Assembly: GCA_041738235.1 (NCBI GenBank)
Contig: JBGSQF010000013.1
Coordinates: 321,899-385,898, forward strand
Direction of reading: 5' to 3'
Source of the DNA: Minisyncoccia bacterium
GTDB lineage: Bacteria; Patescibacteriota; Minisyncoccia; Moranbacterales; GCA-2747515
DNA: 64,000 nucleotides
The notes below the pieces were generated by a model. The model did no database searches. It saw nothing but the letters and a program-made list of their open reading frames with translations, and had not been told where the DNA came from. The position numbers and the translations under genes are program-made. Of the stretch, positions 1 through 64,000 are shown one piece after another. How positions within the stretch are numbered: position 1 is the stretch's first letter; each line of letters opens with the position of its first letter.

Positions 1-189
1 ATTTTCCATAGACTGTTATGTGCTACACAATTAGTGACTTTAGTATACGTTGAGAAAGAAAAGTCCGCAACTTTTTCACTGGCTTCGATCTCTATTTGAC
101 TTGCATTTTTCGTCATTCATTCCCATACTACCCTCAAGGCATAATGCCGAAACTCTCTACCTGATCCACAGCAAAAAGAGGTTAGAACC

Positions 190-690
190 ATGCCTAGCAA
201 GCTCTTCGCAAAAAAAGACGAGAATTTCCACATTACGGTCGACTACGGGGTGCCTATCGGAAAGGCTTTGGAATTAGCTGAATCAGTTCTCAGATGGACT
301 GCTGTCGATCTCAATCTCAACTTAGAAAAGAGAACCTTTCCCCTCTTCTCAGGCATCAAGAAGTTCACCACTTACTATGCGGTGCTCCAACACGAATCCT
401 GCTGGCTCAGGGGGATGCGGGACGTCTTCCGGGAAGAGGATGTTGTACCAGCAGACATTTGGCAGTTCCTCGCCTTCCTCTATTTGTATGGGAGAACAGA
501 GGTAACTCCGAAAAATCCCTCTCCCATCGTCGCTGCCGCGCCAGGATCGACTTGGCTGTGTTCCCACGACTGTCTCAACGAGATGATCGGGGTTCGTTGG
601 GACACCTTCTACCACGCCCCCGGACCCAGTCTGGGAGTAGAATCCGACCCGTTCAGAAAAGGCATGCGTTTCTTGGCGATCCGGGCCTGA
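190..690 (+). CDS. hypothetical protein (166 aa)
   Basis: ORF with AAAGAGG Shine-Dalgarno 6-13 nt upstream of the ATG. Local GC is higher (~52%) than the window average. No recognisable motif. Confidence 0.35.
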   Translation: MPSKLFAKKDENFHITVDYGVPIGKALELAESVLRWTAVDLNLNLEKRTFPLFSGIKKFTTYYAVLQHESCWLRGMRDVFREEDVVPADIWQFLAFLYLYGRTEVTPKNPSPIVAAAPGSTWLCSHDCLNEMIGVRWDTFYHAPGPSLGVESDPFRKGMRFLAIRA

Positions 691-879
691 AACGTGCAAG
701 TCCTACCCATCAAAGGCGCCCTCTATCTGCAAAGATATTGGGCGCCTTCAACTTTTTTTGGACATACACACAACGATCTTACACTTTCACGACATATGGA
801 ATAGTAATTCGAAATGTGCTATCATAGAACACATTGATTTTCTCCCAAAACCATATAATCATAAAACTATTTACTCCCT

Positions 880-1458
880 ATGCGAAAGATCGTTCTTGAT
901 ATCGAAACACAAAATACCTTCCGTGATGTGGGGAAAAATGACCCAACGGCACTCGACATTTCCCTCCTCGTCATCTACGATTACGAAACGGATAAATACC
1001 TCTCATTCCTTCAAGACGACTTTCCAAAACTCTGGGCAATACTCGAACGATCCGATCTCATCATCGGATACAACTCCGACCATTTCGACATCCCACTCCT
1101 CAATAAATACTATCCGGGAGATCTCACAAGGATCAAAAGTGTAGACCTCCTCGTAGAGATCCAAAAATCGATCGGACGACGTGTTCGATTGGACGACGTG
1201 GCCTCCGCCACGCTCGGAGTAGGAAAAAGCGCCTCAGGACTTGAAGCGATCGAGTGGTGGAAAACCGGCGAAATAGAAAAGATCCGTGAGTATTGTGAGC
1301 AAGACGTTCGTGTTACCAAAGACGTGTACGAATATGCCAAAAAGAACAGTGCGCTGAAATACAAAGACATTGCCGGCATTCGAGAATTCCCTATTGACCC
1401 CTCCCGTTGGGAGCTTCAAATAAAGCCTGCCTCGATGAACTTTACCCTTCCTTTTTAG
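880..1458 (+). CDS. predicted 3'-5' exonuclease, RNase H-like fold (PolB-exo-like/DEDD family)
   Basis: Motifs LDIETQ (Exo I), GYNSDHFDIPLL (Exo II) and YCEQDVRVT (Exo III, DEDDy-like) in the order typical of RNase_H_2/DnaQ-like exonucleases. Confidence 0.6.
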   Translation: MRKIVLDIETQNTFRDVGKNDPTALDISLLVIYDYETDKYLSFLQDDFPKLWAILERSDLIIGYNSDHFDIPLLNKYYPGDLTRIKSVDLLVEIQKSIGRRVRLDDVASATLGVGKSASGLEAIEWWKTGEIEKIREYCEQDVRVTKDVYEYAKKNSALKYKDIAGIREFPIDPSRWELQIKPASMNFTLPF

Positions 1459-1484
1459 AACCTTTACTAAGTGTTTCCATTTTT

Positions 1485-1523
1485 AAACCGCGGTCATGAC
1501 CTCTGCATGGTACCGCGGTTTTT
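1485..1523. terminator. bidirectional rho-independent terminator between convergent genes
   Basis: Perfect 10-bp stem AAACCGCGGT/ACCGCGGTTT with a 17-nt loop. A-run upstream and T-run downstream. Sits between the + gene ending at 1458 and the - gene ending at 1550. Confidence 0.5.
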
Positions 1524-1549
1524 GTCTGCTGACGTGAGAGCTCCTTATC

Positions 1550-1888
1550 TCACGGATCTAGGCGAACAGGAATGCTGTTCTGTTTCCTTTTCTTTACCTT
1601 TGCCTCCCGACATCCAATCCCCTTCTCGCAGCACCTGATCCAAACGAGGATCAAGAACCCCGCGCAGAGACCGATGACAAGGTACCAAACCCAGTCAGGA
1701 AAAATAAACCTGCTTTCCAGCCCCGAATGGACAGAGAATGTTCCCATCGGGAACGATGGATTAGCAAGTGTTCGATTAACGAAGGGCATCGCGATCAATG
1801 CAAGAAATGCCATCACAGAGACGATCCAAAATTTTGGATTCTTCAGGCGGCATATGAAGCATTTTCTAGAAATACACCACTTCTTCAT
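1550..1888 (-). CDS. small membrane protein (hypothetical)
   Basis: 112-aa ORF with two predicted hydrophobic helices. GGAG 8 nt upstream of the start. Confidence 0.35.
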   Translation of the reverse strand: MKKWCISRKCFICRLKNPKFWIVSVMAFLALIAMPFVNRTLANPSFPMGTFSVHSGLESRFIFPDWVWYLVIGLCAGFLILVWIRCCEKGIGCREAKVKKRKQNSIPVRLDP

Positions 1889-2028
1889 TACTGCTCCTAC
1901 ACTTTCGATTGAACATTATTCTCTTTATACAACCTTTGTACCCGTTTTGTCTAATGCTAATAAATTTCTATGTACTGAAAAAACTTGGGTCGCGGTGTCA
2001 TCTGGCACCGCGACCCACAATACCGCCC

Positions 2029-2235
2029 TCATTTCCTCTCTGGCCGTCCCTTGGCCATGAGCCTTTCCCATCCCAGAAGAGCAAGGTAGACGAGAGTCCC
2101 AACACCCAAACCCCATATCCATTGATCCGGCCAACTCTCTGGGCTGGACTCTGTGGCCCATCCAGCAATGAGAGCAAGGGTTCCCGATATTGCAATGTTC
2201 ACACATTGCACGCCGATGCGTTCCAAAGGCTTCAT
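2029..2235 (-). CDS. small membrane protein (68 aa, hypothetical)
   Basis: Internal ATG at 2235 is preceded by a strong SD AAAGGAGGG 7 nt upstream. Two hydrophobic helices. The longer ORF start (2394) lacks an RBS. Confidence 0.45.
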   Translation of the reverse strand: MKPLERIGVQCVNIAISGTLALIAGWATESSPESWPDQWIWGLGVGTLVYLALLGWERLMAKGRPERK

Positions 2236-2404
2236 ATCACCCTCCTTTGAGTGATCGAGTGACATACGATGTGGTAATCTTGGTATACTCCTTTCTTGAA
2301 TATCCGTCCAGAAAAAGCATAGAAACAACACCACATAAAACCACCCTTGCCTGAAATCAAAAAATCGGGTATGCTCGTAAACGTACTCGAACAAAAAAGT
2401 ATAT

Positions 2405-2479
2405 GCCGCGTTCGTCTAGCCCGGTCAGGACGCCAGGTTCTCATCCTGGAAATCATGGGTTCGAATCCCATACGCGGTA
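2405..2479 (+). tRNA. tRNA-Glu (anticodon CUC)
   Basis: Cloverleaf read by eye: acceptor GCCGCGU/ACGCGGU (one G-U pair), D-arm GUCU/GGAC, anticodon stem CCAGG/CCUGG with loop UUCUCAU, T-arm AUGGG-UUCGAAU-CCCAU, discriminator A. CCA not encoded. Strongly resembles bacterial tRNA-Glu. Confidence 0.7.
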
Positions 2480-2491
2480 CAAATAGCAACC

Positions 2492-2526
2492 AAAAAAGAT
2501 GGTCTTAATGGCCATCTTTTTTTGTT
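2492..2526 (+). terminator. rho-independent terminator downstream of tRNA-Glu
   Basis: 8-bp stem AAAGATGG/CCATCTTT followed by a T-run of 7 or more. Confidence 0.5.
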
Positions 2527-2535
2527 TTTGTGTAG

Positions 2536-2672
2536 CCACGTATGGGATGAGAAGGGTATTTCAAAAAGGCAAACTGCTTTGCGTTTTTGAAAACCCGGGC
2601 TTTGGAGGAGAAAGCAAGGCATGTGCCAAAGGGCACGACTTGCGACGGAGGAAAAGGAATCCCATACGCGGT
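2536..2672 (+). repeat. ~137-nt structured direct repeat, copy 1 (attL-like; carries an 18-nt identical copy of the tRNA-Glu 3' end)
   Basis: About 90% identical to 6319-6456. Ends pair as a 10-bp stem CGTATGGGAT/ATCCCATACG. Internal hairpins GGCATGTGCC and GCAAG...CTTGC. The 3' end AATCCCATACGCGGTACA is identical to tRNA positions 2464-2481. Confidence 0.7.
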
Positions 2673-2678
2673 ACACTT

Positions 2679-2708
2679 AAAAAATGCCTTTTCAAAAGGC
2701 ATTTTTTT
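2679..2708. terminator. bidirectional rho-independent terminator
   Basis: A-run, palindrome ATGCCTT-TTCAA-AAGGCAT, then T7. Could terminate + transcription through repeat copy 1 and/or the minus-strand gene ending at 2888. Confidence 0.5.
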
Positions 2709-2710
2709 CT

Positions 2711-2738
2711 TACCTGTGTATGAGATTCGAACCTGATT
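2711..2738 (-). other. decayed inverted copy of the tRNA-Glu 3' half (att-site remnant)
   Basis: Minus-strand reading AATCAGGTTCGAATCTCATACACAGGTA aligns with tRNA AATCATGGGTTCGAATCCCATACGCGGTA, with a 2-nt deletion and 4 substitutions. Confidence 0.4.
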
Positions 2739-2887
2739 GTCGACACAATAACTCACTACCCACTCACTCACCGTATCTCTCCCCTTCTTTTTTCCAATAA
2801 AAAACCGACTCTTCCTTAAGTCGGCTGGGATGTCTCCCATTCGTGGCCATCTTTGGTCTTTGATTGCTCTCATCTTCTCTACTTTCC

Positions 2888-4537
2888 TCAATAGCAGAGA
2901 TAGTTGTCGTTCCAGGTATGCGGATCGGAAGGCTCCAGCCATTGCACACACCGCTTCCCTCCAATTGGTCCGGCACTGGACCAGGAGAAGTTAAGCGGAC
3001 TGCTCGGTGGCACGCAGAGGTAGTTGTCGTTCCAAGTATGCGGGTCAGCGCTTTCTCTAATCTGCGTACAGCGCATCCCTCCGATCGATCCGGCGCTGTT
3101 CCAACGCATCCCGTAGTCCTGGGTTGCGCAGAAGTAGTTATCCATCCAGGTATGCGGGTCAGCTCCTTCCGAGATCTGCGTGCAGTAGGCCCCGGAAACG
3201 GGTCCGGCATAGGACCAGACAAAAGTGCCGTCGGGACTTGTGGGGAAGTTAGTTACCGTGAACCCCATCGTCTGGGCATTATTGCCTTCGTTAGACTCAT
3301 GCAGGTTTCCCTGGTAGTCGGCGTAACATTGATAGGTGCGAGTTCCTGTGTCTCCCAGTCGGAAGCTATTGCTTATGTACTCCATCTTTTTTGCTCCGAC
3401 TCGCATGTCGCCTGCATCGACACCGTCATCTCCACGGCGGTTTCCTTGATTGATTTGGTAGTCAATGCGGAAACCGTTTGGGGCGTCACGGTTACCCACG
3501 TTTTGCACCTCGCAATACGGGTTGACGTAAGAATCCTTTCGAATGAATCCTCCCTGTCGAATAACCCAACCGTTTACCTTGAGGTACAGGTCGGAAACGA
3601 TGAGGTCGGCCTTCCAAGGCACGACATGGTAGGTGGCGCTTTTGCAGTTGTTGGCTTCGTTTAGCTCCGGAAGCCAGCCTTTGGAGTCCACGCAACAGGT
3701 GTACGTGCGATCTCCGGTGTTGCCCAGCTTCCAGCTGTCCCAGACCACTTCCGTGGCAATTTCACCCACTCTCGATTCTCCGGGGTCAAGGAAGTCCTCG
3801 TCACGCTCACTGCCATCCATACGGTGCGATACCTTGACTTGCAGAGGCGAGTCGATCTCGCCCAGATTGGTCATCTCGCAGTACGGATGCCAATAGTTAT
3901 CCTCCAATAATGTGGCGCCGTTGTAGTAGCGAGCACCCGTTATGGCATCAGAGAAATAGACGTCGGTGACGGTGAGGTCGGGACGCAGGCTTGTGACCTC
4001 GTACCGTTCCACACGGCTCTTGTTGTCACCCTCGTCATACTCTTCGACTTCGTTCCTGAAGTCGATCTCGGTGCGGAAGGCGATTGAGGAGATACCATCG
4101 GGGATGATGTAATCCTTCGTCTCCGTGATCGTCTCGCCTTCGTCGAGCTTGGCGATGGTGATGTAGCCCGTTTGCCATTGGACCCATTCTCCATCGTCGA
4201 TTGACACGAGATACTTGATGTCGATGGTGTCGGCATTGTCCCTCGTCTTCCAATTCCCCGCGTCGCCTCCCACAGCCTTCACCGCGACGCGGTTTCTGGC
4301 TTTCATACCGGGAAGGAATTGATCGTGTCCGGCGTAGAGCTCGTTGCCGTCGACACCGAGGATATCGGTGTCGTTTTTGAGGTTGACGGGGTCGAGGGGT
4401 TGAGGGTCGGTGGGATCAGATGTTGATCCGCCCGCTCCCGAGGTTGTAACAGTGATAGTAACTCCCTCGCAATCGGAAGCGAATGCCTCCGGAAGCAGAA
4501 GGAATAATGCAGTGACGAACAGTATGCCATATCTCAT
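2888..4537 (-). CDS. secreted repeat protein (549 aa) with CARDB-like segments and three C-terminal ~45-aa Cys repeats (C..DPHTW.DNY.C)
   Basis: ATG at 4537 with SD GGAGGAAAT upstream. Signal peptide MRYGILFVTALFLLLPEAFA. Three C-terminal ~130-nt tandem coding repeats. Elevated GC (~55%). The longer ORF start at 4663 overlaps the upstream gene and lacks an RBS. Confidence 0.7.
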   Translation of the reverse strand: MRYGILFVTALFLLLPEAFASDCEGVTITVTTSGAGGSTSDPTDPQPLDPVNLKNDTDILGVDGNELYAGHDQFLPGMKARNRVAVKAVGGDAGNWKTRDNADTIDIKYLVSIDDGEWVQWQTGYITIAKLDEGETITETKDYIIPDGISSIAFRTEIDFRNEVEEYDEGDNKSRVERYEVTSLRPDLTVTDVYFSDAITGARYYNGATLLEDNYWHPYCEMTNLGEIDSPLQVKVSHRMDGSERDEDFLDPGESRVGEIATEVVWDSWKLGNTGDRTYTCCVDSKGWLPELNEANNCKSATYHVVPWKADLIVSDLYLKVNGWVIRQGGFIRKDSYVNPYCEVQNVGNRDAPNGFRIDYQINQGNRRGDDGVDAGDMRVGAKKMEYISNSFRLGDTGTRTYQCYADYQGNLHESNEGNNAQTMGFTVTNFPTSPDGTFVWSYAGPVSGAYCTQISEGADPHTWMDNYFCATQDYGMRWNSAGSIGGMRCTQIRESADPHTWNDNYLCVPPSSPLNFSWSSAGPIGGKRCVQWLEPSDPHTWNDNYLCY

Positions 4538-4580
4538 GGCCGGATTTCCTCCGTTTTTGGGTTGATTGGTTGACATGTGA

Positions 4581-5300
4581 TCACTTGATGCACATGTCAC
4601 CTTTACCGAAGAGTGCATCATAGCTGACATCGTCCGGGTAATGCACCTGGAAGATGTCCGCACACACAGGCCAGGCGTACGTTCTCACGATCTGTCGGTT
4701 GCTGTCGAGTCCGTACCAGGCTTGTGCTTTGATGCACGAGGTGTCGAAGGGGTACCAGGCGTAGTTACCGACCTTGCGGACGGTGAACTGGTTGCCGGGG
4801 ATGGTGGCGGGGTCTTTCTCGTAGATGAACCCACGGAGGGTCCAACTGCCCTTAACATCAGATCCAAGATCCGTATTACGGTGATAAGTGTTACCGCTTC
4901 CTGGGTAGTAAGTGGCGTGATTAATGCCATCCTCAAACCCCTGGCTCTTATACCAATCCATCTCCAAAACATCGAAAGATCCGTCGGTGTATGCCTCCTC
5001 GACGTAAGCGACATGGCCTTCGAACTCCGCGATTGCGCCATCTTTCGGCTCGAACCCGACCATGAAGTCCAGGTTCCGAAGCTTATCGGACCACTGTCCG
5101 CCGTTCCATCCACTTCCGGTTATCGCCGAGGCGATGTCCGGGCGTTTGTATGCGGCCCACCAGGTGCAGTTTCCATGGTCACCACACTCGAAATGGCTCG
5201 TCGTGGACGTATATCCATAACACACCGAGTCACCAGCCAGCGCATTCACTCCGAAGAAAAACACGCAGACGCCAATCAGCCGAGCAAGTAAATTGCTCAT
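4581..5300 (-). CDS. secreted CHAP-domain peptidoglycan hydrolase/amidase
   Basis: Signal peptide. CHAP signature with Cys in GNCTWWAAY and downstream His in GHVAYVE. GC about 55%. Confidence 0.7.
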   Translation of the reverse strand: MSNLLARLIGVCVFFFGVNALAGDSVCYGYTSTTSHFECGDHGNCTWWAAYKRPDIASAITGSGWNGGQWSDKLRNLDFMVGFEPKDGAIAEFEGHVAYVEEAYTDGSFDVLEMDWYKSQGFEDGINHATYYPGSGNTYHRNTDLGSDVKGSWTLRGFIYEKDPATIPGNQFTVRKVGNYAWYPFDTSCIKAQAWYGLDSNRQIVRTYAWPVCADIFQVHYPDDVSYDALFGKGDMCIK

Positions 5301-5413
5301 GATATAAATCCTCTTTCAAGTTGTTAAGGGACGCACATTCTTTGAGAAACGGATATTACCGCTTCAGAGATCGCACGAGAGGTCATGCGATCAAAAAGAG
5401 GTAAAACTGTATC

Positions 5414-6103
5414 TTACTTTTTGAGAATGATACTCTCTGCCATTGTATCAAGAATTTCTTTTCTTATGATATTTTCTTGAGTCATTCTGGCAGTAAGTGT
5501 AAGTGAAATCTTCTTATTGATAATATAGTAAGACTGTTGCATTTGAGAATTTTCATACGTAGCCGAGCAATATGCAATAAAAGGTAATTTTTTGTCATTA
5601 AGAATTTTACATTCAGCAGAGGGATTATTGTCTTTTGCCATGTAGAATATGGAGTCTATCTCATCTTGAGGAGTTCCAGCATCCGAGGTTGCTGTTCCCC
5701 TGTCCGTAATCACGATCTCTGTATTATTGAAAATATCTAATGGAACATTTGATCCTATACCAGAGAAAATTCCAATGTCTGGATGTTTCTCAATATCAAA
5801 ATCTGGGTTATTCGTAATTATTTGCGCATTTTCGTTTGCATCTAGCACTTTCCAATACCACTCTTTCGGGAATTTAATCGTGAAATATTCCGTTTCTTTT
5901 GTTTGCCAATGACTCACATCGAGATCGACATCTGTCACAAAATTTTGATTCTGTTCTTCTTGCTTCCTTTGCTCTTCTTCGGTCTGTTTTTGATTCATTT
6001 CTATCCCCCTCTCCACCTTCCCCGAATACCACAAAACACCCCCGGCAATGAGGACGGCAACAACAAAGAAAATGCTGAGGAATGCGATGCTTTTTTTGGT
6101 CAT
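5414..6103 (-). CDS. membrane-anchored hypothetical protein (N-terminal TM, Gln/Glu-rich linker, beta-rich ectodomain)
   Basis: The ORF track start is a TTG. The in-frame ATG (MTKKSIAFLSIFFVVAVLIAGG) immediately precedes a TM helix. AT-rich (~33% GC), unlike the adjacent island genes. Confidence 0.45.
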   Translation of the reverse strand: MTKKSIAFLSIFFVVAVLIAGGVLWYSGKVERGIEMNQKQTEEEQRKQEEQNQNFVTDVDLDVSHWQTKETEYFTIKFPKEWYWKVLDANENAQIITNNPDFDIEKHPDIGIFSGIGSNVPLDIFNNTEIVITDRGTATSDAGTPQDEIDSIFYMAKDNNPSAECKILNDKKLPFIAYCSATYENSQMQQSYYIINKKISLTLTARMTQENIIRKEILDTMAESIILKK

Positions 6104-6318
6104 AGGGATGATAATAGATTGAATATATTTCTTGTTCAATTTACTATAATTAGCGGGATATGTCAATGTTTTTTAAGCCCGAATTTTTAAAAATACTCCA
6201 AAATCCCCCATCATTTCCCCTACCCTACTCCAATCCAAAGTTCCAAGAACATCACACAGGGGGTACAACTAAGGTAAACAAAAAATACACCCTTCCCAAG
6301 GATGTATTTTTTTTGTAA

Positions 6319-6456
6319 GCGCGTATGGGATGAGAAGGGTATTTCAAAAAGGCAAACTGCTTTGCATTTTTGAAAACCCGGGCTTTGGAGGAGAAAGCGA
6401 GGCATGTGCCAAAGGCACGCCTCGCGACGGAGGAAAAGGAATCCCGTACGCGGTTC
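6319..6456 (+). repeat. ~137-nt structured direct repeat, copy 2 (attR-like; tRNA-Glu 3' end with 2 mismatches)
   Basis: Same architecture as copy 1. Compensatory changes keep the pairing (GCAAG/CTTGC becomes GCGAG/CTCGC; an A.C mismatch at the stem end becomes G-C). Preceded by a terminator-like hairpin ATACACCCTT/AAGGATGTAT plus T8 at about 6285-6314. Confidence 0.7.
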
Positions 6457-6659
6457 AACTCAAGAGCATCTTTTTAAAGTGCATTCTACCTATTTTAGGG
6501 ATTACTCATCTAACTCAATCCCTTCTTTATAATTAGATCCTCATCAACTATCGCTACTGAACAGGAGGTAGAGATAAAAAATCCCCCCCTCTAGCTGATA
6601 AGGGATACACAAAAAAATATGTCACTACCAAAAAAATACAAGTTACCTTGACTTTCCTC

Positions 6660-9600
6660 CTACCACGTCCACGGATTCCACAATACAAAATTCTTAGTAG
6701 GTCGTGTCAAAGCTGGAGGAGTGACGGATTGTTGCGTCTGTTGAGTTTCTTGGGTTGAATTCGTTGGGTTTTGGATTTCTTCTGTGACTTGTCTTTCTGT
6801 ACGTGCTCCTTGCACACTCCCCTCTTCTGCTTGAGTTTGCGTTTCTGTCTGTGATGATACTTGTTGTATCTGACTTACGTAGTTTAGTACAATCGAAGTA
6901 TCTACTCTGTTTCCCGCTTTATCATAGGCTCGAATATTGAGAAGATACGTTCCAAGAGGAAGAGATTCGGGAAGAAGATAAAAAGACTCTTCAACACCTT
7001 GTCTTCTCCAAGACTTTAGAACTTTTCCATTCATATCGACAAGTTGAACCTTATAATAGGAAAGACCCGATCCATTAGGATTGTCAGCTGCAAGAAAATC
7101 TATTCTCTCTTTTCTGGTGAGAGTCTTTTTTTCTGGAAGAGGATTAATGAAAAAGGGATCGGTCTTATCAGTGATAAGAGTAAAGAAGTCAGAGATATCT
7201 GATCTATTCCCAGTGCTATCGATATAGCGTACGGCATATTGATTTTTTCCTTCCTTACTAGAAAGATTGAAGTTCCAAGAGCCCTTCTCATTTATAGAGA
7301 TAGTTTTGAGTTTTTTAGTACCTCCTTTATCTGTTTTGGTATAGAGAGTTATGGTTCCATTTCTTGCTTTTGGATTCTTTCCCTTAAGTCTGGGAGTGGT
7401 ATCGGATCGATAGTTAACATCTTTGAAAGAAATAGATTCCTCATTAGCAGAAAGGTTGCTCTTATTGTCATTTTGGAATTGTTCAAGGTTGGATTCTGAA
7501 GTTTGAAGCGTGGCGGAGTGAATGACAGGAGTGATATTGGGATCTTGTGTAGAAAGAGTTGCTTTCCAAGTAAAATTATTTGCTTTGGTATACTGGGGAA
7601 ATGTTATGGGAGGAGTGAAATCAGCCCAAGTAGATCCGTTGTCTATTGAGTATTGATACTCAATGCTAGTGCCTTCTGGAATCGTTTGATCTGTCTGGAA
7701 AGAGAGGAGTTCATTGGTATTTGGGAAAGAGAGGGTTTGTGAGGTGTAAGTGCCTGAATCAGAGATAAAAAGTCCGTCCTCTTGCCGAGCATATTTGATC
7801 TCCACGCTATCAAGGCTGGGCGTAATGGAATTGTCTTGAGTCGCAAGAACTGCCTTATAGCGAAAGTTGCGGGATAAGTTAACAGGCAGAGCATAAATGC
7901 CAGGATCGGTTCCCAAACTTGTGTATGTTTGACCTTCATCAAAAGAGTAGAACATTTCTATAGAAGTTCCTTCGGGAATAGTGGCTTCCCAAGATAGCTC
8001 AGAATACACCTCTTTTTGGTACGTGTCGGAAATATATTCTAAAGAAAAAAAATAATTCGTATCAAGAACGTTCGTATCTGAATCATTGTCCACATCGGTA
8101 CAGAGATCTGTATTTGATCCTCCAATAGCATAAATCCCACCATTTACCAACTCAGTTGATACTCTATTGAGACCAGTTGGTAATATCCCAATAATATCCC
8201 ATTTATCGTACTCCGGGTCATAGCTATATATATCCTTTGCACGAATAAGCGCATCATCTTTTCCTCCAATATATATAAGCTTACCATTTATAACTACCGT
8301 ATCACCACCACCTCGATATGAAGGCAGAAATGCCAAATCCGTATCCCATGTATCCGTGGCTGGATCATAACTTGCCATAGAGTTGGACACCATACCATCA
8401 CAATCCCGCCTCGCCCCAACGATATACAACTTTCCATTAATAAATTGACCCGAAGCCTGATTCATTTTTACAACAGGGGCAGGTGTTCCGGCCTCCCAAG
8501 TATCTGTTTCTGGATCATAGATCTCCATCTCAGTAGATGAAAGACCAGAACAATCTAAACCACCACTAATGTAGACAGGACCACCTCCCACGACATAGAT
8601 CTTCCCGTTATATACTCCTCCGACAGCTCCTTCCCTCACCCGACTCATAGGTGCGCCCGCTGTCCAAGTATCCGTTTCTGGGTCATATATTTCTACAGAA
8701 GAAAGTTCTGTCTTTGTAGGATAAACTCCGGTAGCACCTCCAAAGACATAGAGTTTGCTATCGTACGCAACAACCATTGGTCTCGTTCTTGTTTGCACCA
8801 TTGGGGATTTAGTCTCCCATGTATCGGTTGCTGTGTCGTAAACCAATAATGTATTATGTCCGCAATTTCCACAACTCATCTTTCCCCCACCCACAACATA
8901 TATTTTTGAACCAATAACAGCACTTCCCGCGCCTTTTGTCTCTTCGGGAAGAGGCGCTTTGTTTTGCCAAGTGTCACTCGATTCAGCATATACGGTTTTA
9001 ACATAAACTCCCTCACTATTATATACGTTATCTATATCAACAACCGAAAGACCGCTTTTATTATCCTCTTCATAGAAAGCCCCTGATTCACTCTTTTTGA
9101 CACTAACATACAAAAGATGATGAGTACCATCCAGAAAAGAATTGTGAACGCTATTATTTACGATTTCTGGAGTTGAAACATTATTATACGTTTTGACCAA
9201 AACATCATCTGCTGGACTCACTGTTCCCCGTGTATCAATAACCGAGAGGGCACCATTATTAATATTGGGATCATTTTTACTACTTACATATAAGAGATCG
9301 TTCGCAGAATCTAAAAAGGCATGCACTACATAATTATTCGCTATCGCTGGGGTGGTAGTTGTTTTATAAGTGATCACCAAAACATCGTCAGTGGCGGTCA
9401 CAGTTCCTTGCGTGTTGATCACGGTAAGACCACCCCCTAAAGTCCCCACATACAAAAGGTTATGCACCGAATCCATAAAGGAGTACGAAACATTGTTACC
9501 CCCGATCGCTGGGGTGGTAGTTGTTTTATAAGTGATCACCAAAACATCGTCAGTGGCGGTCACAGTTCCTTGCGTGTTGATCACGGTAAGACCACCACTT

Positions 9601-10436
9601 GTACTAACGTAAAGGAGATGCGTCGTCTCATCCAAGAAAGCATGCGATACGGAATTATGTCCTATCGCAGGTGTGGTGGTAGTTTTGTATGTTTTTACAA
9701 GTGTGTCATCACCAGCGCTGACCGTTCCTTGCGTGTTGATCACGGTAAGACCTCCACCCAAAGTAGCTATATAGAGAAGATTACGTAAATCATCAAGAAA
9801 AGCATATTTAACAGTGCTGTCATCGATTGCTGGGGTTGTAGTAGTGGTGTAGGTAGTAACCAAAACATCATCAGAGGGAGAAACAGTTCCTTGCGTGTTG
9901 ATCACAGATAATCCCTGACCATCAATGCTTATGTAGAGAAGATCGTTCTTTAAGAATGAGTTATGTATCATATTCCCGGGCAATGCTGGAGTCGATTCTG
10001 TGGAGTAAGTAATAATCAAACTGTCATCAGTTGGATCAACGGTATTACGCGTGTCTATAACTGAAACGCCTAATGAAGTATTAATATACAAAAGACCCTT
10101 AGAGACATCGAGAAATGAACTCCCTGTATTCCTGCTACTAAGCCCCGCAAAAGATCCGCTGGAATATAAATAACTTTTACCAAGAGTTACTTTCCCCTCA
10201 CCATTACGTGAAACTCTTGTAACAAGAGGACTATTATTTACGTAACCTGAATTAAAATCTCCGTCTGTGGTATCTGTATGAATGGTAGTTTTATATTTTA
10301 GACGTAAGTCTCCCGGAATTTGATAAAGATCAATATTTTCATCAGTTGTCCCCATCTCCCAATCCTCCTGAGAAGTAAAAACTTGCCCCTGACTTGAGGC
10401 GTAGACGAACTGCAAAGAAAAAAAGGGGGCCAACAA
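6660..10436 (-). CDS. giant secreted surface protein (1258 aa): YVTN-like beta-propeller repeats, Kelch-repeat propeller, Ig/FN3-like domains, Gln/Thr-rich C-terminus
   Basis: Six or seven ~54-aa repeats LLYV..GGGLTV(I)NTQGTV...TTTTPAI. Kelch-like blades (KIYVVGGG, KLYVFGG, YDPETDTW). The annotated start is TTG. A canonical signal peptide lies upstream in another frame (see findings). Confidence 0.75.
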   Translation of the reverse strand: MLAPFFSLQFVYASSQGQVFTSQEDWEMGTTDENIDLYQIPGDLRLKYKTTIHTDTTDGDFNSGYVNNSPLVTRVSRNGEGKVTLGKSYLYSSGSFAGLSSRNTGSSFLDVSKGLLYINTSLGVSVIDTRNTVDPTDDSLIITYSTESTPALPGNMIHNSFLKNDLLYISIDGQGLSVINTQGTVSPSDDVLVTTYTTTTTPAIDDSTVKYAFLDDLRNLLYIATLGGGLTVINTQGTVSAGDDTLVKTYKTTTTPAIGHNSVSHAFLDETTHLLYVSTSGGLTVINTQGTVTATDDVLVITYKTTTTPAIGGNNVSYSFMDSVHNLLYVGTLGGGLTVINTQGTVTATDDVLVITYKTTTTPAIANNYVVHAFLDSANDLLYVSSKNDPNINNGALSVIDTRGTVSPADDVLVKTYNNVSTPEIVNNSVHNSFLDGTHHLLYVSVKKSESGAFYEEDNKSGLSVVDIDNVYNSEGVYVKTVYAESSDTWQNKAPLPEETKGAGSAVIGSKIYVVGGGKMSCGNCGHNTLLVYDTATDTWETKSPMVQTRTRPMVVAYDSKLYVFGGATGVYPTKTELSSVEIYDPETDTWTAGAPMSRVREGAVGGVYNGKIYVVGGGPVYISGGLDCSGLSSTEMEIYDPETDTWEAGTPAPVVKMNQASGQFINGKLYIVGARRDCDGMVSNSMASYDPATDTWDTDLAFLPSYRGGGDTVVINGKLIYIGGKDDALIRAKDIYSYDPEYDKWDIIGILPTGLNRVSTELVNGGIYAIGGSNTDLCTDVDNDSDTNVLDTNYFFSLEYISDTYQKEVYSELSWEATIPEGTSIEMFYSFDEGQTYTSLGTDPGIYALPVNLSRNFRYKAVLATQDNSITPSLDSVEIKYARQEDGLFISDSGTYTSQTLSFPNTNELLSFQTDQTIPEGTSIEYQYSIDNGSTWADFTPPITFPQYTKANNFTWKATLSTQDPNITPVIHSATLQTSESNLEQFQNDNKSNLSANEESISFKDVNYRSDTTPRLKGKNPKARNGTITLYTKTDKGGTKKLKTISINEKGSWNFNLSSKEGKNQYAVRYIDSTGNRSDISDFFTLITDKTDPFFINPLPEKKTLTRKERIDFLAADNPNGSGLSYYKVQLVDMNGKVLKSWRRQGVEESFYLLPESLPLGTYLLNIRAYDKAGNRVDTSIVLNYVSQIQQVSSQTETQTQAEEGSVQGARTERQVTEEIQNPTNSTQETQQTQQSVTPPALTRPTKNFVLWNPWTW

Positions 10437-10583
10437 ACATAAAAAAAAGGAAAAAACAATATTTTTTTTATTTTTTTCAGCATATCTTTAATAATTATTT
10501 TAACGCAAACCTTCTAAGAAAATGTAATAAAACCACTTTTTCAATAATATCACAAACATCCAAACTAAGATACATTAGATCTG

Positions 10584-11870
10584 CTATGGCATCGTATACG
10601 GTATCTCTTTCCATCGTTTGGTTTGTCGACAGAGAAGTTTTCCCGCTTCCTCCGGATGCGCCATCGCTTGCTCAACGGCCAACTCCATTCGCATGCCCTG
10701 TGATCCCTTTACTAAAACAATGTCGTTGGTGCGAAGATGACTCACAATAAATTTCCCAGCCGATACAGGATCTTCAAAAAGCGCTATGGATTTCTTATGT
10801 ATCCCCTCTCGTTCCAAAGCGTCCCCCAAGAGTTTCATACGCGACCCCACCAATACGATCCCAGCTGGTCGCATCTTTGCTATTGGCTTGGCTAACAACA
10901 TATGCCCTTCCACCTCTTCCGCGCCTAACTCCAACATATCTCCCAGAATGAGTATCTTTCTCCCAAAAGGAATCTGTTCAACTGTCTTTACCGCCGCAAG
11001 CGTTGATGTTGGAGAGGCGTTATACGTATCGTCAAATATCCATGATCCATTCACCCCAGAAATTGGCTGAAGCCTCCCAGGAGAGAGCTGGAAATCTTCC
11101 GATGTTTGAATAACTTCCAAAAGATTTATTTTCAGAGCATCGGCCACCGCAAACGCCGCAAGCACCGCATACACGTGGTGTTTGGCAACAAGATATTTCA
11201 AGCGGATCGGGAGGGTTTTTCCATCGTACTGTATTTTAAACCGCATACCGCACAAACCTTTATCAGTACATACCACAGAATCATTGAACGCGCGTAGCGT
11301 AGCTCGTTTGTGAAAACCATATCCGATGATCCGAGCAGAGGTTCGTTTTCTCATCTTCCATACCCGCACATCATCAGCATTAAGCACCGCGTACCCATCT
11401 GAGCTCAACGCCTCAATAAGCCTTCCCTTTTCTTCGGCGATCGCATCAAGGGATCCAAAGAACTCAAGATGACTCGAGGATATCTCCGTCACAACTGAAA
11501 CATTGGGACGCACAATCGAAAGAAGATATTTCATATCTCCCGGACGATCTACACCCAATTCCAATATCAAGGCATCTGGATATCGAATACGAAAAACCAT
11601 CAACAATAAAAATCGAAATCCGACTCCTATCCACCGAACGAGAGACCTTCCCGGAGCATCACATCCAAGTATTGTCAGAGGGACGCCAATTTCATTATTG
11701 AAGTTCTTTTCACTGCCACGCACAAACACGCGTGGTGAAAGGATGTGCATGATAGCGTCTTTTGTGGTCGTTTTTCCAACTGAACCAGTCACGCCTACAA
11801 CAACCGGTCGGTACTTTAGAAGCACCCCTTTGGCCATATATTTCAATATCCACTGCATCAATCCTTTCAT
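10584..11870 (-). CDS. murF: UDP-N-acetylmuramoyl-tripeptide--D-alanyl-D-alanine ligase (Mur ligase family)
   Basis: P-loop VVGVTGSVGKTTTKD, Mur ligase middle domain, DDTYNASP motif. Follows ftsI in the dcw gene order. Confidence 0.8.
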   Translation of the reverse strand: MKGLMQWILKYMAKGVLLKYRPVVVGVTGSVGKTTTKDAIMHILSPRVFVRGSEKNFNNEIGVPLTILGCDAPGRSLVRWIGVGFRFLLLMVFRIRYPDALILELGVDRPGDMKYLLSIVRPNVSVVTEISSSHLEFFGSLDAIAEEKGRLIEALSSDGYAVLNADDVRVWKMRKRTSARIIGYGFHKRATLRAFNDSVVCTDKGLCGMRFKIQYDGKTLPIRLKYLVAKHHVYAVLAAFAVADALKINLLEVIQTSEDFQLSPGRLQPISGVNGSWIFDDTYNASPTSTLAAVKTVEQIPFGRKILILGDMLELGAEEVEGHMLLAKPIAKMRPAGIVLVGSRMKLLGDALEREGIHKKSIALFEDPVSAGKFIVSHLRTNDIVLVKGSQGMRMELAVEQAMAHPEEAGKLLCRQTKRWKEIPYTMP

Positions 11871-11877
11871 AAAGCAC

Positions 11878-13653
11878 CTACTGTTTAGTCACTAATTGAT
11901 CTTGTTCCGTAGGAGGGATCTTTGCATGTTCGAGAAGAAATGTCATCATCTTCCCAAAAACCGGACCAGCAACCGTTTCCGCCCAGATCACCTTTTTTGG
12001 ATTATCGATCTTTACCACCACAACAAACTTTGGATCACCGATCGGCGCATACCCCGCAAATGATCCGATAGTTATACCCTCAGCATACCCTTTTTCATCT
12101 TTCTTGGCCACCTGGGCAGTTCCTGTTTTTCCTCCCACACGGTATCCGGGGATCTTAGCCTTCTTTCCATGTCCGTTTTCTACTACACTGTAGAGCATCT
12201 CCCCGATCTGTTTCGATGTACTTTCTTGTATGACCCGACGGTCCTCTTCAGGTTGCACGACCTCGACACTCCCATCAGGATGAATGATCCGATCCACAAA
12301 TTGCGGTTTCATGAGTCGCCCGCCATTGGCCAATGCAGAATACGCACGCGCCAATTGCAACGGAGTAAGTGAAATTCCCTGACCAAATGAGGCAGTAAAA
12401 AAGTTGATCTCTCGATTCAGATAATCCAGGTTCTTTATATTGCCTAAAGCCTCTCCAATAAAACCACTTCCCGTACTTTCTCCAAAACCAAAACGCCGTA
12501 CATATTCGGCAAACATCTTGTTTCCCAAAAGCTTCTCTACATACACGGTACCCGTATTCAGAGACTCATCAAGTACTCGTGTCATAGTTTGCAATCCATA
12601 CGCCTTTTCGTCGGAGTTTTTGATTGTATAACTGCCGGAATGCACTGCTCCTGTATCCACATACGTACTTTCAGGAGTGATCTTACCTTGATCGATCCCC
12701 ATGGCTATCGTAAAGGGTTTGAAGACTGATCCACACTCATATGACGATTGAATAGGTGTATTGATAAAAAGGGAGAGATCTTCTACCTTGGAGTATTCGT
12801 TCGGATCAAAATCGGGATAGGATGCAAGGGCAAGCACCTTGCCTGTGTTTGGATCCATCACCACCATACTGCCACTATCAGCCTCATTCTCGTCTATGGC
12901 TTCTTTGAGGATCCTTTCCGCCTCATACTGGATCGTGTGGTGGATCGATAATACAACATCTGAACCATCAGAGGGCGCTTCGAAAGAACCTGCTTCATGC
13001 AACATTCGTCTTCCGCCAGCATCACGTTTCCCAGATATCACTCCAGCCTCCCCGCCCAGAACACCTTCAAATGATGCTTCTATTCCATATCGACCAAGTC
13101 TTTTTTGCCCATCTGATCCGACGAATCCGATCATATGGGATGCCAGTGTTCCTCCAGGGTAATATCGATACTCCTCTGGGTGCACAAAGACACCTTTGAC
13201 ACCAGAATTTTGTATAGCATTTTTCTGATCCTCAGAAACCCGATGCTCGATCACCTCAAATGGATCTGAGCGATCTACAAGCTTTTGTTCGATCTCTGAA
13301 CGCTCCTTTCCCAATACGCTACTGAGCAATGAAACAACTGCATTCGGATCTGAAACCATGTTTGGAGCAATATAAACCATCGGATATTCGCGATTTACCG
13401 CAGCCGGGTAGAGTCCACTCTCAGTGTCATCCTCAAGATATATTTCTCCCCTCCTTCCTTGTAAAAGCTGAGAGATGTTATGCTGCTTGTCCGCCAAAAT
13501 TTGATACGTATCAGAAGCGCTTACCTGCAAATTATACAAACGAAGACTGACTATGATCGAGATCAGTAAAACTCCCAACGACAAAAACATCACGCGAACA
13601 TTTCGCGGGATCTCTCGAATACGCTCCGCCTTTCGCGCTTTCAGTTTCTTCAT
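11878..13653 (-). CDS. ftsI: penicillin-binding protein 2/3 transpeptidase (FtsI-like)
   Basis: N-terminal TM. SXXK (SVFKPF), SXN (NSDE region) and KTG (GGKTGTAQV) motifs. Position in the dcw cluster. Confidence 0.85.
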   Translation of the reverse strand: MKKLKARKAERIREIPRNVRVMFLSLGVLLISIIVSLRLYNLQVSASDTYQILADKQHNISQLLQGRRGEIYLEDDTESGLYPAAVNREYPMVYIAPNMVSDPNAVVSLLSSVLGKERSEIEQKLVDRSDPFEVIEHRVSEDQKNAIQNSGVKGVFVHPEEYRYYPGGTLASHMIGFVGSDGQKRLGRYGIEASFEGVLGGEAGVISGKRDAGGRRMLHEAGSFEAPSDGSDVVLSIHHTIQYEAERILKEAIDENEADSGSMVVMDPNTGKVLALASYPDFDPNEYSKVEDLSLFINTPIQSSYECGSVFKPFTIAMGIDQGKITPESTYVDTGAVHSGSYTIKNSDEKAYGLQTMTRVLDESLNTGTVYVEKLLGNKMFAEYVRRFGFGESTGSGFIGEALGNIKNLDYLNREINFFTASFGQGISLTPLQLARAYSALANGGRLMKPQFVDRIIHPDGSVEVVQPEEDRRVIQESTSKQIGEMLYSVVENGHGKKAKIPGYRVGGKTGTAQVAKKDEKGYAEGITIGSFAGYAPIGDPKFVVVVKIDNPKKVIWAETVAGPVFGKMMTFLLEHAKIPPTEQDQLVTKQ

Positions 13654-13670
13654 ATCTCCTGTAGTGACTC

Positions 13671-13994
13671 CTATCGCAAGGCAAGAGGCCCTGAACCGTT
13701 AACATACAAAACCTCTTCAGGGGCGATCGCTTGAAATTCACCCTCCCTATCTTTCAGTCGATGCAAAGAAGAAAGTTCTGCCATCTCGATCTGAAGCTGA
13801 CGATATTCCTTTGAGAGTTCCTGTATCCTCTGCTCCGAACGATGACTGCTGTTTCCTTGGATAGCGATCGCATTCGTTGAAGCCAGATAAAAACCAATCG
13901 AGACAAAAAGTATCGCCCCAGAAAAAGCAAGAAATATCACACAGAATCGTGATGTATATGCATGCTCATGTTGATGATGATGTCGTACGGTCAT
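13671..13994 (-). CDS. ftsL: FtsL-like cell division protein (bitopic, coiled-coil)
   Basis: Small protein with one TM helix and a periplasmic coiled coil (EYRQLQIEMAELSSL), between rsmH and ftsI. ATG at 13994 was chosen to avoid overlap with rsmH. Confidence 0.45.
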   Translation of the reverse strand: MTVRHHHQHEHAYTSRFCVIFLAFSGAILFVSIGFYLASTNAIAIQGNSSHRSEQRIQELSKEYRQLQIEMAELSSLHRLKDREGEFQAIAPEEVLYVNGSGPLALR

Positions 13995-14043
13995 AGACTT
14001 TTTGTATTTTGTATTTTTACTCCCAAACCTTACCGCTTCCACA

Positions 14044-14991
14044 TCACACTCTTTGAGCCACTCGTAGCTTTGCACTTCTCGATCTTGGATTGTTTTGGAT
14101 CTCCTGATCTGATGGAATGATCGGCTTTTTTGTGAGAATTTTTATCTTTGGAAGTTGCCCGCAACGGCACACTGGGAATCCAACTGGACAAATACATCCT
14201 TGCGCTTGATCCCGGAAAAATCTCTTCACAGAAATGTCTTCGCCGGAATGAAACGTAACGATCGCTACAACTCCCCCGATCCGTGTGACCGCAATAGAAC
14301 TTTCCAAAAATGTTCTTAAACTCTCCATCTCCTCATTCACGCTCATGCGCAACGCCATAAACGTCTTCGTTGCAGGATCTATCCTTCTCCCACGGTAACC
14401 ACTCGCGGCTGCGTCACGTACTATCTTTGCTAATTCATCGGTCGTGTCTATCGACTTTTCCCTCCTCCGCTCTCCGATCGCCTGCGCGATCCGATGAGCA
14501 TATTTTTCCTGAGCGTTGTCCCTGAGTATCTTCTCAATATCTTCTACCTTCCAATTATTTATAATATCCTTTGCGGTTATTCCCTTTGATCGATCCAAGC
14601 GCATATCCAACGGACCCTCTCTCAAAAAACTCAATCCTCTTGCTACATCCTCCAATTGATCCGAAGAAATACCCAGATCGGCCACTATCACATCAACCGT
14701 TTCTAGTCCGATCTCTTTCACAATATCCAATAACTCACCAAAATTTCTTTGTATCAAATGTACTGAGACGCCCTGTTCTTTCGCTTCCAAAACCCACTGT
14801 GCTCGTTCTGCTCTTTGGATCGCTTGCTCATCTCGATCGATACCAATGTACATCCCTCCAGGCGCAATATGACGCACGATCTCTCTTCCATATCCTCCAC
14901 CTCCTAATGTTGCGTCCACCACCACCATTCCCGGTCGTAGCTTCAACACATTCACCACTTCATTCAGCAATACGGGAATATGCTTAACCAT
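14044..14991 (-). CDS. rsmH: 16S rRNA (cytosine1402-N4)-methyltransferase
   Basis: N-terminus MVKHIPVLLNEV..VDATLGGGGY is the classic RsmH/MraW SAM-binding start. The ORF track start is TTG 3 codons upstream. Confidence 0.9.
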   Translation of the reverse strand: MVKHIPVLLNEVVNVLKLRPGMVVVDATLGGGGYGREIVRHIAPGGMYIGIDRDEQAIQRAERAQWVLEAKEQGVSVHLIQRNFGELLDIVKEIGLETVDVIVADLGISSDQLEDVARGLSFLREGPLDMRLDRSKGITAKDIINNWKVEDIEKILRDNAQEKYAHRIAQAIGERRREKSIDTTDELAKIVRDAAASGYRGRRIDPATKTFMALRMSVNEEMESLRTFLESSIAVTRIGGVVAIVTFHSGEDISVKRFFRDQAQGCICPVGFPVCRCGQLPKIKILTKKPIIPSDQEIQNNPRSRSAKLRVAQRV

Positions 14992-15021
14992 ACGGTTCAA
15001 AATTCAACATTCAAGATCCTA

Positions 15022-15456
15022 TCAATACAATCCCAACTCTCCCAATTTTTGTGCCACACTGTCCGTATCTTTTTCTGCCTTTGCTTTATATACGCTCCAT
15101 CGCTTTTCATCCCAGATCTCGATCCGATCAAAAAGTCCTGCAACTACCACCGTCTTTTTGACACCTGCATATTTTCGTAAATACTCAGGCAAAACAATTC
15201 GTCCCTGTTTGTCCACTTCAGTGTCCGTTGCTCCCGCAAGAAGCAACCGAACAAAACTCCTGGCCTGCGCATCTCCAATTGGGAACGTGCTCAACTTCTC
15301 TGCCATCTTTTCCCACACACGGACAGGATAGGCAAACAAGCAAGCATCCAACCCTCTCGTTACGATCATCTTCTCTCCTAACTCTCCGCGAAACTTTGAA
15401 GGAACCGCTATGCGATTTTTTGTATCAACCGTATGTGTGAATTCTCCGATGAACAT
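15022..15456 (-). CDS. mraZ: transcriptional regulator MraZ
   Basis: MFIGEFTHTVDTKNRIAVPSKFR and a second repeat GRIVLPEYLRKYAGV: two MraZ (SpoVT/AbrB-like) repeats. Confidence 0.9.
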   Translation of the reverse strand: MFIGEFTHTVDTKNRIAVPSKFRGELGEKMIVTRGLDACLFAYPVRVWEKMAEKLSTFPIGDAQARSFVRLLLAGATDTEVDKQGRIVLPEYLRKYAGVKKTVVVAGLFDRIEIWDEKRWSVYKAKAEKDTDSVAQKLGELGLY

Positions 15457-15526
15457 ACAAACAAGCTAAAAGTTGAAGGTCAAAAATCCATAAAGTAGCA
15501 TGCAGAAAATTCAAGGATTCAGATTT

Positions 15527-15573
15527 CACCACTTTTCCCCACTTATCTGCTATTTTACTCCACCAGCCCACAC
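15527..15573 (-). promoter_or_regulatory. candidate MraZ operator: direct GTGG(G/T) repeats upstream of mraZ
   Basis: On the minus strand GTGGG, GTGGAG, GTGGGG and GTGGTG lie 70-120 nt upstream of mraZ. The last two have 10-nt spacing, as in known MraZ boxes. Confidence 0.35.
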
Positions 15574-15742
15574 TCGTCAACACGAGTTATCCACCGCTCT
15601 CCACGATGACTCTCAAATACCCCTATCTCCTCAAATGATCGCCGATCCAAGCCCTTGATGGCCGGTATTTTCTCCCTAAAGACCTTCTACCCAATAAAAA
15701 AACCACCTTTCGGCGTTCATATCCTTTCTGAAATTACTTCAC

Positions 15743-15794
15743 CGCCCGCACAAGTTCTCTTCTTCACGATGTGAAGCTAAGAATTGTGCGGGCG
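15743..15794. promoter_or_regulatory. long GC-rich inverted repeat (15-bp stem, 21-nt loop) immediately 3' of the GC-rich gene
   Basis: CGCCCGCACAAGTTCT ... AGAATTGTGCGGGCG, with a nested mini-palindrome TTCACGATGTGAA in the loop. Confidence 0.4.
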
Positions 15795-15801
15795 ACAGCC
15801 C

Positions 15802-16239
15802 CTACGCGCATACTCCGGTGCACTCAGGGTGTGGTTGTGGGTTCGGCGGTGGGTTCGGAACCTCCTGCCCCGAGTCCGCCGACCACACCCGAGGCGGTGA
15901 GATACGATTGCGCCACCACGGGTCGGTGGCTTCTCGTTCGTCGTCCTCCTCCTCGAGAGGGGGTGGGGTAACCCCGCGTTCAATCGGGGGATGCATCAAC
16001 GCCTCCCCGTCAGGAGCTGGTAGCGTCTCCGCTGGTGGCTCCACCGCCAGCTCCTCGTCCGTCAGCCCCAGGTTCCCGTACTCGTCCGTGACGGGATCCG
16101 CACTTGCCAGCGACGTCCATGTCGCCAACAAAACGAGTAGGATTAGGATGGTGACGGCCGTCACCCACCCCCACCCCTTCTGAGAACGTGGTATCTCATC
16201 GTTCGGGTCCCACACTTCCACTTTGTTATCCTCCAGCAA
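15802..16239 (-). CDS. GC-rich (~62%) Pro/Glu-rich membrane-anchored hypothetical protein
   Basis: 145-aa ORF with an N-terminal TM (VTAVTILILLVLLATW) and a Pro-rich tail. Strong compositional contrast with its ~40% GC flanks. Confidence 0.5.
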   Translation of the reverse strand: MLEDNKVEVWDPNDEIPRSQKGWGWVTAVTILILLVLLATWTSLASADPVTDEYGNLGLTDEELAVEPPAETLPAPDGEALMHPPIERGVTPPPLEEEDDEREATDPWWRNRISPPRVWSADSGQEVPNPPPNPQPHPECTGVCA

Positions 16240-16379
16240 ATTTTTGGGGAATTTGAAAAAAGCACCCTCCTATCCCCAGGTTGAAAGGTACTGTCTCCAA
16301 TATTAGCACATATTGTATATTTTGTCAATAGCTAAGATGGGGATCCTCGCACCCCAAAAAACCGCAAGAGAGATCTCTT

Positions 16380-17084
16380 CTATGTCGCAAGACTGAAGAA
16401 AAAGATAAGCGCGTTGGAAAGTATGAACTGTATCGGACCCGAAAAGAATATAATGATAAAAAGCAGCAGGACCATCCCATACTGTTCAAAAAGGATCTGT
16501 GCCTCTTGTGAAAAAGGAAATATCGTATAGAGAAGTTTCGATCCGTCCAAAGGAGGAATGGGGATCAAGTTAAAGAACGCCAAAATAACGTTCCAAAAAA
16601 TGATCATAATACATACCTCATAGAAGATACCTCCCAACGATCCCGCTACCACATCTGCTGTACCACTCCAATCACGACTAAACATCAACTCCTGAATATT
16701 TTGCTTCATCAAGATCGGGATCAGTGTCAACTTTGCCAGAATGGCCGCAGTTATCGCGATCACAATGTTCGTTCCCGGCCCAGCAAGCGCTACAAGCAAA
16801 GGGCCCCACTTCTGATCCCAGAGATTGTACGGATTATAGGGAACTGGCTTCGCCCATCCAAATGCCATCTGAAAGTTCGATATTAATAAGAGAAATATCG
16901 GTACGATCACTGACCCCCATGGATCAACATGACTCATTGGTTTGAGCGTGAGTCGTCCGGCATACTGCGCCGTGCGATCTCCCAACCATAGGGCCACTAC
17001 ACCATGTGAAACCTCGTGCAAAATAATGGAGTACAGCAAAATAAGCAGATAAACCCCAATAAGAATAAATTCATGCATATACAA
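16380..17084 (-). CDS. site-2 protease family zinc metalloprotease (peptidase M50)
   Basis: HEXXH in a TM helix (ILHEVSHGVVA), polytopic membrane protein, downstream LDG motif (PPLDGSK). Confidence 0.7.
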   Translation of the reverse strand: MYMHEFILIGVYLLILLYSIILHEVSHGVVALWLGDRTAQYAGRLTLKPMSHVDPWGSVIVPIFLLLISNFQMAFGWAKPVPYNPYNLWDQKWGPLLVALAGPGTNIVIAITAAILAKLTLIPILMKQNIQELMFSRDWSGTADVVAGSLGGIFYEVCIMIIFWNVILAFFNLIPIPPLDGSKLLYTIFPFSQEAQILFEQYGMVLLLFIIIFFSGPIQFILSNALIFFFSLAT

Positions 17085-17204
17085 AAATTCAATTTCTCGG
17101 AACGAATTAAAGCCTCACAATGGAAAACAACATTCCCCTCTTGCAAGAATTCCTTTTCTATGTTACCATCAATCGCACGATAAATCAACCTTAAGTTTTT
17201 CTCT

Positions 17205-17378
17205 ATGTCTGGAAAATCTTGCACTCGTTGTAACAAAGTTGCTGGAAAAGGTAATGCCCGAAGTCATTCCAATATTGCCACAAAACGCAGATTCAACGCC
17301 AACATCCAAGCCAAGACGATCGACGGAAAGCAAGAGCAACTTTGCGCTTCTTGCATCCGAACGTTGAGCAAGGCGTGA
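17205..17378 (+). CDS. rpmB: 50S ribosomal protein L28 (57 aa, Cys4 zinc-ribbon type)
   Basis: Manual translation gives MSGKSCTRCNKVAGKGNARSHSNIATKRRFNANIQ...CASCIRTLSKA. L28 signature GN..SHSN..TKRRF.PN and CxxC...CxxC. Below the 60-aa cutoff of the ORF track. Confidence 0.75.
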   Translation: MSGKSCTRCNKVAGKGNARSHSNIATKRRFNANIQAKTIDGKQEQLCASCIRTLSKA

Positions 17379-17410
17379 TCTTACTTCAGGTCATACCCTA
17401 CCCATATAAG

Positions 17411-17437
17411 AAAAAGCCGGAAAGATCCGGCTTTTTG
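17411..17437. terminator. bidirectional rho-independent terminator (rpmB and the convergent minus-strand gene)
   Basis: AAAAA-GCCGGA-AAGA-TCCGGC-TTTTT. Confidence 0.55.
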
Positions 17438-17479
17438 TTGTTTACAGGCTCAGCATTCCTTTCACCATCTTCACAAAGA

Positions 17480-18142
17480 TCAAGACACCGCCACCTCACT
17501 CACGGCATTCTTAAACTCATCATAGATCGTCCTCAATTCCGAAATGTCCACATGCGAACTATAAGAAATGATCTCCATACGGATCCCTATAAGACGATCC
17601 TTGAATTTCTCACTGGACTCTCCTCGCTCAGTTGATTGCACGTAAGCCACATACACATCGCGAAGATACGTAATGAACGAAACGCATTCCTCTTTGTCCG
17701 TATACTTTGCTAAAAGCATCCGAGCTACCTCGTCCACCCGATCCACACCTCCACTAGACACCTTAAAATCCTCGTATATCTCTCGAGCAAGAGTTTTATC
17801 CATCTTTCCAACACTCAAAGATTCCTCAATATGATTTCTAGCCAATTCCTCGCGAATCTGCTCGTTGGTCCAATGCTTGATCTTTCCTTTCACAAAAACT
17901 TTTTCTGCAGATCGCATCATATCTATATACCCTACCAGATATGGGTTGGTCTCATATTTTCTCATAAGATGAAGGGAGACATCCTCAATATGTTGCCAAC
18001 GGCGATGTATCTCTGACTCCTGTCGATATTCCACCTCAAAGTTCTCGTACGGATTTCTCCCCACCATCGTTTGACCTGTGGCACCTTTTTGTTTTGAATT
18101 TTTTTGAAACCAGAGCATACGAAGAATATAATATGTCGTCAC
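17480..18142 (-). CDS. hypothetical protein (220 aa)
   Basis: Long ORF with protein-like composition and no recognisable motif. Confidence 0.5.
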   Translation of the reverse strand: MTTYYILRMLWFQKNSKQKGATGQTMVGRNPYENFEVEYRQESEIHRRWQHIEDVSLHLMRKYETNPYLVGYIDMMRSAEKVFVKGKIKHWTNEQIREELARNHIEESLSVGKMDKTLAREIYEDFKVSSGGVDRVDEVARMLLAKYTDKEECVSFITYLRDVYVAYVQSTERGESSEKFKDRLIGIRMEIISYSSHVDISELRTIYDEFKNAVSEVAVS

Positions 18143-18253
18143 TCCTTACAGATACAATACGCCCCTCCGAAAAAACCTGAGATCAACTCACCACAATGAT
18201 GTACTCTTTACTATAGTATACCACACATGAAGAGCTTGCGCTTTTTTCACAAC

Positions 18254-20263
18254 CTACACATCGAGGTTTTTCACCGATTTGGCATGCATTTGTATGAATC
18301 GTCTCCGTGGTTCCACATCCTTTCCCATCAGAACATCGAACATCTTTTCCGCCGCCTCCGCATCCTCGATGCATACTTTGTACATTAATCGATTCTCCGG
18401 ATCCATCGTCGTCTCCCAAAGCAGTTCCGGATTCATCTCTCCTAATCCCTTATACCGCTGTATCACTATTGAACCTTTTTGCTCCGTTTTTGCCAAAACA
18501 TTCCCATCGCCCACCTCTTCTTGTGGGGACTCTTCTTGAGATACTTCCTCTACCACAACACCCATCCTTTTGAGAAGCGCATCTTTTTCTTGATCCGTAT
18601 ACACATATGTTGTTTTTTTGCCTCTTTTTATTCCATACAAGGGTGGTTGTGCAATATAGATATATCCCCCACGAACCAGATCCTCAAAGTATCGGTAAAA
18701 GAATGTGAGCAACAATGTTCTAATGTGTGATCCATCGACGTCAGCGTCTGCCATAATGATGATCTTGTGATAACGCAACTTCTCAATATTAAAACTATCT
18801 CCAATGCCGGCTCCCAGAGCGATAATGATCGGTTTGAGCGTATCAGACTTCACCACTTTATCGAGTGTTGTTTTTTCCACATTCACCATCTTTCCTCGAA
18901 GTGGAAGTATCGCTTGATACATACGATCTCGCCCTTGTTTAGCCGACCCACCAGCCGAGTCTCCCTCTACAATATAGAGTTCCGCGTTTTCCGCCTTTCT
19001 CGTCGTACAATCAGCAAGTTTGCCGGGAAGCGTCATCCCTTCCAATACCCCCTTGCGAAGCACAGCGTCTTTTGCGGCTCGCGCGGCAATACGAGCTCGA
19101 ACAGTGAGTAGGCACTTCTCCAAAATAAGTTTTGCATCACTGGGATTTGCTTCCAGATACTCCGCAAGTTCCTTGGATACAACCCCTGCCACAGCCGTTC
19201 TTGCTTCGCTACTGCCCAGCTTTGCCTTTGTCTGACCTTCAAACTGAGGATCGGGAAGTTTAACGCTGACCACCGCCGTCAACCCCTCCGCCAGATCATC
19301 AGAAGTGAACGTTCCTTCTTTCTCTTTCAAGAAGTTGTGCTTCTTTGCATAGTCATTCAGAACACGCGTGAGCGCTGATTTGAATCCCGTAATATGCATA
19401 CCTCCTTCCGGGGTATGAATATTATTCGCAAATGCATACAAATGCTCCTTAAAACTATCCGTATACTGCAACGCTACTTCCACCATTACCTCCCCAGACT
19501 GTTTCTGTATGAATATAGGACGCTTATTTTTCACATCCAAAGAACGGTTGAGATAATCAACAAACGAAATAATCCCGGCGTCAAAATAGAAGGCATACTG
19601 TATCGGAGGTTCCACCTCTCCTGCACGTAGATCCTCCAAGGTGATCCGAACCCCCTTCGTCAAATAAGCTTGCCATCTTGTATAATCCAATATTTTTTTC
19701 CAATTGAACTCGATCTCCGGAAATATCTGAGGATCAGGACGAAAAGATACCTTTGTCCCTGTTTCCTTTGATGTACCGATCGCACGGACATCTTTCTTTG
19801 GTTTTCCTCTTTCATACTCTTGCATCCAAACCTTTCCATCTCTTTGAACCTCAACTTTCGTCCACTCAGAAAGAGCGTTTACCACAGAAACTCCCACGCC
19901 GTGCAACCCCCCCGACATCTTATATCCACCACCACCAAATTTTCCTCCAGCATGGAGGATCGTCAACACGGTTTCCAGTGTCGACTTTTTTGTTTGAGGA
20001 TGCTTCTCTACCGGGATACCGCGACCATTGTCTGCTATTTCGACCGTATTATTAGGAAGCAAGCGAATACGAATAGAATCACAATATCCTGCCATTGCCT
20101 CATCGATCGAGTTATTGACCACCTCCCAGATCAAATGATGAAGCCCTTCAAGCGATGTTCCCCCGATGTACATACCGGGACGCTTCCTCACCGGGTCCAA
20201 TCCTTCTAGGACCTGTATCGATTTGGCTCCATAAGAAGATTTTTCATTTTTCTCTTGTATCAT
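18254..20263 (-). CDS. gyrB: DNA gyrase subunit B
   Basis: GHKL ATPase N-terminus (LEGLDPVRKRPGMYIGGT...HLIWEVVNNSIDEA), TOPRIM domain (EGDSAGG), C-terminal GyrB tail. Confidence 0.9.
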   Translation of the reverse strand: MIQEKNEKSSYGAKSIQVLEGLDPVRKRPGMYIGGTSLEGLHHLIWEVVNNSIDEAMAGYCDSIRIRLLPNNTVEIADNGRGIPVEKHPQTKKSTLETVLTILHAGGKFGGGGYKMSGGLHGVGVSVVNALSEWTKVEVQRDGKVWMQEYERGKPKKDVRAIGTSKETGTKVSFRPDPQIFPEIEFNWKKILDYTRWQAYLTKGVRITLEDLRAGEVEPPIQYAFYFDAGIISFVDYLNRSLDVKNKRPIFIQKQSGEVMVEVALQYTDSFKEHLYAFANNIHTPEGGMHITGFKSALTRVLNDYAKKHNFLKEKEGTFTSDDLAEGLTAVVSVKLPDPQFEGQTKAKLGSSEARTAVAGVVSKELAEYLEANPSDAKLILEKCLLTVRARIAARAAKDAVLRKGVLEGMTLPGKLADCTTRKAENAELYIVEGDSAGGSAKQGRDRMYQAILPLRGKMVNVEKTTLDKVVKSDTLKPIIIALGAGIGDSFNIEKLRYHKIIIMADADVDGSHIRTLLLTFFYRYFEDLVRGGYIYIAQPPLYGIKRGKKTTYVYTDQEKDALLKRMGVVVEEVSQEESPQEEVGDGNVLAKTEQKGSIVIQRYKGLGEMNPELLWETTMDPENRLMYKVCIEDAEAAEKMFDVLMGKDVEPRRRFIQMHAKSVKNLDV

Positions 20264-20282
20264 ACGATTTCATTTAACCAAC

Positions 20283-20693
20283 TTATTCTTTCCTCCTCTC
20301 TTTTCCCGCAGAGAGCACAATAAACATTCCTTCCAAAAAAATAAACAACAATCCCAATAAGATCAAGACCCACCACACAAGAACCCGAAAACTCTGCAAT
20401 ATCAACATAACTACTACGAGTCCGCCCAACAATATTCCTTCACGAAAACCTGCTGATATCTTTTCTGATGGCCCCTCCGATCCCATAGACCGCATACGAA
20501 GCCAAAGCAACGCCAAAACACAGATCCCCGAAACGAGAAAGAAGACACTTCCATAGAAAAGGAGCTGCCCAACCAAACCCGATATAGTAGGATCTACCCA
20601 AAATAAAACGGTCGAAAAAACGATAAAAGAAAATATAACCTCCAAAACTATCACCAAAAAAAGCAGTCGGAAGCCCATATGCTCAAATTTCAA
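20283..20693 (-). CDS. polytopic small membrane protein (hypothetical; possible T4SS-associated)
   Basis: 136 aa, about four TM helices, immediately downstream of the T4SS ATPase gene. Confidence 0.45.
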   Translation of the reverse strand: MKFEHMGFRLLFLVIVLEVIFSFIVFSTVLFWVDPTISGLVGQLLFYGSVFFLVSGICVLALLWLRMRSMGSEGPSEKISAGFREGILLGGLVVVMLILQSFRVLVWWVLILLGLLFIFLEGMFIVLSAGKERRKE

Positions 20694-20828
20694 AAAAAAC
20701 TATAAGGGTATCATTTAGCACCCCTTTCTCTTCTAATATACTCCTATTTCACCCCCCTGGCAATATGCCGAAAGGACATCCTCAGATGTCCCCGTCCTCA
20801 AAAACGTTCCGTATAAAGCATTTTTCTA

Positions 20829-23348
20829 TCATGGAAACTTTGGAAATGCTGGGGGTGGCGAGGGAGCATTTGCCCGATTAAGACGATCTTCTATCTCTTT
20901 TTTTACAACATCCTTGTCTCGACCATAGCGCAAGCGAGACAATTCTTTTACTATCTCCACCTGTTCAGGTCGACCCTCTTTTGGTATATAGGTTTTCATA
21001 TTAAAAGGTTTTGTAGATTCATTGTTCATAAGTGCTCGCACAAAACAACTGTAATTATCAGCGTTCACCAGATCGTTGGCGGTAAATATCGGTTCAAATT
21101 GCTTTTCCAAGAATTCTGCATCTTCTGGTCCCACGCGAAATGCCGCCATTGATCCCACGTTCCCAAAGACCGCTTTAGAAATTTCCTCAGAAAGTTGTCC
21201 AATGAATTGATGTGCGATCGTCAGGTCCAAACGATACTTTCTCGCTTCTGAGAGGATCTGTGAAATAGAATCGGTTGTCACATTCTGAAACTCATCAATG
21301 TACAAATAAAAGTCACGACGTGTTGCCTCCGGCATATCTACACGCGACAATGCTGCCATCAACAATTTTCCGACTATCACCATACCAAGCAGATAACTGT
21401 TTGTTTCACCGATCTTTCCCTTGGAGAGATTGATAAGCAAGATCTTTCCTTCGTCCATAACCTTCCGAAAATCGATCGTGCTGACTTGCTGCGAAATGAT
21501 AGGTCGCATCATATCGTTAGCGATAAATTGCGTAAGTTTTGAAGTGATATAGGGTACCATATTGGCAAGCGATGCCTCTCCCCCAGCCTTCTCGGCCTCC
21601 TTCTGCCAAAAGTCCTTTACAATAGGATTCCCACACTTTGTAAGTTTATAACGACGAAATTGGTCGTCGGCGAGCACCTTTGGGATCTCCATTAACGTCG
21701 ACCCCGATTCCGGATCTTCCATAACCAAGAGCATGGCATTTCGCATATATTGCTCAAACATCGGACCCCCCGTTTGTTTGAGATCGTACAGCTTGTCAAA
21801 GATATTGATCATCTCATTGATCACGAAAGTTTTCTCCTCCGGACGATGGTACTCGAGCATATTAAGCCCAAAGGGGCGTTCAATGTCCGAGGGATCAAAA
21901 TGTACAACATCTTCCAAACGTTCTGCGGGGATCGATGCAAGGAGTGACTCAATGGCATCCCCGTGCGGATCGATAAAACACATTCCTTTACCATTGGCGA
22001 TATCCTGTTTTGCCAAACCCTCAAGAAAAACAGATTTACCAACACCTGTCTGTCCGATCACATACAAGTGTCGCCGTCGGTCTGAGTCGGAAAGGCGAAT
22101 ATCCGTCTTTGTGCCACGATAATCATTAAAGCCAAGTGCAAGCCCTTCTTTTGGAATGTTGGTAGGAGGAGGAGCAGCACCTGCCTTAAGCCATTTGATC
22201 TTTGGCGTTTGCGTCGTGGATATAGGAAAGTGAAACATACCCGCCAACTCTTCCACGCCCAAAACAACACTATTCCCCTTATTGAAAGTCCTCATTATAT
22301 AGTCAAACACTACGGCTTTCTTTTGGATCCTCTTTTTGACAACGAGATAATTAATATCAGCACGCTCAAACTGCCCAAAGGCATTTTCCATCTGTCCGAG
22401 TATTTGATCCGCCCGTTGGCGAGTCTTCGCCGAGGCAAGAAGACGAATATTCACAAAAAAAGCTCCTTTTCTCGTTTTTTGCTCAATGGCTTTTACAAGT
22501 TCCTGCTCATCAGGGGTCAACTGTATCGGATCCTTTTCCGACGGCATTTTTCGCTCTTGATCCTTACGCTTTCCTCCACCAGAGGCAACCACATCCAAAA
22601 AACCCTTACCCACCCCACCTGCAACATCTTTAATGATCGATTTACGAACATCCTTGAGCTGTTTTCCCTGTTGCATCTTATGAGCGATATTTCTCCCGGT
22701 ACTTCGCCATCCATCCCCTGCCGGCACGAGAAGGAATTGAATAGCCGCCCCTTCCTCTATCGTCTCAAGTCGACTAAGCGCATTACTGATCTCATTCATC
22801 GGATCGACGTCCATCTCCTCGTACGTCAGTAGCGGCAACGCAGATGAACCCTTGAGCGTGAGAGCAGAAACAGCGTGTTCGGAATCTGAGGTAAAGATCG
22901 TATAGTCGGAAGTTTGTTCGATAAGCGCATCTGGAAAAAAACTGTGGATCTGCTTCTCTATCGCCTCGCGGTATCGCCTTGGAAAAGAAACATAAAAAAA
23001 TATCTCCTCACTATTCGACGGATTCGCCATTTCCAGAGAGAACGTTGCGTCCCCCATTGGATTTCCAAACATAGAATGGCGTTTCTTTAGCCCTGCGAGC
23101 GAAGCGAGTAGTTGTTCCATTGCTCCTATTTCTTCTTTCCACTGTTCAGGATTGCCTCCAGTCTCCCCCTGTTTCTTGCCCCCTCCAAGAGTAACTCGAA
23201 CGACCTCCAGATCCATATTCAAAGACGCCTGTACCTTTCGACGAAAGACCACGATAGATTGAAAAAGAAAAACACCGCCACTTATAAATGCTGCTATCCC
23301 AGCAATAAGTATCAGTGAAAGAAACAAAAGCTGAATTGGATCTGTCAT
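20829..23348 (-). CDS. type IV secretion/conjugation-type ATPase (VirB4/TrbE-like or VirD4/TraG-like), 839 aa
   Basis: N-terminal TM helix and a ~400-aa N-domain. Walker A LYVIGQTGVGKS followed by IDPHGD, Walker B YLYIDEFQNV, motif RKYRLDLTIAHQFIGQL. Confidence 0.6.
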   Translation of the reverse strand: MTDPIQLLFLSLILIAGIAAFISGGVFLFQSIVVFRRKVQASLNMDLEVVRVTLGGGKKQGETGGNPEQWKEEIGAMEQLLASLAGLKKRHSMFGNPMGDATFSLEMANPSNSEEIFFYVSFPRRYREAIEKQIHSFFPDALIEQTSDYTIFTSDSEHAVSALTLKGSSALPLLTYEEMDVDPMNEISNALSRLETIEEGAAIQFLLVPAGDGWRSTGRNIAHKMQQGKQLKDVRKSIIKDVAGGVGKGFLDVVASGGGKRKDQERKMPSEKDPIQLTPDEQELVKAIEQKTRKGAFFVNIRLLASAKTRQRADQILGQMENAFGQFERADINYLVVKKRIQKKAVVFDYIMRTFNKGNSVVLGVEELAGMFHFPISTTQTPKIKWLKAGAAPPPTNIPKEGLALGFNDYRGTKTDIRLSDSDRRRHLYVIGQTGVGKSVFLEGLAKQDIANGKGMCFIDPHGDAIESLLASIPAERLEDVVHFDPSDIERPFGLNMLEYHRPEEKTFVINEMINIFDKLYDLKQTGGPMFEQYMRNAMLLVMEDPESGSTLMEIPKVLADDQFRRYKLTKCGNPIVKDFWQKEAEKAGGEASLANMVPYITSKLTQFIANDMMRPIISQQVSTIDFRKVMDEGKILLINLSKGKIGETNSYLLGMVIVGKLLMAALSRVDMPEATRRDFYLYIDEFQNVTTDSISQILSEARKYRLDLTIAHQFIGQLSEEISKAVFGNVGSMAAFRVGPEDAEFLEKQFEPIFTANDLVNADNYSCFVRALMNNESTKPFNMKTYIPKEGRPEQVEIVKELSRLRYGRDKDVVKKEIEDRLNRANAPSPPPAFPKFP

Positions 23349-23389
23349 AGATAGAAAAACTCAATAAAGATAAAAAGGGGGAATAACAT

Positions 23390-23824
23390 CTAACCTTCCT
23401 CTTTTAGCAATCCTTTCGAAACCAGTTCCTGATACAGTTTATGCGATAATTGATCGTGTAACATATCCAAAGCATACATATCATCCAGCTCGATCGCCAC
23501 CTTAAAAGCATGTTCCGGACCCTTCTCCATAGCAATATTCACCAACTTTTGGATGCGCGTCTCCTCATCCACAGAAGAGACACTCGACACATCATTACTC
23601 ACCGAAGAGTGGATTTGTCCCGAAGAACTTTGTGCTTGCGATCTTACACGCTCCAAAACCTTTTCATACGAATTCTCCTTCGCCACTTCCGGAGCTTGCT
23701 CTAAAACACTTTCAGGTGAGCGGTCTCGCTCCGCAACACCCGCTGACCCACCTTCTAGATCGACAGGTGCTTCCTGAGTAGCACCCCTCTCTTCTTCGAT
23801 CGGCTCAAGATTATATACAGCCAT
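23390..23824 (-). CDS. acidic hypothetical protein (144 aa)
   Basis: ORF upstream of the T4SS ATPase on the same strand. Highly acidic. Confidence 0.4.
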   Translation of the reverse strand: MAVYNLEPIEEERGATQEAPVDLEGGSAGVAERDRSPESVLEQAPEVAKENSYEKVLERVRSQAQSSSGQIHSSVSNDVSSVSSVDEETRIQKLVNIAMEKGPEHAFKVAIELDDMYALDMLHDQLSHKLYQELVSKGLLKEEG

Positions 23825-23856
23825 ACATAAGAACGTTATCTAATTAACACCCACGA

Positions 23857-25560
23857 CTACCCCTTACCAACCACACTTAGTACCCATTCCAACTTTCCCT
23901 TTCCTGCGCGATGTACTGCTATTGTCAGCCAACGAGCAGCATCCTCCCTATTTTTTGCATTCCACATTTCGGCAAATTTCTTTCCTTCGATCTTGAGTCC
24001 AACTCCATAGCTTTTTGCAGCCAAAATATATCGTCCCCAACGCAGTTGTCGCGTTCGATCCTTTTCAGCTTCGCTCATCTTTTCTTCATGCATTATGCTA
24101 CCCCCCAAATACGCCATCATCTTTTCTTGAGCTGCAATAAGTTTCTGCTGCTCACCAGGCGACACCGTTTCTAAGTAGGTCTCCCAATACGCCTTTGGGT
24201 CCCCCTTCATCACCTTAGAAAACTCCTCTCCCTTCCATTGAGCCTTCTTTGAAGGCGCTTCTGACATCGCGCTCTTACTTGCAGGAGTGGCCACAACCTC
24301 TTTGCTCACAGTGTCAGATACCGGTTCTGCTTCACCTGTTTTTCCGTCCCATCCCAATTTTTTGGATATCCCATCAAGTACATCTTGTCCATCAGCCAAA
24401 ATATCCTCCGTACTTTGTATATCTATCGTATCCTGCAGGTCATTCAGGTATCGATCTTCAATTGCCTCGACAGCCTTCTTTTCTTCCTTTTTTCCTTTTT
24501 CCATAAAATCTTTCTCATCCTCCTCTGCCTCTTCCCAGGCGATCTCCAGTTCTTGAGCCTTATCGCGTAGACTGTCATAACTCACCTGAGCAGCATTGAT
24601 CTCCTCCTTGAAAGCACCAAGGTCTACACCTTCATACTCGACACGACCGACTGAAGCCGCTATAGCCTTGGGAAACAACCGCTTGATCCTCGCAAAAAAA
24701 CCATCTCTTTTTTTGATCAAATTTTGCAGTGCTTGTTCCGCTTCACCGGCTTTTTCCCTTGCTGCCTCCCATTCTTCCTTTGCTGCCACGGTCTTACGTT
24801 GAAACTCCATAAACTGCTCTTGTTTCCCCTGAACGCCCTCCTCCGCCTCCTTCGCCACATGGTCGGAAACATGTTCACCACCTTCTTCTACCGATCCCTG
24901 CACTAGAACTGGCCCCTTTTGGTTTTGCAGCTCTCGTATTCTGTCTTCACTACTTAAAACGATATTTTCGATCCCCTGACCTTTTTTACTATCAACTCCC
25001 TGCTGCACCTGCTTATTCAACTCATCAATTCTTCTCTTGAGCGCCTCGATCTCTTCTTGTGGGGAAGGTTGAACAACAGCTGACCCCAACTCCTCATCAG
25101 CATCAACTGTCATATCTGGATCAGAGTTTACCGAAGACGCGCTCTGTTCCGCTTCCACAGGTGGGTCGGATTCGATCGCACCCGTCTCCGCGTCCTTTTT
25201 ATCTTCAGGAGGAGTAACTTCCGGATATATCTGAAACTTTTCTTCCACTTCGTTGAGAAAAAATGGAATAGGCTGTGTTTTGATTCCACTCGCTTTTATA
25301 GTAACGATCCCCCCCACATTTTTGTTGCGAAGCGAGGTCCAACGGATCGACCTTATCGCGCAGGGAGTTCCATTATATATGAACTGCAATCGACCAGACC
25401 GCATCAAGTCCTCAACAGAACCAACTTTTTCGACCGAATCTCCTTTCGCAACCCCACGCAGTCTAGCCAGGATCTTTTGTTCAAAAACATCCCTGGCTTC
25501 GGTGATCTTTGGGTCTTCTTTCTTAACTGAATCTGCGGGATCAGTTCTCCTTCTCGACAT
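23857..25560 (-). CDS. coiled-coil, Glu/Lys-rich hypothetical protein (567 aa)
   Basis: Long ORF with extensive predicted coiled coil. Possible T4SS-associated scaffold. Confidence 0.5.
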   Translation of the reverse strand: MSRRRTDPADSVKKEDPKITEARDVFEQKILARLRGVAKGDSVEKVGSVEDLMRSGRLQFIYNGTPCAIRSIRWTSLRNKNVGGIVTIKASGIKTQPIPFFLNEVEEKFQIYPEVTPPEDKKDAETGAIESDPPVEAEQSASSVNSDPDMTVDADEELGSAVVQPSPQEEIEALKRRIDELNKQVQQGVDSKKGQGIENIVLSSEDRIRELQNQKGPVLVQGSVEEGGEHVSDHVAKEAEEGVQGKQEQFMEFQRKTVAAKEEWEAAREKAGEAEQALQNLIKKRDGFFARIKRLFPKAIAASVGRVEYEGVDLGAFKEEINAAQVSYDSLRDKAQELEIAWEEAEEDEKDFMEKGKKEEKKAVEAIEDRYLNDLQDTIDIQSTEDILADGQDVLDGISKKLGWDGKTGEAEPVSDTVSKEVVATPASKSAMSEAPSKKAQWKGEEFSKVMKGDPKAYWETYLETVSPGEQQKLIAAQEKMMAYLGGSIMHEEKMSEAEKDRTRQLRWGRYILAAKSYGVGLKIEGKKFAEMWNAKNREDAARWLTIAVHRAGKGKLEWVLSVVGKG

Positions 25561-25728
25561 ATCTTTTTATTTTACAAAATGTAATTGAAGTATACCATAG
25601 ATCACGCTCTGTGCACAGAATACCCGTCCCCAAACCCTTTGAAGAAATTACTCTCTACAACTTGCTCTTAACATACATATATGTTACCATTCCCAGTCCC
25701 CTAAAAATATTTATAATACCCCTATTAT

Positions 25729-26808
25729 ATGAAAAAATATCTCATTATCGGCATTACTTTGATCATCGTCGTTGTGGTTGTCTTTTTTGGATTTCAAACC
25801 AGAAAGAATTCCGAACTGCAAACATCGGAAGATGCACCCACCGCAAGTCCACTATCAGTTCAAACGCTCTCATTCGCCAAAGCAAAAACATCTTCCTCAG
25901 AGCGGTCATTCCCCACAACTATAACCATGGAAGGAGAGGCAACGATCATCGCTGAGGTTCCCGGAACGATCATCGCTGATACTGTTTCTCTTGGATCTCG
26001 AGTTGGCGTGGGACAAACTCTCTATAAGATCGATGAGCGTGGAGGATCGATATACTCCGAAACAGGTTTCGAGAGCACGGCTCTTTTACAAGCTAAACTT
26101 GCTCTTAAAAATGCTGAGGAGTCTTACGGTCAAGCCAAACGTGATTACGAAAAAAATGAGAGTCAGGCAATGAAGACTGCACGCGACATCCAAAAAAACC
26201 TCCGCGACATTGCTCTATCCAATTACAACGCTCTACTCGATAAATACACTATAAAAAGCCCTCTCTCCGGTACCGTAACTATGGAATCTGCTGCTCTCGG
26301 GGACAGTGTCACTCCTGGAACAGTCCTAGCAACCATAGGCGCTGGAAAAAAGATCGCTCGTTTTTACGTCCCTGCAAATGATCTTTCTCTTTTCTCTACT
26401 GGACAACCGGTATCTCTCCTCGCCAACAATACTTCGATCCCTGGATCTATTCGCCGAATCTCTCCTATTGCCGACGACGCCAGCAAGCGTTTTCTTATTG
26501 AAGCTGTCAGCACAGATAAAACTTTCCAAACGCTTCCCTCCGGAACGATCGCAACACTTGCCATTACGCTCACACGATCTGCTCAGAAAGACGCCGTACT
26601 CATTCCCCTTTCAGCTCTCCTTCAAGAGCAGAACGGGAGTTTTGTCTTTGTGGTAGAAGATGGCCACGCCAAACGCCAAGAAGTCGATATCAACGCCATA
26701 TACGGAGAAACAGTAGAAATATCTGGGGACTTCAACACAGATACACAATTCATAGTGACCAATGCCAAACGACTTTCCGACGGAACAGCCGTTGCTATTG
26801 AAAAATAA
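25729..26808 (+). CDS. efflux RND transporter periplasmic adaptor (membrane fusion protein, HlyD family)
   Basis: N-terminal TM, then a lipoyl-like/alpha-hairpin/beta-barrel architecture. Followed 19 nt later by the RND permease gene. Confidence 0.75.
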   Translation: MKKYLIIGITLIIVVVVVFFGFQTRKNSELQTSEDAPTASPLSVQTLSFAKAKTSSSERSFPTTITMEGEATIIAEVPGTIIADTVSLGSRVGVGQTLYKIDERGGSIYSETGFESTALLQAKLALKNAEESYGQAKRDYEKNESQAMKTARDIQKNLRDIALSNYNALLDKYTIKSPLSGTVTMESAALGDSVTPGTVLATIGAGKKIARFYVPANDLSLFSTGQPVSLLANNTSIPGSIRRISPIADDASKRFLIEAVSTDKTFQTLPSGTIATLAITLTRSAQKDAVLIPLSALLQEQNGSFVFVVEDGHAKRQEVDINAIYGETVEISGDFNTDTQFIVTNAKRLSDGTAVAIEK

Positions 26809-26827
26809 ACATACCCTATAACAGCCT

Positions 26828-29800
26828 ATGCAAGAAAAAGATCTCACCTCATCATCCAAATACTTTTCTCAACTTTCCTTCGATCCAAAACTCCGAAAAG
26901 GTTTTTTCCATTTCTTTGTATCACGTCCACGTATCGTGATCCTAATGATCATTCTTCTCACGGGCTGGGGATCCTACGCTTATCTGACACTCCCGAGAGA
27001 ATCCAGTCCAGAGGTAAAAATCCCTGTAGCGATCGTATCTGTAGTTTTCCCTGGAGCCTCTCCAAATGATGTAGAGGAACTCGTGACCAAGAAAGTTGAA
27101 ACGGAACTCTCCTCTCTCAAGGGGGTCGACAAAATTCAGTCCTCTTCTTCCAACTCCCTCTCCATAACCACGGTCAATTTTAGTGCGAGTGAAAATCTCG
27201 AAAATGCCATTCGCAGTGTTCGTGATTCCGTCGATAACATCAGATCAAAACTTCCCGACCAAGCAAATGACCCGGTCGTTTCAGAAGTGTCCTTCAGCGA
27301 TCAACCGATCCTTACCCTTTCTCTTACTGGACCCTATGATGGTACGACACTCTATACCTATGCCGAAACGCTCAAAAAAGAACTCGAGAAAGTTTCCGGG
27401 GTCCGCGAAGTGATCCTTTCAGGAGGTGAGCAAACGGAATTTTCCATAAATTACATTCCTGAAAAGATCTCTTTTTACGGTATCTCACCCGCGGTAGCCA
27501 ATCAGGCAGTCACTGCTCGAAATACCTCCATTCCGGGAGGAAATTATGATGGACAATCCTTTTCCTATCCAATACGTTCCGATGCCCGATTCTTCGACGC
27601 CAAGGCACTCGGCGAAACACCCATTCTCACTACTAAAGATGGTGCCGTAGTACTCCTACGGGACATCGCCACCATTTCTGAAAGTCCGATCCCTCGTACG
27701 ACCGCTTCACGATTTTCCTTAAATGGTTCAGTACCCGAAAATGCTGTTACGCTCGATATCAAAAAGAAGACTGGAGGATCGGTACTGGATATTGTAGAAA
27801 ACGCAAAAAAAAGAGCAACAGAACTTACTCCCTCCTTTGGCGAAGGTATCAAGATCGAGACCACCGTGGATTTCTCAGAACAGATCCGTGAAGACTTTGA
27901 TCAACTAGGGAAAGACTTTGCCATTACCGTTCTTTTGGTGGTGGGTACGCTCTTCCTTATAGTGGGTCTCAAAGAAGCCTTCATCGCGGGACTAGCAATA
28001 CCCATGGTGTTCTTCTCGACCTTTGGGGTCATGATGGCCACGGGTACATCACTCAACTTTCTTTCTCTCTTTTCACTCATCCTATCCCTTGGGCTTCTAG
28101 TAGACGACGCTATCGTAGTAGTGTCGGCCACCAAGCAATATCTGCGAAGCGGAAAATTCACTCCTGAAGAGGCGATCCTTTTGGTCCTCCGTGACTTCAA
28201 GATCGTACTCCTTACCACCACACTCGCCACTACGTTCGCCTTCCTTCCTCTTCTCTTGGCAAGTGGAATCATCGGAGAATTCATCAAATCGATCCCTATC
28301 ACCGTTTCTGTGACCCTCATCTCTTCACTGATCATAGCGCTCATTATCAATAACCCCCTTGCGGCCGCATTGGAACGAATACGTTTCACGAGAGCTTTCC
28401 TCTGGATAACGATCGCTATACTTATTCTCTTCTCCTGGACCTCTCTTGCATGGATCCCTGGCATCGCCGGATATTTCGGAGCCTCACTGGCGCTGGCTGG
28501 CATCGTGTCCCTGCTTTTTTTCCGATTCTCCAAAAAAGGAGAGTCTACACTCAACACCAACGAGCGTCTACTTCAAGAGGAACGCCGAAGTGACGAGCTC
28601 ATAAAGAAGCGTCTTCAGACTAGCACTATTGATCATCCTGACTTCTTTCATCGACTCCTCCATGGCATCGTCGGATTTGAAAGAATTATCCCGGTCTACG
28701 GTCGAGCTCTCAACTACGTTCTCGCCTCCAAAAAACATCGGGTTATAACACTGATCGCGACAGTGCTTCTTTTTCTTGCTACGCTTACCCTTCCTGTTCT
28801 CGGCATCGTCAAAACGGAGTTTTTTCCTTCAACGGACAGTAACCTGCTCTTCATCAATGTCACCGCATCATCAGGACTCAAGCTTGACGAAACAGACAGG
28901 CTCACTATGCGTGTTGAAGAAAAACTTCGCAACTACAAAGAGATAGAAAGTTTCTCTACCATTGTAGGACGCGCCGGAATATCCACCAATGGTCCGGGAG
29001 GCTCTGCCGGAGATTCATCAAATCTTGCCGGGATCACCGTTCGGCTGGTAGATAAAAAGGATCGCACGACTCCTTCGTACGACCTTGCCACAAAGATCCG
29101 TAATGACCTCGCAACGATAAACGATGCTGATATCACCGTCGAAGCGGAGCAAGGTGGCCCTCCTGCCGGTGCCGCCTTTGAAGCGCGTATCACCGGAGAT
29201 GACCTCCGCGTTCTCTCCGCGACGGCCGATGATCTTAAAAAGATCCTCGAAACGATCCCCGGTGTCGTAGGGGCCGATATTTCCCTCAAGGAAGCCCCTG
29301 CAGAATACACGTTCACGCTCGATCCCGATCGAGTAGCCCTTTATGGACTCGACGCTACTTCGGTCGGATCCACATTGCGCATGGCCATTTCCGGCGTAGA
29401 GATCTCAACAGTCCTCCGAGACAACAAAGAATATTCCGTTGTCGCACGATTTGATAAACAATATATTTCCACACTTGAATCAGTTCAAAATCTTGAAATA
29501 ATAAATAGAAATGGGACCCCCGTATTTCTCAAGGACGTTGCCAAGATCGAGCTCAAGCCCTCGGTAAATTCCATCGCGCGTACCGATGAACAGCGCGTTG
29601 TCACATTGGCCGCCGGTGTTGAAGGAAAAACCAACCCACAAGATATTCTCAAAGCCTTCCAGGAAAAGGTTGCGAAAGAGTATACCCTCCCCGAAGGGTA
29701 CAGCATCGGCTATGGTGGTCAAAACGAGGAAAATGCCAAGTCGGTGCAATCGATCCTCCAGGCGATGATAATTGCTGCGGCACTTATCATTACCGTACTT

Positions 29801-30235
29801 GTCATCCAATTCAACTCTTTCCGGAAGGCAGTACTTGTGCTTGTCACATTACCTCTTGCGCTCATTGGGGTATTCATCGGGCTCGCGCTATTTCAGATCC
29901 CGCTCTCCTTCCCCGGACTCATCGGGATCCTGGCGCTTTTTGGTATCGTCGTAAAAAATGCCATCATCTTGGTTGATAAAATAAATCTCAATCTTAAAAC
30001 GGGCATTCCTTTTGCCGAGTCAGTGCTTGATGCCGGAAAATCTCGTATCGAAGCGATCGTCATCACCTCGCTCTGTACCATCCTCGGCATCCTCCCCGTC
30101 ACGCTCAGCAATGACACCTGGCGAGCACTAGGCAGTGCCGTCATCTTCGGTCTGGTCTTTTCTTCTTTCCTCACACTCTTTATTATCCCCACACTCTACT
30201 TCGTCATCGCTCGGAAAGAAGAACGGGAAAAATAA
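26828..30235 (+). CDS. efflux RND transporter permease (AcrB/HAE family, 1135 aa)
   Basis: Twelve TM helices with two large periplasmic loops. The conserved TM4/TM10 regions are typical of ACR_tran proteins. Confidence 0.85.
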   Translation: MQEKDLTSSSKYFSQLSFDPKLRKGFFHFFVSRPRIVILMIILLTGWGSYAYLTLPRESSPEVKIPVAIVSVVFPGASPNDVEELVTKKVETELSSLKGVDKIQSSSSNSLSITTVNFSASENLENAIRSVRDSVDNIRSKLPDQANDPVVSEVSFSDQPILTLSLTGPYDGTTLYTYAETLKKELEKVSGVREVILSGGEQTEFSINYIPEKISFYGISPAVANQAVTARNTSIPGGNYDGQSFSYPIRSDARFFDAKALGETPILTTKDGAVVLLRDIATISESPIPRTTASRFSLNGSVPENAVTLDIKKKTGGSVLDIVENAKKRATELTPSFGEGIKIETTVDFSEQIREDFDQLGKDFAITVLLVVGTLFLIVGLKEAFIAGLAIPMVFFSTFGVMMATGTSLNFLSLFSLILSLGLLVDDAIVVVSATKQYLRSGKFTPEEAILLVLRDFKIVLLTTTLATTFAFLPLLLASGIIGEFIKSIPITVSVTLISSLIIALIINNPLAAALERIRFTRAFLWITIAILILFSWTSLAWIPGIAGYFGASLALAGIVSLLFFRFSKKGESTLNTNERLLQEERRSDELIKKRLQTSTIDHPDFFHRLLHGIVGFERIIPVYGRALNYVLASKKHRVITLIATVLLFLATLTLPVLGIVKTEFFPSTDSNLLFINVTASSGLKLDETDRLTMRVEEKLRNYKEIESFSTIVGRAGISTNGPGGSAGDSSNLAGITVRLVDKKDRTTPSYDLATKIRNDLATINDADITVEAEQGGPPAGAAFEARITGDDLRVLSATADDLKKILETIPGVVGADISLKEAPAEYTFTLDPDRVALYGLDATSVGSTLRMAISGVEISTVLRDNKEYSVVARFDKQYISTLESVQNLEIINRNGTPVFLKDVAKIELKPSVNSIARTDEQRVVTLAAGVEGKTNPQDILKAFQEKVAKEYTLPEGYSIGYGGQNEENAKSVQSILQAMIIAAALIITVLVIQFNSFRKAVLVLVTLPLALIGVFIGLALFQIPLSFPGLIGILALFGIVVKNAIILVDKINLNLKTGIPFAESVLDAGKSRIEAIVITSLCTILGILPVTLSNDTWRALGSAVIFGLVFSSFLTLFIIPTLYFVIARKEEREK

Positions 30236-30258
30236 AAATTTTCCATTTTTCCATTTTT

Positions 30259-30290
30259 AAAGGGGTCCCGTTGTGGTCCCTTTTCCTTTT
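30259..30290. terminator. possible terminator between convergent genes
   Basis: AAAGGG-(13 nt)-CCCTTTTCCTTTT. Weak stem. Confidence 0.3.
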
Positions 30291-30412
30291 GTCCGAGTGG
30301 ATGTTCCTGTCTCACTTTCCCTACCAGGCTCTAGGGGTCGTTGCCCCCTCTATGTCAATATATCACAAAACACCTCTTGTGAGCCGTTTTATTCACACAC
30401 AAACTTATAGGA

Positions 30413-30733
30413 TCACAGGCCCTCCCCCTTCAAAGCGCCCTCCATCTTCTTCCCTTCCGCGTCCACCGTTCCCTGCACATCTTCAGCAGCTTCCTTGGCA
30501 GAGTTTAGCTGCTCCAGACGTGTCTTGGGAACCGATCCATCAGGACCCGCGGGAAGCAAATTCTGCACCTCAGTTCCCACACCCTTTTCTTCCGAAGAAA
30601 GGTAGATCTTTACAAATAACATCACAATGATCGCCGTTGCCAAAAGAAGCACGAGAAGTCCAATAAAACCTTTTTTATTTTTATGCATAGTATTGAGCTT
30701 AGCTGTTTTACACAAACCAAACGTACACCCCAT
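30413..30733 (-). CDS. small membrane-anchored hypothetical protein
   Basis: Probable start at the internal Met (MHKNKKGFIGLLVLLLATAIIV). Single TM and a low-complexity tail. Confidence 0.35.
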   Translation of the reverse strand: MGCTFGLCKTAKLNTMHKNKKGFIGLLVLLLATAIIVMLFVKIYLSSEEKGVGTEVQNLLPAGPDGSVPKTRLEQLNSAKEAAEDVQGTVDAEGKKMEGALKGEGL

Positions 30734-30992
30734 AGAGAAGTGCTATGTTTTGTACGATCAACATTGGAATACCCAGTACAAAGTACCACTTGCGCGTTTT
30801 GTGTCGGAACACCCACATCCCCGCATACACTCCCACGCTCCCAAACATCGTCGCCAAGAAAAACAGCATTCCTTCCGAGATCCGTTCCGCACCCTCCTTT
30901 TTTGATCGCATTTTATCCCACAAAATAACCAAGAATGCACCCACATTCACAACTGCAAAAAAGTATATGAAGATACGGGAAATATTCTCCAT
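30708..30992 (-). CDS. DUF1294-family small membrane protein
   Basis: 94 aa, WDK..SKK...RISE...FRHKTRK motif typical of DUF1294. Confidence 0.55.
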   Translation of the reverse strand: MENISRIFIYFFAVVNVGAFLVILWDKMRSKKEGAERISEGMLFFLATMFGSVGVYAGMWVFRHKTRKWYFVLGIPMLIVQNIALLYGVYVWFV

Positions 30993-31010
30993 ATTGATCC
31001 TCGTAAAGGT

Positions 31011-31547
31011 TTATATGACTTCTTCTCGTTGAGATCTCTCCCACTCCTCTATTCGCTTACTCGCCCTCTCCATATAATGTGCAAATACCGATCCCTCCCG
31101 GGACACCCCCTCCACCTCTACTGTTTCATGCATAAATTCTATCTGCAAAACATCCTGCATAATAGGCAAGATATCATCCCGATCGGCAACAACGCTTTGT
31201 CGCGCAAAGAATTCAACACGTGGGGAGTCAGGCATATTTCTATTGGTCATAAACTTTTTTTTAGACTCTTCTTCCCATTCTTCCCGTAGTGATCCTGTAA
31301 GATCAAATGACTGGTCTTTCATGATCTTTCCCTTTTCTTCTGCCAAATGAGCGAGAACTTTGTTGAGTTTGGGGTAAATTCCGGATTCAAGAAACGATGC
31401 GTATATTCTTCTCATTCTTACGACTCTCTGATCCTGTGAGGAACGAAAAATATTTTCCATAGAATGCCTCCACTCCTTAACCCTTCTCATATCTTCTCCT
31501 ACAAACTTTCCTTGCATATCCATCTCCGGAAAATATTCTGCCTTCAT
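31011..31547 (-). CDS. hypothetical protein (178 aa)
   Basis: ORF with no recognisable motif. Confidence 0.45.
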   Translation of the reverse strand: MKAEYFPEMDMQGKFVGEDMRRVKEWRHSMENIFRSSQDQRVVRMRRIYASFLESGIYPKLNKVLAHLAEEKGKIMKDQSFDLTGSLREEWEEESKKKFMTNRNMPDSPRVEFFARQSVVADRDDILPIMQDVLQIEFMHETVEVEGVSREGSVFAHYMERASKRIEEWERSQREEVI

Positions 31548-31678
31548 AGAGTACTCTTTAAATGTTATACCCTCATATTACACGAAAAATAATTAATCCC
31601 AAAATCCTTCTTGTTATCCCCATCTACGTTCTTCCGTTTGTCAGACACCGTTTCCCCTGCTACAATATCCTTACAAAT

Positions 31679-33442
31679 ATGAAAGAGTTTTCCCTTTCGA
31701 ACAATATTTTTCTCTTCTTCTCTGGATGGGGATTTTTAGGTGTTCTCTTGGCATGGACAGGAAAATTTAACGCTTTCTGGTTTATCGCTTATACCATCGT
31801 CTTTTGTATGATCACCCTTCTTGTCGCTTGGCGATCCAGACACAAGGTTTCAGATGCTAGACCTTCTTCTCTCCTCTCACGACTCTCCCACTACCTCTTC
31901 CCCGCACTTCTTGCATGTCTTCTTGCTTCCTTTTTTCAACCCACAACCTACTTCTCCGGACGCGATGAGGGATCTATCTTTCAAGCTTCCTTTGAACTAG
32001 AGCAAACACGCTCCCTGGCATTTTCTTCCCCAGAGTCCCGTGCGTTCTTTGATATCTATCATAAAGGCCGGGCTCTCAATTATCCCGGATTTTACTACAC
32101 TGAAAATGGATCACTGACCACACAATTTCCTATTGCGTACATCGCATGGCTCGCCTCATTCCTCTCCCTCTTTGGGCTGACCGGACTTATGGTCGCCAAT
32201 GGCACGCTCTTATTCCTCTTCTTTCTTGCGGTCACACATATCATCCAAACATTTGCTCCGAAAAAATGGGGTGTGATCGGGATGATCCTTCTCGCCACCT
32301 CCTTCCCAATATTTTGGTTTTCGCGATTTACGCTCAGCGAGAATTTTGCCCTTGCTTTCCTTTGGATATTTATTTGGAGCATCTACGCTTTCGCTCACAG
32401 CCCGGATCGAAAAAAATTATTTCTTCTATTGCTTACTGGAACACTTCTGCTTTTTGGACGCATAGAAGGGATCGCCTTTCTAGGAATGGCTGCTCTTTTT
32501 CTGTTCTACAAAAAAAATACACGAGTTTTTCTCACAAAAAGTATTTGGATCCATATTATTCTTCCGCTCATCCTATTTGCTCTCTTGGCTTTCATATCAT
32601 TTTCCGTGAACACGCCCTTCTACATCACCATCGTCAAAGGGTTTTTGGAAGGATCCTCAGAGGCGCTGAGCAATGCCCCATCAATTCTCTCTACGTTCAT
32701 TGACCGAATAAGCATTCTGTTCCTCTATGGGATCGGGCTTTCTCTACTCCTTGGAAGTGTCGGTTTCTACTTTCTCGTGAAAGAAAGATCCAAAGAAAAC
32801 GCTCTTACCGCTACCCTTTGGATAGTGCTCCCTTCATTCTTATATCTGTTTATATCTTTTATATCTCCCGACCATCCTTGGATGCTACGTAGATTTATGT
32901 TCTCGATCGTGCCGACCTTCCTGCTCTTTTCCATATTCCTTTGTGTCAAAGCAGAATCACCACGACACCGATTCCGAGGGTACGCATTCGCATTCGTACT
33001 GCTCATCGCGCAACTCAGCTCTCTCCTTTATTTCTTTCCCATTTCACAAGGAGATGACCTTCTCAGGTCGACCAAAAATATAGCGGCTTCCTTGCCAGAG
33101 AACGACCTCGTACTCGTGGACCAACTGGCTAGCGGAGATGGATTTCATATGCTGTCAGGTCCGCTCCAAACCCTCCTCAGTCGTCATGCCCTTTATTTTA
33201 TGAACCCCTATGACCTCGATCGTCTCGATCTCTCGGATTTTTCTACTGTCTCCCTCCTCGTTCCCGAAGGTCGTGAGGATATCTATGCACCCATACTGGC
33301 TGAACACGGTGCACGAAGAATGAATACCTTTCCGATATCCTTTTCCACACTCGAAAGCACCTCACTTTCTTCCCACCAATTCCCCAAAAAAATTCATATC
33401 GAGCAAAATGTTATTCTCTATCGATGGGAAGCATCAGAGTAG
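31679..33442 (+). CDS. polytopic membrane protein, putative GT-C-fold glycosyltransferase (ArnT/PMT-like)
   Basis: ATG at 31679 precedes the first TM. About 12 TM helices with a large C-terminal soluble domain. Architecture resembles 4-amino-arabinose/mannosyl transferases. No residue-level confirmation. Confidence 0.5.
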   Translation: MKEFSLSNNIFLFFSGWGFLGVLLAWTGKFNAFWFIAYTIVFCMITLLVAWRSRHKVSDARPSSLLSRLSHYLFPALLACLLASFFQPTTYFSGRDEGSIFQASFELEQTRSLAFSSPESRAFFDIYHKGRALNYPGFYYTENGSLTTQFPIAYIAWLASFLSLFGLTGLMVANGTLLFLFFLAVTHIIQTFAPKKWGVIGMILLATSFPIFWFSRFTLSENFALAFLWIFIWSIYAFAHSPDRKKLFLLLLTGTLLLFGRIEGIAFLGMAALFLFYKKNTRVFLTKSIWIHIILPLILFALLAFISFSVNTPFYITIVKGFLEGSSEALSNAPSILSTFIDRISILFLYGIGLSLLLGSVGFYFLVKERSKENALTATLWIVLPSFLYLFISFISPDHPWMLRRFMFSIVPTFLLFSIFLCVKAESPRHRFRGYAFAFVLLIAQLSSLLYFFPISQGDDLLRSTKNIAASLPENDLVLVDQLASGDGFHMLSGPLQTLLSRHALYFMNPYDLDRLDLSDFSTVSLLVPEGREDIYAPILAEHGARRMNTFPISFSTLESTSLSSHQFPKKIHIEQNVILYRWEASE

Positions 33443-33492
33443 AAGAATATTCCGCTCAACAAATCACAATTTCTTTAAATGATCTTAAAAAG

Positions 33493-33518
33493 AACGGCCC
33501 TATAAAGCCGTTTTTTTT
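33493..33518 (+). terminator. rho-independent terminator of the GT-C gene
   Basis: AACGGC-CCTATAAA-GCCGTT followed by T8. Confidence 0.55.
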
Positions 33519-33527
33519 GTTTAATTA

Positions 33528-33556
33528 TTGACACTTATCAATAATAATGCTATAAT
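33528..33556 (+). promoter_or_regulatory. consensus sigma70-type promoter (TTGACA-17-TATAAT) driving the GC-rich small gene
   Basis: Perfect -35 (33528-33533) and -10 (33551-33556) with a 17-nt spacer. Followed by a ~120-nt GC-rich structured leader (hairpin TGGAGGA-ACCC-TCCTCCA) and SD AAAGGAG before the ATG at 33680. Confidence 0.55.
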
Positions 33557-33679
33557 ATACGGTTAATTTTCGTTCCTTAAAATGGCGTGAAACTTCTCGC
33601 GAGCATGGTGTGGAGGAACCCTCCTCCACGACTCACTCGCGGGAAACCCCCGCAATCCACATACAGAAAAGGAGCAGAA

Positions 33680-34060
33680 ATGAAGCCCGAGCGAGTTCTA
33701 GCTTTCGGAATATCAGTCATGGTGGCATTGGCCATTTGGCTCTGGGTCGAAGGGCGGGAGGAGGTGCGGGTGCGGGAGATCACTCACGCTCTCCAGCACC
33801 TCAACCGCGGAGACGCGGTCATCTTCCGCGACGGACGTCACGGGGAGGTTGTCCAAGGAAGGGAGTCTCCGCCAGTGGGGATCAGCACCCTGGACGGCGA
33901 GATGACCCTCCCGATCGTCATCATGGAGATCTATGGTCCAGGTGACGGGAAATGGGAGGGGCGGATGACGTACGCCGTCCACCGCGTCGGGGCGATCGCC
34001 CCAGACATCGAGAGGGTCGAGCTGAAGGGAGTTCCGGACCCCCGACCCACCACCCCATAG
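33680..34060 (+). CDS. GC-rich (~63%) small membrane-anchored hypothetical protein (126 aa)
   Basis: ATG with SD AAAGGAG. N-terminal TM (VLAFGISVMVALAIWLW). The ORF track start further upstream lies in the leader. Confidence 0.55.
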   Translation: MKPERVLAFGISVMVALAIWLWVEGREEVRVREITHALQHLNRGDAVIFRDGRHGEVVQGRESPPVGISTLDGEMTLPIVIMEIYGPGDGKWEGRMTYAVHRVGAIAPDIERVELKGVPDPRPTTP

Positions 34061-34092
34061 ATTCGTTTGCCGACGCGTTGGCGAACAAAAAC

Positions 34093-34130
34093 CCCGCTAC
34101 AAAAGATATGTAGCGGGTGTTTTCTTTTTA
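34093..34130. terminator. bidirectional rho-independent terminator
   Basis: Perfect 9-bp stem CCCGCTACA/TGTAGCGGG, then a T-rich run. Sits between convergent genes. Confidence 0.55.
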
Positions 34131-34154
34131 TAGCATTCTTTTTCAAAAGATATT

Positions 34155-35294
34155 TTATTGATCATTTCGTATCCATTCCATCGTCTCTCTTGCACATTTG
34201 TCCCACGAGAATTTTTTGAGCTGCGATCGACCCTTTTCTCTGCATTTCTCTTGAAGTTCTTTGTCCCCCAACACTTGTTGTAGTTTTTCTGTAAGATCGC
34301 CTAGCGAATTTGCATCAAAATACACCGCACCCTCCCCTCCCACTTCTGGAAGACTTGAATTGTTGGCACATATCACCGGAACATCCTGCGCAAACGCTTC
34401 CAAAACAGGCAAACCAAAACCTTCATACAAAGAAGGAAACACGAACACAGAAGCATGTTTATACAGCATTTCTCTTTCTCCGAAGGAAACCAAACCGGGC
34501 AAAACAATGTCTTTAAAGTATTCTGAGCTTCCCGCCGTTTTGATAACATTTTCCCAAAGCCATGCCTTCTCTCCTACGAGCATAAGTTTTAGATCCGAAG
34601 ATCGAGAGTCTTTCTTGAGTCTTTCAAATGCGTGAATGAGCATCTCAAGGTTTTTTCTTGGCTGAATGGCTCCCACATATAATATATATCGAGTATTTGG
34701 TATATCCAGAGCGATCTTCTTACTCGTCATCTGTTCCCTGTTCCCTCCTTCTCGTCCCTCGTTGCTCATGATTTGTTTCTCATATCCATGGTATACCACT
34801 CGTATCTTTTGTTCAGAAATATCCGGATAATACAAAAGAACGTCACGCTTGGTAGACTCCGAAACGGCAATTATACGATCGCTCTTTTTAATTGCTTGAT
34901 CGGTAAGCATTGTAAGGCGCCGGAGGTCACCCTTAGGAAAATGCTCGGGAAATTTGCGAAATGCCAAGTCATGGATCGTCACTATCGTTTCCATCTTCTG
35001 TGGCCGACTCAGCGGAATAGCCTGCATCGGCATCCAGAGTCGATCCGGTCGCGTCTTCCAAAGCTCGAGTGCGAATCGTGTCTGCGTCCAGAAAAAAGGA
35101 AATGGGATAGACCGCACTCTATATTTTGAAAAGTCTTTTGGTTCAAGCAGAGGGTTAAATGTCCCGCGATGATAGATTGAAAACATATCCTGAGGTGCAA
35201 CCTTTCCAAAGCGATTAAGGAGCTCGAGAATATATACGCGTGTTCCATCGATCCGCTTTCCGTCAAGGTCCGCTGCTTGAATGGCGATTTGCAT
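34155..35294 (-). CDS. glycosyltransferase family 4 (GT-B, Glycos_transf_1)
   Basis: C-terminal motif VFVFPSLYEGFGLPVLEAFAQDVPVI and the E-X7-E region typical of GT4 enzymes. Confidence 0.8.
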   Translation of the reverse strand: MQIAIQAADLDGKRIDGTRVYILELLNRFGKVAPQDMFSIYHRGTFNPLLEPKDFSKYRVRSIPFPFFWTQTRFALELWKTRPDRLWMPMQAIPLSRPQKMETIVTIHDLAFRKFPEHFPKGDLRRLTMLTDQAIKKSDRIIAVSESTKRDVLLYYPDISEQKIRVVYHGYEKQIMSNEGREGGNREQMTSKKIALDIPNTRYILYVGAIQPRKNLEMLIHAFERLKKDSRSSDLKLMLVGEKAWLWENVIKTAGSSEYFKDIVLPGLVSFGEREMLYKHASVFVFPSLYEGFGLPVLEAFAQDVPVICANNSSLPEVGGEGAVYFDANSLGDLTEKLQQVLGDKELQEKCREKGRSQLKKFSWDKCARETMEWIRNDQ

Positions 35295-35306
35295 AAATAG
35301 GTATTA

Positions 35307-35759
35307 TTATTCCCAACTCACATTATGTTCTCGCAAAAATATTCTCGAACAGAGTGAGCCTTCTTTCGCCGATCTTTGTAGGTCGCTAAAATCGTCTGTC
35401 CATTTTTGTTCAACATACTGTGTCACACCTTCAAACGCTTGGGGTACAACTGGTTCACCGGCAATGATCTCAACCTCATAATCTCGAAGGATCAGAATAT
35501 ACTCTCCTCTATCAGCGGTGTCTTCACCAAGCATGTTCACTATTCGTACATCTACGCCCAATTTGATCCTTGCTGCGCGCGCAACAGTATCTTCCCACAA
35601 CTCCTGAGGATCCTTCTTTGAGGCCGCTGGAAACCCCCAGTGACCCGCTACGTCCGCATCATCATCTGGACGCCTCACAATAAGAAATTTTGATCTCTCT
35701 GCATTATAGACGACAAGCGCTACAGAAACTGTAACTGGTTTTTCACTATTCATATTCAC
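35307..35759 (-). CDS. Nudix-like hydrolase (divergent)
   Basis: VALVVYN...LIVRR..GHWGFPAA...ELWEDTVARAARIKLG loosely matches the Nudix fold and box. Low confidence. Confidence 0.4.
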   Translation of the reverse strand: MNMNSEKPVTVSVALVVYNAERSKFLIVRRPDDDADVAGHWGFPAASKKDPQELWEDTVARAARIKLGVDVRIVNMLGEDTADRGEYILILRDYEVEIIAGEPVVPQAFEGVTQYVEQKWTDDFSDLQRSAKEGSLCSRIFLREHNVSWE

Positions 35760-35772
35760 GCATTATAACTCA

Positions 35773-36924
35773 TTAGTTGATACTGTGCTCCAATAACTTT
35801 TTCGCGTCCTTACAACTCTTTGTTTCCATGAGTTGTATCCTAAGTTCCTTTGCCCCAGAGAATCCTCGAACATATGACGCATAGTGCTTCTTTAAGATAT
35901 CATAGTTCTTGGTTTCTCCCCAGGTAATATCAAAAAAAACGATAAGCGCTATAAGCGCACGCAGGCGATTGTCGGAATCAGCCTTGAACATTTGACTATC
36001 GGTGTTTAACACAACTTTCTTTTCCACTCTCCCTATATCAGCTTTACTTAGCATCGACTCGAAACGTTTTTGTTCGGATGAGATACGAGGCACGAATGAG
36101 GAGCGAAGTAAGCCGTACTGTTGTACGGCGTCAAGCACCGAAGCTCGCAACAAAGCAGATCGCCGAACAGGAACGTTTCGAGTAAACACCCAAGGATTTC
36201 CGAAAATACCTCGACCGATCATGATCCCGTCACAGCCCGTTTCTTTGACGCGCCGTTCTCCCTCCTCACGATTTGTTACATCCCCATTCCCTATGATCAC
36301 TGTTCCTGTACCTCGTGCCATTTCTACAATCTTTGGCATCTCCTCCCAATGCGCCAAAACTTTGGACATTTCTTTGCGAGTTCGAAGATGTACGATAAGC
36401 GCCGCCGGTCTTTCTTTCAATAATTCCCCGATCCAAGCCTCTGTTTCGATCATATTGTATCCAATGCGCGTCTTGACCGCTACCGGAATATCCCCCGCGC
36501 CTTCCTTGAGCGCCCGAATAATAGCTCGTGCTCGAGCAGGGTCCTGTATAAGTGCCGCTCCTGCTCCCTGTTTCTCAACCTTTTTATCTGGGCATCCCAT
36601 GTTGACATCGATCCCATCAAATCCTAGTTCGCGCACGAACTGCGCGCACCACAAAAAATCCTCTGGGTCGCTTCCGAACACCTGTGCCACGATCGGTCGC
36701 TGTGTCTCGGTATAAAAAAGATCTCGAACAAGTGCTTTTCGTCCGAGATCTGAGAGGAGTCCTTTGCAGGCAACAAATTCTGTGTATAGAACATCCGGTT
36801 TACCTGTACGCGCGATAAACTCACGGAATGCCACGTCCGTCACATCTGCCATAGGCGCCAAAACAAAGAACGGTTTCGGTAAATCATTCCAAAAATTTTT
36901 CATCTTACAACCCTTATCTTTCAA
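35773..36924 (-). CDS. dus: tRNA-dihydrouridine synthase
   Basis: FVLAPMADVTDVAFR N-terminal motif, TIM-barrel FMN-binding pattern, C-terminal helical domain. Confidence 0.8.
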   Translation of the reverse strand: MKDKGCKMKNFWNDLPKPFFVLAPMADVTDVAFREFIARTGKPDVLYTEFVACKGLLSDLGRKALVRDLFYTETQRPIVAQVFGSDPEDFLWCAQFVRELGFDGIDVNMGCPDKKVEKQGAGAALIQDPARARAIIRALKEGAGDIPVAVKTRIGYNMIETEAWIGELLKERPAALIVHLRTRKEMSKVLAHWEEMPKIVEMARGTGTVIIGNGDVTNREEGERRVKETGCDGIMIGRGIFGNPWVFTRNVPVRRSALLRASVLDAVQQYGLLRSSFVPRISSEQKRFESMLSKADIGRVEKKVVLNTDSQMFKADSDNRLRALIALIVFFDITWGETKNYDILKKHYASYVRGFSGAKELRIQLMETKSCKDAKKLLEHSIN

Positions 36925-38061
36925 TTATGCTGCTTCTCGGAAGGAATCTTCCTCTAAGGAATTCTCTTCTAAGGAATCATCTTGCTGCTTCTCCAAATGA
37001 GCAATTCTCTGAAGAACAACCTCTACTGTCTCACTTTGATTAAGTGATTCCCGAAAAGAAGGACTGTTCTCAGCGAGTTTGAAAATGCTTTCCTTTTCCT
37101 CTTCCGAAATCGTTGAAAACCTTTTATCTCGAAGAGTTTTCCATCTGTCCCCATCTCCTTCTGTAAGAGACTGCGCAAGTTTGGATGCTTTACCGAGAGG
37201 CCACTCCATCTGCGATGGTGGGACTAACCGAGAAATTCGCTCGACCCAATTCGCCAATGTCTCGTTTTGATGTTCCATTGCAAAGAGATCCTTGGCAACA
37301 GGTGCTCGTTTTACGAGATCGATGGATGTCTGCACAATACGATCCTGATATTGTTTATACTCTTCATTCGAGAAAATATCTTGGTAAAACAAAGATTCCA
37401 TCTTTCCGTATTGAGAAATATCATCAAAAAAAGTGCTTGCGATGATACTATTTTGAAACCGATCCAACTCTTTCGATCTTCTCTCTTTTGTTTCAGTAAT
37501 GCCCCTCTCTGAAGTTGTCTGTTGCTCAATGTTCATTTCTCCCGTCTCTTCCGTCGCAACCGAAGGCATCTCTCCTCCTTCAACACTACCTTCTCGTTTT
37601 TTTCTCAGCACTCTACTAACCCTCGATATCCAAGCAAGCATGATCTCCCCTTCTCGAATCGACAAGTCTCTTCCCGTATACTCTCCACCAGAGGAAAGAG
37701 CCTCAAGAGACCGCTGCGTGATCGCCTGGACCCTACTTTCTAGCCCAGGATCTTGTTCCTTAGCATGCTCAAATGTGAGGTTGCTTATCTCACGCCAGAA
37801 GTCTTGATCGTTTCCGGAAACCTCGAGCATAAGGGAGAGCACCTCACCAGATTCATTCCCTTCAATGTCTATGATACGTCCCTGTTCATCCGTCTTTACC
37901 TGAGCTTTTGGATCAATAATCAGTCGCTCCCTCCCTCCGAAAAAGAAGGCACCAACGCGAGAACTTTTAACACGTTCCCACAAGCTCTTAGTTGTTTTCC
38001 CACTCAACTCTCTCCCAGCAATTTTTTTGGCGGGATCATTTGATGTCATCCTTTCGAACAT
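36925..38061 (-). CDS. hypothetical protein (378 aa)
   Basis: ORF with a 1-nt gap to dus, so probably co-transcribed. No motif recognised. Confidence 0.45.
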   Translation of the reverse strand: MFERMTSNDPAKKIAGRELSGKTTKSLWERVKSSRVGAFFFGGRERLIIDPKAQVKTDEQGRIIDIEGNESGEVLSLMLEVSGNDQDFWREISNLTFEHAKEQDPGLESRVQAITQRSLEALSSGGEYTGRDLSIREGEIMLAWISRVSRVLRKKREGSVEGGEMPSVATEETGEMNIEQQTTSERGITETKERRSKELDRFQNSIIASTFFDDISQYGKMESLFYQDIFSNEEYKQYQDRIVQTSIDLVKRAPVAKDLFAMEHQNETLANWVERISRLVPPSQMEWPLGKASKLAQSLTEGDGDRWKTLRDKRFSTISEEEKESIFKLAENSPSFRESLNQSETVEVVLQRIAHLEKQQDDSLEENSLEEDSFREAA

Positions 38062-38178
38062 AGGATTTCTCGTTTATTATTTAGTATATAACTTCCTCCT
38101 CTAGGATACACTATTTTTGAACATCTCACAATACAATTACAATTGCATGCTGAGTCAAAAGATGCTACCATTTTATAT

Positions 38179-38628
38179 ATGAAAACGATCGCCTTCAACA
38201 AACGAGCTTCTTATGATTACTTCCTCCACTCACATACCGAGGCAGGAGTGGTTTTAAGTGGACAAGAAGTACGATCTATAAAAACTGGGCATATCAGCCT
38301 CAAGGGAAGCTTTGTGACCGTAAAAGGATCGGAGCTCTACCTTACGAACGCCAATATCCCTCCCTATATTCACGCCGGGGAGATCAAGAACTATGACCCC
38401 ACTCGTCCACGAAAACTCCTTCTCAAAAAGAACGAGATCGCCTCTTTTATAGGGAAAAGCAAGGCTGAAGGCATGACCCTTATCCCCACTCGAGTATATG
38501 TCAAAAAAGGGAAAGTAAAGGTGGAGATTGCCACCGCTACAGGAAAGAAAAAGTACGACAAACGCGATACCATTGCCAAGCGAGAATCCAAGAGAAGGAT
38601 CGAACGCACCCTTCGTACCAATTCTTGA
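38179..38628 (+). CDS. smpB: SsrA-binding protein SmpB
   Basis: MKTIAFNKRASYDY...GKVKVEIATATGKKKYDKRD...RTLR, a classic SmpB. ATG at 38179 chosen. Confidence 0.85.
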   Translation: MKTIAFNKRASYDYFLHSHTEAGVVLSGQEVRSIKTGHISLKGSFVTVKGSELYLTNANIPPYIHAGEIKNYDPTRPRKLLLKKNEIASFIGKSKAEGMTLIPTRVYVKKGKVKVEIATATGKKKYDKRDTIAKRESKRRIERTLRTNS

Positions 38629-38653
38629 CAAGAAGTGTTTTTTGCCGTATTAT
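38625..38653 (+). promoter_or_regulatory. candidate ssrA promoter (TTGACA-17-TATTAT)
   Basis: -35 overlaps the smpB stop codon. About 95 nt upstream of the mature tmRNA 5' end. Confidence 0.4.
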
Positions 38654-38749
38654 TAGCCCCAGATTGGAAAAGTCGTTTTTCCTTATTTTCCTTTTTACAA
38701 AGACCTAGATCGTCGCATTCGCTATTTTTTCTCAGAAAAAGTCTCGAAT

Positions 38750-39183
38750 GGGGTTGTTTAGATTCGACAGGTTGTTATTTGACATAAGTAAGCAAGCCGG
38801 TTCACGCGCGGTAACACCGAAACCTTCTCCGCGCACTCGATAAGTGCAAACTTCATCACAAAAGCCAAAGACGCTATTGCGCGAGCATTTAGCACCTCTT
38901 TCGCTACCGCCCTGGCTTAATTGCCGAGGCCATCGAATTTCGTGACTCCTTATAACGAATGTTCGGTGTCATATGTATAAGGATAGTCCTCTTCCCCCTT
39001 CTCGAAGGAAGAAGGACGAAACCTCCGAGACCGCCTTAGATGTACTTTGTTTGTTTCTGGGCATCTTCGGTTGGTTCAGGTGAAGGGAAGTAATGCGCCT
39101 TTTATCTGTCAAACAAACTCTGCTTGAAGAAAGCTTTGTCATATCATCTCTGGACATGGGTGCAATTCCCATCAACTCCACCA
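38750..39183 (+). ncRNA. ssrA: tmRNA (ssrA), ~434 nt
   Basis: 5' GGGGTTGTTTAGATTCGACAGG matches the tmRNA consensus GGGGCUGAUUCUGGAUUCGACGGG. 3' GGACATGGGTGCAATTCCCATCAACTCCACCA matches the T-arm plus acceptor and encoded CCA. Acceptor pairs GGGGUUG/CAACUCC. In-frame tag ORF ends ...FATALA-TAA (stop 38918-38920). Lies just downstream of smpB. Confidence 0.8.
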
Positions 39184-39207
39184 ATACCGTTAACGTAAAA
39201 CATATTC

Positions 39208-39753
39208 ATGCGCAGAAGATTCAGACGTCCAAAAAAATTCAAAGTGATCGAACCAAAGTTCAAGGCCAACGAGAAGATCCTTTCTCCTCGTGTTTTTGTG
39301 ATAGACGAGAACAATGTTTCACTGGGAGATATGGATACTGCCAAGGCACTTGACCTCGCCAACGAACGTGGGTATGATCTGGTAGAGGTTTCACCAAAAG
39401 CAAATCCTCCAGTTTGTCGATTGATCGATTTTGGGAAGTTTCAATATCAACAGGCCAAGCAGGAACAACAAGCAAAGGCCAAACAGAAAAAAGTTGATAC
39501 CAAGGGGGTTCGCATCGGACTCCGAACCGACACTCACGATCTTCACTTCAAAAAAGTCCAGTCAGAGAAATTCCTCAAGAAAGGACATAAAGTAAAGATC
39601 GAGATCGTGCTCCGTGGTCGAGAAAAAGCCCATCAGGTTCTCGCCAAACAATCCTTGAAAGAATTCCTCTTATCCATTGAGGTTCCCCACACTGTCGAGG
39701 ATGAGATAAAAAGTTTCCCAGGGGGTTTTAATACACTTATCGCTCCGGAATAA
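39208..39753 (+). CDS. infC: translation initiation factor IF-3
   Basis: VRLIDENNVSLG...GYDLVEVSPKANPPVCRLIDFGKFQYQ plus a C-domain. Followed by rpmI and rplT. Confidence 0.85.
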   Translation: MRRRFRRPKKFKVIEPKFKANEKILSPRVFVIDENNVSLGDMDTAKALDLANERGYDLVEVSPKANPPVCRLIDFGKFQYQQAKQEQQAKAKQKKVDTKGVRIGLRTDTHDLHFKKVQSEKFLKKGHKVKIEIVLRGREKAHQVLAKQSLKEFLLSIEVPHTVEDEIKSFPGGFNTLIAPE

Positions 39754-39757
39754 ATAT

Positions 39758-39958
39758 ATGAAACAGAAGACCAAGAAATGTGTCGCAAAGAAGATCAGGG
39801 TAAGCGCTAAGAAGAAGATCCTTCGACGCCACAGCGGACAAAACCATTTTAACGCGAAAGAGTCAGGAAAGACCCGGAGAAACAAGCGCAAATCCCAAGG
39901 ACTGAATGCCACGGATTCACAAAACGTTCTACGAGCCGTTCCCTACATTCAATCGTAA
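39758..39958 (+). CDS. rpmI: 50S ribosomal protein L35
   Basis: 66-aa basic protein, MKQKTKK...RRHSGQNHF. In the infC-rpmI-rplT context. Confidence 0.8.
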   Translation: MKQKTKKCVAKKIRVSAKKKILRRHSGQNHFNAKESGKTRRNKRKSQGLNATDSQNVLRAVPYIQS

Positions 39959-40016
39959 CACGACTTTGATTCCAGAACAGTTATTTTGATCAATATTCAG
40001 CTAATAGAACACTATT

Positions 40017-40364
40017 ATGAGTCGAGTAAAACGAGGAGTAGCCGCTTCCAAACGGCGCAAGAACATCATTAAACAAGCAAAGGGATTCAAATGGAAAAGA
40101 AAATCCCATTATACCGCAGCCAAAGAGGCGGTGATCAAGGCAGGAAAGTATGCCTATCGAGATCGACGAACTAAAAAACGAGTGAATCGTCGCCTCTGGA
40201 TCACCCGACTCAACAATGCGGTACGTGAATTAGGGCTCACCTATCGAGAACTCATTCACCTCCAACAGGTAAAGAATAATACCCTGGACCGAAAAGTGCT
40301 TTCCGAAATGGCTGTAAAAGATCCGAAAATGTTTGCTCGCGTCATAGAGGAACTTAAGAAATAG
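40017..40364 (+). CDS. rplT: 50S ribosomal protein L20
   Basis: MSRVKRGVAASKRRKNIIKQAKGF...AGKYAYRDRRTKKR..RRLWITRLNNA, near-consensus L20. Confidence 0.9.
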   Translation: MSRVKRGVAASKRRKNIIKQAKGFKWKRKSHYTAAKEAVIKAGKYAYRDRRTKKRVNRRLWITRLNNAVRELGLTYRELIHLQQVKNNTLDRKVLSEMAVKDPKMFARVIEELKK

Positions 40365-40428
40365 CCCTTGATAATACTCAAAGAAAAGCACCTCTCTCGG
40401 GAGGTGTTTTTCAATCAAAATACCACTT

Positions 40429-41388
40429 ATGTCATTACCACATAAAGCCCTTGCCCTTGTTGGCCCCACTGCCTCGGGAAAATCAGACATTGCCATTGCA
40501 CTTGCCAAGAAGTATCATGGCGAGATCATTTCCTGTGACTCACGGCAAGTGTACCGAGGAATGAACAAAGGGACTGGAAAAGTCATAAGAGACCAGATCA
40601 TTCTCTCCGACGAACGTGTCTTCTTATCTGAAGGCATACGACACTGGATGATCGATATTGTAGAACCTAGTACGATCTATAACGTTGTAAAATTTCAGAA
40701 AAAGACGAACCGTATCATTGCAGATATCTTCAAACGAGGAAAAATTCCTATTCTGTGTGGTGGTACCGGACTCTGGGCGCAAGCCGTTGTAGAAAACATG
40801 ACATTCCCCACAGCACTCCCAGATACAAGTATACGAAAGAAATTGATCGATACCACAACCGATGAATTACTGACTCAACTCACATCACTCGATCCTGATC
40901 GAGCAAAAGTTATTGATCCCAAAAATAGACATCGCCTCATCCGAGCAATAGAGATAGCAGTTCAAACAACAGAATACAAAGAACAGATACCACATAGATC
41001 AAAAAGAAATTTTATCTACACACCCATTGATTGGATCGTTATCGCAATAAATCCAAAGAGAGAAGTCCTTTTTGAAAAAATAGAGGAACGACTCAAAAAG
41101 CGACTCGAAGAGAGTATGATCGACGAGGTAGAAATACTCCACCAAGAGAAGAAAATATCGTGGACACGTCTTGATTCGTTTGGTCTTGAATATCGATGGA
41201 TCACACGCTACCTTCGGGGTTTTATTTCTTACCAAGAAATGCACGATAAACTCCTTTTCGACATTCGCCATTATGCTAAACGCCAACTCACCTGGCTAAG
41301 GCGCTGGGAAAAAATGGGACGAAAGATCCATTGGATCACCTCTCAAAAAGAAGCTCTCACAGTTTCTCAAACTTTCCTTAAAAAGTAG
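40429..41388 (+). CDS. miaA: tRNA dimethylallyltransferase
   Basis: P-loop LVGPTASGKSDIAIALAKKYHGEIISCDSRQVYRGMNKGTGK, typical MiaA N-terminus. Confidence 0.85.
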   Translation: MSLPHKALALVGPTASGKSDIAIALAKKYHGEIISCDSRQVYRGMNKGTGKVIRDQIILSDERVFLSEGIRHWMIDIVEPSTIYNVVKFQKKTNRIIADIFKRGKIPILCGGTGLWAQAVVENMTFPTALPDTSIRKKLIDTTTDELLTQLTSLDPDRAKVIDPKNRHRLIRAIEIAVQTTEYKEQIPHRSKRNFIYTPIDWIVIAINPKREVLFEKIEERLKKRLEESMIDEVEILHQEKKISWTRLDSFGLEYRWITRYLRGFISYQEMHDKLLFDIRHYAKRQLTWLRRWEKMGRKIHWITSQKEALTVSQTFLKK

Positions 41389-41660
41389 GGAGGCCGGCTG
41401 CGCGTTGCGCACACCGGCCCCAGACACTCAGGAAATCCCACACTGCTTCAGAACCTCCTGAGGGGACATCCCTTCTGGGAGTCCATTCGGATATTGAAGA
41501 TGGGGATAACAGTACGACCTGCTACATGCTCCCACATACCCGCACCGAAATTGACCATTCCGGTCCGTACCAGAGACAAACGGGATCTCCGGATGGAGGC
41601 ACGTTTCATACCCTGCGGGACACTGTATCGCTCGCGCATTCATGTTTCCACCTCACCACT
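41389..41660. ncRNA. GC-rich (~58%) structured intergenic region: candidate ncRNA (SRP-RNA-like motif)
   Basis: Nested hairpin GGCCGG-CTGCGCGTTGCGCACA-CCGGCC at the 5' end. Internal UACCAG...CUCC-GGAU-GGAG-GCAC resembles SRP RNA domain IV (UACCAGG...UCC-GGAA-GGA-AGCAG). No RNase P signatures. Confidence 0.3.
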
Positions 41661-41665
41661 AAGGA

Positions 41666-41692
41666 GCTAATGAAAACCACTCACTGAGTGGC
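41666..41692 (-). terminator. probable terminator of pyrB
   Basis: Hairpin CCACTC-ACT-GAGTGG overlapping the pyrB stop, followed on the minus strand by TTTTCATT. Confidence 0.35.
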
Positions 41693-42643
41693 TGTTGATA
41701 ATACCCTTTTCCTCCGACCTTTGTCGGAAATTTCCAAAATCATTTTGAGAAGCACCATCCGGACATAAAGCCCATTCTCTACTTGTCGAAAATACCCCGC
41801 TCGAAGATCACTATCCACTTCCGGATCGATCTCACCCACACGAGGCAGTGGATGCAAAACAACCGATCGTTTCTTCATTTTTCTCATCCAGCTTCTGTCC
41901 AGAACGTACTTCCCAGCGACTTTCTCGTAAACATCCGCTCTGTCCCCAAAACGTTCCTTCTGGATACGCGTCTGATATACTACATCCACCTTGGAAAGCA
42001 CACCTAACACATCTTCTCGTTCCTCAAAGTCAACTTGTTTTTTCCGAAGATACGTAAGAATATCTTTTCGCATCGCCACTTCCTTCGGTGCCACAAAGTA
42101 GATCTTCTTTACCTTGAATTTCGTTAAAAGATATGTCAGTGAATGCACCGTACGTCCATACAATAGATCCCCCACAAAGACAATGGAAATGCCGTCAATT
42201 TTTCCTATCTCTCGTTGTATCGTAAAAAGATCAAGAAGTGCTTGTGTAGGATGCTGCCCCGCTCCGTCCCCTGCATTGATAATAGGAACTGAACTTGCTT
42301 GGGCCGCTCGATCCGCCGCTCCTGTGTCAAAATGTCGAAGTACAATAGCATCCGCATATTTCCCTACAACACGCATTGTGTCTTCCAACGTTTCTCCCTT
42401 GGCTGCCGAAGAGAATTCTCGAGCATTTTCCGTCGTGATCACCGATGCCCCCAACTGAAGCGCTGCGGATTCGAACGAAAGACGCGTACGTGTGGAAGGT
42501 TCGTAAAAAAGCGTGGCAACGATCTTTCCTCGGAGCGTTTCTCCGTACTCGCTCCGATCCATAGACTGCAGATCTTCTGCTTCCAAAAATATCCTCTCCA
42601 TTGTCCCCCTATCAAATTGTTGTGCCCGTATAACATGCTTCAT
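41681..42643 (-). CDS. pyrB: aspartate carbamoyltransferase catalytic subunit
   Basis: STRTR carbamoyl-phosphate motif (YEPSTRTRLSFE), HPTQ and HPLPR motifs. ATG at 42643 (MKHVIRAQQF) chosen. Confidence 0.8.
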   Translation of the reverse strand: MKHVIRAQQFDRGTMERIFLEAEDLQSMDRSEYGETLRGKIVATLFYEPSTRTRLSFESAALQLGASVITTENAREFSSAAKGETLEDTMRVVGKYADAIVLRHFDTGAADRAAQASSVPIINAGDGAGQHPTQALLDLFTIQREIGKIDGISIVFVGDLLYGRTVHSLTYLLTKFKVKKIYFVAPKEVAMRKDILTYLRKKQVDFEEREDVLGVLSKVDVVYQTRIQKERFGDRADVYEKVAGKYVLDRSWMRKMKKRSVVLHPLPRVGEIDPEVDSDLRAGYFRQVENGLYVRMVLLKMILEISDKGRRKRVLSTATQ

Positions 42644-42803
42644 ATATTTGAAAGTATTTTTGGACCAGAAAAAAACCGCCACAGGGGCGGTCTTATAAGA
42701 TCGTTTCAAATTTATTTTTGGTTGTTGCGGTAATTTCTTTCATATTTTCCCTTATTGTACTCTCCTACTTTTAGATGTCAAACAGGAGTTATCCACACTC
42801 GAT

Positions 42804-44270
42804 CTATATAATGTTCTTCTTCAGGATCTCCATCACCACTCCCGGATTCGCCTTGCCTTGAGTTTCTTTCATTACCTGACCCATCAAATATTGAAGGGCA
42901 TTCTGTTTTCCTGCACGATAGTCTGCAACAGATTTCTTATTTGCCTCTAATACCTTTTCTACCACCTCTTCCAGCTCGCCAGCATCGTTCGTTTGGGCGA
43001 GATTCTTTTCCGCAATAATATGATCCGGATCATCCCCCGTTTCATACATAGCAGCTAATACCGTTTGTGCTGCACTTGAGTTTATGCGCTCATCCACGAC
43101 CAACGCAATAAGTTCCGCAAAGTTCTCTGGCGTTATTTTTACATCCTGAATATTCTCTCCCTTCTCAATAAGATGCTTTCGTAGTTCAGTGATACTATAA
43201 TTTACCGCTAGTTTCCTTGCCCTTTCAATAACATCCCTGATCTCTTGAGATTGCTTCTTTTCATCAAGCTCGCTCATAACCCGCTCAAAGTACTCTGCAA
43301 ATCCCTTGTCTGACACTAAGATCTCTGCGTCCTTGTCCTCAATGCCATACTGCAAAATAAATCTTCCTCGCTTTACATCAGGCATCTCGGGTAGTAACAT
43401 GCGCAATCTTTCCACATACTCCGGCGTAAACTCCATCGGGGGAATATCTGGTTCAGGAAAATACCGATAATCGTGTGCCGACTCCTTCTTTCTCTGAGAG
43501 AATGTGATCGATCGATTATCATCCCAACCCCGCGTTTCTTGTACCACCTGTTCACTTGAGTCCAACACCTCTGTTTGTCTTTTGATCTCATAAACTATGG
43601 CGCGCTCCACTGATCGAAAGGAGTTCAAATTCTTCACCTCGACTTTCGTTCCACTCAAACGATCCTGTCCCTTCTTATGAAGAGAAATATTTGCCTCACA
43701 ACGCATCTGCCCCTTTTCCATATCAGCATCACTTACCGAAAGATACCGCAAGATCTGCTGAAGTTTCTGACAAAACTTCCGTGCCTGTTCACCACTTTCA
43801 ATATCTGGTTCTGTTACCAATTCCATAAGCGGAACACTCGAACGATTGAGATCCACCAGTGTTCCTCCGTTTACTTTATCATGCTGTGATTTCCCCGTGT
43901 CCTCCTCCATATGCACACGCGTGATACCTACACGTTTCCCATCGATCTCTAAAGATCCCTCCTCCACGAGAGGTTCATCATATTGAGAGATCTGATACCC
44001 CTTGGGAAGATCAGGATAAAAGTAGTTCTTTCGATCAAATTTTGACTTGAGATTCACTCGACATCCTAAAGCAAGTCCCACCTTTTGCACAAACTCGATG
44101 GCTTGTCGATTTGGAACGGGAATTGCCCCCGGTTGACCCGTACATACCGGACAAATATGAATATTCGGTTCCTTCTCAAGTCCCAAGCCATTTTTACAAC
44201 GACAAAACATCTTAGACTTGGTCTTTAATTCACAATGGACCTCCATGCCAATGACGGGAATGTATTTCAT
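42804..44270 (-). CDS. gatB: Asp-tRNA(Asn)/Glu-tRNA(Gln) amidotransferase subunit B
   Basis: MKYIPVIGMEVHCELKTKSKMFC..C...C zinc cluster. Full-length GatB/GatE architecture with a YqeY-like C-terminus. Confidence 0.9.
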   Translation of the reverse strand: MKYIPVIGMEVHCELKTKSKMFCRCKNGLGLEKEPNIHICPVCTGQPGAIPVPNRQAIEFVQKVGLALGCRVNLKSKFDRKNYFYPDLPKGYQISQYDEPLVEEGSLEIDGKRVGITRVHMEEDTGKSQHDKVNGGTLVDLNRSSVPLMELVTEPDIESGEQARKFCQKLQQILRYLSVSDADMEKGQMRCEANISLHKKGQDRLSGTKVEVKNLNSFRSVERAIVYEIKRQTEVLDSSEQVVQETRGWDDNRSITFSQRKKESAHDYRYFPEPDIPPMEFTPEYVERLRMLLPEMPDVKRGRFILQYGIEDKDAEILVSDKGFAEYFERVMSELDEKKQSQEIRDVIERARKLAVNYSITELRKHLIEKGENIQDVKITPENFAELIALVVDERINSSAAQTVLAAMYETGDDPDHIIAEKNLAQTNDAGELEEVVEKVLEANKKSVADYRAGKQNALQYLMGQVMKETQGKANPGVVMEILKKNII

Positions 44271-44309
44271 ATATTTTTAGACATGCCGTATATAAACCCT
44301 CAAAATAGT

Positions 44310-44855
44310 TCAGACTATCCCCCGAATCACCTCATCCACCTTTGTCTGCAATTCGTCTCTGCCTCGTTCATTTATCACTACAAAATCTGCCATAGCAATA
44401 GGGCCCCCTTGGCTCAAATTGACGATCTGCGCATAATCACGCGACCGAGCCTCTTCCAGCGTAAGAGGTCGATCCGGACGATGCAAAAGACGCGCGTACC
44501 GAGTCTTTGGGGAACTGTGGACAGCAATAGTGGTCATGCTCTCACCAAAACGGTCTTTGAGTACCAAAAACTCTTCCCAGCTATAAAGACTCTCCACCAA
44601 CACCACATCTTCCCCGGAGAGCATTTCTAATTTCTCAATTACCTTGCGGGCATAATAATCCTGTCCATGAAGGGCACGGAGGTCTTCTCTCACCAGTCGC
44701 TCATTGGCTTGTATTGGTTCAAGTCCACGAAGCTTCATTTCATCAAAGGTTACCTCCCCAAAATACACCTTTTTCCATTGGTGTTTTTGCATTAAATACT
44801 CTATAACTTCCGTTTTTCCAGATCCCGGCATCCCAAGAAGTGCAATCACTTTCAT
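44310..44855 (-). CDS. P-loop nucleotide kinase (dephospho-CoA/cytidylate kinase-like; possible (d)NMP kinase)
   Basis: Walker A LLGMPGSGKTE at the N-terminus, ~180 aa, kinase-sized. Substrate unknown. Confidence 0.5.
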   Translation of the reverse strand: MKVIALLGMPGSGKTEVIEYLMQKHQWKKVYFGEVTFDEMKLRGLEPIQANERLVREDLRALHGQDYYARKVIEKLEMLSGEDVVLVESLYSWEEFLVLKDRFGESMTTIAVHSSPKTRYARLLHRPDRPLTLEEARSRDYAQIVNLSQGGPIAMADFVVINERGRDELQTKVDEVIRGIV

Positions 44856-44899
44856 AGCGTCATATAAATTTTTACAGATTCGTTATCCCTGGTTGGTCA

Positions 44900-45385
44900 T
44901 TACCGCTCCAGTACCACAAACCGATACTGAAAATTCTCATCTTGACTCGGTCGGTCACTTATAGTTTTCCCGAAACTTCCCTCATATTCAGGAAAAAAAA
45001 CATCGGCATCAGGAAAACTGGCATCGATCAACGTCAAATATAATCTATCAGATTTTGGAAGAAAAAGCGAGTACACCATCGCCCCACCAATGACAAAAGC
45101 CTCCCCATCCTTCTCATACTGCTCAGCCAATAGAAGGGCCTCCTTCAGGCTGTACGCCACGATCACTCCCTCGAAAGCAAAATTTTTATCTTGGGTAAGA
45201 ACAATATTTACCCTTTTTGGAAGCGGTCGACCAATCGATTCAAACGTCCTTTGTCCCATGATCACTACATGCCCACGCGTAGTATCACGAAAATATTGCA
45301 TATCTTCAGGAATGTTCCACAGTAGAGCATTATTTTTCCCTAATTCTCGATTTTTTCCAACAGCCGCGACCATAGAAAGGATCAT
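44900..45385 (-). CDS. folA: dihydrofolate reductase
   Basis: MILSMVAAVGKNRELGKNNALLW...VIMGQRTFESIGRPLPKR.NIVLT. ATG at 45385 gives a ~161-aa DHFR. Confidence 0.8.
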   Translation of the reverse strand: MILSMVAAVGKNRELGKNNALLWNIPEDMQYFRDTTRGHVVIMGQRTFESIGRPLPKRVNIVLTQDKNFAFEGVIVAYSLKEALLLAEQYEKDGEAFVIGGAMVYSLFLPKSDRLYLTLIDASFPDADVFFPEYEGSFGKTISDRPSQDENFQYRFVVLER

Positions 45386-45395
45386 AAATAGACAG

Positions 45396-46040
45396 TTAGG
45401 GTTTAAAAATAGATGAATATATTTCCTCGGAAATTTCCTCAACAGGTCGTAAAACTCCCCTCCGCACACATTGAATCGTAACCCATCCATACCTTTTTGC
45501 CAACCATCGAGCACACCGAGATGATCGATCCTGGTACACCCTGTTTTTCTCTGCCATATCCCGATCTTTTTCTTGGATCATATCACGCGAAACAAGAACA
45601 GGAACATGCAAGAATACCGTCTTGTTTGGTTTTGGCAGTCCAAGAACGCCATACTCTAGACCTTCGATCCATTGTAAAAATTCTTTTCTTTGTGAATTAT
45701 TCAGGATCTTTCCCCCTTGATGGATCTGGTTAGAGCTCACATACCGGTCTAGAACGACTATACACCCTTCCTTGAGCCACCGCTCAATCTTCTGCTTCGA
45801 TTCAAAACGATCCACAGCATACAGCACTGAAGCGATACGCGCATCCAACTCCATAAAACCTCCATGCAAACCTCGTAAACACTCCCCGATCAACCCGCCA
45901 CAAATATTCTTTTCATACTGGGGAAAATCAAGCGTCCGCACCTTGTGTCCCATTTGCCTCAACCGTTTTACCAACGATCTCGCCTGTGTCGCTTTCCCCG
46001 ACCCGTCTATTCCATCAATAACGATAAGTTTGCCTTTCAT
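45396..46040 (-). CDS. tmk: thymidylate kinase
   Basis: LIVIDGIDGSGKATQ P-loop, DRY-like motif, lid region. Confidence 0.85.
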   Translation of the reverse strand: MKGKLIVIDGIDGSGKATQARSLVKRLRQMGHKVRTLDFPQYEKNICGGLIGECLRGLHGGFMELDARIASVLYAVDRFESKQKIERWLKEGCIVVLDRYVSSNQIHQGGKILNNSQRKEFLQWIEGLEYGVLGLPKPNKTVFLHVPVLVSRDMIQEKDRDMAEKNRVYQDRSSRCARWLAKRYGWVTIQCVRRGVLRPVEEISEEIYSSIFKP

Positions 46041-46801
46041 ACAAAGTCAATATCCGCAATACACTGATAATGATCCGCCTCAAGTTTCCGAATCTCATAC
46101 CTACTCACTTTCCAGTGTTTTGATAGTAGAATGTGATCCTGCTGACCTTTTCCTGGAGCTGTTTCTGTGTCGGTAAACACTTCAAAGAAGTTTCCTACAG
46201 AAAAAACTCTCGGAAGCATTTCTGCTAGATACGAGTAATTGAAATCCCCCACCAATACTGTCGGAACCTTTTTATATTGCAACACGAAATTTTCAATTGT
46301 GTCACGTACATTTTGAAACTCCCCCTCCATAGCATTCCTTCCAAGATAGTGATACGCAACTAAATGCGTATTGAGCAACATCACTTCCTGACCATCCACA
46401 TCCAAACAAGAACACGCTATGCCCACATCCAACGATCTCCAAACATCTCCATTTTCTCGAACCTTTTGAAGGTTTGGATTTGGCAATTCAAAGAAAAAAC
46501 TTTCTTTGATCGGGTATCGAGAAAAGTTCGCCAGAGATAACCAACTTTCTTCTTTAATATGCGACTCCCCATACGGATAGTTCTCACTTCGATTATAGCC
46601 CACCTTCGAGACCATTTCTGAAAAGGTCATCGTCTTTCCAGCCAAAGCATGATGCGTTTCTTGAAGTCCAACTATATCAGCATTGATGTCCAAAATATGC
46701 CTCAAAAAATACTCTTGATCCTCCTTCTCATGCTGGTATCCATCTTGCAGAGTACCCAAAAATCGGTGTTCCCCACCAACATTCCATGACAAAATTCTCA
46801 T
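46037..46801 (-). CDS. endonuclease/exonuclease/phosphatase (EEP) family protein
   Basis: MRILSWNVGG N-terminus, conserved Asp/His positions and a C-terminal SDH-like motif of the EEP fold. Confidence 0.65.
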   Translation of the reverse strand: MRILSWNVGGEHRFLGTLQDGYQHEKEDQEYFLRHILDINADIVGLQETHHALAGKTMTFSEMVSKVGYNRSENYPYGESHIKEESWLSLANFSRYPIKESFFFELPNPNLQKVRENGDVWRSLDVGIACSCLDVDGQEVMLLNTHLVAYHYLGRNAMEGEFQNVRDTIENFVLQYKKVPTVLVGDFNYSYLAEMLPRVFSVGNFFEVFTDTETAPGKGQQDHILLSKHWKVSRYEIRKLEADHYQCIADIDFV

Positions 46802-47253
46802 AAAGTTCCCTTAATGCCCTCAATAAGTAAACTCTGCGCATCCCGTACCGCGTTTTTTACATTAGGCAAAGTTACACTGAGATGGTTGAGTGCCTGCATA
46901 GAAACCCATTGTGGCTCTGTTTCTTTCGAAGACACCAATTCTCCAACATACTTCGTGCACACGTATATATCCACGGAAAACCTTTTCACAATACCGTCCT
47001 TTCTTTGAATGTCCGCACAATATTGTTTTACAAAGCTCAGCTCCCTCATATTCACTTCCAGACCGGTTTCTTCTTTAAGTTCTCGTGCTGCCGCATCAAT
47101 GCTCGCCTCTCCTTTCTGGATCCTCCCAGCTGGCAAACCATAAACATCCGTCAAATGTGAGGCCCCTTCAAGGTGCTTCACAAGTAGCACCTGTCCCCCG
47201 TCATTAAATACTACCACACCCGCCGTCGGAACAATTTGTGGATCTTGCGCCAT
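46798..47253 (-). CDS. Nudix hydrolase
   Basis: Canonical Nudix box GLPAGRIQKGEASIDAAARELKEETGL. Confidence 0.75.
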   Translation of the reverse strand: MAQDPQIVPTAGVVVFNDGGQVLLVKHLEGASHLTDVYGLPAGRIQKGEASIDAAARELKEETGLEVNMRELSFVKQYCADIQRKDGIVKRFSVDIYVCTKYVGELVSSKETEPQWVSMQALNHLSVTLPNVKNAVRDAQSLLIEGIKGTL

Positions 47254-47297
47254 ATTTCAACAATTTCTTAACAAATTCTTTGCCCCTGAAAAATGAA

Positions 47298-48290
47298 TTA
47301 TTTCTTCTCCATATACTTTCGCCAATTTTTTCGAAAATCATCTGTGTAAACCCCGCCCGTTGTAGACATAGTGGCACGAATCGAGGGGTGTGTTTTATAT
47401 CCATCAAGATGCGCATGCTCGGGAAGAAAATCGTCGATATCTTTTACGACATCATCTATGGTCAATGTTGGGAATTTGAATGGTTTTCGGGTAAGCTGTT
47501 CCTTTACCTGCTCAAAATGATCCCCATAGATATGCGCATCCCCAAATGTATGGATAAATTCCCCAGGTTCATTTCCTGTCGCACGAGCTAGAATATATGC
47601 AAGAAGAGCATAACTTGCGATGTTGAATGGTACACCCAAAAACATATCAGCACTACGCTGATAGAGCTGAAGCGAAAGCTTCCCATTTTTGACATTGACC
47701 TGATACATATTATGGCAAATGGGAAATCGGCACGCTTCTTTGGGAAGTGCCATACCATAGAGGTATTCCGGGTTCCAAGAATTGACCAATGCGTTGTGGC
47801 AATCAGGGTCACGCTTTACCTCCTCTACTATCCATCGAACCTGATCCACTGTCCGCCCATTCCTGGCTGGCCACCTTCGCCAAAGCTCTCCATAGATCTT
47901 CGGGAGTTCCCCCCACCTCGAAGCAAATCGTTTATCGGCTTTGATCTTTTGGATAAATTCCTTTTTGGTCAACTTGGACAGCGATCTCCTCTTGGACTGC
48001 TTTTCCAAATAGATCTTGTAGGGGTAATCATTCCAGATCGGCACTTTATTCTCAATAAGGTATTTAATGTTACTTTGTCCCGACAAAAACCAATACAACT
48101 CATGCAAAACCCCTTTCCAATACACTTCTTTGGTGGTCAGAAGTGGAAAACCCTTGGAAAGATCAAATCGGATCTGTCGCCCAAACACACTATACGTCAC
48201 CGCGCCCGTTCCCTTATCATCTTGCCGAACCCCATTCTTGAGGATATCCTCCAACAGGTCAAGATACTGATATTCTGGATGTTTTGCCAT
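47298..48290 (-). CDS. thyA: thymidylate synthase (ThyA, long form with insert)
   Basis: N-terminus YLDLLEDIL..G...DKGTG.VTYSVFGRQIRFDLSKGFPLLTTKEV.WKGV..ELYWFLSG, catalytic Cys in FPICH, C-terminal ...DAHIYGDHFEQVKEQL. 330 aa, like the L. casei-type enzyme with a ~50-aa insert. Confidence 0.85.
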   Translation of the reverse strand: MAKHPEYQYLDLLEDILKNGVRQDDKGTGAVTYSVFGRQIRFDLSKGFPLLTTKEVYWKGVLHELYWFLSGQSNIKYLIENKVPIWNDYPYKIYLEKQSKRRSLSKLTKKEFIQKIKADKRFASRWGELPKIYGELWRRWPARNGRTVDQVRWIVEEVKRDPDCHNALVNSWNPEYLYGMALPKEACRFPICHNMYQVNVKNGKLSLQLYQRSADMFLGVPFNIASYALLAYILARATGNEPGEFIHTFGDAHIYGDHFEQVKEQLTRKPFKFPTLTIDDVVKDIDDFLPEHAHLDGYKTHPSIRATMSTTGGVYTDDFRKNWRKYMEKK

Positions 48291-48296
48291 ATGTTT

Positions 48297-48494
48297 TTAT
48301 ACATTATCTTTTTTATTCAAAATAGCCACGCCAATACACACTACTAGATATACTCCCAGAACGAGAATACTGATGTTCTTCACAAATGAAAATGAGATTG
48401 AATACCGAACAGCCGCCAACAGATCAAAGAAAGGCAAAGAGACAATAATAAGTGTTGCGATCACTTTCTTCTTTGTAGGGAGAAAAAAATTCAT
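48297..48494 (-). CDS. small two-TM membrane protein (hypothetical)
   Basis: 65-aa ORF, hydrophobic. Confidence 0.3.
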   Translation of the reverse strand: MNFFLPTKKKVIATLIIVSLPFFDLLAAVRYSISFSFVKNISILVLGVYLVVCIGVAILNKKDNV

Positions 48495-48511
48495 GCATCT
48501 CTCGTTACCCC

Positions 48512-49171
48512 TTAGTGAGATGCTTTATACTCCTCAAAGTCTTTGGCCATGTTTTCAAAAAGTCCCTCCGCCATCTCACGACTCACTTCAAATCGTAATT
48601 TTTCTTTCTTGTCCAACTTCCTTTGTATAGAACTCTCCAATTTTTCTCGATGTGCCCACTCGATAAATAACATATATAATCTCTTATCGGAGGGAAGCGC
48701 CAAAGCATCAGCATCTTTAATAATCTTCATCTCATCAGTATCACTTGAGTAGCTGATAATCCCCCTTATCTTTGCAAGGCGCCCCTTTTCAAGTCCTAGG
48801 CCATCAAGAAATTCCTCAGATACAAGCACGTTAAACGACTCATGTGCTCGGTGAAGCGTTTCGGCATCCGCTTTATGTGTTTTACCAATATCGTGCAGAA
48901 GCGCCCCCACAGAAACGACCAAAGAATCACATGGAACACTTTCGGCAATTTTCCGAGCGATTTCCTCGACTCGACAGCTGTGATCGTACATCACGTGCCA
49001 ATCATTGAAACTATAATGAGGATTTTCCTGAAAAGCCTTCTTCACAAAATCCCGTGTCTTTTGAATTACAGCTAATTCATCCATATTCATTGCTTGCTTC
49101 CATTCTAAGAAATTAGTTGTGCTGAGCGCCGCCACCCCCGAAAAGGTCGTCGAGGTTACGAACTCAAACAC
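48512..49171 (-). CDS. HD-domain phosphohydrolase
   Basis: H...HD motif (GALLHDIGKTHK) and a downstream conserved Asp. Confidence 0.7.
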   Translation of the reverse strand: MFEFVTSTTFSGVAALSTTNFLEWKQAMNMDELAVIQKTRDFVKKAFQENPHYSFNDWHVMYDHSCRVEEIARKIAESVPCDSLVVSVGALLHDIGKTHKADAETLHRAHESFNVLVSEEFLDGLGLEKGRLAKIRGIISYSSDTDEMKIIKDADALALPSDKRLYMLFIEWAHREKLESSIQRKLDKKEKLRFEVSREMAEGLFENMAKDFEEYKASH

Positions 49172-49191
49172 TTATGATCAGTGTCCTAAGT

Positions 49192-49749
49192 CTAACCTTT
49201 TTTTGGTTCCGGTGTAAAGTTTTTTTTCCAATTATCTCCATTAAAACGCCCTGTTTCTGTATAATCCCGAGAAACAGGAGAGGATAACTTGCTAAACGTG
49301 AGTTGCGCAATGGCCATTCCTGGTCGCAAAATGATCGGAACCACATTAAAATTCGCCAATTCCAGAGTAATGTGCAAAAAATGCCCGGGGTTAATAATTC
49401 CGGCGGTATTGTGCACTACGAGCCCTATTCTTGCCAAAGAACTCTTCCCCGATATCTGAATGAGATACTCGTATGATCCCACAAAATCCTTGAGCGTTCC
49501 GAGAACCGTCGCTCGTGGGTGCAATACGAACTCTTCTCCATCAGGGATTTCCACTTCGCTCGTCTTGGGGAATATTTTATGAGCCGGATCGATCGCCTGC
49601 GTCTCGTGCGCGCTCGTGAGAATAAACCTATTTCCCAACAACACATCGTAACTTGCCGGCTGAAGTCGATTTTCATCAAATTCCTTGATAGTAATCACCC
49701 CATCTTCCACCGCCTTTTTTATGTCTCCATCGGATAAGAACATACTCAC
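49192..49749 (-). CDS. dcd: dCTP deaminase (dUTPase superfamily)
   Basis: MFLSDGDIKKAVEDGVITIKEFDENRLQPASYDVLLG resembles the Dcd N-terminus. Trimeric dUTPase-fold motifs. Confidence 0.75.
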   Translation of the reverse strand: MSMFLSDGDIKKAVEDGVITIKEFDENRLQPASYDVLLGNRFILTSAHETQAIDPAHKIFPKTSEVEIPDGEEFVLHPRATVLGTLKDFVGSYEYLIQISGKSSLARIGLVVHNTAGIINPGHFLHITLELANFNVVPIILRPGMAIAQLTFSKLSSPVSRDYTETGRFNGDNWKKNFTPEPKKG

Positions 49750-49789
49750 TACAAATTACAAATAAATGCCCATACAAATATACAAATAC

Positions 49790-50230
49790 CTAATCACTGA
49801 CTACCCGTTCTTTTAAAACTTTTTCCAGTTGAACAAGTAGATCTTTTTCATCTTCCGCCTCGATCATACTACTGACTGCAGGATTTCCTCTTGTCATTCT
49901 TCCCACCAATTCTCCCTTAAACCAAAACAAAATAATATCTGAGGTAGTAATTCTTGCAATTTCTAACTCGGCACCCACGCCCAGTGAAGGCATACCTACA
50001 TAAGCAATAAGCATATCCGATGATGCCACCTCTCTATGGTCCGTCTTCCACACTTCGCGGGCGCTTACTTGTGGATCTTTTATCGGATCCGTTCCACCAA
50101 GATGAGGGATATAAACGGAATCAAAATACTTGGAAGCGACCTTTCCAACATCCTCATATAAGCGCTTCATCTTCTCTATTTCCTTGACTCCCGTCAGCGG
50201 ACCAGAGATATATACTTTTTTCATATCCAT
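49790..50230 (-). CDS. nucleoside 2-deoxyribosyltransferase-like protein
   Basis: KVYISGPLTG...YIPH...D.......D..M...ADMLIAYVG...G...ELEIA pattern of the Nuc_deoxyrib_tr family. Confidence 0.6.
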   Translation of the reverse strand: MDMKKVYISGPLTGVKEIEKMKRLYEDVGKVASKYFDSVYIPHLGGTDPIKDPQVSAREVWKTDHREVASSDMLIAYVGMPSLGVGAELEIARITTSDIILFWFKGELVGRMTRGNPAVSSMIEAEDEKDLLVQLEKVLKERVVSD

Positions 50231-50315
50231 TCTTTTACCGTTTTATACCAAATCAATCTCGAAAAATTTTTAATTCCCCGAATTAAAACACTTTTTACTT
50301 TAAACTTTTCACTTT

Positions 50316-50999
50316 TTACTGAATTGTAAACGTCTTCTCCGTTCCGTAATACTCCTGCCAATGTTGATTGTAATGGGCAAACATTCGCTCGAGGCGATCT
50401 TGAGGAAGTTCTTCTACGCCCAATGTTGCCATAAGCGCACGAATCTCCTTTTTTACTTCGTCGGCGGAAATATTCTCCGACACCACTCGTTCAAATTCTG
50501 CCAAATAACCATACCCGGCGTTGCGATCGATACAGATATGCGTCCCATCACTCATTTCATATTCTTCACGATCACGTGACCACTTGGCTTGATACTCACA
50601 CCCACTGGCAATCACCAATGCGTCAACCTCATCGATGCTCATTGCCACCGTTGATTCAAACTCAATGCGTGCTGTGCCATTGGAGCTTGTCGTATCGTCG
50701 ATAGAGGCTTTGATCACAAATAATACCACATCATCAGTCTTGCGTGTGCGAATGGAAATATTTTTTCCTTCGTGAAGTATACGCAAAAAACGTTCAGTCC
50801 CATCAGGTGAGATCGTTTGTAGAAAGTTTTTTTCCAACAGCTTCATATCACCTCCCACGAAGTAATGATTGAGCTGTTTGTTCGTATCAATAATGCGACA
50901 ACTTGGGTCAAGCTCCAACATTCTTTTTTTGAGCTCTTGCACCTTCTCAATACTCCCCAACAATGACTTGATCTCCACTTCTACCAAATGATTTTCCAT
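50316..50999 (-). CDS. CYTH-domain protein (triphosphate tunnel metalloenzyme family)
   Basis: N-terminal EVEIK motif and the alternating charged beta-strand pattern of CYTH/CyaB-like enzymes. Confidence 0.5.
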   Translation of the reverse strand: MENHLVEVEIKSLLGSIEKVQELKKRMLELDPSCRIIDTNKQLNHYFVGGDMKLLEKNFLQTISPDGTERFLRILHEGKNISIRTRKTDDVVLFVIKASIDDTTSSNGTARIEFESTVAMSIDEVDALVIASGCEYQAKWSRDREEYEMSDGTHICIDRNAGYGYLAEFERVVSENISADEVKKEIRALMATLGVEELPQDRLERMFAHYNQHWQEYYGTEKTFTIQ

Positions 51000-51100
51000 A
51001 AAAGCTCCAATAATTTAATTGTATTAATTTTTCTATTATACCCCTATTCTGCCTATCCGTAAAATATCAGGAAAGTCCGTACAAAAAGAAAAAACGGACA

Positions 51101-51664
51101 TTATCGATCCGTTTTTATCTTCTTTATGATCTCCTCAGTTTTCTGCATAAGCTCTTCGAGCGTTCCTTCATTGTAGAGTGTAAAATCGGCATGACTGCCT
51201 ATCTCCGGGATACTTTTCTCTGTCTCCAAAGAAGCCTCCATCGTAACAAACTTCTCAAAAGGAATATTATCATCCGACTTCTCTCCACGACCTACTGTTC
51301 GTTTCCATCGCAATTCTTGACTTGCCGTAACATAGATCAGTATACTATTCTCAAACTTCCGCAGATATTCATAGTCCTCCATGTACCGAAGTCCATTGAT
51401 CGAGGCGATATCCTCAATAAACGCGATCTTACGATCCAATGCTCGGCAAAAGATATCCTTACCAAAATGTTTTTTGAATTCCACAGCGATCCATGCCTGG
51501 TCTTCTCGGGACGGTCGCTCAAAGAACATTCTGAGGATATCTTTGATAGGATCGGAAAAACGGAGCAGCACCGCTCCATATACATCACGAAGATGGTATG
51601 CCACCGTATCTTTCCCAGAACCACTTTCTCCAACCAAACCAATAACGAGGGGATGTTTTTGCAT
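51101..51664 (-). CDS. deoxynucleoside monophosphate kinase, phage T4 gp1-like
   Basis: LVIGLVGESGSGKDTVAYHL...RFSDPIKDILRMFF parallels T4 dNMP kinase IFLSGVKRSGKDTTADFI...QLAGPIKDALAYAW. Confidence 0.65.
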   Translation of the reverse strand: MQKHPLVIGLVGESGSGKDTVAYHLRDVYGAVLLRFSDPIKDILRMFFERPSREDQAWIAVEFKKHFGKDIFCRALDRKIAFIEDIASINGLRYMEDYEYLRKFENSILIYVTASQELRWKRTVGRGEKSDDNIPFEKFVTMEASLETEKSIPEIGSHADFTLYNEGTLEELMQKTEEIIKKIKTDR

Positions 51665-51689
51665 ACCTTCTTAAATTACCCTTGAAAGA

Positions 51690-52367
51690 TTATTGCACAC
51701 GAATGCTCGGTCCCATTGTAGAACACACTGACAAAGATACAATAAATTTCCCCTTCACAGAACCTGGTTTGGATTTGGCGATCGTTTCGGTAAATACCCC
51801 AAAGTTTTCCTGTAGTTTTTCGATTCCGAATGATACTTTTCCAATAACCTGGTGGATATTCCCGGTATTATCATTTTTAAAATTCACCTTTCCCTTTCGC
51901 AGTGACTCAACAGCCTCCGTTACTTTTGTTGTAACCGTTTCCGTCTTCGGGCTTGGCATCATGCCTCGAGGTCCCAAGATCTTAGCCATGGGGGCAAGTT
52001 TCGGCATCATCTCCGGAGTAGCCACCAATATATCACAATCGAGAGCAAAGAATTTTCCAGATTTAATATCCTCGATCAACTCCTCTCCTCCAACAACATC
52101 TGCTCCAGCTTTCTTTGCATCAGCCTGAGCGGTTGATGTGATCACGGCAACCTTTTTCTGTTTTCCCGTTCCATGAGGAAGTACGATCGTTCCCCGTATC
52201 TGTTGGTCACCTTTTTTAGGATCGATATTGAGATGCATATGCACTTCAACCGACTCATCAAACTTTGCTGTTGCGTTCTCTATCACGAATTGCAACGCAT
52301 CAGAGGGTGTATATACCTTATCCTCCAACTTCTCTATTACTGCTCGATACTTTTTTCCTTGTTTCAT
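51690..52367 (-). CDS. rplA: 50S ribosomal protein L1
   Basis: ATG at 52367 (MKQGKKYRAV). Conserved L1 core, GKVNFKNDNTGNIHQVIGKVSF. Confidence 0.85.
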   Translation of the reverse strand: MKQGKKYRAVIEKLEDKVYTPSDALQFVIENATAKFDESVEVHMHLNIDPKKGDQQIRGTIVLPHGTGKQKKVAVITSTAQADAKKAGADVVGGEELIEDIKSGKFFALDCDILVATPEMMPKLAPMAKILGPRGMMPSPKTETVTTKVTEAVESLRKGKVNFKNDNTGNIHQVIGKVSFGIEKLQENFGVFTETIAKSKPGSVKGKFIVSLSVCSTMGPSIRVQ

Positions 52368-52476
52368 ATGTTTTTCGTGGTGATAACGAGTCAACAACTC
52401 TCCCACAAATTAAATACTTATATTAATTCATCTTTCAAAGGATCCCGAATACATTTTCAGAGATATTCCCCGTCAT

Positions 52477-52902
52477 TTATTCACTGATCTTGATGCCCAT
52501 TGATCGCGCTGTTCCTTCAACGATCTTTATTGCAGCCTCAATATCATTTGCATTCAAATCCTCCATCTTGATCTCAGCGATTTCCCGCACCTGTGCTTTC
52601 GTTACCTTCCCAGCTGTATCCTTAAGAGGATTAGCAGCTCCTTTCTCGACCTTCGCTGCCTTCTTCAATAATTCCGATGCGGGGGGCGTCTTCATGACAA
52701 AATCAAATGTTCGATCCTCAAAAACCGTGATCTCCACTGGAACCACATCACCCATACGATCTTTCGAGGCCTCATTGAATTTGGTGCAAAAATCCTGAAT
52801 ATTCAAACCGTGCTGCCCCAATGCTGGGCCAACTGGAGGAGCGGGATTTGCTTTTCCTCCTTGTATCTGAAGCTTGATCACTGTTGTTACTTTCTTTGCC
52901 AT
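52477..52902 (-). CDS. rplK: 50S ribosomal protein L11
   Basis: [35 protein letters not shown], near-consensus L11. Confidence 0.9.
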
Positions 52903-52926
52903 AACACTACAAAAATTACAAATTGA

Positions 52927-53472
52927 TTATACCTTTCGTATCTGCAAGAAATCGAGTTCCACCGGTGTCTCCCGACCAAATATCGACACCAACACCTTTA
53001 TCTTCCCCTTTCCTTCATCAACATCCTGCACTTTTCCATCAAACTCCTTAAATGGTCCATCAGTGATCTTCACACTATCCCCACTCTTTACATCGATCTT
53101 GAATTTCGGCTCAGCAACACCCATTCTTTTCTTAATAGTAGATACTTCCTGAGGATCAACAGGCGTGGGTGTAGTTCCCAAGCCAATGAACCCGGTCACG
53201 TTGGGCGTATTCCGAACAACATACCAAGAAGCATCCGTAACGATCATATCCACTAAAACGTACCCTGGATATATTCTCTCATCCACAACAACACGCTTCC
53301 CCCCTTTTATCTTTATCTTTTTCTCTTTTGGAACAATAACGTCAAAGATAAGATCCTGCATATCCATCGATTCGATACGCTGTTTCAGGTTCCTTGCTAC
53401 ATTATCCTCATACCCTGAATATGTATGTATAACATACCACGCTCGACCATGATGTTGTGATTGTTTGGCCAT
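52927..53472 (-). CDS. nusG: transcription termination/antitermination factor NusG
   Basis: WYVIHTYSGYE NGN domain and C-terminal KOW (GDSVKITDGPFKEFDGKV). Confidence 0.9.
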   Translation of the reverse strand: MAKQSQHHGRAWYVIHTYSGYEDNVARNLKQRIESMDMQDLIFDVIVPKEKKIKIKGGKRVVVDERIYPGYVLVDMIVTDASWYVVRNTPNVTGFIGLGTTPTPVDPQEVSTIKKRMGVAEPKFKIDVKSGDSVKITDGPFKEFDGKVQDVDEGKGKIKVLVSIFGRETPVELDFLQIRKV

Positions 53473-53558
53473 ACAGAATGATCCCTTATATAATAAATTA
53501 TAAAACCCCTAGTATAAAGATACGTTATCCACCTTTCTTTAAAATAACTGACCAAAAC

Positions 53559-53747
53559 CTATCCCAAGAAGAAAGTTCGTAAACCCCAACTAAATAAGTA
53601 ATCCAACCCGCCAAGGAAAAGAGCAGTAAGAACACTCAAAAATATCACCAAAAGGGTGTAATTTTTGACTTGGTCTTTTGTTGGCCAGTTTACTCTTTTG
53701 AGTTCTGCCTGCGACTCCTTAAAGTAGGTCGTAATATCCTTTATCAT
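53559..53747 (-). CDS. secE: preprotein translocase subunit SecE
   Basis: 62 aa, ELKRVNWPTKDQV then a single TM. Immediately upstream of nusG. Confidence 0.75.
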   Translation of the reverse strand: MIKDITTYFKESQAELKRVNWPTKDQVKNYTLLVIFLSVLTALFLGGLDYLFSWGLRTFFLG

Positions 53748-53788
53748 ATTTTTCCTTTTTTAAAAGCCCTTCTGGGCTTCGTAGCTAC

Positions 53789-53817
53789 ATAATAGAACAA
53801 TATACCCTGCTTGTCAA
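53789..53817 (-). promoter_or_regulatory. sigma70-type promoter for secE-nusG-rplK-rplA (TTGACA-17-TATTAT on the minus strand)
   Basis: -35 at 53812-53817 and -10 at 53789-53794 (minus strand). A GC hairpin GAAGCCC-AGAA-GGGCTTC at 53763-53782 lies in the leader or acts as terminator of the upstream gene. Confidence 0.45.
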
Positions 53818-53844
53818 ACGCTCTCCTATAATAGAGAAAAATAC

Positions 53845-55809
53845 TTATTGACCGATTTCAACATGGATCTTATTAGGATCTACAGGGAGTTTATTTTGAA
53901 GATGAATGCCCTGCGCCTCCACCTCAAAGCTCTGCACCTGAGAATACTTATTCAGCACATCCTGTAACCCAGACTCATCCTTTCCAGCAACATCAAGACG
54001 TATATCATTTACTGGAAGAACTGGAAAAAAGTATCCGGAAACAAACATTTTTATATCAGCTGTTTTATTGTCAAAGTTAGTGGTGATCTTACCATATTCT
54101 ATGTGAATAGAACGATTATCGGAAATTTTCCTTTCACTCTCGGACAAGTTTCCACTAAGTTTTTCTAAAGCCATATTTTCCATGTCCTGATCAGAGAATG
54201 CTATGTAGCGAACAGCTACCTTTGCCTGAAGCTCAAAAGTATCCGTAACAGTACCGATAGAAGGAACTGGCTTTTCTTCAAGAAACTTCACTTCAATAAG
54301 ATCCTCCAAGGTATTTCCCGATGATACGTCTGTTTTCGCTTTCTCCATGACCTTGGTCCGTATAGAGTCTTCTATATTTTTCTTTGCTTGGATAATATCT
54401 TGATCTGAAACAGACCTGTTCTTTTCATTCTCTGCTCCCCCTCCAGACATTATCTGTTGAGATTCAGCGTAGATCTTTTCGTATTTTGGCCCCCCAGAGA
54501 ATCCAGGTATGGTAAATTTAGTAGCTTCAATATTATATTCAGCCCCAGGAACATCCGCCTGCGCTTCAACTTCCACTTGACCCGGCTGCATGACCCCATC
54601 CTTCTCATACATACCCGGCACAACAATGGATTTCGTAATGCGAAATATCTTCCCATCCGGTGTTTGTAGTCGAGTAGTCGCTACCAACGGCTGATCCTCG
54701 GTACTAAAAGCATTGTAGATCGTCACCATACCGTATGCCTTGCTTCCTCTGCCTGAAGCGATCCCCGTGGCTGATCCTGACATGTTCACATCCTCTTGAT
54801 ATTCAGAAAAGTATGCCTGAACACTACCATCTCCACCATCAACCGCTAAAAGATAACTCACATCCCCAGAGATATCTTCTTTTTTTGGATAAGCTGTTAC
54901 CTTCACCTCTGGATTTCCAATATACATCCAAACAACGAACATCATCCCAATAATAATGGCGAAAGAACCCACCACGATCCATCGAATTCGAAAACCCTTA
55001 GACGCTTTCTTTTCTTGCTGACGGTCGAGTGTTTCTAATGACAGAGCGCGTCGCTCTCTTGAACTCTCGTCACTATGCCGGATTTTCTCTGAAAGACTTT
55101 CTCTCCTATTCTTAGGGAGATCCTGATATGGACCTTTGCTGAGACCCCTATCGTTCCAAGCATGCGAACCCATTGTATTGTCTGCTCCATCATCTGAGAA
55201 AGTTTGTTGCACTCGCTCTCTTGACTCAGAAAAAGATCCGGAATCAGTTTTTACATCTGACCTTCTAGGAGTCTTTGCTCTAAACAAGGACTGAACAGCT
55301 GATCGTGGTGCAGCCCTCAATACTGGTTGTTTCTGTATATTCTCAGCAGATGGATCAATAGGCGCTTCCTGTCGTGCTACAACTTTTACCGACTCAGCAT
55401 ACGGTCCCGGAACCGCATCAAACGATCTGGGCATCCTATCAGAATTCCTCAACACACTTGTTACTTCTGATTGTGGTTGTGGCACTCGCTGATTTCGTAC
55501 CTCCTCTCCCACACCGCTTGCAGGTTGTTCCTCTTTAAGAAAAAGCATTTCCTCCAACGTGTGTCGAACAAAAAATCCTACACGCGTTGCCATCTGAAAC
55601 CCTTGTTCATCCTGAGTGACTATGGAAACATCTTTCCCCAATCGATCTGCTTCCCGCTTCAGGAGGCGCATGGTAATGACACTTGAAAATAAAAGTGCCC
55701 GATGTGGAACAACTAGCACAATAAAACCGGCCTCCGTTGATTTCATCCGGGCTATAAAAGAAAGGATCTCATCGTCAGGATCTACATGAAAAATGACGTA
55801 TCCAGACAT
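53845..55809 (-). CDS. membrane hypothetical protein (654 aa; cytoplasmic N-domain, disordered linker, one TM, large extracytoplasmic beta-rich domain)
   Basis: Single central TM (WIVVGSFAIIIGMMFVVWMY). Sits where ftsZ would be expected after ftsA, but has no tubulin motifs. Confidence 0.5.
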   Translation of the reverse strand: MSGYVIFHVDPDDEILSFIARMKSTEAGFIVLVVPHRALLFSSVITMRLLKREADRLGKDVSIVTQDEQGFQMATRVGFFVRHTLEEMLFLKEEQPASGVGEEVRNQRVPQPQSEVTSVLRNSDRMPRSFDAVPGPYAESVKVVARQEAPIDPSAENIQKQPVLRAAPRSAVQSLFRAKTPRRSDVKTDSGSFSESRERVQQTFSDDGADNTMGSHAWNDRGLSKGPYQDLPKNRRESLSEKIRHSDESSRERRALSLETLDRQQEKKASKGFRIRWIVVGSFAIIIGMMFVVWMYIGNPEVKVTAYPKKEDISGDVSYLLAVDGGDGSVQAYFSEYQEDVNMSGSATGIASGRGSKAYGMVTIYNAFSTEDQPLVATTRLQTPDGKIFRITKSIVVPGMYEKDGVMQPGQVEVEAQADVPGAEYNIEATKFTIPGFSGGPKYEKIYAESQQIMSGGGAENEKNRSVSDQDIIQAKKNIEDSIRTKVMEKAKTDVSSGNTLEDLIEVKFLEEKPVPSIGTVTDTFELQAKVAVRYIAFSDQDMENMALEKLSGNLSESERKISDNRSIHIEYGKITTNFDNKTADIKMFVSGYFFPVLPVNDIRLDVAGKDESGLQDVLNKYSQVQSFEVEAQGIHLQNKLPVDPNKIHVEIGQ

Positions 55810-55846
55810 AACAACTCTTTTTTAAAAACACAACGACTACGCCCGA

Positions 55847-57094
55847 TCATACAACTTTACGTGCCTCCCTTCGCAAGATTCCCGAAAGAAATTTCTCTTC
55901 ATCAAGAAGTTCCACACCCAAACTCACTAAACTCATCGGCGTGACATCTTGTGGTGTTGACAATTCCCCAGTCCGATCCTCAACGCGCTTTACATCCTTT
56001 GGATGAAGAAAATTGACGGTCAATGTTTTTGAGAAAGGTAGTTCTTGTGTCCATTCGGGAAGCAAAAGTGATTCCCGGATCTCCTCCAGCCCTGATCCTC
56101 CTCCACAGAGAAATATTTTGGAAGGAAGAACATCATTTTCAGAAAATTCTGCCAAAGACATCTCCATACCTCCAAGCCACACCAGACTATCTTCCTTTAA
56201 TATACTGCGAACAGGATCCCGGTCCCTTGCAGCAAGAGTTCCCTGAGAATATCCGATCTTCACCCTCTCCGCCTCAGCAAAATCCAAATTAAATGCCTGC
56301 GCCAATCGTTTTGTAAATACTCGCCCCCCAAGCGCAAACATTCTCGTCCCCTCCAATCCGCCATTTCGTACCACGGCAATATCGGTTGTCCCGCCTCCAA
56401 TATCCACAAATATGGCATGAAAATCAAAATTATCATCCTGCATGACTGATTTTGCAACTGCGTAAGGTTCTGCCACGATAGAAAAAATATCAACACCGAT
56501 GTCGTCTGCTATCTTTTCTAAGGCTCCCAAATGCACCAGTGGTGCATACGCATTAAAAACACTGATAGACACATCGGTTCCCTGAAATCCAATTGGACTC
56601 GTAACTTTGTATCCATCGATACGAACATCCACCAAAGCAGAATTGACCAGACGAACCTCGATCGTCTGTTGTCCCGTATCCAGCGCAAGCTGTTTTTTTA
56701 TTCGTTCATATGCATTTTGCTGTACCTGTCGAATGATCTCTTTCACCTCTGAGACATCAATACGAATACTCGATCTGATTCGCTTATAATGTACGGTCGT
56801 AGTTGTGCCCTTTACTAATTCACCAGCAATACCCAGAATAGATTTTCCCACATTCTTTACGTGAGCGCTTTTTTTCGCTTTCTCAATAGCTACCCTCGAT
56901 GTGTCGATCACTCCTTGGATGTGAGAAATAGCACCGCTACGCATATTCCCAGGCTTTTGTGCCTCTTTCCCGACCCCAAGAATAATGCCTTTATTCGCCT
57001 TTTTGTCCACCTCAAAAACCAAAGCCTTAACAACTTCCGTTCCAATATCCAATGCTAAATATTTTTCAGACGATCCTCCTCCCCAAAAAGACAT
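55847..57094 (-). CDS. actin-like ATPase of the FtsA/PilM family
   Basis: LALDIGTEVVKALVFEV phosphate-1 motif, SGAISHIQGVIDTSRVAIEKA, DIGGGTTDIAV phosphate-2 and a ...CGGGS adenosine motif. 415 aa favours FtsA over PilM. Confidence 0.6.
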   Translation of the reverse strand: MSFWGGGSSEKYLALDIGTEVVKALVFEVDKKANKGIILGVGKEAQKPGNMRSGAISHIQGVIDTSRVAIEKAKKSAHVKNVGKSILGIAGELVKGTTTTVHYKRIRSSIRIDVSEVKEIIRQVQQNAYERIKKQLALDTGQQTIEVRLVNSALVDVRIDGYKVTSPIGFQGTDVSISVFNAYAPLVHLGALEKIADDIGVDIFSIVAEPYAVAKSVMQDDNFDFHAIFVDIGGGTTDIAVVRNGGLEGTRMFALGGRVFTKRLAQAFNLDFAEAERVKIGYSQGTLAARDRDPVRSILKEDSLVWLGGMEMSLAEFSENDVLPSKIFLCGGGSGLEEIRESLLLPEWTQELPFSKTLTVNFLHPKDVKRVEDRTGELSTPQDVTPMSLVSLGVELLDEEKFLSGILRREARKVV

Positions 57095-57174
57095 AGTAAG
57101 CGAGATTTATTAAGATACAAACCTACCTATATGAACAAAACATGACTCCCAATATATAGGTTCTCATTTGATAA

Positions 57175-58185
57175 TTATACCACAATTACCTCGATCTGCT
57201 CTGCAACAACAGACATCTCACTCAATGTCAATAATCCATCTCGCGCTCCATAATACTGAACAACGCTCCCACCGTTGGCAATTCCCCATCGCAAACATTC
57301 TGCCATATCCTTTCCTCGCAGATAGGCCGCAATGAATGCTCCCGTAAAAGCGTCTCCTGCGCCAGTGCTATCCACAATATGCTCGACCTTCCTTGATCTT
57401 GCAAAATAGCAAGTTTCTCGATTGTATACCCATGCCCCACGATCACCATCAGTAATAACTGCATACTTTGCCCCAAACGACGTTATTACCTCCGCAAGAT
57501 ATCTTTCTTCACTCAGGCGATCTCTTTCAACATTTTCGTTCTCCCTCAAAATAACTTCTATAGCCTCATCCTTATTTACAAAGACTATCTCACTTATACC
57601 CATAAGGCTCACTACACAATGTACATCATCTACAATATTCCTCTGCCCAGGATTGTAATACACTCGAGCCAAATGGTCCTTCACAACACCTTCTATAACA
57701 GTGATATTATCTTGCCATTCCCCATACATCCCACTGACAAATATCTCTTCCAGATTCTCGATATCTTCCTTTTTTACTTTGAGTCGCTCATTAGCGTCAC
57801 GATTATACACAACGGTTCTGTCAGCACTTTTTGGCTCAACGATAATACATGCCACATCCGTTCCTACACCCTTTTCTCGGGTCAGATACCGAGTATCAAC
57901 CCCCTCATTAGAAAGGTCCGCAATGATCTCTTCTCCATAGGTATCCTCTCCCACAACAGAATAACTCAACGGTTGCACCTCAAGTCTTGCTAAAGCCAAA
58001 GACACATTCAAAGAACACCCTCCTGGGGCCTCATATCGGTTTTCCGTACGATATTTAGCACCCAATTCTAAGAGTATATTTTTTTTAGATGTTAGGTCCT
58101 CCGGGGTATTATAGACCCGCACATCCTCAAGAGGAAAAAATATATCCCGAGACGCAGAACCGATGCACACGATAGATTTACTCAT
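57175..58185 (-). CDS. PfkB-family carbohydrate/nucleoside kinase (ribokinase-like)
   Basis: N-terminal IVCIGSASRDIFF and C-terminal anion-hole GAGDAFTGAFIAAY. Confidence 0.75.
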   Translation of the reverse strand: MSKSIVCIGSASRDIFFPLEDVRVYNTPEDLTSKKNILLELGAKYRTENRYEAPGGCSLNVSLALARLEVQPLSYSVVGEDTYGEEIIADLSNEGVDTRYLTREKGVGTDVACIIVEPKSADRTVVYNRDANERLKVKKEDIENLEEIFVSGMYGEWQDNITVIEGVVKDHLARVYYNPGQRNIVDDVHCVVSLMGISEIVFVNKDEAIEVILRENENVERDRLSEERYLAEVITSFGAKYAVITDGDRGAWVYNRETCYFARSRKVEHIVDSTGAGDAFTGAFIAAYLRGKDMAECLRWGIANGGSVVQYYGARDGLLTLSEMSVVAEQIEVIVV

Positions 58186-58261
58186 ATATAATTTATTTAA
58201 GCTCTTCAAACCAACATCTACTTAGTTGAGAACATAAGCCCTTCCACGAGAAACAAAAAGA

Positions 58262-58681
58262 TCAAAATGTAGTATTTGACCCCCTCAACCAGGTATCGAT
58301 CGCCGTAATAATGATCAATCCTGAAAGCATTATAATAACACCGACGATCGAATAGATCATATTGCGTTTTGCTGTTTCAATAATGTCATCATTCCCAGCA
58401 GAAACTAAATATTGTATCCCGGAGATCACGAAAGCGATAATAGCAACGGTACCAGCAATTAGCAAAAGCCACTTTAAAACATTGAGCGATACCTCTAGCG
58501 GAGTCTTTTCCGACAATCCAAGTTTTGTCCCTTTTGGGACACATGTTCCTTTATACAGCGTAAGGTTAGAATCTTGCTTTGTACAATCGGACTCAGTGAG
58601 CGCATATACATTTGACTGTAAGAGAAAGCAAGAAAGAAATAAAAAACTTATCAAAAAAAGTTTTTTCATATCAAAAATCAT
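58262..58681 (-). CDS. secreted protein with conserved C-terminal two-helix membrane hairpin module (pilin-like paralog 1; VirB2/TrbC-like topology)
   Basis: Signal peptide, ~45-aa ectodomain, then the shared module LKWLLLIAGTVAIIAFVISGIQYLVSAGNDDIIETAKRNMIYSIVGVIIMLSGLIIITAIDTWLRG. Confidence 0.55.
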   Translation of the reverse strand: MIFDMKKLFLISFLFLSCFLLQSNVYALTESDCTKQDSNLTLYKGTCVPKGTKLGLSEKTPLEVSLNVLKWLLLIAGTVAIIAFVISGIQYLVSAGNDDIIETAKRNMIYSIVGVIIMLSGLIIITAIDTWLRGSNTTF

Positions 58682-58740
58682 AATCTATTTTTACTTTCTT
58701 ATTTTTACAAGATCTTATTTCCATTTTACCACTTTTCACC

Positions 58741-58776
58741 CAAAAACAAAAGCGACCCTTGGCATAGGATCGCTCT
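58741..58776 (-). terminator. rho-independent terminator after paralog 2
   Basis: Minus-strand AGCGATCC-TATGCCAAG-GGTCGCT followed by TTTTGTTTTTGG. Confidence 0.4.
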
Positions 58777-58796
58777 TGCGAAAATACAGAGAGTAT

Positions 58797-59222
58797 TTAG
58801 AACTGAGAGGTGGTTCCGCCAAGCCAGGTACTGACCGCATTGATGATGATGAGTCCCATAAGCGCTACGATCACACCAACGATCGCGTAGATCATCGTTG
58901 TCTTTGCTTTCTCTATTTTGTCATCATCTCCAGCCGCAGTGAGGTACAGGATACCAGAGATCACAAAAGCGATAACCGCCAAAAATCCTACTAAATAGAG
59001 CAACCAGCGCATTAATGTAAGCACAACCACTGAGATCCGAGCAGAAGACAATTCAGATGCCGACCCCGAATCAGTAAGTCCAGTTGACCACCCGCCGTCT
59101 GCCGGACCAGTAATTGCCGCCTCCACTCCTCCTGCCAAAGAAAACAAAACGACTCCGAAAACAAATACCGAAACAATAAACAAAGCACCTCGCATTTTCT
59201 CCACCAAAAACATTTGCCTCAT
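58797..59222 (-). CDS. pilin-like paralog 2 (same C-terminal module, Ser/Gly-rich ectodomain)
   Basis: Module MRWLLYLVGFLAVIAFVISGILYLTAAGDDDKIEKAKTTMIYAIVGVIVALMGLIIINAVSTWLGG. About 90% aa identity to paralog 3 over the module, with a shared 33-nt identical core. Confidence 0.55.
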   Translation of the reverse strand: MRQMFLVEKMRGALFIVSVFVFGVVLFSLAGGVEAAITGPADGGWSTGLTDSGSASELSSARISVVVLTLMRWLLYLVGFLAVIAFVISGILYLTAAGDDDKIEKAKTTMIYAIVGVIVALMGLIIINAVSTWLGGTTSQF

Positions 59223-59260
59223 ACTTTTTTTATTAATTTTTAAACATTATGTAATAAACA

Positions 59261-59647
59261 TTAAAATTGAGCAGTTTGTCCGCCAAGCCAAGTATTTATG
59301 GCATTCACAATAATGAGTCCCATGAGCCCAACAATTACCCCAATGATTGCATAGATCATCGTTGTCTTTGCTTTCTCTATCTTATCGTCATCACCTGCTG
59401 CAGTAAGGTAAAATATAGCAGAAATCACAAAAGCAATGATCGCAAGAAATCCCATGATATAAAGAAGCCAGCGCAGAAGGCTCAGGACAACCCCAGATAT
59501 GGACGTCGAGCTCAAACCAAGTCCGGTCAAGTTAGAATTACTGGTTGGATTTGTCCACTGTGCGCTCACCACCACTGGAGCAAGAAGAAGAGATGCTCCA
59601 ATCCCATACCACATCCGCCGAATGTTTCGAATTATGTGCATAGGCAT
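59261..59647 (-). CDS. pilin-like paralog 3
   Basis: Signal peptide, ~35-aa ectodomain, then the conserved module ...AAGDDDKIEKAKTTMIYAIIGVIVGLMGLIIVNAINTWLGG. Confidence 0.55.
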   Translation of the reverse strand: MPMHIIRNIRRMWYGIGASLLLAPVVVSAQWTNPTSNSNLTGLGLSSTSISGVVLSLLRWLLYIMGFLAIIAFVISAIFYLTAAGDDDKIEKAKTTMIYAIIGVIVGLMGLIIVNAINTWLGGQTAQF

Positions 59648-59755
59648 TTCTAATTACTTTTTATTTTTATTATTCTCCACACACTCCTTTTGTAAACAGG
59701 AAAGGATGCATAGATCTCAGTCACTTGCTTTTATGTTAACACAAAATCTCGCGCA

Positions 59756-60034
59756 TTACAATAACATATCAATTGTGGATAACATCACAAGCGCTCCAAG
59801 CGCCACGATCACTCCGACCACCGAATAGATCATCCACTTCTTTGCCCGATCAAGAACATCTTGGTTTCCACTTGCTAAAAGATATAAAAGTCCCAAGCCA
59901 ACGAACGCGATAACTGCAACCACTCCAAAAACTTGAAGTAGCCATTGTAACACATTAGTTAAAACGGTCGATATAGGAGTGGCATCAGTGATCACTCCAG
60001 CGTACGCGGTAGGTATGGACAGATATTGGAACAT
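59756..60034 (-). CDS. pilin-like paralog 4 (minimal form, 92 aa)
   Basis: Short leader directly followed by the module LQWLLQVFGVVAVIAFVGLGLLYLLASGNQDVLDRAKKWMIYSVVGVIVALGALVM. Confidence 0.5.
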   Translation of the reverse strand: MFQYLSIPTAYAGVITDATPISTVLTNVLQWLLQVFGVVAVIAFVGLGLLYLLASGNQDVLDRAKKWMIYSVVGVIVALGALVMLSTIDMLL

Positions 60035-60066
60035 CTTTTTTTCAGAGTTGGATCAGTTATCTATTA

Positions 60067-61464
60067 CTACTGTACATATATAAGAACCGTTGATTTCTTT
60101 GTTGTATCAGCTTTGTATATCGCTGTTATAGTCGTACTCCCTGCAGAAACAGCTCGCACGACCCCATTATCATCAACCGTTGCCACGGCAGTGTTACTTG
60201 ACGTCCAGGTAGCAAGATCATTTGAGATCTGAGTTCCCCCCTGTGGTGGCCCAAGGGCGGGACACTGGATCGCCTGTGTGCTCGTATAGAGGTTTAGGAC
60301 CGTTTCACTCCCCACACTTGCGGTCTTCATCCCGGGACATGCGATAAGATATGCGATATCCGGAGGAAGAACGAGTATTTGAACAGATTCCTTTCTTCCG
60401 TTTATTGCTGCCGTGATCGTAACATTTTTCCCACCCGTAGTAGTGGCTGGTGCGGTCACCTTTCCCTTATCAACGGTAGCTAGGGTAGTATCAGATGATG
60501 TCCAGGTAGCCGTACTGGTAACATCGGTAGCACTTCCGGTATTATTGCAATCCGAGATCGTACTTGTGGCAGAATCCCATGCCTTAAGCTGAACCGAATC
60601 TCCTGCTTTAAGTGATTGGCTCGCGTACAACCCACATATGGCCATATCCCCACTTCCACTACCCCCACCACCTCCGCTACCACCTCCTCCACCGTCACTA
60701 CCACCATCTCCCGATTCAGAAGTTGTGTTACACGACACCTGCCACCAATTGCCCGATACATAACTCTTGTTGATCGGGAGTACCAGGATAACGGCATTGA
60801 TGATCACCCAAGAAAGTAATACGATCGTAAAACCAACAAGTGTATTTTTAATGAATGTTTTAGCACTTTCCATCATGGAGGAGTTCCCTGCTGAAGCAAT
60901 GTACATGAGACCCGCCGCCACCAACATCACAAATGCCACTGCTGTCAAAACCCTCATACCCCAATTGATGATATTTTGAATGAGTTGGAAAAGATGACAG
61001 AGCGTACAAGTAGACTGTCCTGTTCCACCACACGGAACCAATCCACCAGATGAAGATCCCGTATTTGTTTGAGAAGTCGACTCCGTCCCACCACAACAAA
61101 TGTCTGTCGTTCTTTTGGTGCAATCGGTACTCGTCCCAGAAGTCTGCCCCCCAGTACAAGCAGAAGAAGCAACACAAGAACCGTCCTTGTAGGTCTTTCC
61201 CCCAGATGTATAACTACAGGACTGTGCCTGAATGTCAATTTGCAAGATCGCATCACAACAAATATCCGTCTGAGAAGTACATTGGTTACTAGCCCCCTTA
61301 AATTGAGAAGTACAGGATGTTGCAAGCTTGCACGTCCCTGCGTACGTATACGATCCACTCGCATAGGTGCATGTTTCACCCGCTGCAAACACTTCTTGAG
61401 GCAAGCCCACTATCACCGCCAACGAGAATAACCCAAGAAAAAATGTGAGGATCTTTGTTTTCAT
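60067..61464 (-). CDS. 465-aa chimeric surface protein: signal peptide, three Cys-rich ~40-aa repeats, embedded pilin-like two-helix module, poly-Gly/Ser linker, two Ig-like (Big_2-type) domains
   Basis: Repeats C.Y.SG..TY..G.C......C......C....TDICC. Module INWGMRVLTAVAFVMLVAAGLMYIASAGNSSMMESAKTFIKNTLVGFTIVLLSWVIINAV. Linker GDGGSDGGGGGSGGGGGSGSGD. Two segments with ATVD..G.V.A...G..TITA. Confidence 0.6.
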   Translation of the reverse strand: MKTKILTFFLGLFSLAVIVGLPQEVFAAGETCTYASGSYTYAGTCKLATSCTSQFKGASNQCTSQTDICCDAILQIDIQAQSCSYTSGGKTYKDGSCVASSACTGGQTSGTSTDCTKRTTDICCGGTESTSQTNTGSSSGGLVPCGGTGQSTCTLCHLFQLIQNIINWGMRVLTAVAFVMLVAAGLMYIASAGNSSMMESAKTFIKNTLVGFTIVLLSWVIINAVILVLPINKSYVSGNWWQVSCNTTSESGDGGSDGGGGGSGGGGGSGSGDMAICGLYASQSLKAGDSVQLKAWDSATSTISDCNNTGSATDVTSTATWTSSDTTLATVDKGKVTAPATTTGGKNVTITAAINGRKESVQILVLPPDIAYLIACPGMKTASVGSETVLNLYTSTQAIQCPALGPPQGGTQISNDLATWTSSNTAVATVDDNGVVRAVSAGSTTITAIYKADTTKKSTVLIYVQ

Positions 61465-61509
61465 CTTGCCTATGTATTACAGATACTTATAGACCGCCTT
61501 AGACACATT

Positions 61510-62799
61510 TTACCCATTCTCTTTTCGAAAATTCCTCCATCCCGCATACACTGCCCGCTCTCCCAATTCCTCTTCTATACGAAGGAGTTGATTATACTTG
61601 GAAAGTCGCTCTCCGCGACAAGGTGCACCGGATTTGATCTGTCCCGCACCAACCGCTACAGAAAAATCCGCGATAAAATCATCCACCGTTTCTCCGGATC
61701 TGTGACTCACATACACCGTATACCCGCCTGCGTGAGAAACGCGCACCGCTTCCCTTGCTTCTGTGACGGTTCCAATCTGATTTAGCTTGATGAGTGATGC
61801 ATTCGCGACACCACCAGTAATAGCATCTTGAATTATTTGTGGATTTGTACAAAACAGATCATCCCCAACCAACTGGATCTTATCTCCCAATCTTTTGGTG
61901 ATCTCCTGCCATCCCTCCCAATCATTTTGCCCCAGGGCATCCTCAATAGAAACAATCGGATAATCCGTAATCCACCGCTCCCACAGGTCGATCATTTGCG
62001 CTGTACTGAGTCGTCGTTTGTCCGACTTAAAGAATTCATATTCGCCATCATGCCACAGTTCGCTCACTGCCGGATCTAATCCTATTGCAATATCCTCACG
62101 CGCTCGATATCCTGCTTTCTCAATACTTGCTACCATCATTTCGATCGCTTCTTCATTAGATGCCACATTTGGAGCAAATCCCCCCTCATCGCCCACACCC
62201 GTAGAAAGTCCTTTATCCTTCAGCATTCCCTTTAATATATGATACACTTCTGATCCCATCTGGAAAGCTTGGGAAAAATTCTTGGCTCCTACTGGCACAA
62301 ATTTGAATTCTTGAAAATCGATAGTATTGTCTGCGTGCGCTCCTCCGTTGATGCTATTAAAGCAGGGGGTGGGAATAATGACAGCCTCATCTCCTCCCAA
62401 AGATCGATAGAGAGGTAACCTCTTTTGGTTCGAGTTAGCTCTCGCGCATGCCATCGACACTCCCAATATGGCATTAGCCCCAAGATTACCCTTATTATTC
62501 GTACCATCCAATTCGATCATTGTTTGATCGATCCCCTCTTGATCCTCCACATCCAACCCGAGAAGCACCGGGGCAATAACCTCGTTTACATTACGCACTG
62601 CCTTGGTTACTCCCTTTCCTCCATATCGCTTTTCATCCCCATCACGAAGTTCTACAGCTTCACGATCCCCCGTGGAAGCACCAGAAGGGACTCCCGCACG
62701 ACCTATCGAGCCATCTTCAAGCATCATATCTACTTCCACCGTTGGGTTTCCCCGAGAATCCAGAATCTCCCGAGCATATATCTTTGTGATCTTTGCCAT
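61510..62799 (-). CDS. eno: enolase (phosphopyruvate hydratase)
   Basis: MAKITKIYAREILDSRGNPTVEVD..., near-consensus enolase throughout. Confidence 0.95.
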   Translation of the reverse strand: MAKITKIYAREILDSRGNPTVEVDMMLEDGSIGRAGVPSGASTGDREAVELRDGDEKRYGGKGVTKAVRNVNEVIAPVLLGLDVEDQEGIDQTMIELDGTNNKGNLGANAILGVSMACARANSNQKRLPLYRSLGGDEAVIIPTPCFNSINGGAHADNTIDFQEFKFVPVGAKNFSQAFQMGSEVYHILKGMLKDKGLSTGVGDEGGFAPNVASNEEAIEMMVASIEKAGYRAREDIAIGLDPAVSELWHDGEYEFFKSDKRRLSTAQMIDLWERWITDYPIVSIEDALGQNDWEGWQEITKRLGDKIQLVGDDLFCTNPQIIQDAITGGVANASLIKLNQIGTVTEAREAVRVSHAGGYTVYVSHRSGETVDDFIADFSVAVGAGQIKSGAPCRGERLSKYNQLLRIEEELGERAVYAGWRNFRKENG

Positions 62800-62815
62800 A
62801 CGATTACCTTGTTAC

Positions 62816-63892
62816 TTATTTATGATCTATACCCTGACTAACCTTCTTTGACTTGCTTAATACTTCTATCCCCGGCATCCTCTCCCCGCCCAAAAAATCG
62901 AGCATCGCTCCTCCACCAGTTGAAACAAAAGAGATCTTCTCCATCAATCCCATTTCTTCCAATGCCTGCACCGATTCCCCACCACCAACGATCGAGTATG
63001 CATCCAATCTAGCAATGGCTTGTGCTATTTCATGTGTTCCGCGAGCATAACGAGTGTCCTCAAACATACCCATAGGACCATTCCATATGATCGTCTCTGC
63101 CAATTTCATCTTTTCAATAAAGAGATCTATTGTTTTTGGACCGATGTCCAAACGATCGTCCACGAAGTCCACTGGAAGAAATACTCTATCAGAAAATTGT
63201 ATGCCCTCATCTATCGCTTCATTCGCTATCTTTCCACCCACCAGAATTATATCATACTCTTTTTCCAACCTCCTCAGAAGTGGAAGCTTGGTTTCGATCT
63301 TCGCCCCACCAATGACCGCCACTGCAGGACGTTTTGGCTGAGTTAGAATCTGAGAAAGATATTCCACTTCCTGTTGCAAGTGAAGTCCTGAAAAGCTTGG
63401 CAAAAATTTCGTTATTCCCGTAACAGATGCTTGATCCCTATGACATACACTAAAAGCGTCATTGATGAACACATCAAATGAAGATGCGATCGCTTGGGCA
63501 AAGTCGTTATCGTTCTCTTCTTCCCCCGGATAGAATCGTACGTTCTCAAGTAAAAGAACCGACCTTGTGGGTACCTCATCAAGAGCTTTTTTGATCTCCT
63601 TCTGAGAGATGTCCGACACAAAGATAGCCTGATACCCCAAAACACGCACGATATCGTCCAAAATATTTTTCAAAGAAAGACTTGGATCCGGCTTTCCGTC
63701 AGGACGACCGAGATGCGTGATAAGCGTCACGCTATGAGCCCCTTTTGACAAAACGTATTCGATGCTCTTTTTTGAACTCTCCACTTTATATCGCTCCGTA
63801 ATATCGCCGTTTTTAAGCGTTACATTAAAATCTACTCGCATAAGCACCTTCTTTCCCACATATTCAACATCTTGCATTTTCTTCAGCTCCAT
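62816..63892 (-). CDS. pgk: phosphoglycerate kinase
   Basis: VLMRVDFNV N-terminal motif, HLGRP, C-terminal GGGESVQALEEMGL...STGGGAMLDFLGG. Confidence 0.85.
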   Translation of the reverse strand: MELKKMQDVEYVGKKVLMRVDFNVTLKNGDITERYKVESSKKSIEYVLSKGAHSVTLITHLGRPDGKPDPSLSLKNILDDIVRVLGYQAIFVSDISQKEIKKALDEVPTRSVLLLENVRFYPGEEENDNDFAQAIASSFDVFINDAFSVCHRDQASVTGITKFLPSFSGLHLQQEVEYLSQILTQPKRPAVAVIGGAKIETKLPLLRRLEKEYDIILVGGKIANEAIDEGIQFSDRVFLPVDFVDDRLDIGPKTIDLFIEKMKLAETIIWNGPMGMFEDTRYARGTHEIAQAIARLDAYSIVGGGESVQALEEMGLMEKISFVSTGGGAMLDFLGGERMPGIEVLSKSKKVSQGIDHK

Positions 63893-64000
63893 ACAGAGTA
63901 CTTTATATTTAACACTGCTCAGAACAAAACTTAATATTCACATTATACTATTCAAAAAGCAAAACCCCAAGCATTCTCTCTGGAGCACCTTTATCCCATA

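Follow-up and report, generated by a model that had tools for sequence, protein, structure and literature searches.

Tandem arrays of VirB2-like pilin genes have already been described in Patescibacteria. A survey (Quiñonero-Coronel et al. 2025; PMC12102498) reports 441 arrays of 2 to 11 genes in 383 assemblies, finds them widespread and associated with VirB4-bearing genomes, and, in 1135 of 1948 assemblies, locates the pilin gene close to virB4. In Southlakia epibionticum, the pilin series is essential and lies inside the T4SS cluster (PMC10633639). Reviews, including one that covers these arrays, regard a Patescibacterial T4SS pilus as an "intriguing possibility" and the role of the T4SS as "completely unknown" (PMC12857230), and the literature shows experimental polymerization for no member of the T4SS pilin family PF18895. 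Divergent, tandemly amplified VirB2 genes are also known from Bartonella and Anaplasma, where they are read as surface variation or host-surface adaptation (PMC12102498); these belong to Gram-negative VirB/D4 systems of phylogenetically unrelated hosts, intracellular animal pathogens.

The locus reported here lies in a 64-kb window (the whole stretch of DNA analyzed) of a Patescibacteria genome most closely related to Candidatus Moraniibacteriota (Parcubacteria group). Five consecutive minus-strand ORFs at 58262-61464 are genuine paralogs with a common ~70-aa two-helix module, as the original prediction had it: a local HMM built from the five array modules and scanned against six frames of the window agrees with the ORF list, recovering exactly five copies (E values of 2e-39 to 6e-35), with the next match at E>1. 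The first gene of the array is p5, followed by p4, p3, p2, and p1. Enolase and PGK genes flank the array on one side and pfkB kinase and FtsA genes on the other, and the neighborhood also holds NusG and ribosomal protein genes. An actin-like ATPase gene, proposed earlier to be FtsA/PilM-like and immediately downstream, is present at 55847-57094, but it matches FtsA (E = 2.5e-31) much better than PilM (E = 1.5e-9), and the gene immediately downstream of the array is that of the pfkB-family sugar kinase (57175-58209). A terminator-like hairpin between p2 and p1 (58746..58779, minus strand; 14 pairs and then a T-run) is tentatively a possible transcription-unit end inside the array, coming from a consensus scan only, in which the overall count of such sites was not clearly above shuffled controls.

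All five proteins are members of the PF18895 T4SS pilin family. Each passes the gathering score (32 to 40.5 bits; cut-off, 26.6 bits), and p4 alone also passes the PF04956 TrbC/VirB2 model (33.5 bits; cut-off, 27.9 bits). This is the Pfam HMM search that the original prediction had called for, and the VirB2-like inference made there was therefore right. Two strongly hydrophobic segments are found in each protein (Kyte-Doolittle 19-mer peaks of 2.4 to 2.7), separated by a short charged loop (…AGDDDKIEKAK…) that holds a family-invariant Lys. Hydropathy and AlphaFold2 (AF2) models establish a helical-hairpin architecture, with helices H50-82/H87-122 in p3 (pLDDT 81) and H154-190/H195-228 in p5.

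Comparison with known systems places the array close to the Patescibacterial ones, such as those of S. epibionticum ML1 and the "Sec secreted array" of Nanosynbacter lyticus TM7x, with which it shares PF18895, tandem same-strand paralogs (five here versus the 2 to 11 reported), Sec-type leaders, divergent sequences on a conserved hairpin, and a chromosomal location in a reduced genome. Unlike those arrays, it sits among glycolysis and cell division genes, p2 and p3 share slightly more full-length identity (59%) than the within-array maximum of 54% given in the survey (PMC12102498), and one member, p5, bears Ig-like cargo; the main-text passages of the survey that were searched make no mention of extended or cargo-bearing pilins. 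Like the TrbC/VirB2/TraA pilins of the T-pilus and F-pilus, the array proteins have a leader, two hydrophobic helices, a short charged loop, a small size, and a presumed N-out/C-out topology, but only one of five copies reaches the TrbC cut-off, and neither a Foldseek search of the p3 hairpin against the PDB (no significant match) nor a profile search of PDB sequences found a solved pilin. Cyclization, lipid co-assembly, and a filament, features of those pilins, are at most conjectural for the present array; in contrast to their Gram-negative hosts, this organism is presumably monoderm, with a T4SS type akin to the Gram-positive MPF-FATA systems, normally without pilins (PMC12102498). The Mycoplasma ICE pilin-like protein (NF045849, Mbov_0395/MMCAP2_0565) is likewise small (~80 aa), with two helices, and belongs to a monoderm T4SS. 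All five array proteins align over nearly the whole NF045849 model (best p3, E = 4.9e-8), and at least one Moraniibacteriota homologue bears this family name in NCBI, but the array proteins score 17 to 32.5 bits, all below the cut-off of 40, and therefore fall outside this family, and the Mycoplasma proteins are single-copy parts of mobile elements and do not form chromosomal arrays.

The four small pilins all lie on the minus strand. p1 (139 aa; 58262..58681; PF18895, 38 bits; TrbC, 18.4 bits, below cut-off) has a signal peptide at aa 1-27, a ~35-aa mature N-terminal tail with 2 Cys, and its module at aa 63-128 (window 58298-58495), while p2 (141 aa; 58797..59222; PF18895, 38.9 bits) has a signal peptide at aa 1-35, a ~30-aa tail, and its module at aa 66-129 (window 58836-59027). 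In p3 (128 aa; 59261..59647; PF18895, 39.8 bits), the signal peptide spans aa 1-29, the tail ~20 aa, and the module aa 47-117 (window 59297-59509); PF18895 is carried by 118 of 118 p3 homologues, some of which, in Moraniibacteriota MAGs, are named "pilin" or "MMCAP2_0565 family pilin-like conjugal transfer protein." The short p4 (92 aa; 59756..60034; PF18895, 40.5 bits; module at aa 19-88, window 59771-59980) is the most VirB2/TrbC-like of the five copies. A signal peptide had been predicted on all five; by a heuristic combining a K/R-containing n-region, a hydrophobic core, and an A-x-A-type site (-3/-1 rule), this holds for p1 (VYA|L), p2 (VEA|A), p3 (VSA|Q), and p5 (VFA|A) but not for p4, whose leader of only 12 residues (MFQYLSIPTAYA) is uncharged and shows no canonical signal peptide.

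The 465-aa p5 (60067..61464, minus strand; PF18895, 32 bits; Big_2, 43.7 bits; aBig_2) is built in the order signal peptide, Cys-rich N-domain, VirB2-like hairpin, Gly-rich linker, and two Big_2 Ig-like domains. The signal-peptide-like segment (aa 1-27, MKTKILTFFLGLFSLAVIVGLPQEVFA|AG; 61384..61464), called by hydropathy and the -3/-1 heuristic, coincides with an AF2 helix at residues 2-19. The Cys-rich ectodomain that follows (aa 28-137, ~110 aa; 61054..61383), read from the sequence, is made up of two repeats of ~54 aa, with 6 Cys in each (C.Y.SG..TY..G.C…CT…CT…DICC), visible in the DNA as a direct repeat with 162-nt spacing; it has no Pfam match and is modeled by AF2 at pLDDT below 50. The hairpin with its flanking Cys motif (aa 138-250; 60715..61053; Pfam core aa 158-225, window 60790-60993) runs GLVPCG…CTLCHL, TM1, loop, TM2, and WWQVSC. 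The module was thus not at the end of every protein as originally proposed: this fails for p5, where it lies mid-protein, with the Cys-rich domain before it and ~235 aa after it. The C-terminal tandem Ig-like domains (aa 273-366 and 372-465; 60070..60648), identified by Pfam, are AF2 beta-sandwiches (pLDDT 80 to 98) and appear in the DNA as an internal repeat with 297-nt spacing; their top Foldseek matches are LigA Big_2 segments, S-layer Ig domains, and intimin.

A phmmer search with aa 138-250 yielded 9346 representatives at E<=1e-3, and p5 belongs to a large "VPCG…CxxC" subtype in whose alignments C145, C153, and C156 are invariant and C245 is nearly so. The C-terminal cargo differs between members: an SLT lytic transglycosylase is the commonest recognizable cargo (7 of 30 and 7 of 93 proteins), and SLT_3, NlpC/P60, Big_2, Calx-beta, CARDB, and TSP_3 also occur. 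The closest subtype relatives carry SLT on the same hairpin and in the first array position, recalling VirB1-type lytic transglycosylases, while the LigA/intimin-like tandem Ig domains of p5 are typical of adhesins and recall T4SS-associated ones (PrgB type of Gram-positives, VirB5 type at the pilus tip). However, p5 lacks an SLT domain and resembles neither PrgB nor VirB5, and none of these families is characterized by anchoring through a VirB2-like hairpin. The Bartonella and Anaplasma arrays differ from the present one in having no cargo-domain fusions.

A sister species keeps the array in synteny, with ~80% DNA identity. Within the otherwise syntenic contig, blastn alignment stops at 60665 and resumes at 60016, and the intervening segment (60017..60664), judged by sequence comparison, marks the exchanged cargo region of the p5 C terminus, with Big_2 here and Calx-beta, by Pfam annotation, in the sister species. 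In BLASTP, p5 and its counterpart are 92% identical over aa 1-248, with nothing beyond. Between the orthologues, hardly any residue changes in the hairpins of p2 and p3, while the mature N termini and the last ~10 residues diverge; on the same scale, enolase is 90% and PGK 80% identical. The hairpin is strongly conserved against divergent termini, which fits the variable ectodomains proposed earlier. The history first suggested for p2 and p3 is not supported. Their module DNA, quoted at 78% identity with a 33-nt identical core, recomputes to 73 to 75% with a longest identical run of 29 nt, and the 30-mer given as that core has one exact match and one with one mismatch. At the protein level, p2 and p3 are 59% identical over the full length and 80% over the module. 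Synonymous differences occur at 34 of 84 codons, counterparts of both genes are already present in the sister species, and paralog identity within the genome (73%) equals that across species (68 to 73%). By these sequence comparisons, the duplication is old, and nothing points to a recent event or to conversion across the array.

Such pilin arrays are common in relatives. Among 79 related loci, mostly from Moraniibacteriota, 78 hold same-strand PF18895 arrays of 2 to 9 genes (mode 5) and one a single copy; many share the layout of a large protein, then a ~90-aa pilin, then ~120- to 150-aa pilins, the ~90-aa pilin recurring in second position as p4 does here. In the window, no homologues of VirB4, VirB3/PrgI, TrsD, or VirB6 were found. 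The sole T4SS gene is 35 kb from the array and encodes an 839-aa coupling-protein-type ATPase with an N-terminal TM segment (20829..23348, minus strand; Pfam DUF87 above cut-off, TrwB_AAD_bind and TraG-D_C just below). First described as VirB4/VirD4-like, it is VirD4/TraD-like only, with matches confined to coupling proteins (PDB: TrwB, E = 2.6e-5, and DotL, E = 1.3e-3; NCBIfam, below cut-offs: TraD and CD1115 VirD4-like), and it is a possible candidate partner.

The reading we favor, with somewhat better than even confidence, is that the array encodes VirB2-like T4SS pilin paralogs, p1 to p4 being assembled by a T4SS encoded elsewhere and p5 being accessory. p1, p2, p3, and p5 would be exported through Sec and their signal peptides cleaved, and p4 would insert into the membrane with a short N-tail. 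Both helices would lie in the cytoplasmic membrane, leaving the charged loop in the cytoplasm and both termini outside, as in the VirB2/TraA pilin topology. The small subunits would be extracted by a VirB4-type T4SS, its genes lying elsewhere in the genome, and built into a pilus-like or stalk-like surface structure for epibiotic interaction with a host cell; the exposed surface of this structure would carry the variable N- and C-terminal tails. Counting against this reading are the lack of VirB4, VirB3/PrgI, TrsD, and VirB6 homologues in the window and the searches that matched no solved pilin.

A doubtful but serious alternative is that the hairpin is only a VirB2-derived membrane anchor or channel component and that all five proteins stay in the cytoplasmic membrane, without an extended pilus, as part of a T4SS translocon or as surface proteins displaying short tails or cargo. 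Gram-positive-type (MPF-FATA) T4SSs, kin of the Patescibacterial VirB4, are generally without pili (PMC12102498, PMC10633639), and no pilus of PF18895 proteins has been observed in the literature (PMC12857230). Many proteins carry the module joined to enzymes and adhesin-like domains, and elsewhere 3 to 8 modules stand in tandem in one chain, an arrangement more easily reconciled with a membrane-embedded role than with a filament subunit. However, there is no cargo on p1 to p4 (92 to 141 aa) that an anchor would serve, and in size and topology these proteins look like true pilins. The TrbC/VirB2 model is passed by p4, and small paralogs that diverge mainly in their exposed tails fit a surface polymer, as has been argued for the VirB2 arrays of Bartonella and Anaplasma (PMC12102498).

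It is quite improbable that the array represents a categorically new surface appendage or adhesin system unrelated to T4SSs. The cargo is modular, no T4SS gene adjoins the array in the window, and housekeeping genes are the neighbors in most related loci too, but the module represents a curated family of T4SS pilins linked to TrbC/VirB2, and LysM-CHAP hydrolase and TrbL/VirB6-like genes immediately precede the array in 13 to 15 related loci. The reported proximity of pilin genes to virB4 and the S. epibionticum cluster also speak against novelty, and with such arrays already published (PMC12102498, PMC10633639, PMC12857230), the claim that the locus matches no recognized system falls. Chance resemblance of two-TM lysis- or toxin-related proteins (holins, bacteriocin or immunity proteins) to pilins is very unlikely: it has in its favor the generic build (small, two TM helices, charged loop) and weak sub-threshold matches to membrane families of other kinds (Cyt_bd_oxida_II and a T6SS effector family among them), and against it the absence of phage or lysis context, the synteny kept in the sister species, the signal peptides with their predicted cleavage sites, and scores specific to PF18895 and TrbC. 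Type IV (T4P/T2SS-class) pilins or pseudopilins, suggested by the T4P genes of Patescibacteria and the nearby actin-like ATPase gene, are refuted, as originally predicted, because none of the five proteins has the G|(F/M)xxxE prepilin-peptidase motif that defines the class; moreover, they have two TM helices instead of one N-terminal helix, and a kinase gene separates the array from an ATPase gene whose product is FtsA-like.

Within the favored reading of VirB2-like pilin paralogs, p5 would be a hairpin of the Cys-motif subtype with swappable C-terminal cargo, the SLT lytic transglycosylase of its relatives being possibly VirB1-like. Its load of ~110 aa at one terminus and ~235 aa at the other is hard to pack in a VirB2-type helical filament. 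Given this subtype, the swappable cargo, and the Big_2 and Cys-rich domains, the most likely role of p5 is that of an accessory adhesin anchored by its hairpin, or else of a minor or tip component, and not that of a bulk filament subunit. What is modestly new, then, is that the largest copy of the array bears adhesin-like domains that are replaced by another domain in the sister species.

The five paralogs, numbered p1 to p5 with p5 as the first gene and p1 as the last, are adjacent minus-strand ORFs of 465 aa (p5, 60067-61464), 92 aa (p4, 59756-60034), 128 aa (p3, 59261-59647), 141 aa (p2, 58797-59222), and 139 aa (p1, 58262-58681), separated by intergenic gaps of 32 to 115 nt. An HMM of their common module, a two-helix hairpin of ~70 aa, matched these five copies and no more when the whole window was translated in six frames (E values of 2e-39 to 6e-35; next best, E > 1), and therefore the paralogy is real and confined to the array locus. 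Module identity is 80% between p2 and p3, 42 to 57% for other pairs among p1 to p4, and 19 to 28% between p5 and the others. Enolase (61510-62799) and, beyond it, PGK (62816-63892) lie upstream. An FtsA/PilM-like actin ATPase had been placed immediately downstream; the gene in question (55847-57094) is FtsA-like (E value of 2.5e-31 versus 1.5e-9 for PilM), but a pfkB-family kinase (57175-58209) intervenes between it and the array. Invertible or phase-variable elements were sought, and no convincing inverted repeats were found around the array, where the repeats are paralogous modules and internal domain repeats only.

All five proteins belong to the curated Pfam family PF18895, "Type IV secretion system pilin," with scores of 38.0 (p1), 38.9 (p2), 39.8 (p3), 40.5 (p4), and 32.0 bits (p5) against a gathering score of 26.6, each covering ~62 to 70 of the 71 profile positions. 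The original prediction was right to call the module VirB2/TrbC-like; its statement that no recognized family or system matched is overturned by this assignment. The TrbC/VirB2 model PF04956, the search it had proposed, is passed by p4 only (33.5 bits; gathering score, 27.9), with p1 below the cutoff (18.4 bits) and no reported match for p2, p3, and p5. NCBIfam NF045849, a Mycoplasma ICE pilin-like conjugal transfer protein, scored best with p3 (32.5 bits) and 17 to 28 bits with the others, below its cutoff of 40. All 118 database homologs of p3 carry PF18895; a few are labeled "pilin," and those with a name stem from MAGs of Candidatus Moraniibacteriota or other Patescibacteria.

The hairpin architecture is common to the array. 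Every copy has two hydrophobic segments (hydropathy peaks of 2.4 to 2.7) with a short polar or charged loop between them, the columns W…G…AG…K…G are conserved, the AF2 models form helical hairpins, and the model of p3 (pLDDT of 81) consists of a signal-peptide helix followed by the hairpin. A Foldseek search of the PDB with the p3 model returned no match at an E value of ≤0.001, which is uninformative rather than negative because a fold as simple as two helices in a hairpin gives the search no means of separating pilins from other hairpins. Searching PDB sequences with a profile of the pilin alignment yielded chance-level matches only, so there is no solved relative at the sequence level. In a survey of Patescibacteria pilin arrays (PMC12102498), an array is defined as at least two genes with PF18895/PF04956 (i-E value of <0.001 and >50% profile coverage), in tandem or with one non-pilin gene between them, and p1 to p5, as five adjacent same-strand genes, are an array by this definition. 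The feature is real, and it adds one more member to a kind that has been described before rather than a new system.

Each of the five proteins had been expected to start with a signal peptide and to end with the module. By a heuristic of hydropathy and the -3/-1 rule, p1, p2, p3, and p5 have signal-peptide-like N termini, but p4 has only an uncharged leader of 12 residues (MFQYLSIPTAYA) before its first helix. The module does not end p5, where a Gly-rich linker and two Big_2 domains come after it. From its N terminus, this protein is made up of a signal peptide (aa 1-27), a Cys-rich domain (aa 28-137; window 61054-61383) whose two 54-aa repeats contain six Cys apiece, the hairpin with a flanking Cys motif (aa 138-250), the Gly-rich linker, and the pair of Ig-like domains of the Big_2 type (aa 273-366 and 372-465). 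Foldseek matched the C-terminal domains to LigA Big_2 segments, S-layer Ig domains, and intimin; the Cys-rich domain was left unmodeled by AF2 (pLDDT of 30 to 45). The short ectodomain of p1 (aa 28-48, window 58580-58600, SDCTKQDSNLTLYKGTC) resembles the first half of the p5 Cys-rich repeat unit in the pattern C.Y.SG..TYK.G.C, a likeness at the sequence level that suggests a small disulfide-bonded motif common to array members.

A recent duplication or gene conversion of p2 and p3 had also been proposed. The two genes are 73 to 75% identical over the module at the nucleotide level, with a longest identical run of 29 nt, both values being lower than first reported. Their 84 module codons show 34 synonymous and 17 nonsynonymous differences, both genes are present in the sister species, and the paralogs are no more similar within the genome (73%) than across species (68 to 73%). 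The duplication is therefore old, with no concerted evolution, and synonymous divergence and cross-species comparison speak against recent gene conversion. The 29-nt run covers the strictly conserved loop IEKAKTTMIY and is absent as a nucleotide run from the sister-species copies; either micro-conversion or coincidence may account for it, and a rough estimate places it near chance expectation. Between p2 and p1 there is a strong hairpin resembling a terminator (14 pairs plus a T-run, 58746-58779), and upstream of p3 a promoter-like site (59669-59696); both are consensus matches only, and together they hint that p3-p2 may form a separate, highly expressed unit.

A 7.4-kb contig of the sister species (L003) shows the same gene order as the window, PGK, enolase, p5, p4, p3, p2, p1, at a DNA identity of 75 to 80%, with orthologs of PGK (80%), enolase (90%), p4 (77%), p3 (77%), p2 (78%), and p1 (83%). 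Between the two species, the hairpins of p2 and p3 are almost invariant, and substitutions concentrate toward the two ends of the mature protein, in the N-terminal tail and in the final ~10 residues. A constrained core with variable termini is what one would predict for exposed termini and a hairpin under structural constraint. In the p5 region, DNA homology to L003 ends at 60665 and restarts at 60016. The p5 ortholog (P0123, 627 aa) is 92% identical to p5 over aa 1 to 248 and unrelated beyond; the cargo, meaning the domains fused C-terminal to the hairpin, is Calx-beta domains in this ortholog and Big_2 in p5.

The array is conserved in relatives. A scan of a genome collection with the pilin alignment gave 79 related loci, whose record titles name Moraniibacteriota MAGs, Parcubacteria/Paceibacteria MAGs, or, for TPA MAGs, "uncultured Bdellovibrionales." A local HMM ORF count found same-strand PF18895-like arrays of 1 to 9 copies (mode, 5), and 78 of the 79 loci show the array pattern by the definition of PMC12102498. 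Among the 397 module-bearing ORFs, 112 have at least 190 aa. Most of these (n = 83) have an N-terminal extension, in which no Pfam domain was found, and the module at the very C terminus, and are usually the last genes of an array. Another ~22 have the module near the N terminus and a C-terminal extension of 200 to 400 aa; these typically open the array and precede a ~90-aa pilin, and the window order of 465, 92, 128, 141, and 139 aa fits this pattern. Array neighbors in the relatives are mostly housekeeping genes (NusA, IF-2, BipA, trigger factor, ClpP, iPGM, pyrophosphatases, UvrD, and RNase J), and no VirB4 was seen within 10 kb of the arrays in the 79 loci when neighbor genes were clustered and cluster representatives searched with Pfam. 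A conserved, operon-like, T4SS-linked variant occurs in 13 to 15 loci, in the order LysM-CHAP hydrolase, TrbL/VirB6-like protein (~712 aa), 560-aa protein without a family, and an array starting with a ~90-aa pilin (L073:3432-12634 and 12 to 14 similar loci: L027, L033, L042, L043, L046, L062, L064, L067, L069, L071, L079, L082). This variant is absent from the window, where HMMs of the VirB6-like and other neighbor families from related loci found nothing convincing. Many TPA MAGs titled "uncultured Bdellovibrionales" or "Pseudobdellovibrionaceae" (L004-L008, L012, L013, L019, L021-L024, and others) have Moraniibacteriota-type arrays with 42 to 50% identity to p3, and their taxonomy is probably mislabeled.

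The first-gene proteins form a subtype whose cargo is modular. Their alignments show an invariant GLVPCG…C-T-L-C-H-L before helix 1 and W..F.C after helix 2; C145, C153, and C156 of p5 are invariant and C245 nearly so, from which we infer that extracellular disulfides tie the two hairpin ends together. A phmmer search with aa 138 to 250 of p5 against 1.84 billion representatives returned 9,346 matches at E ≤ 1e-3, including 1,348 at E ≤ 1e-10. Most extensions of the subtype have no domain recognizable by Pfam. Recognizable cargo in the long members includes cell-wall hydrolases, namely, SLT (7 of 30 locus-derived proteins and 7 of 93 library matches), SLT_3, and NlpC/P60, and β-sandwich adhesin-type domains, namely, Big_2, Calx-beta, CARDB, and TSP_3. 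Given the prominence of SLT, the first gene most commonly recognizable in the relatives combines a VirB1-like lytic transglycosylase with a VirB2-like hairpin, whereas the version in the window carries Ig domains. Related loci of the Moraniibacteriota type provide the examples, with an array that opens with a gene encoding a signal peptide, a PF18895 hairpin, and a C-terminal SLT lytic transglycosylase (L014:8541-9626, L039:2141-3211, L008:8343-9398, L052:8558-9625, L050:7687-8802, and L080:6172-8661), in one case with an additional N-terminal subtilase. Such fusions may explain why VirB1 is reported missing from most pilin-bearing Patescibacteria genomes. No description of pilin-SLT or pilin-Ig fusions in CPR was found in a literature search of incomplete coverage, which is weak evidence of novelty. 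Single polypeptides with 3 to 8 tandem PF18895 modules were also observed (P0199, P0223, P0289, P0310, and P0327; for instance, 552 aa with 6 and 820 aa with 8). If real fusions rather than gene-calling read-through, these would be covalently fused "pilin arrays" in the form of polytopic membrane proteins.

The array does not lie next to a VirB3/VirB4/VirB6 cluster, its neighbors being PGK, enolase, the pfkB kinase, and FtsA, and no VirB4 is present within the 64-kb window, which is part of a contig of at least 408 kb. An ATPase of 839 aa with N-terminal TM segments (20829-23348, minus strand) had been described as VirB4/VirD4-like, of which the VirD4 half stands: it matches the coupling proteins TrwB (E value of 2.6e-5) and DotL in the PDB and TraD and the CD1115 VirD4-like family in NCBIfam, with Pfam TrwB_AAD_bind and TraG-D_C just below the cutoff, but it has no match to PF03135, and the sole VirB4-type model matched is VirB4_plasma (E value of 0.007, 14 bits). 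According to PMC12102498, Patescibacteria genomes have ~2 VirD4-like genes each, rarely near virB4, and the copy of Southlakia epibionticum is nonessential; the presence of the ATPase is therefore weak evidence for linkage. The ATPase adjoins gyrB (18254-20263) and is flanked by three minus-strand ORFs without a family (20283-20693, 23390-23824, and 23857-25560), and the region from 20283 to 25560 may be a conserved CPR-specific module.

Other features of the window include an HlyD-type membrane-fusion protein (25729-26808) and a full-length AcrB-type RND transporter (26828-30235, E value of 2e-182), a tripartite-pump-like pair (25729-30235) in a lineage generally considered monoderm. A protein of 1,258 aa (6660-10436), with Kelch/mutarotase-like beta-propeller repeats and a weak filamentous-haemagglutinin-type repeat match, is probably a large surface protein. 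A 654-aa ORF (53845-55809) between the FtsA-like gene and NusG has no match in Pfam or NCBIfam. There are also a tmRNA gene (38750-39183, tag ANFITKAKDAIARAFSTSFATALA) and a tRNA-Glu(CTC) gene (2405-2480).

A mechanism can be proposed by analogy with VirB2/TraA, the conjugative pilins of Gram-negative bacteria. The proteins would be exported by Sec with cleavage of the leader, inserted into the membrane with the charged loop cytoplasmic and both termini outside, extracted by a VirB4-dependent machine encoded elsewhere, and assembled into a pilus-like or stalk-like structure at host contact, with p5 in the role of an accessory adhesin. In the main rival reading, no filament is built and the hairpin is solely a membrane anchor or translocon element, as the Gram-positive ancestry of the system, the hairpin-cargo fusions, and the proteins elsewhere with 3 to 8 modules per chain would suggest. 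Type IV (T4P/T2SS) pilins, already discounted in the original prediction, are rejected, since none of the five proteins has the prepilin-peptidase motif G|(F/M)xxxE and all of them have two TM helices rather than one N-terminal helix. Holins are rejected as well, as the neighborhood is housekeeping and conserved in the sister species, with no endolysin, phage, or prophage context.

The VPCG…CxxC…W..F.C subtype of the VirB2-like hairpin, which includes p5, could be a general modular device of Patescibacteria that presents interchangeable extracellular cargo at the T4SS or pilus, including lytic transglycosylases, other wall hydrolases, and Ig-, Calx-beta-, or CARDB-type adhesin domains. The p5-type proteins would then be the "missing" Patescibacterial T4SS adhesins, and Big_2/Calx-beta replacement an adaptation to different host cell surfaces. 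We put this forward tentatively and consider it rather unlikely. The cargo-swapping subtype is the sole part that goes beyond published surveys, and it is a lead, not a demonstrated finding.

As a kind of feature, pilin arrays are established; their mechanism is not. Quiñonero-Coronel et al. 2025 (PMC12102498) describe a search of 3,035 Patescibacteria genomes with PF18895 and PF04956, in which VirB2-like pilins were found in 1,948 VirB4-containing assemblies (near virB4 in 1,135), along with 441 arrays, each of 2 to 11 pilin genes and with little identity among its members, in 383 assemblies. In S. epibionticum, the one genetically tractable Patescibacterium, the T4SS and a pilin series are essential for epibiotic growth (PMC10633639). 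A 2024 perspective calls the role of the T4SS "completely unknown," and a 2025 review regards a possible Gram-positive-type pilus as an "intriguing possibility" (PMC12857230). Since these systems are essential and their function is acknowledged to be unknown, every array that is described in detail adds comparative material, separating the constrained part (the hairpin) from the host-facing parts (the termini and cargo). The window locus alone, as one more example of a catalogued phenomenon, opens no new question. The modestly useful additions are the recurrent array order in Moraniibacteriota and related Paceibacteria-type genomes, the first array gene that in these genomes is often a pilin hairpin fused to an SLT lytic transglycosylase, and the replacement of the cargo by adhesin-like domains that can occur between closely related species, which together provide concrete candidates for host-recognition experiments.

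Follow-up and report, generated by a model that had tools for sequence, protein, structure and literature searches.

The pilin array and its first gene

A five-gene pilin array lies between the genes for enolase and a pfkB kinase on a Moranbacteria-like chromosome, within the 64-kb window (the whole stretch of DNA that was analysed). The bacterium is of the ultrasmall, Patescibacteria type, and its taxonomy was obtained from the enolase. The array comprises five consecutive minus-strand genes (58262-61464) with pairwise identities of 26-73%, and no pilin module was found in the window beyond them. The first gene, located at 60067..61464 (-), is a complete coding sequence of 465 aa that was assigned as a modular clamp-type VirB2-like pilin using the list of open reading frames, Pfam domains, and syntenic orthologues at three related loci (L001, L002, and L003); the open reading frame had been proposed in an earlier sequence-only reading and is real. 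It is followed on the same strand by small pilin 2 (92 aa, 59756..60034; PF18895 E 2.9e-10, and PF04956 TrbC 33.5 bits against a cut-off of 27.9), small pilin 3 (128 aa, 59261..59647; PF18895 E 4.9e-10), small pilin 4 (141 aa, 58797..59222; Pfam and pairwise comparison, 73% identical to pilin 3), and small pilin 5 (139 aa, 58262..58681; PF18895 E 1.7e-9). VirB4, VirB3, and VirB6 were not found among the scanned ORFs of the window, and the sole candidate for T4SS machinery there was a T4CP-like ATPase at 20829-23348, which is about 37 kb away and far below the family cut-offs.

From the N to the C terminus, the 465-aa protein consists of a signal peptide, two 6-Cys repeats, an S/T/G linker, a two-helix core matching PF18895, a 22-residue G/S/D linker, and two Big_2 Ig domains. 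In the mature protein, about 113 aa (residues 28-140) precede the PF18895 module and 220 aa follow it, and the protein is not the small stand-alone subunit (roughly 70-150 aa) that is usual for PF18895 pilins. A Sec-type signal segment is present at the N terminus, as judged by the hydrophobicity of residues 1-28 (Kyte-Doolittle 2.09). The signal peptide was assigned to residues 1-27 (61384..61464 (-); MKTKILTFFLGLFSLAVIVGLPQEVFA, followed by AGE), and the leader is predicted to be cleaved after VFA. All 20 cysteines fall into even-numbered groups, with 12 in the repeats, 4 in a clamp that spans both ends of the core hairpin, and 4 in the Ig domains (2 each). These groups and the Sec-type signal support the earlier proposal that both flanks of the module are extracytoplasmic, which is probably the case. 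No close relative of the full protein was found among GTDB genomes in a full-protein search, and the Ig domain was its sole match in PHROGs, where the hairpin had no holin-type match. Pfam and NCBIfam scans of the protein returned no T4P pilin family. A diversity-generating retroelement was ruled out, as no repeat of the gene's DNA occurs anywhere else in the window.

The two 6-Cys modules were located by regular expression at residues 32-70 (61255..61371 (-)) and residues 83-124 (61093..61218 (-)). They are 40% identical, are both matched by the module HMM, and share the pattern C-x12/13-C-x5-C-x10/11-C-x6/7-CC. Three repeats of about 40 aa with 8 Cys each had been described initially, but there are two, with 6 Cys each, and the cysteines taken for a third copy (C145, C153, and C156) belong instead, with C245, to the conserved four-Cys frame around the pilin core. 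In the full-length AF2 model the Cys repeats have a pLDDT below 50, whereas AF2 on the module with an alignment of 42 modules gave a three-stranded beta-sheet with a pLDDT of 87.3. No structural likeness to solved small disulfide-rich folds (e.g., defensin-like) was found for the module, and the Cys-repeat region had no match among PDB sequences. It also had no match in an index of 5.8 billion proteins, searched with one sequence and with the 42-module alignment, although this word index is apparently blind to short biased sequence. The 6-Cys module is an unannotated unit of about 40 residues without a solved structural relative. It is joined to the core by an S/T/G-rich linker (residues 125-140, 61045..61092 (-)), which was assigned from the sequence and has a pLDDT below 50.

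On the C-terminal side of the core, a Gly/Ser/Asp linker of 22 residues, as had been noted before, occupies residues 252-273 (60646..60711 (-); GDGGSDGGGGGSGGGGGSGSGD). Its DNA had been described as a repeat prone to length variation. Linker length does differ between orthologues, but the repeat is not a clean slippage-prone microsatellite: TRF detected a weak, imperfect period-3 repeat at 60656-60706 (score 32, 64% matches), and slippage-driven variation of the linker was downgraded because of this imperfection. The linker leads into Ig domain 1 (aBig_2-like, residues ~274-366, 60367..60645 (-); Pfam, AF2, and Foldseek), which contains C277 and C306, both kept in P0002, and then into Ig domain 2 (Big_2, residues ~367-465, 60070..60366 (-); Pfam, AF2 pLDDT 81-96), which contains C376 and C401. 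The Big_2 match at residues 414-457 is well above threshold (E 2.6e-11, 43.7 bits against a cut-off of 22.8), and the aBig_2 match at residues 315-358 is below it (E 3.2e-5, 24.1 against a cut-off of 27). AF2 modelled the C-terminus as two beta-sandwiches, for which the best PDB match was the tandem Big_2 structure of LigA (8gyr, E 9e-12); intimin (1f00) was also matched. The presence of two Big_2-like Ig domains was thus borne out by the Pfam matches and the model, and the Big_2 match and the predicted LigA/intimin-like fold suggest that they are of adhesin type, as first supposed.

The Cys-clamped core and its family

The core spans residues 141-245 (60730..61044 (-)) and was delimited using PF18895, AF2, and conservation in 97 proteins. 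It begins with GLVPCG and CTLCH, continues with a helix (155-190), an SAGN loop (191-194), and a second helix (195-228), and ends with WWQVSC. The PF18895 T4SS_pilin match covers residues 158-225 (Pfam HMM, 32.0 bits against a cut-off of 26.6), hydrophobic segments were detected at 165-194 and 203-234, and both AF2 helices have a pLDDT of 85-90. Two hydrophobic helices with a short polar loop make a hairpin of the PF18895/TrbC-VirB2 type, located behind a leader with a putative cleavage site, and the core and the four small pilins beside it are homologues. A profile search of PDB sequences with the core matched no solved pilin and returned designed helical proteins only, with non-significant E-values; the Foldseek search with the whole model was dominated by the Ig domains, not the core.

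Four conserved cysteines surround the core in a clamp motif, GLVPCG..CxxCH...W..C. Among the 97 proteins, P144, C145, C153, and C156 are invariant and C245 is near-invariant. The CXXCH of the window protein is C153-T-L-C156-H157. This motif, at the outer end of helix 1 and probably extracytoplasmic, could be read as a c-type haem site or as a redox-active CxxC, which would give the clamp pilin a part in electron transfer or redox chemistry, and His does follow CxxC in 96/110 clamp cores. Such a role is nevertheless highly improbable: D, Y, or F replaces the His in the other 14/110, the window showed no genes for cytochrome maturation, respiratory chains are generally absent from Patescibacteria (PMC10633639), and a pair of disulfides or a Cys4 site accounts better for the fourth conserved Cys, which lies at the opposite end of the hairpin.

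The core profile matched 54,772 database clusters, and most of the top matches carry extensions, including SLT, CARDB, Ig, protease, and 6-Cys modules. SLT or SLT_3 is present on 12/97 extended family members, and subtilase also occurs among the extensions. The first description of the protein as chimeric was correct in placing the module mid-protein, but it overstated the rarity of this arrangement, because clamp-type cores with N- and/or C-terminal extensions form a large recurrent family. Across the wider family, G/S/T/N/D/P make up a median of 68% of the 25 residues that follow the core, as would suit a flexible linker. In the syntenic group, in L032, and in about 11 unrelated metagenome loci, the pilin array invariably starts at its 5' end with the clamp-type pilin, and in this first place it is either bare (130-150 aa), which is common, or extended. 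The leader of L032, for example, carries an SLT lytic transglycosylase (VirB1 activity) at the head of an otherwise identical array of five genes. Outside any pilin array, clamp cores were found with esterase, DUF2341, or other large domains (L029, L031, and L044).

Syntenic relatives and exchange of the C-terminal cassette

The order enolase (eno), leader, and four small pilins is kept in L001, L002, and L003. Across the four syntenic genomes the core is kept and the flanks vary, the N-terminal Cys repeats being present or absent and the C-terminus being Big_2 or Calx-beta; all four combinations of these two features occur at the locus (window, L001, L002, and L003). The enolase tree groups the window with L001 (90%) and L002 with L003 (86%), yet Big_2 is found in the window and L002. 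The distribution of the C-terminal cassette therefore contradicts the enolase tree, since Big_2 does not follow the sister pairs.

The boundaries of the exchangeable cassette were placed at 60017..60664 (-) using the closest relative, L001, which has ASH/Calx-beta at this position and no nucleotide homology to the C-terminal cassette of the window. Nucleotide homology to L001 is continuous at 80% from pgk through residue ~266, ends at 60665, and resumes at 60016 (blastn); at the protein level, identity by BLASTP extends no further than residue 248. The Gly linker contains the 5' breakpoint of the swap. The same comparisons bear on the alternative that assembly produced a chimera, or that the ORF is fused or decaying and has no function, for which nothing speaks except the unusual layout. 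The homology to L001 is unbroken across the Cys-repeat/core junction, which L001 repeats, and the core-to-Big_2 junction is repeated in L002 with 59% amino-acid identity over 328 residues. The fusion artefact that had been named as a potential explanation is contradicted by these recurrences at the same syntenic site in other samples: because both domain junctions recur in independent assemblies, the gene is not a fusion artefact. Moreover, dN/dS is far below 1 in every segment of the gene and the same class of architecture occurs many times elsewhere, and this explanation is effectively refuted.

The core is under the strongest purifying selection in the locus, with a dN/dS of 0.012 against L001 at a dS of 1.34, compared to 0.042 for enolase and 0.08-0.19 for the small pilins; all of these values are approximate, as dS is near saturation. 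Recent horizontal transfer as the source of the 97% core identity was ruled out, because the core dS of 1.34 equals that of the flanking genes and its silent sites are as diverged as theirs. A constraint on the core that is stricter than that on enolase argues for specific protein contacts and not for a passive anchor.

Proposed function and comparison with known systems

The gene may encode a modular VirB2-like leader pilin, first in its five-gene array, that shows exchangeable adhesion modules outside the cell; we propose this tentatively, at a little under an even chance. Following Sec export and signal-peptide cleavage, the two-helix core would insert in the membrane as a hairpin whose SAGN..AK loop faces the cytoplasm and whose two ends lie outside the cell. 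C145, C153, C156, and C245 would tie the outer ends of the hairpin together, via disulfides or a bound metal, and flexible S/T/G linkers would extend outward to the two 6-Cys beta-sheet modules at the N-terminal end and to the two Big_2 Ig domains at the C-terminal end. The core would be the constant carrier and the flanking modules its exchangeable cargo, most plausibly binding the surface of a host or partner cell. Most likely, the carrier would dock with the four small pilins and their assembly machinery, serving in low copy number to initiate a VirB2-type filament or to form its tip; the adhesion modules would be displayed at a distance from the cell, and exchange of cassettes between strains would retune binding specificity. 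Given the domain exchange among related strains, the protein is a plausible host-recognition part of the pilin gene cluster. Both pilin termini reportedly face the outside of the filament in conjugative pili, a result attributed to Costa et al. in 2016. We know of no PF18895 protein that has been shown to form a filament. Pilus formation is not established for any Patescibacterial pilin (PMC12857230).

The hairpin could instead be a pilin-derived two-helix anchor of a surface adhesin that resides in the cytoplasmic membrane, shows the Cys modules and Ig domains, and never polymerises. This is quite possible, if on the doubtful side. The fusions of clamp cores to esterase, DUF2341, and other large domains without nearby small pilins fit a plain surface anchor, enzyme extensions such as SLT and subtilase need no filament, and no T4SS core machinery was found near the array. 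The loads of 12 kDa (N-terminal) and 20 kDa (C-terminal) per subunit would be sterically awkward in a filament wall and suit an anchor better. However, the sequence under the tightest constraint in a locus is not expected to be a passive anchor, the strict first place before small pilins at many unrelated loci suggests a function bound up with the array, and bare clamp pilins, which have nothing to show, are common.

The protein might also be a component of the envelope associated with the machinery, i.e., a part of the Patescibacterial T4SS that acts as base or stalk adaptor or spans the wall, nearer to VirB5, VirB6, or VirB1 than to a filament subunit, with outer domains that act on the wall or on cargo. 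The SLT leader of L032 and the SLT domains of other extended members are in keeping with this, as is the absence of a separate VirB1 from most Patescibacterial genomes with VirB2 homologues (PMC12102498), and a fixed docking site would agree with how strongly the core is constrained. The window protein, however, carries Ig and 6-Cys modules and no enzyme, the machinery genes are not adjacent, and a cassette swap between sister strains is typical of partner recognition and not of a fixed machine part, which makes such a component distinctly unlikely.

The leader pilin reading can be extended to the family. In Patescibacterial T4SS filaments, clamp-type PF18895 pilins would then be subunits dedicated to initiation or to the tip, and they would be a universal carrier for host-recognition or wall-attacking modules (Ig, Calx-beta, 6-Cys, SLT, and protease), which even sister strains would exchange as cassettes at the Gly-rich linker. 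This generalisation is rather unlikely as it stands; if true, the leader would be a genomic marker of host range in episymbiotic bacteria and the T4SS counterpart of modular type IV pilins and phage receptor-binding proteins.

The closest known systems are the Patescibacterial T4SS pilin arrays (Quinonero-Coronel 2025, PMC12102498; Wang 2023, PMC10633639). VirB2-like arrays occur widely among Patescibacteria and are essential in S. epibionticum (PMC12102498, PMC10633639, PMC12857230), and they consist of 2-11 tandem, same-strand, sequence-divergent pilin genes (PMC12102498). In a cultivated Saccharibacterium they are essential for epibiotic growth, with their role and pilus formation not established (PMC10633639, PMC12857230). 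The window array agrees with them in its PF18895/PF04956 family, tandem divergent genes, chromosomal location, reduced genome, and phylum-level group, but it is not beside virB4, and the pilins described in PMC12102498 and PMC10633639 are small. In the passages searched, neither extracellular domains grafted onto pilins nor a Cys-clamped subtype, a rule on the leader gene, or an exchange of cassettes was mentioned. With VirB1 and PrgK-type T4SS cell-wall hydrolases the link is through sister proteins that carry SLT on the same clamp core in the same array position (L032), whereas the window protein has no hydrolase domain. The Big_2 adhesins (Leptospira LigA, intimin, and invasin) also have tandem Big_2 Ig domains, but their anchor is a lipobox or an outer-membrane beta-barrel and their Ig repeats are far more numerous, compared to two on a pilin hairpin here.

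T4SS pili grow beneath a pre-assembled tip complex (PMC12624023), and by analogy the leader may share with VirB5, the pilus-tip protein of Gram-negative T4SSs (PMC12624023), a role as the first-assembled, tip-located, recipient-recognising subunit. That role may be vacant, because monoderm T4SSs, which are kin of the Patescibacterial system, have no VirB5 counterpart listed in the component table of PMC12624023. VirB5 differs in being a soluble helical pentamer and not a pilin-type membrane hairpin, and it has no sequence or fold relation to the window protein. Modular type IV pilins (IPR012902; S. sanguinis PilB with vWA and PilC with lectin; PMC8179133) likewise join a small pilin carrier to a module via a linker, have many architectures, and are proposed to display adhesion modules at the tip. 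The window protein lacks the class III prepilin signal and has a VirB2-type hairpin, the pilin fold and machinery are unrelated, and its modules are located at both ends of the hairpin, whereas those of type IV pilins are only C-terminal; modular type IV pilins are an analogue and not members of the same family. The analysis defines an unannotated 6-Cys module of about 40 residues and a family-wide four-Cys/CxxCH clamp, and it suggests that the first gene of such arrays encodes a distinct, very strongly conserved carrier with grafted adhesin or wall-hydrolase modules that are swapped between strains. A carrier of this kind would point to the place of host-specificity determinants, the subunit to tag for a filament, and the domains to use in binding assays.

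Domain layout and the proposed cysteine clamp of the core

The 465-aa protein is encoded at 60067-61464 on the minus strand, as placed by the sequence-only reading, and Pfam assigned to it a T4SS_pilin domain (PF18895; residues 158-225, 32.0 bits against a cut-off of 26.6), a Big_2 domain (residues 414-457, E 2.6e-11), and a sub-threshold aBig_2 domain (residues 315-358). The N-terminus carries a Sec-type signal, and a hydropathy scan gave a total of three hydrophobic segments (1-28, 165-194, and 203-234). Three repeats of eight Cys had been described ahead of the pilin module; there are instead two (32-70 and 83-124), with six Cys apiece in the pattern C-x12/13-C-x5-C-x10/11-C-x6/7-CC, and Cys 145, 153, and 156 are part of the pilin core rather than of a third repeat. 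The 22-residue G/S/D linker occupies residues 252-273, and the DNA repeat said to encode it proved to be a weak, imperfect period-3 repeat (TRF score 32). The full protein was modeled with AlphaFold2 using a custom alignment of 74 rows, which yielded two long helices (155-190 and 195-228, pLDDT 85-90) separated by an SAGN loop, two beta-sandwich domains (about 273-365 and 372-464, pLDDT mostly 70-96), and no resolved structure for the Cys repeats and both linkers. In the PDB, the model best matched LigA of Leptospira over its tandem Big_2 segment (8gyr, E 9e-12), with S-layer proteins and intimin next; the Ig domains are of the adhesin type.

The clamp core spans about 105 residues and is sharply bounded: GLVPCG-x(6-17)-C-x2-C-H, helix, SAGN, helix, W-x(2-6)-C. 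Among 97 extended relatives P144, C145, C153, and C156 were invariant and C245 nearly so, which places three of the clamp Cys ahead of helix 1 and one past helix 2. The known membrane topology of VirB2/TraA propilins is an N-out/C-out hairpin. The clamp Cys positions, the Sec-type signal, and the division of the 20 Cys into even groups of 12, 4, and 4 point to the same topology here, with the outer ends clamped together by the four Cys, and both flanks would be displayed on the cell surface. The CTLCH at window positions 60994-61008 (residues 153-157) conforms to CxxCH, the haem-c attachment motif, and is found family-wide in the clamp. Of 110 relatives, 96 retain this His and the others have D, Y, or F in its place; the motif may equally be a disulfide or metal site.

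The 6-Cys module was the commonest partner domain in the collected set, with 40 copies in 27 of 217 collected proteins by regular expression and, by HMM, 47 spread over 31 of the 155 family proteins, on both the N and C sides of the core. With a 42-copy alignment, AlphaFold2 confidently modeled it as a sheet of three beta-strands (pLDDT 87.3), and no match to it came from Pfam, from PDB sequences, or from a large protein index.

Genomic setting and cassette exchange

The window belongs to a housekeeping part of the chromosome, with genes such as pgk, eno, pfkB, ftsA (a similar gene), nusG, rplA, thyA, folA, gatB, gyrB, and those for a PBP and a tmRNA, and its closest GTDB enolase is that of a Candidatus Moraniibacteriota MAG (Patescibacteria; 69%). 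Five consecutive same-strand pilin genes lie between eno and pfkB, that of the 465-aa protein first; its core is homologous to the four neighbouring pilins, and no pilin modules were found elsewhere in the window. Three contigs assembled from other samples (L001, L002, and L003) share this order of eno, large pilin, and four small pilins. Since the Cys-repeat/core junction recurs in L001 (92% amino acid identity, residues 1-248) and the core/Big_2 junction in L002 (59% identity across 328 residues), an assembly artefact was ruled out. The array is lineage-specific at this site, as a more distant Moranbacteria MAG (L004) has two unrelated small ORFs between eno and pfkB.

Small pilins 3 and 4 (59261-59647 and 58797-59222, both minus strand) are 73% identical and other pairs 41-58%, a closeness that suggests recent duplication or gene conversion within the array. 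Immediately past small pilin 4 and ahead of pilin 5 (58746-58779, minus strand) is a terminator-like hairpin of 14 pairs with a T-run; terminator counts around the array were not above shuffle expectation. Among the genes of the window, T4SS-like machinery was seen once, at 20829-23348 (minus strand): an 839-aa ATPase, anchored in the membrane, whose TraD/VirD4-like (T4CP) similarity is weak and far under family cut-offs. Other features of the window are a 1258-aa Kelch-repeat protein with Big_13 (6660-10436, minus strand) and a 591-aa CARDB protein (2888-4663, minus strand), both of them large and probably surface proteins, tRNA-Glu(CTC) at 2405-2480, and the tmRNA gene at 38750-39183 (plus strand; tag peptide ANFITKAKDAIARAFSTSFATALA). 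In L002 only, pgk and eno are separated by an inserted 116-aa gene of bAvd/23S_rRNA_IVP type (8307-8657), immediately ahead of the array; the window pilin gene showed neither a template nor a variable repeat.

Nucleotide homology of 80% between the window and L001 extends from pgk to 60665, within the Gly linker, and picks up again at 60016, inside the gene that follows. Between these points the DNA encodes two Big_2 domains in the window and ASH/Calx-beta in L001, a cassette exchange with the linker as its breakpoint. The four syntenic loci cover all four combinations: Cys repeats are present with a Big_2 cassette in the window and with Calx-beta in L001, and absent with Big_2 in L002 and with Calx-beta in L003. 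Enolase identity pairs the window with L001 (90%) and L002 with L003 (86%), so that each sister pair holds one Big_2 and one Calx-beta allele, a distribution that requires repeated exchange or long-lived polymorphism.

Nei-Gojobori estimates between the window and L001, approximate because dS was near saturation, gave dN/dS of 0.012 for the pilin core (dS 1.34), 0.042 for enolase (1.43), 0.068 for the Cys repeats (0.83), 0.112 for pgk (1.13), and 0.08-0.19 for the small pilins (0.87-1.58), the core being under the strongest constraint in the locus. Its silent sites have diverged as much as those of its neighbours, so the conservation of the core reflects selection rather than recent transfer.

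Family architectures and the leader position

The core profile matched 54,772 cluster representatives at E <=1e-3 and 7,485 at <=1e-10. Architecture was classified for 121 single-module proteins, namely the single-module members of the best 150 matches and 12 seed sequences: 68 had a C-terminal extension only, 25 were bare cores, 16 had an N-terminal extension only, and 12 were extended on both sides, as in the window protein. The architecture is widespread in databases rather than peculiar to the window. A further 34 of the best 150 matches contained 3-17 tandem pilin modules in one predicted polypeptide and could be pilin polyproteins or fused arrays (for example P0120, with 1775 aa and 17 matched stretches; others include P0075-P0087 and P0193).

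Among 37 further metagenome loci, a clamp pilin within a pilin array was always the 5'-most gene (about 11 distinct arrays), followed by 2-4 small non-clamp pilins, the second often of about 90 aa; many of these leaders are bare (130-150 aa). Leader-first loci include L034, L040, L047, L049-L054, L058-L060, L062, L032, and the window (58262-61464). In L040 (5385-9167), the second array gene carries a non-clamp small-type pilin module with a C-terminal extension of about 1120 aa. Clamp proteins with large extensions and no small pilins were also seen (L029, L031, and L044). At L029 (10001-13032) two clamp-core proteins adjoin each other, and an esterase/PHB-depolymerase domain is fused to the second; their neighbours are DsbD_TM, a peptidyl-prolyl isomerase, and a sortase/SpaA pilus gene pair, and small pilins are absent from the surroundings.

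The majority of extensions had no Pfam annotation; those recognised were SLT or SLT_3 (12 of 97 relatives), CARDB (5), Calx-beta, Big_2, other Ig-like domains, and one subtilase. The leader at L032 (2348-3409) joins a clamp core to an SLT lytic transglycosylase and is followed by four small pilins (90, 130, 142, and 156 aa), which is the five-gene plan of the window in another genomic place. Such SLT-bearing sister proteins suggest a machine-adaptor role for the leader, which we consider improbable. Many Patescibacterial T4SS loci have no separate VirB1 (PMC12102498), and SLT fused to the clamp core may explain its absence.

Proposed role and related systems

We tentatively favour a modular leader pilin, in which the conserved hairpin would interact with the small pilins and with the machinery that assembles them, and the leader, as a low-copy initiator or tip subunit, would present exchangeable binding modules. 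The main rival, a purely membrane-resident adhesin with the hairpin as its anchor, is somewhat less likely. T4SS pili grow beneath a pre-assembled tip, and no VirB5 counterpart is listed in the component table for the monoderm T4SSs, relatives of the Patescibacterial system (PMC12624023). The leader pattern offers a direct handle on what such pilin arrays do and whether they form a pilus.

VirB2-like pilin arrays of Patescibacteria have been described before: they number 441, comprise 2-11 genes, and are essential in S. epibionticum (PMC12102498, PMC10633639, and PMC12857230). The passages searched in these papers are silent on pilins with several domains, on a clamp subtype or a leader rule, and on the exchange of cassettes. 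Type IV pili offer the closest concept to the window leader: in their 'modular pilin', a functional module is grafted onto a pilin carrier (PMC8179133). Fold and machinery of that system are unrelated to those of the leader.
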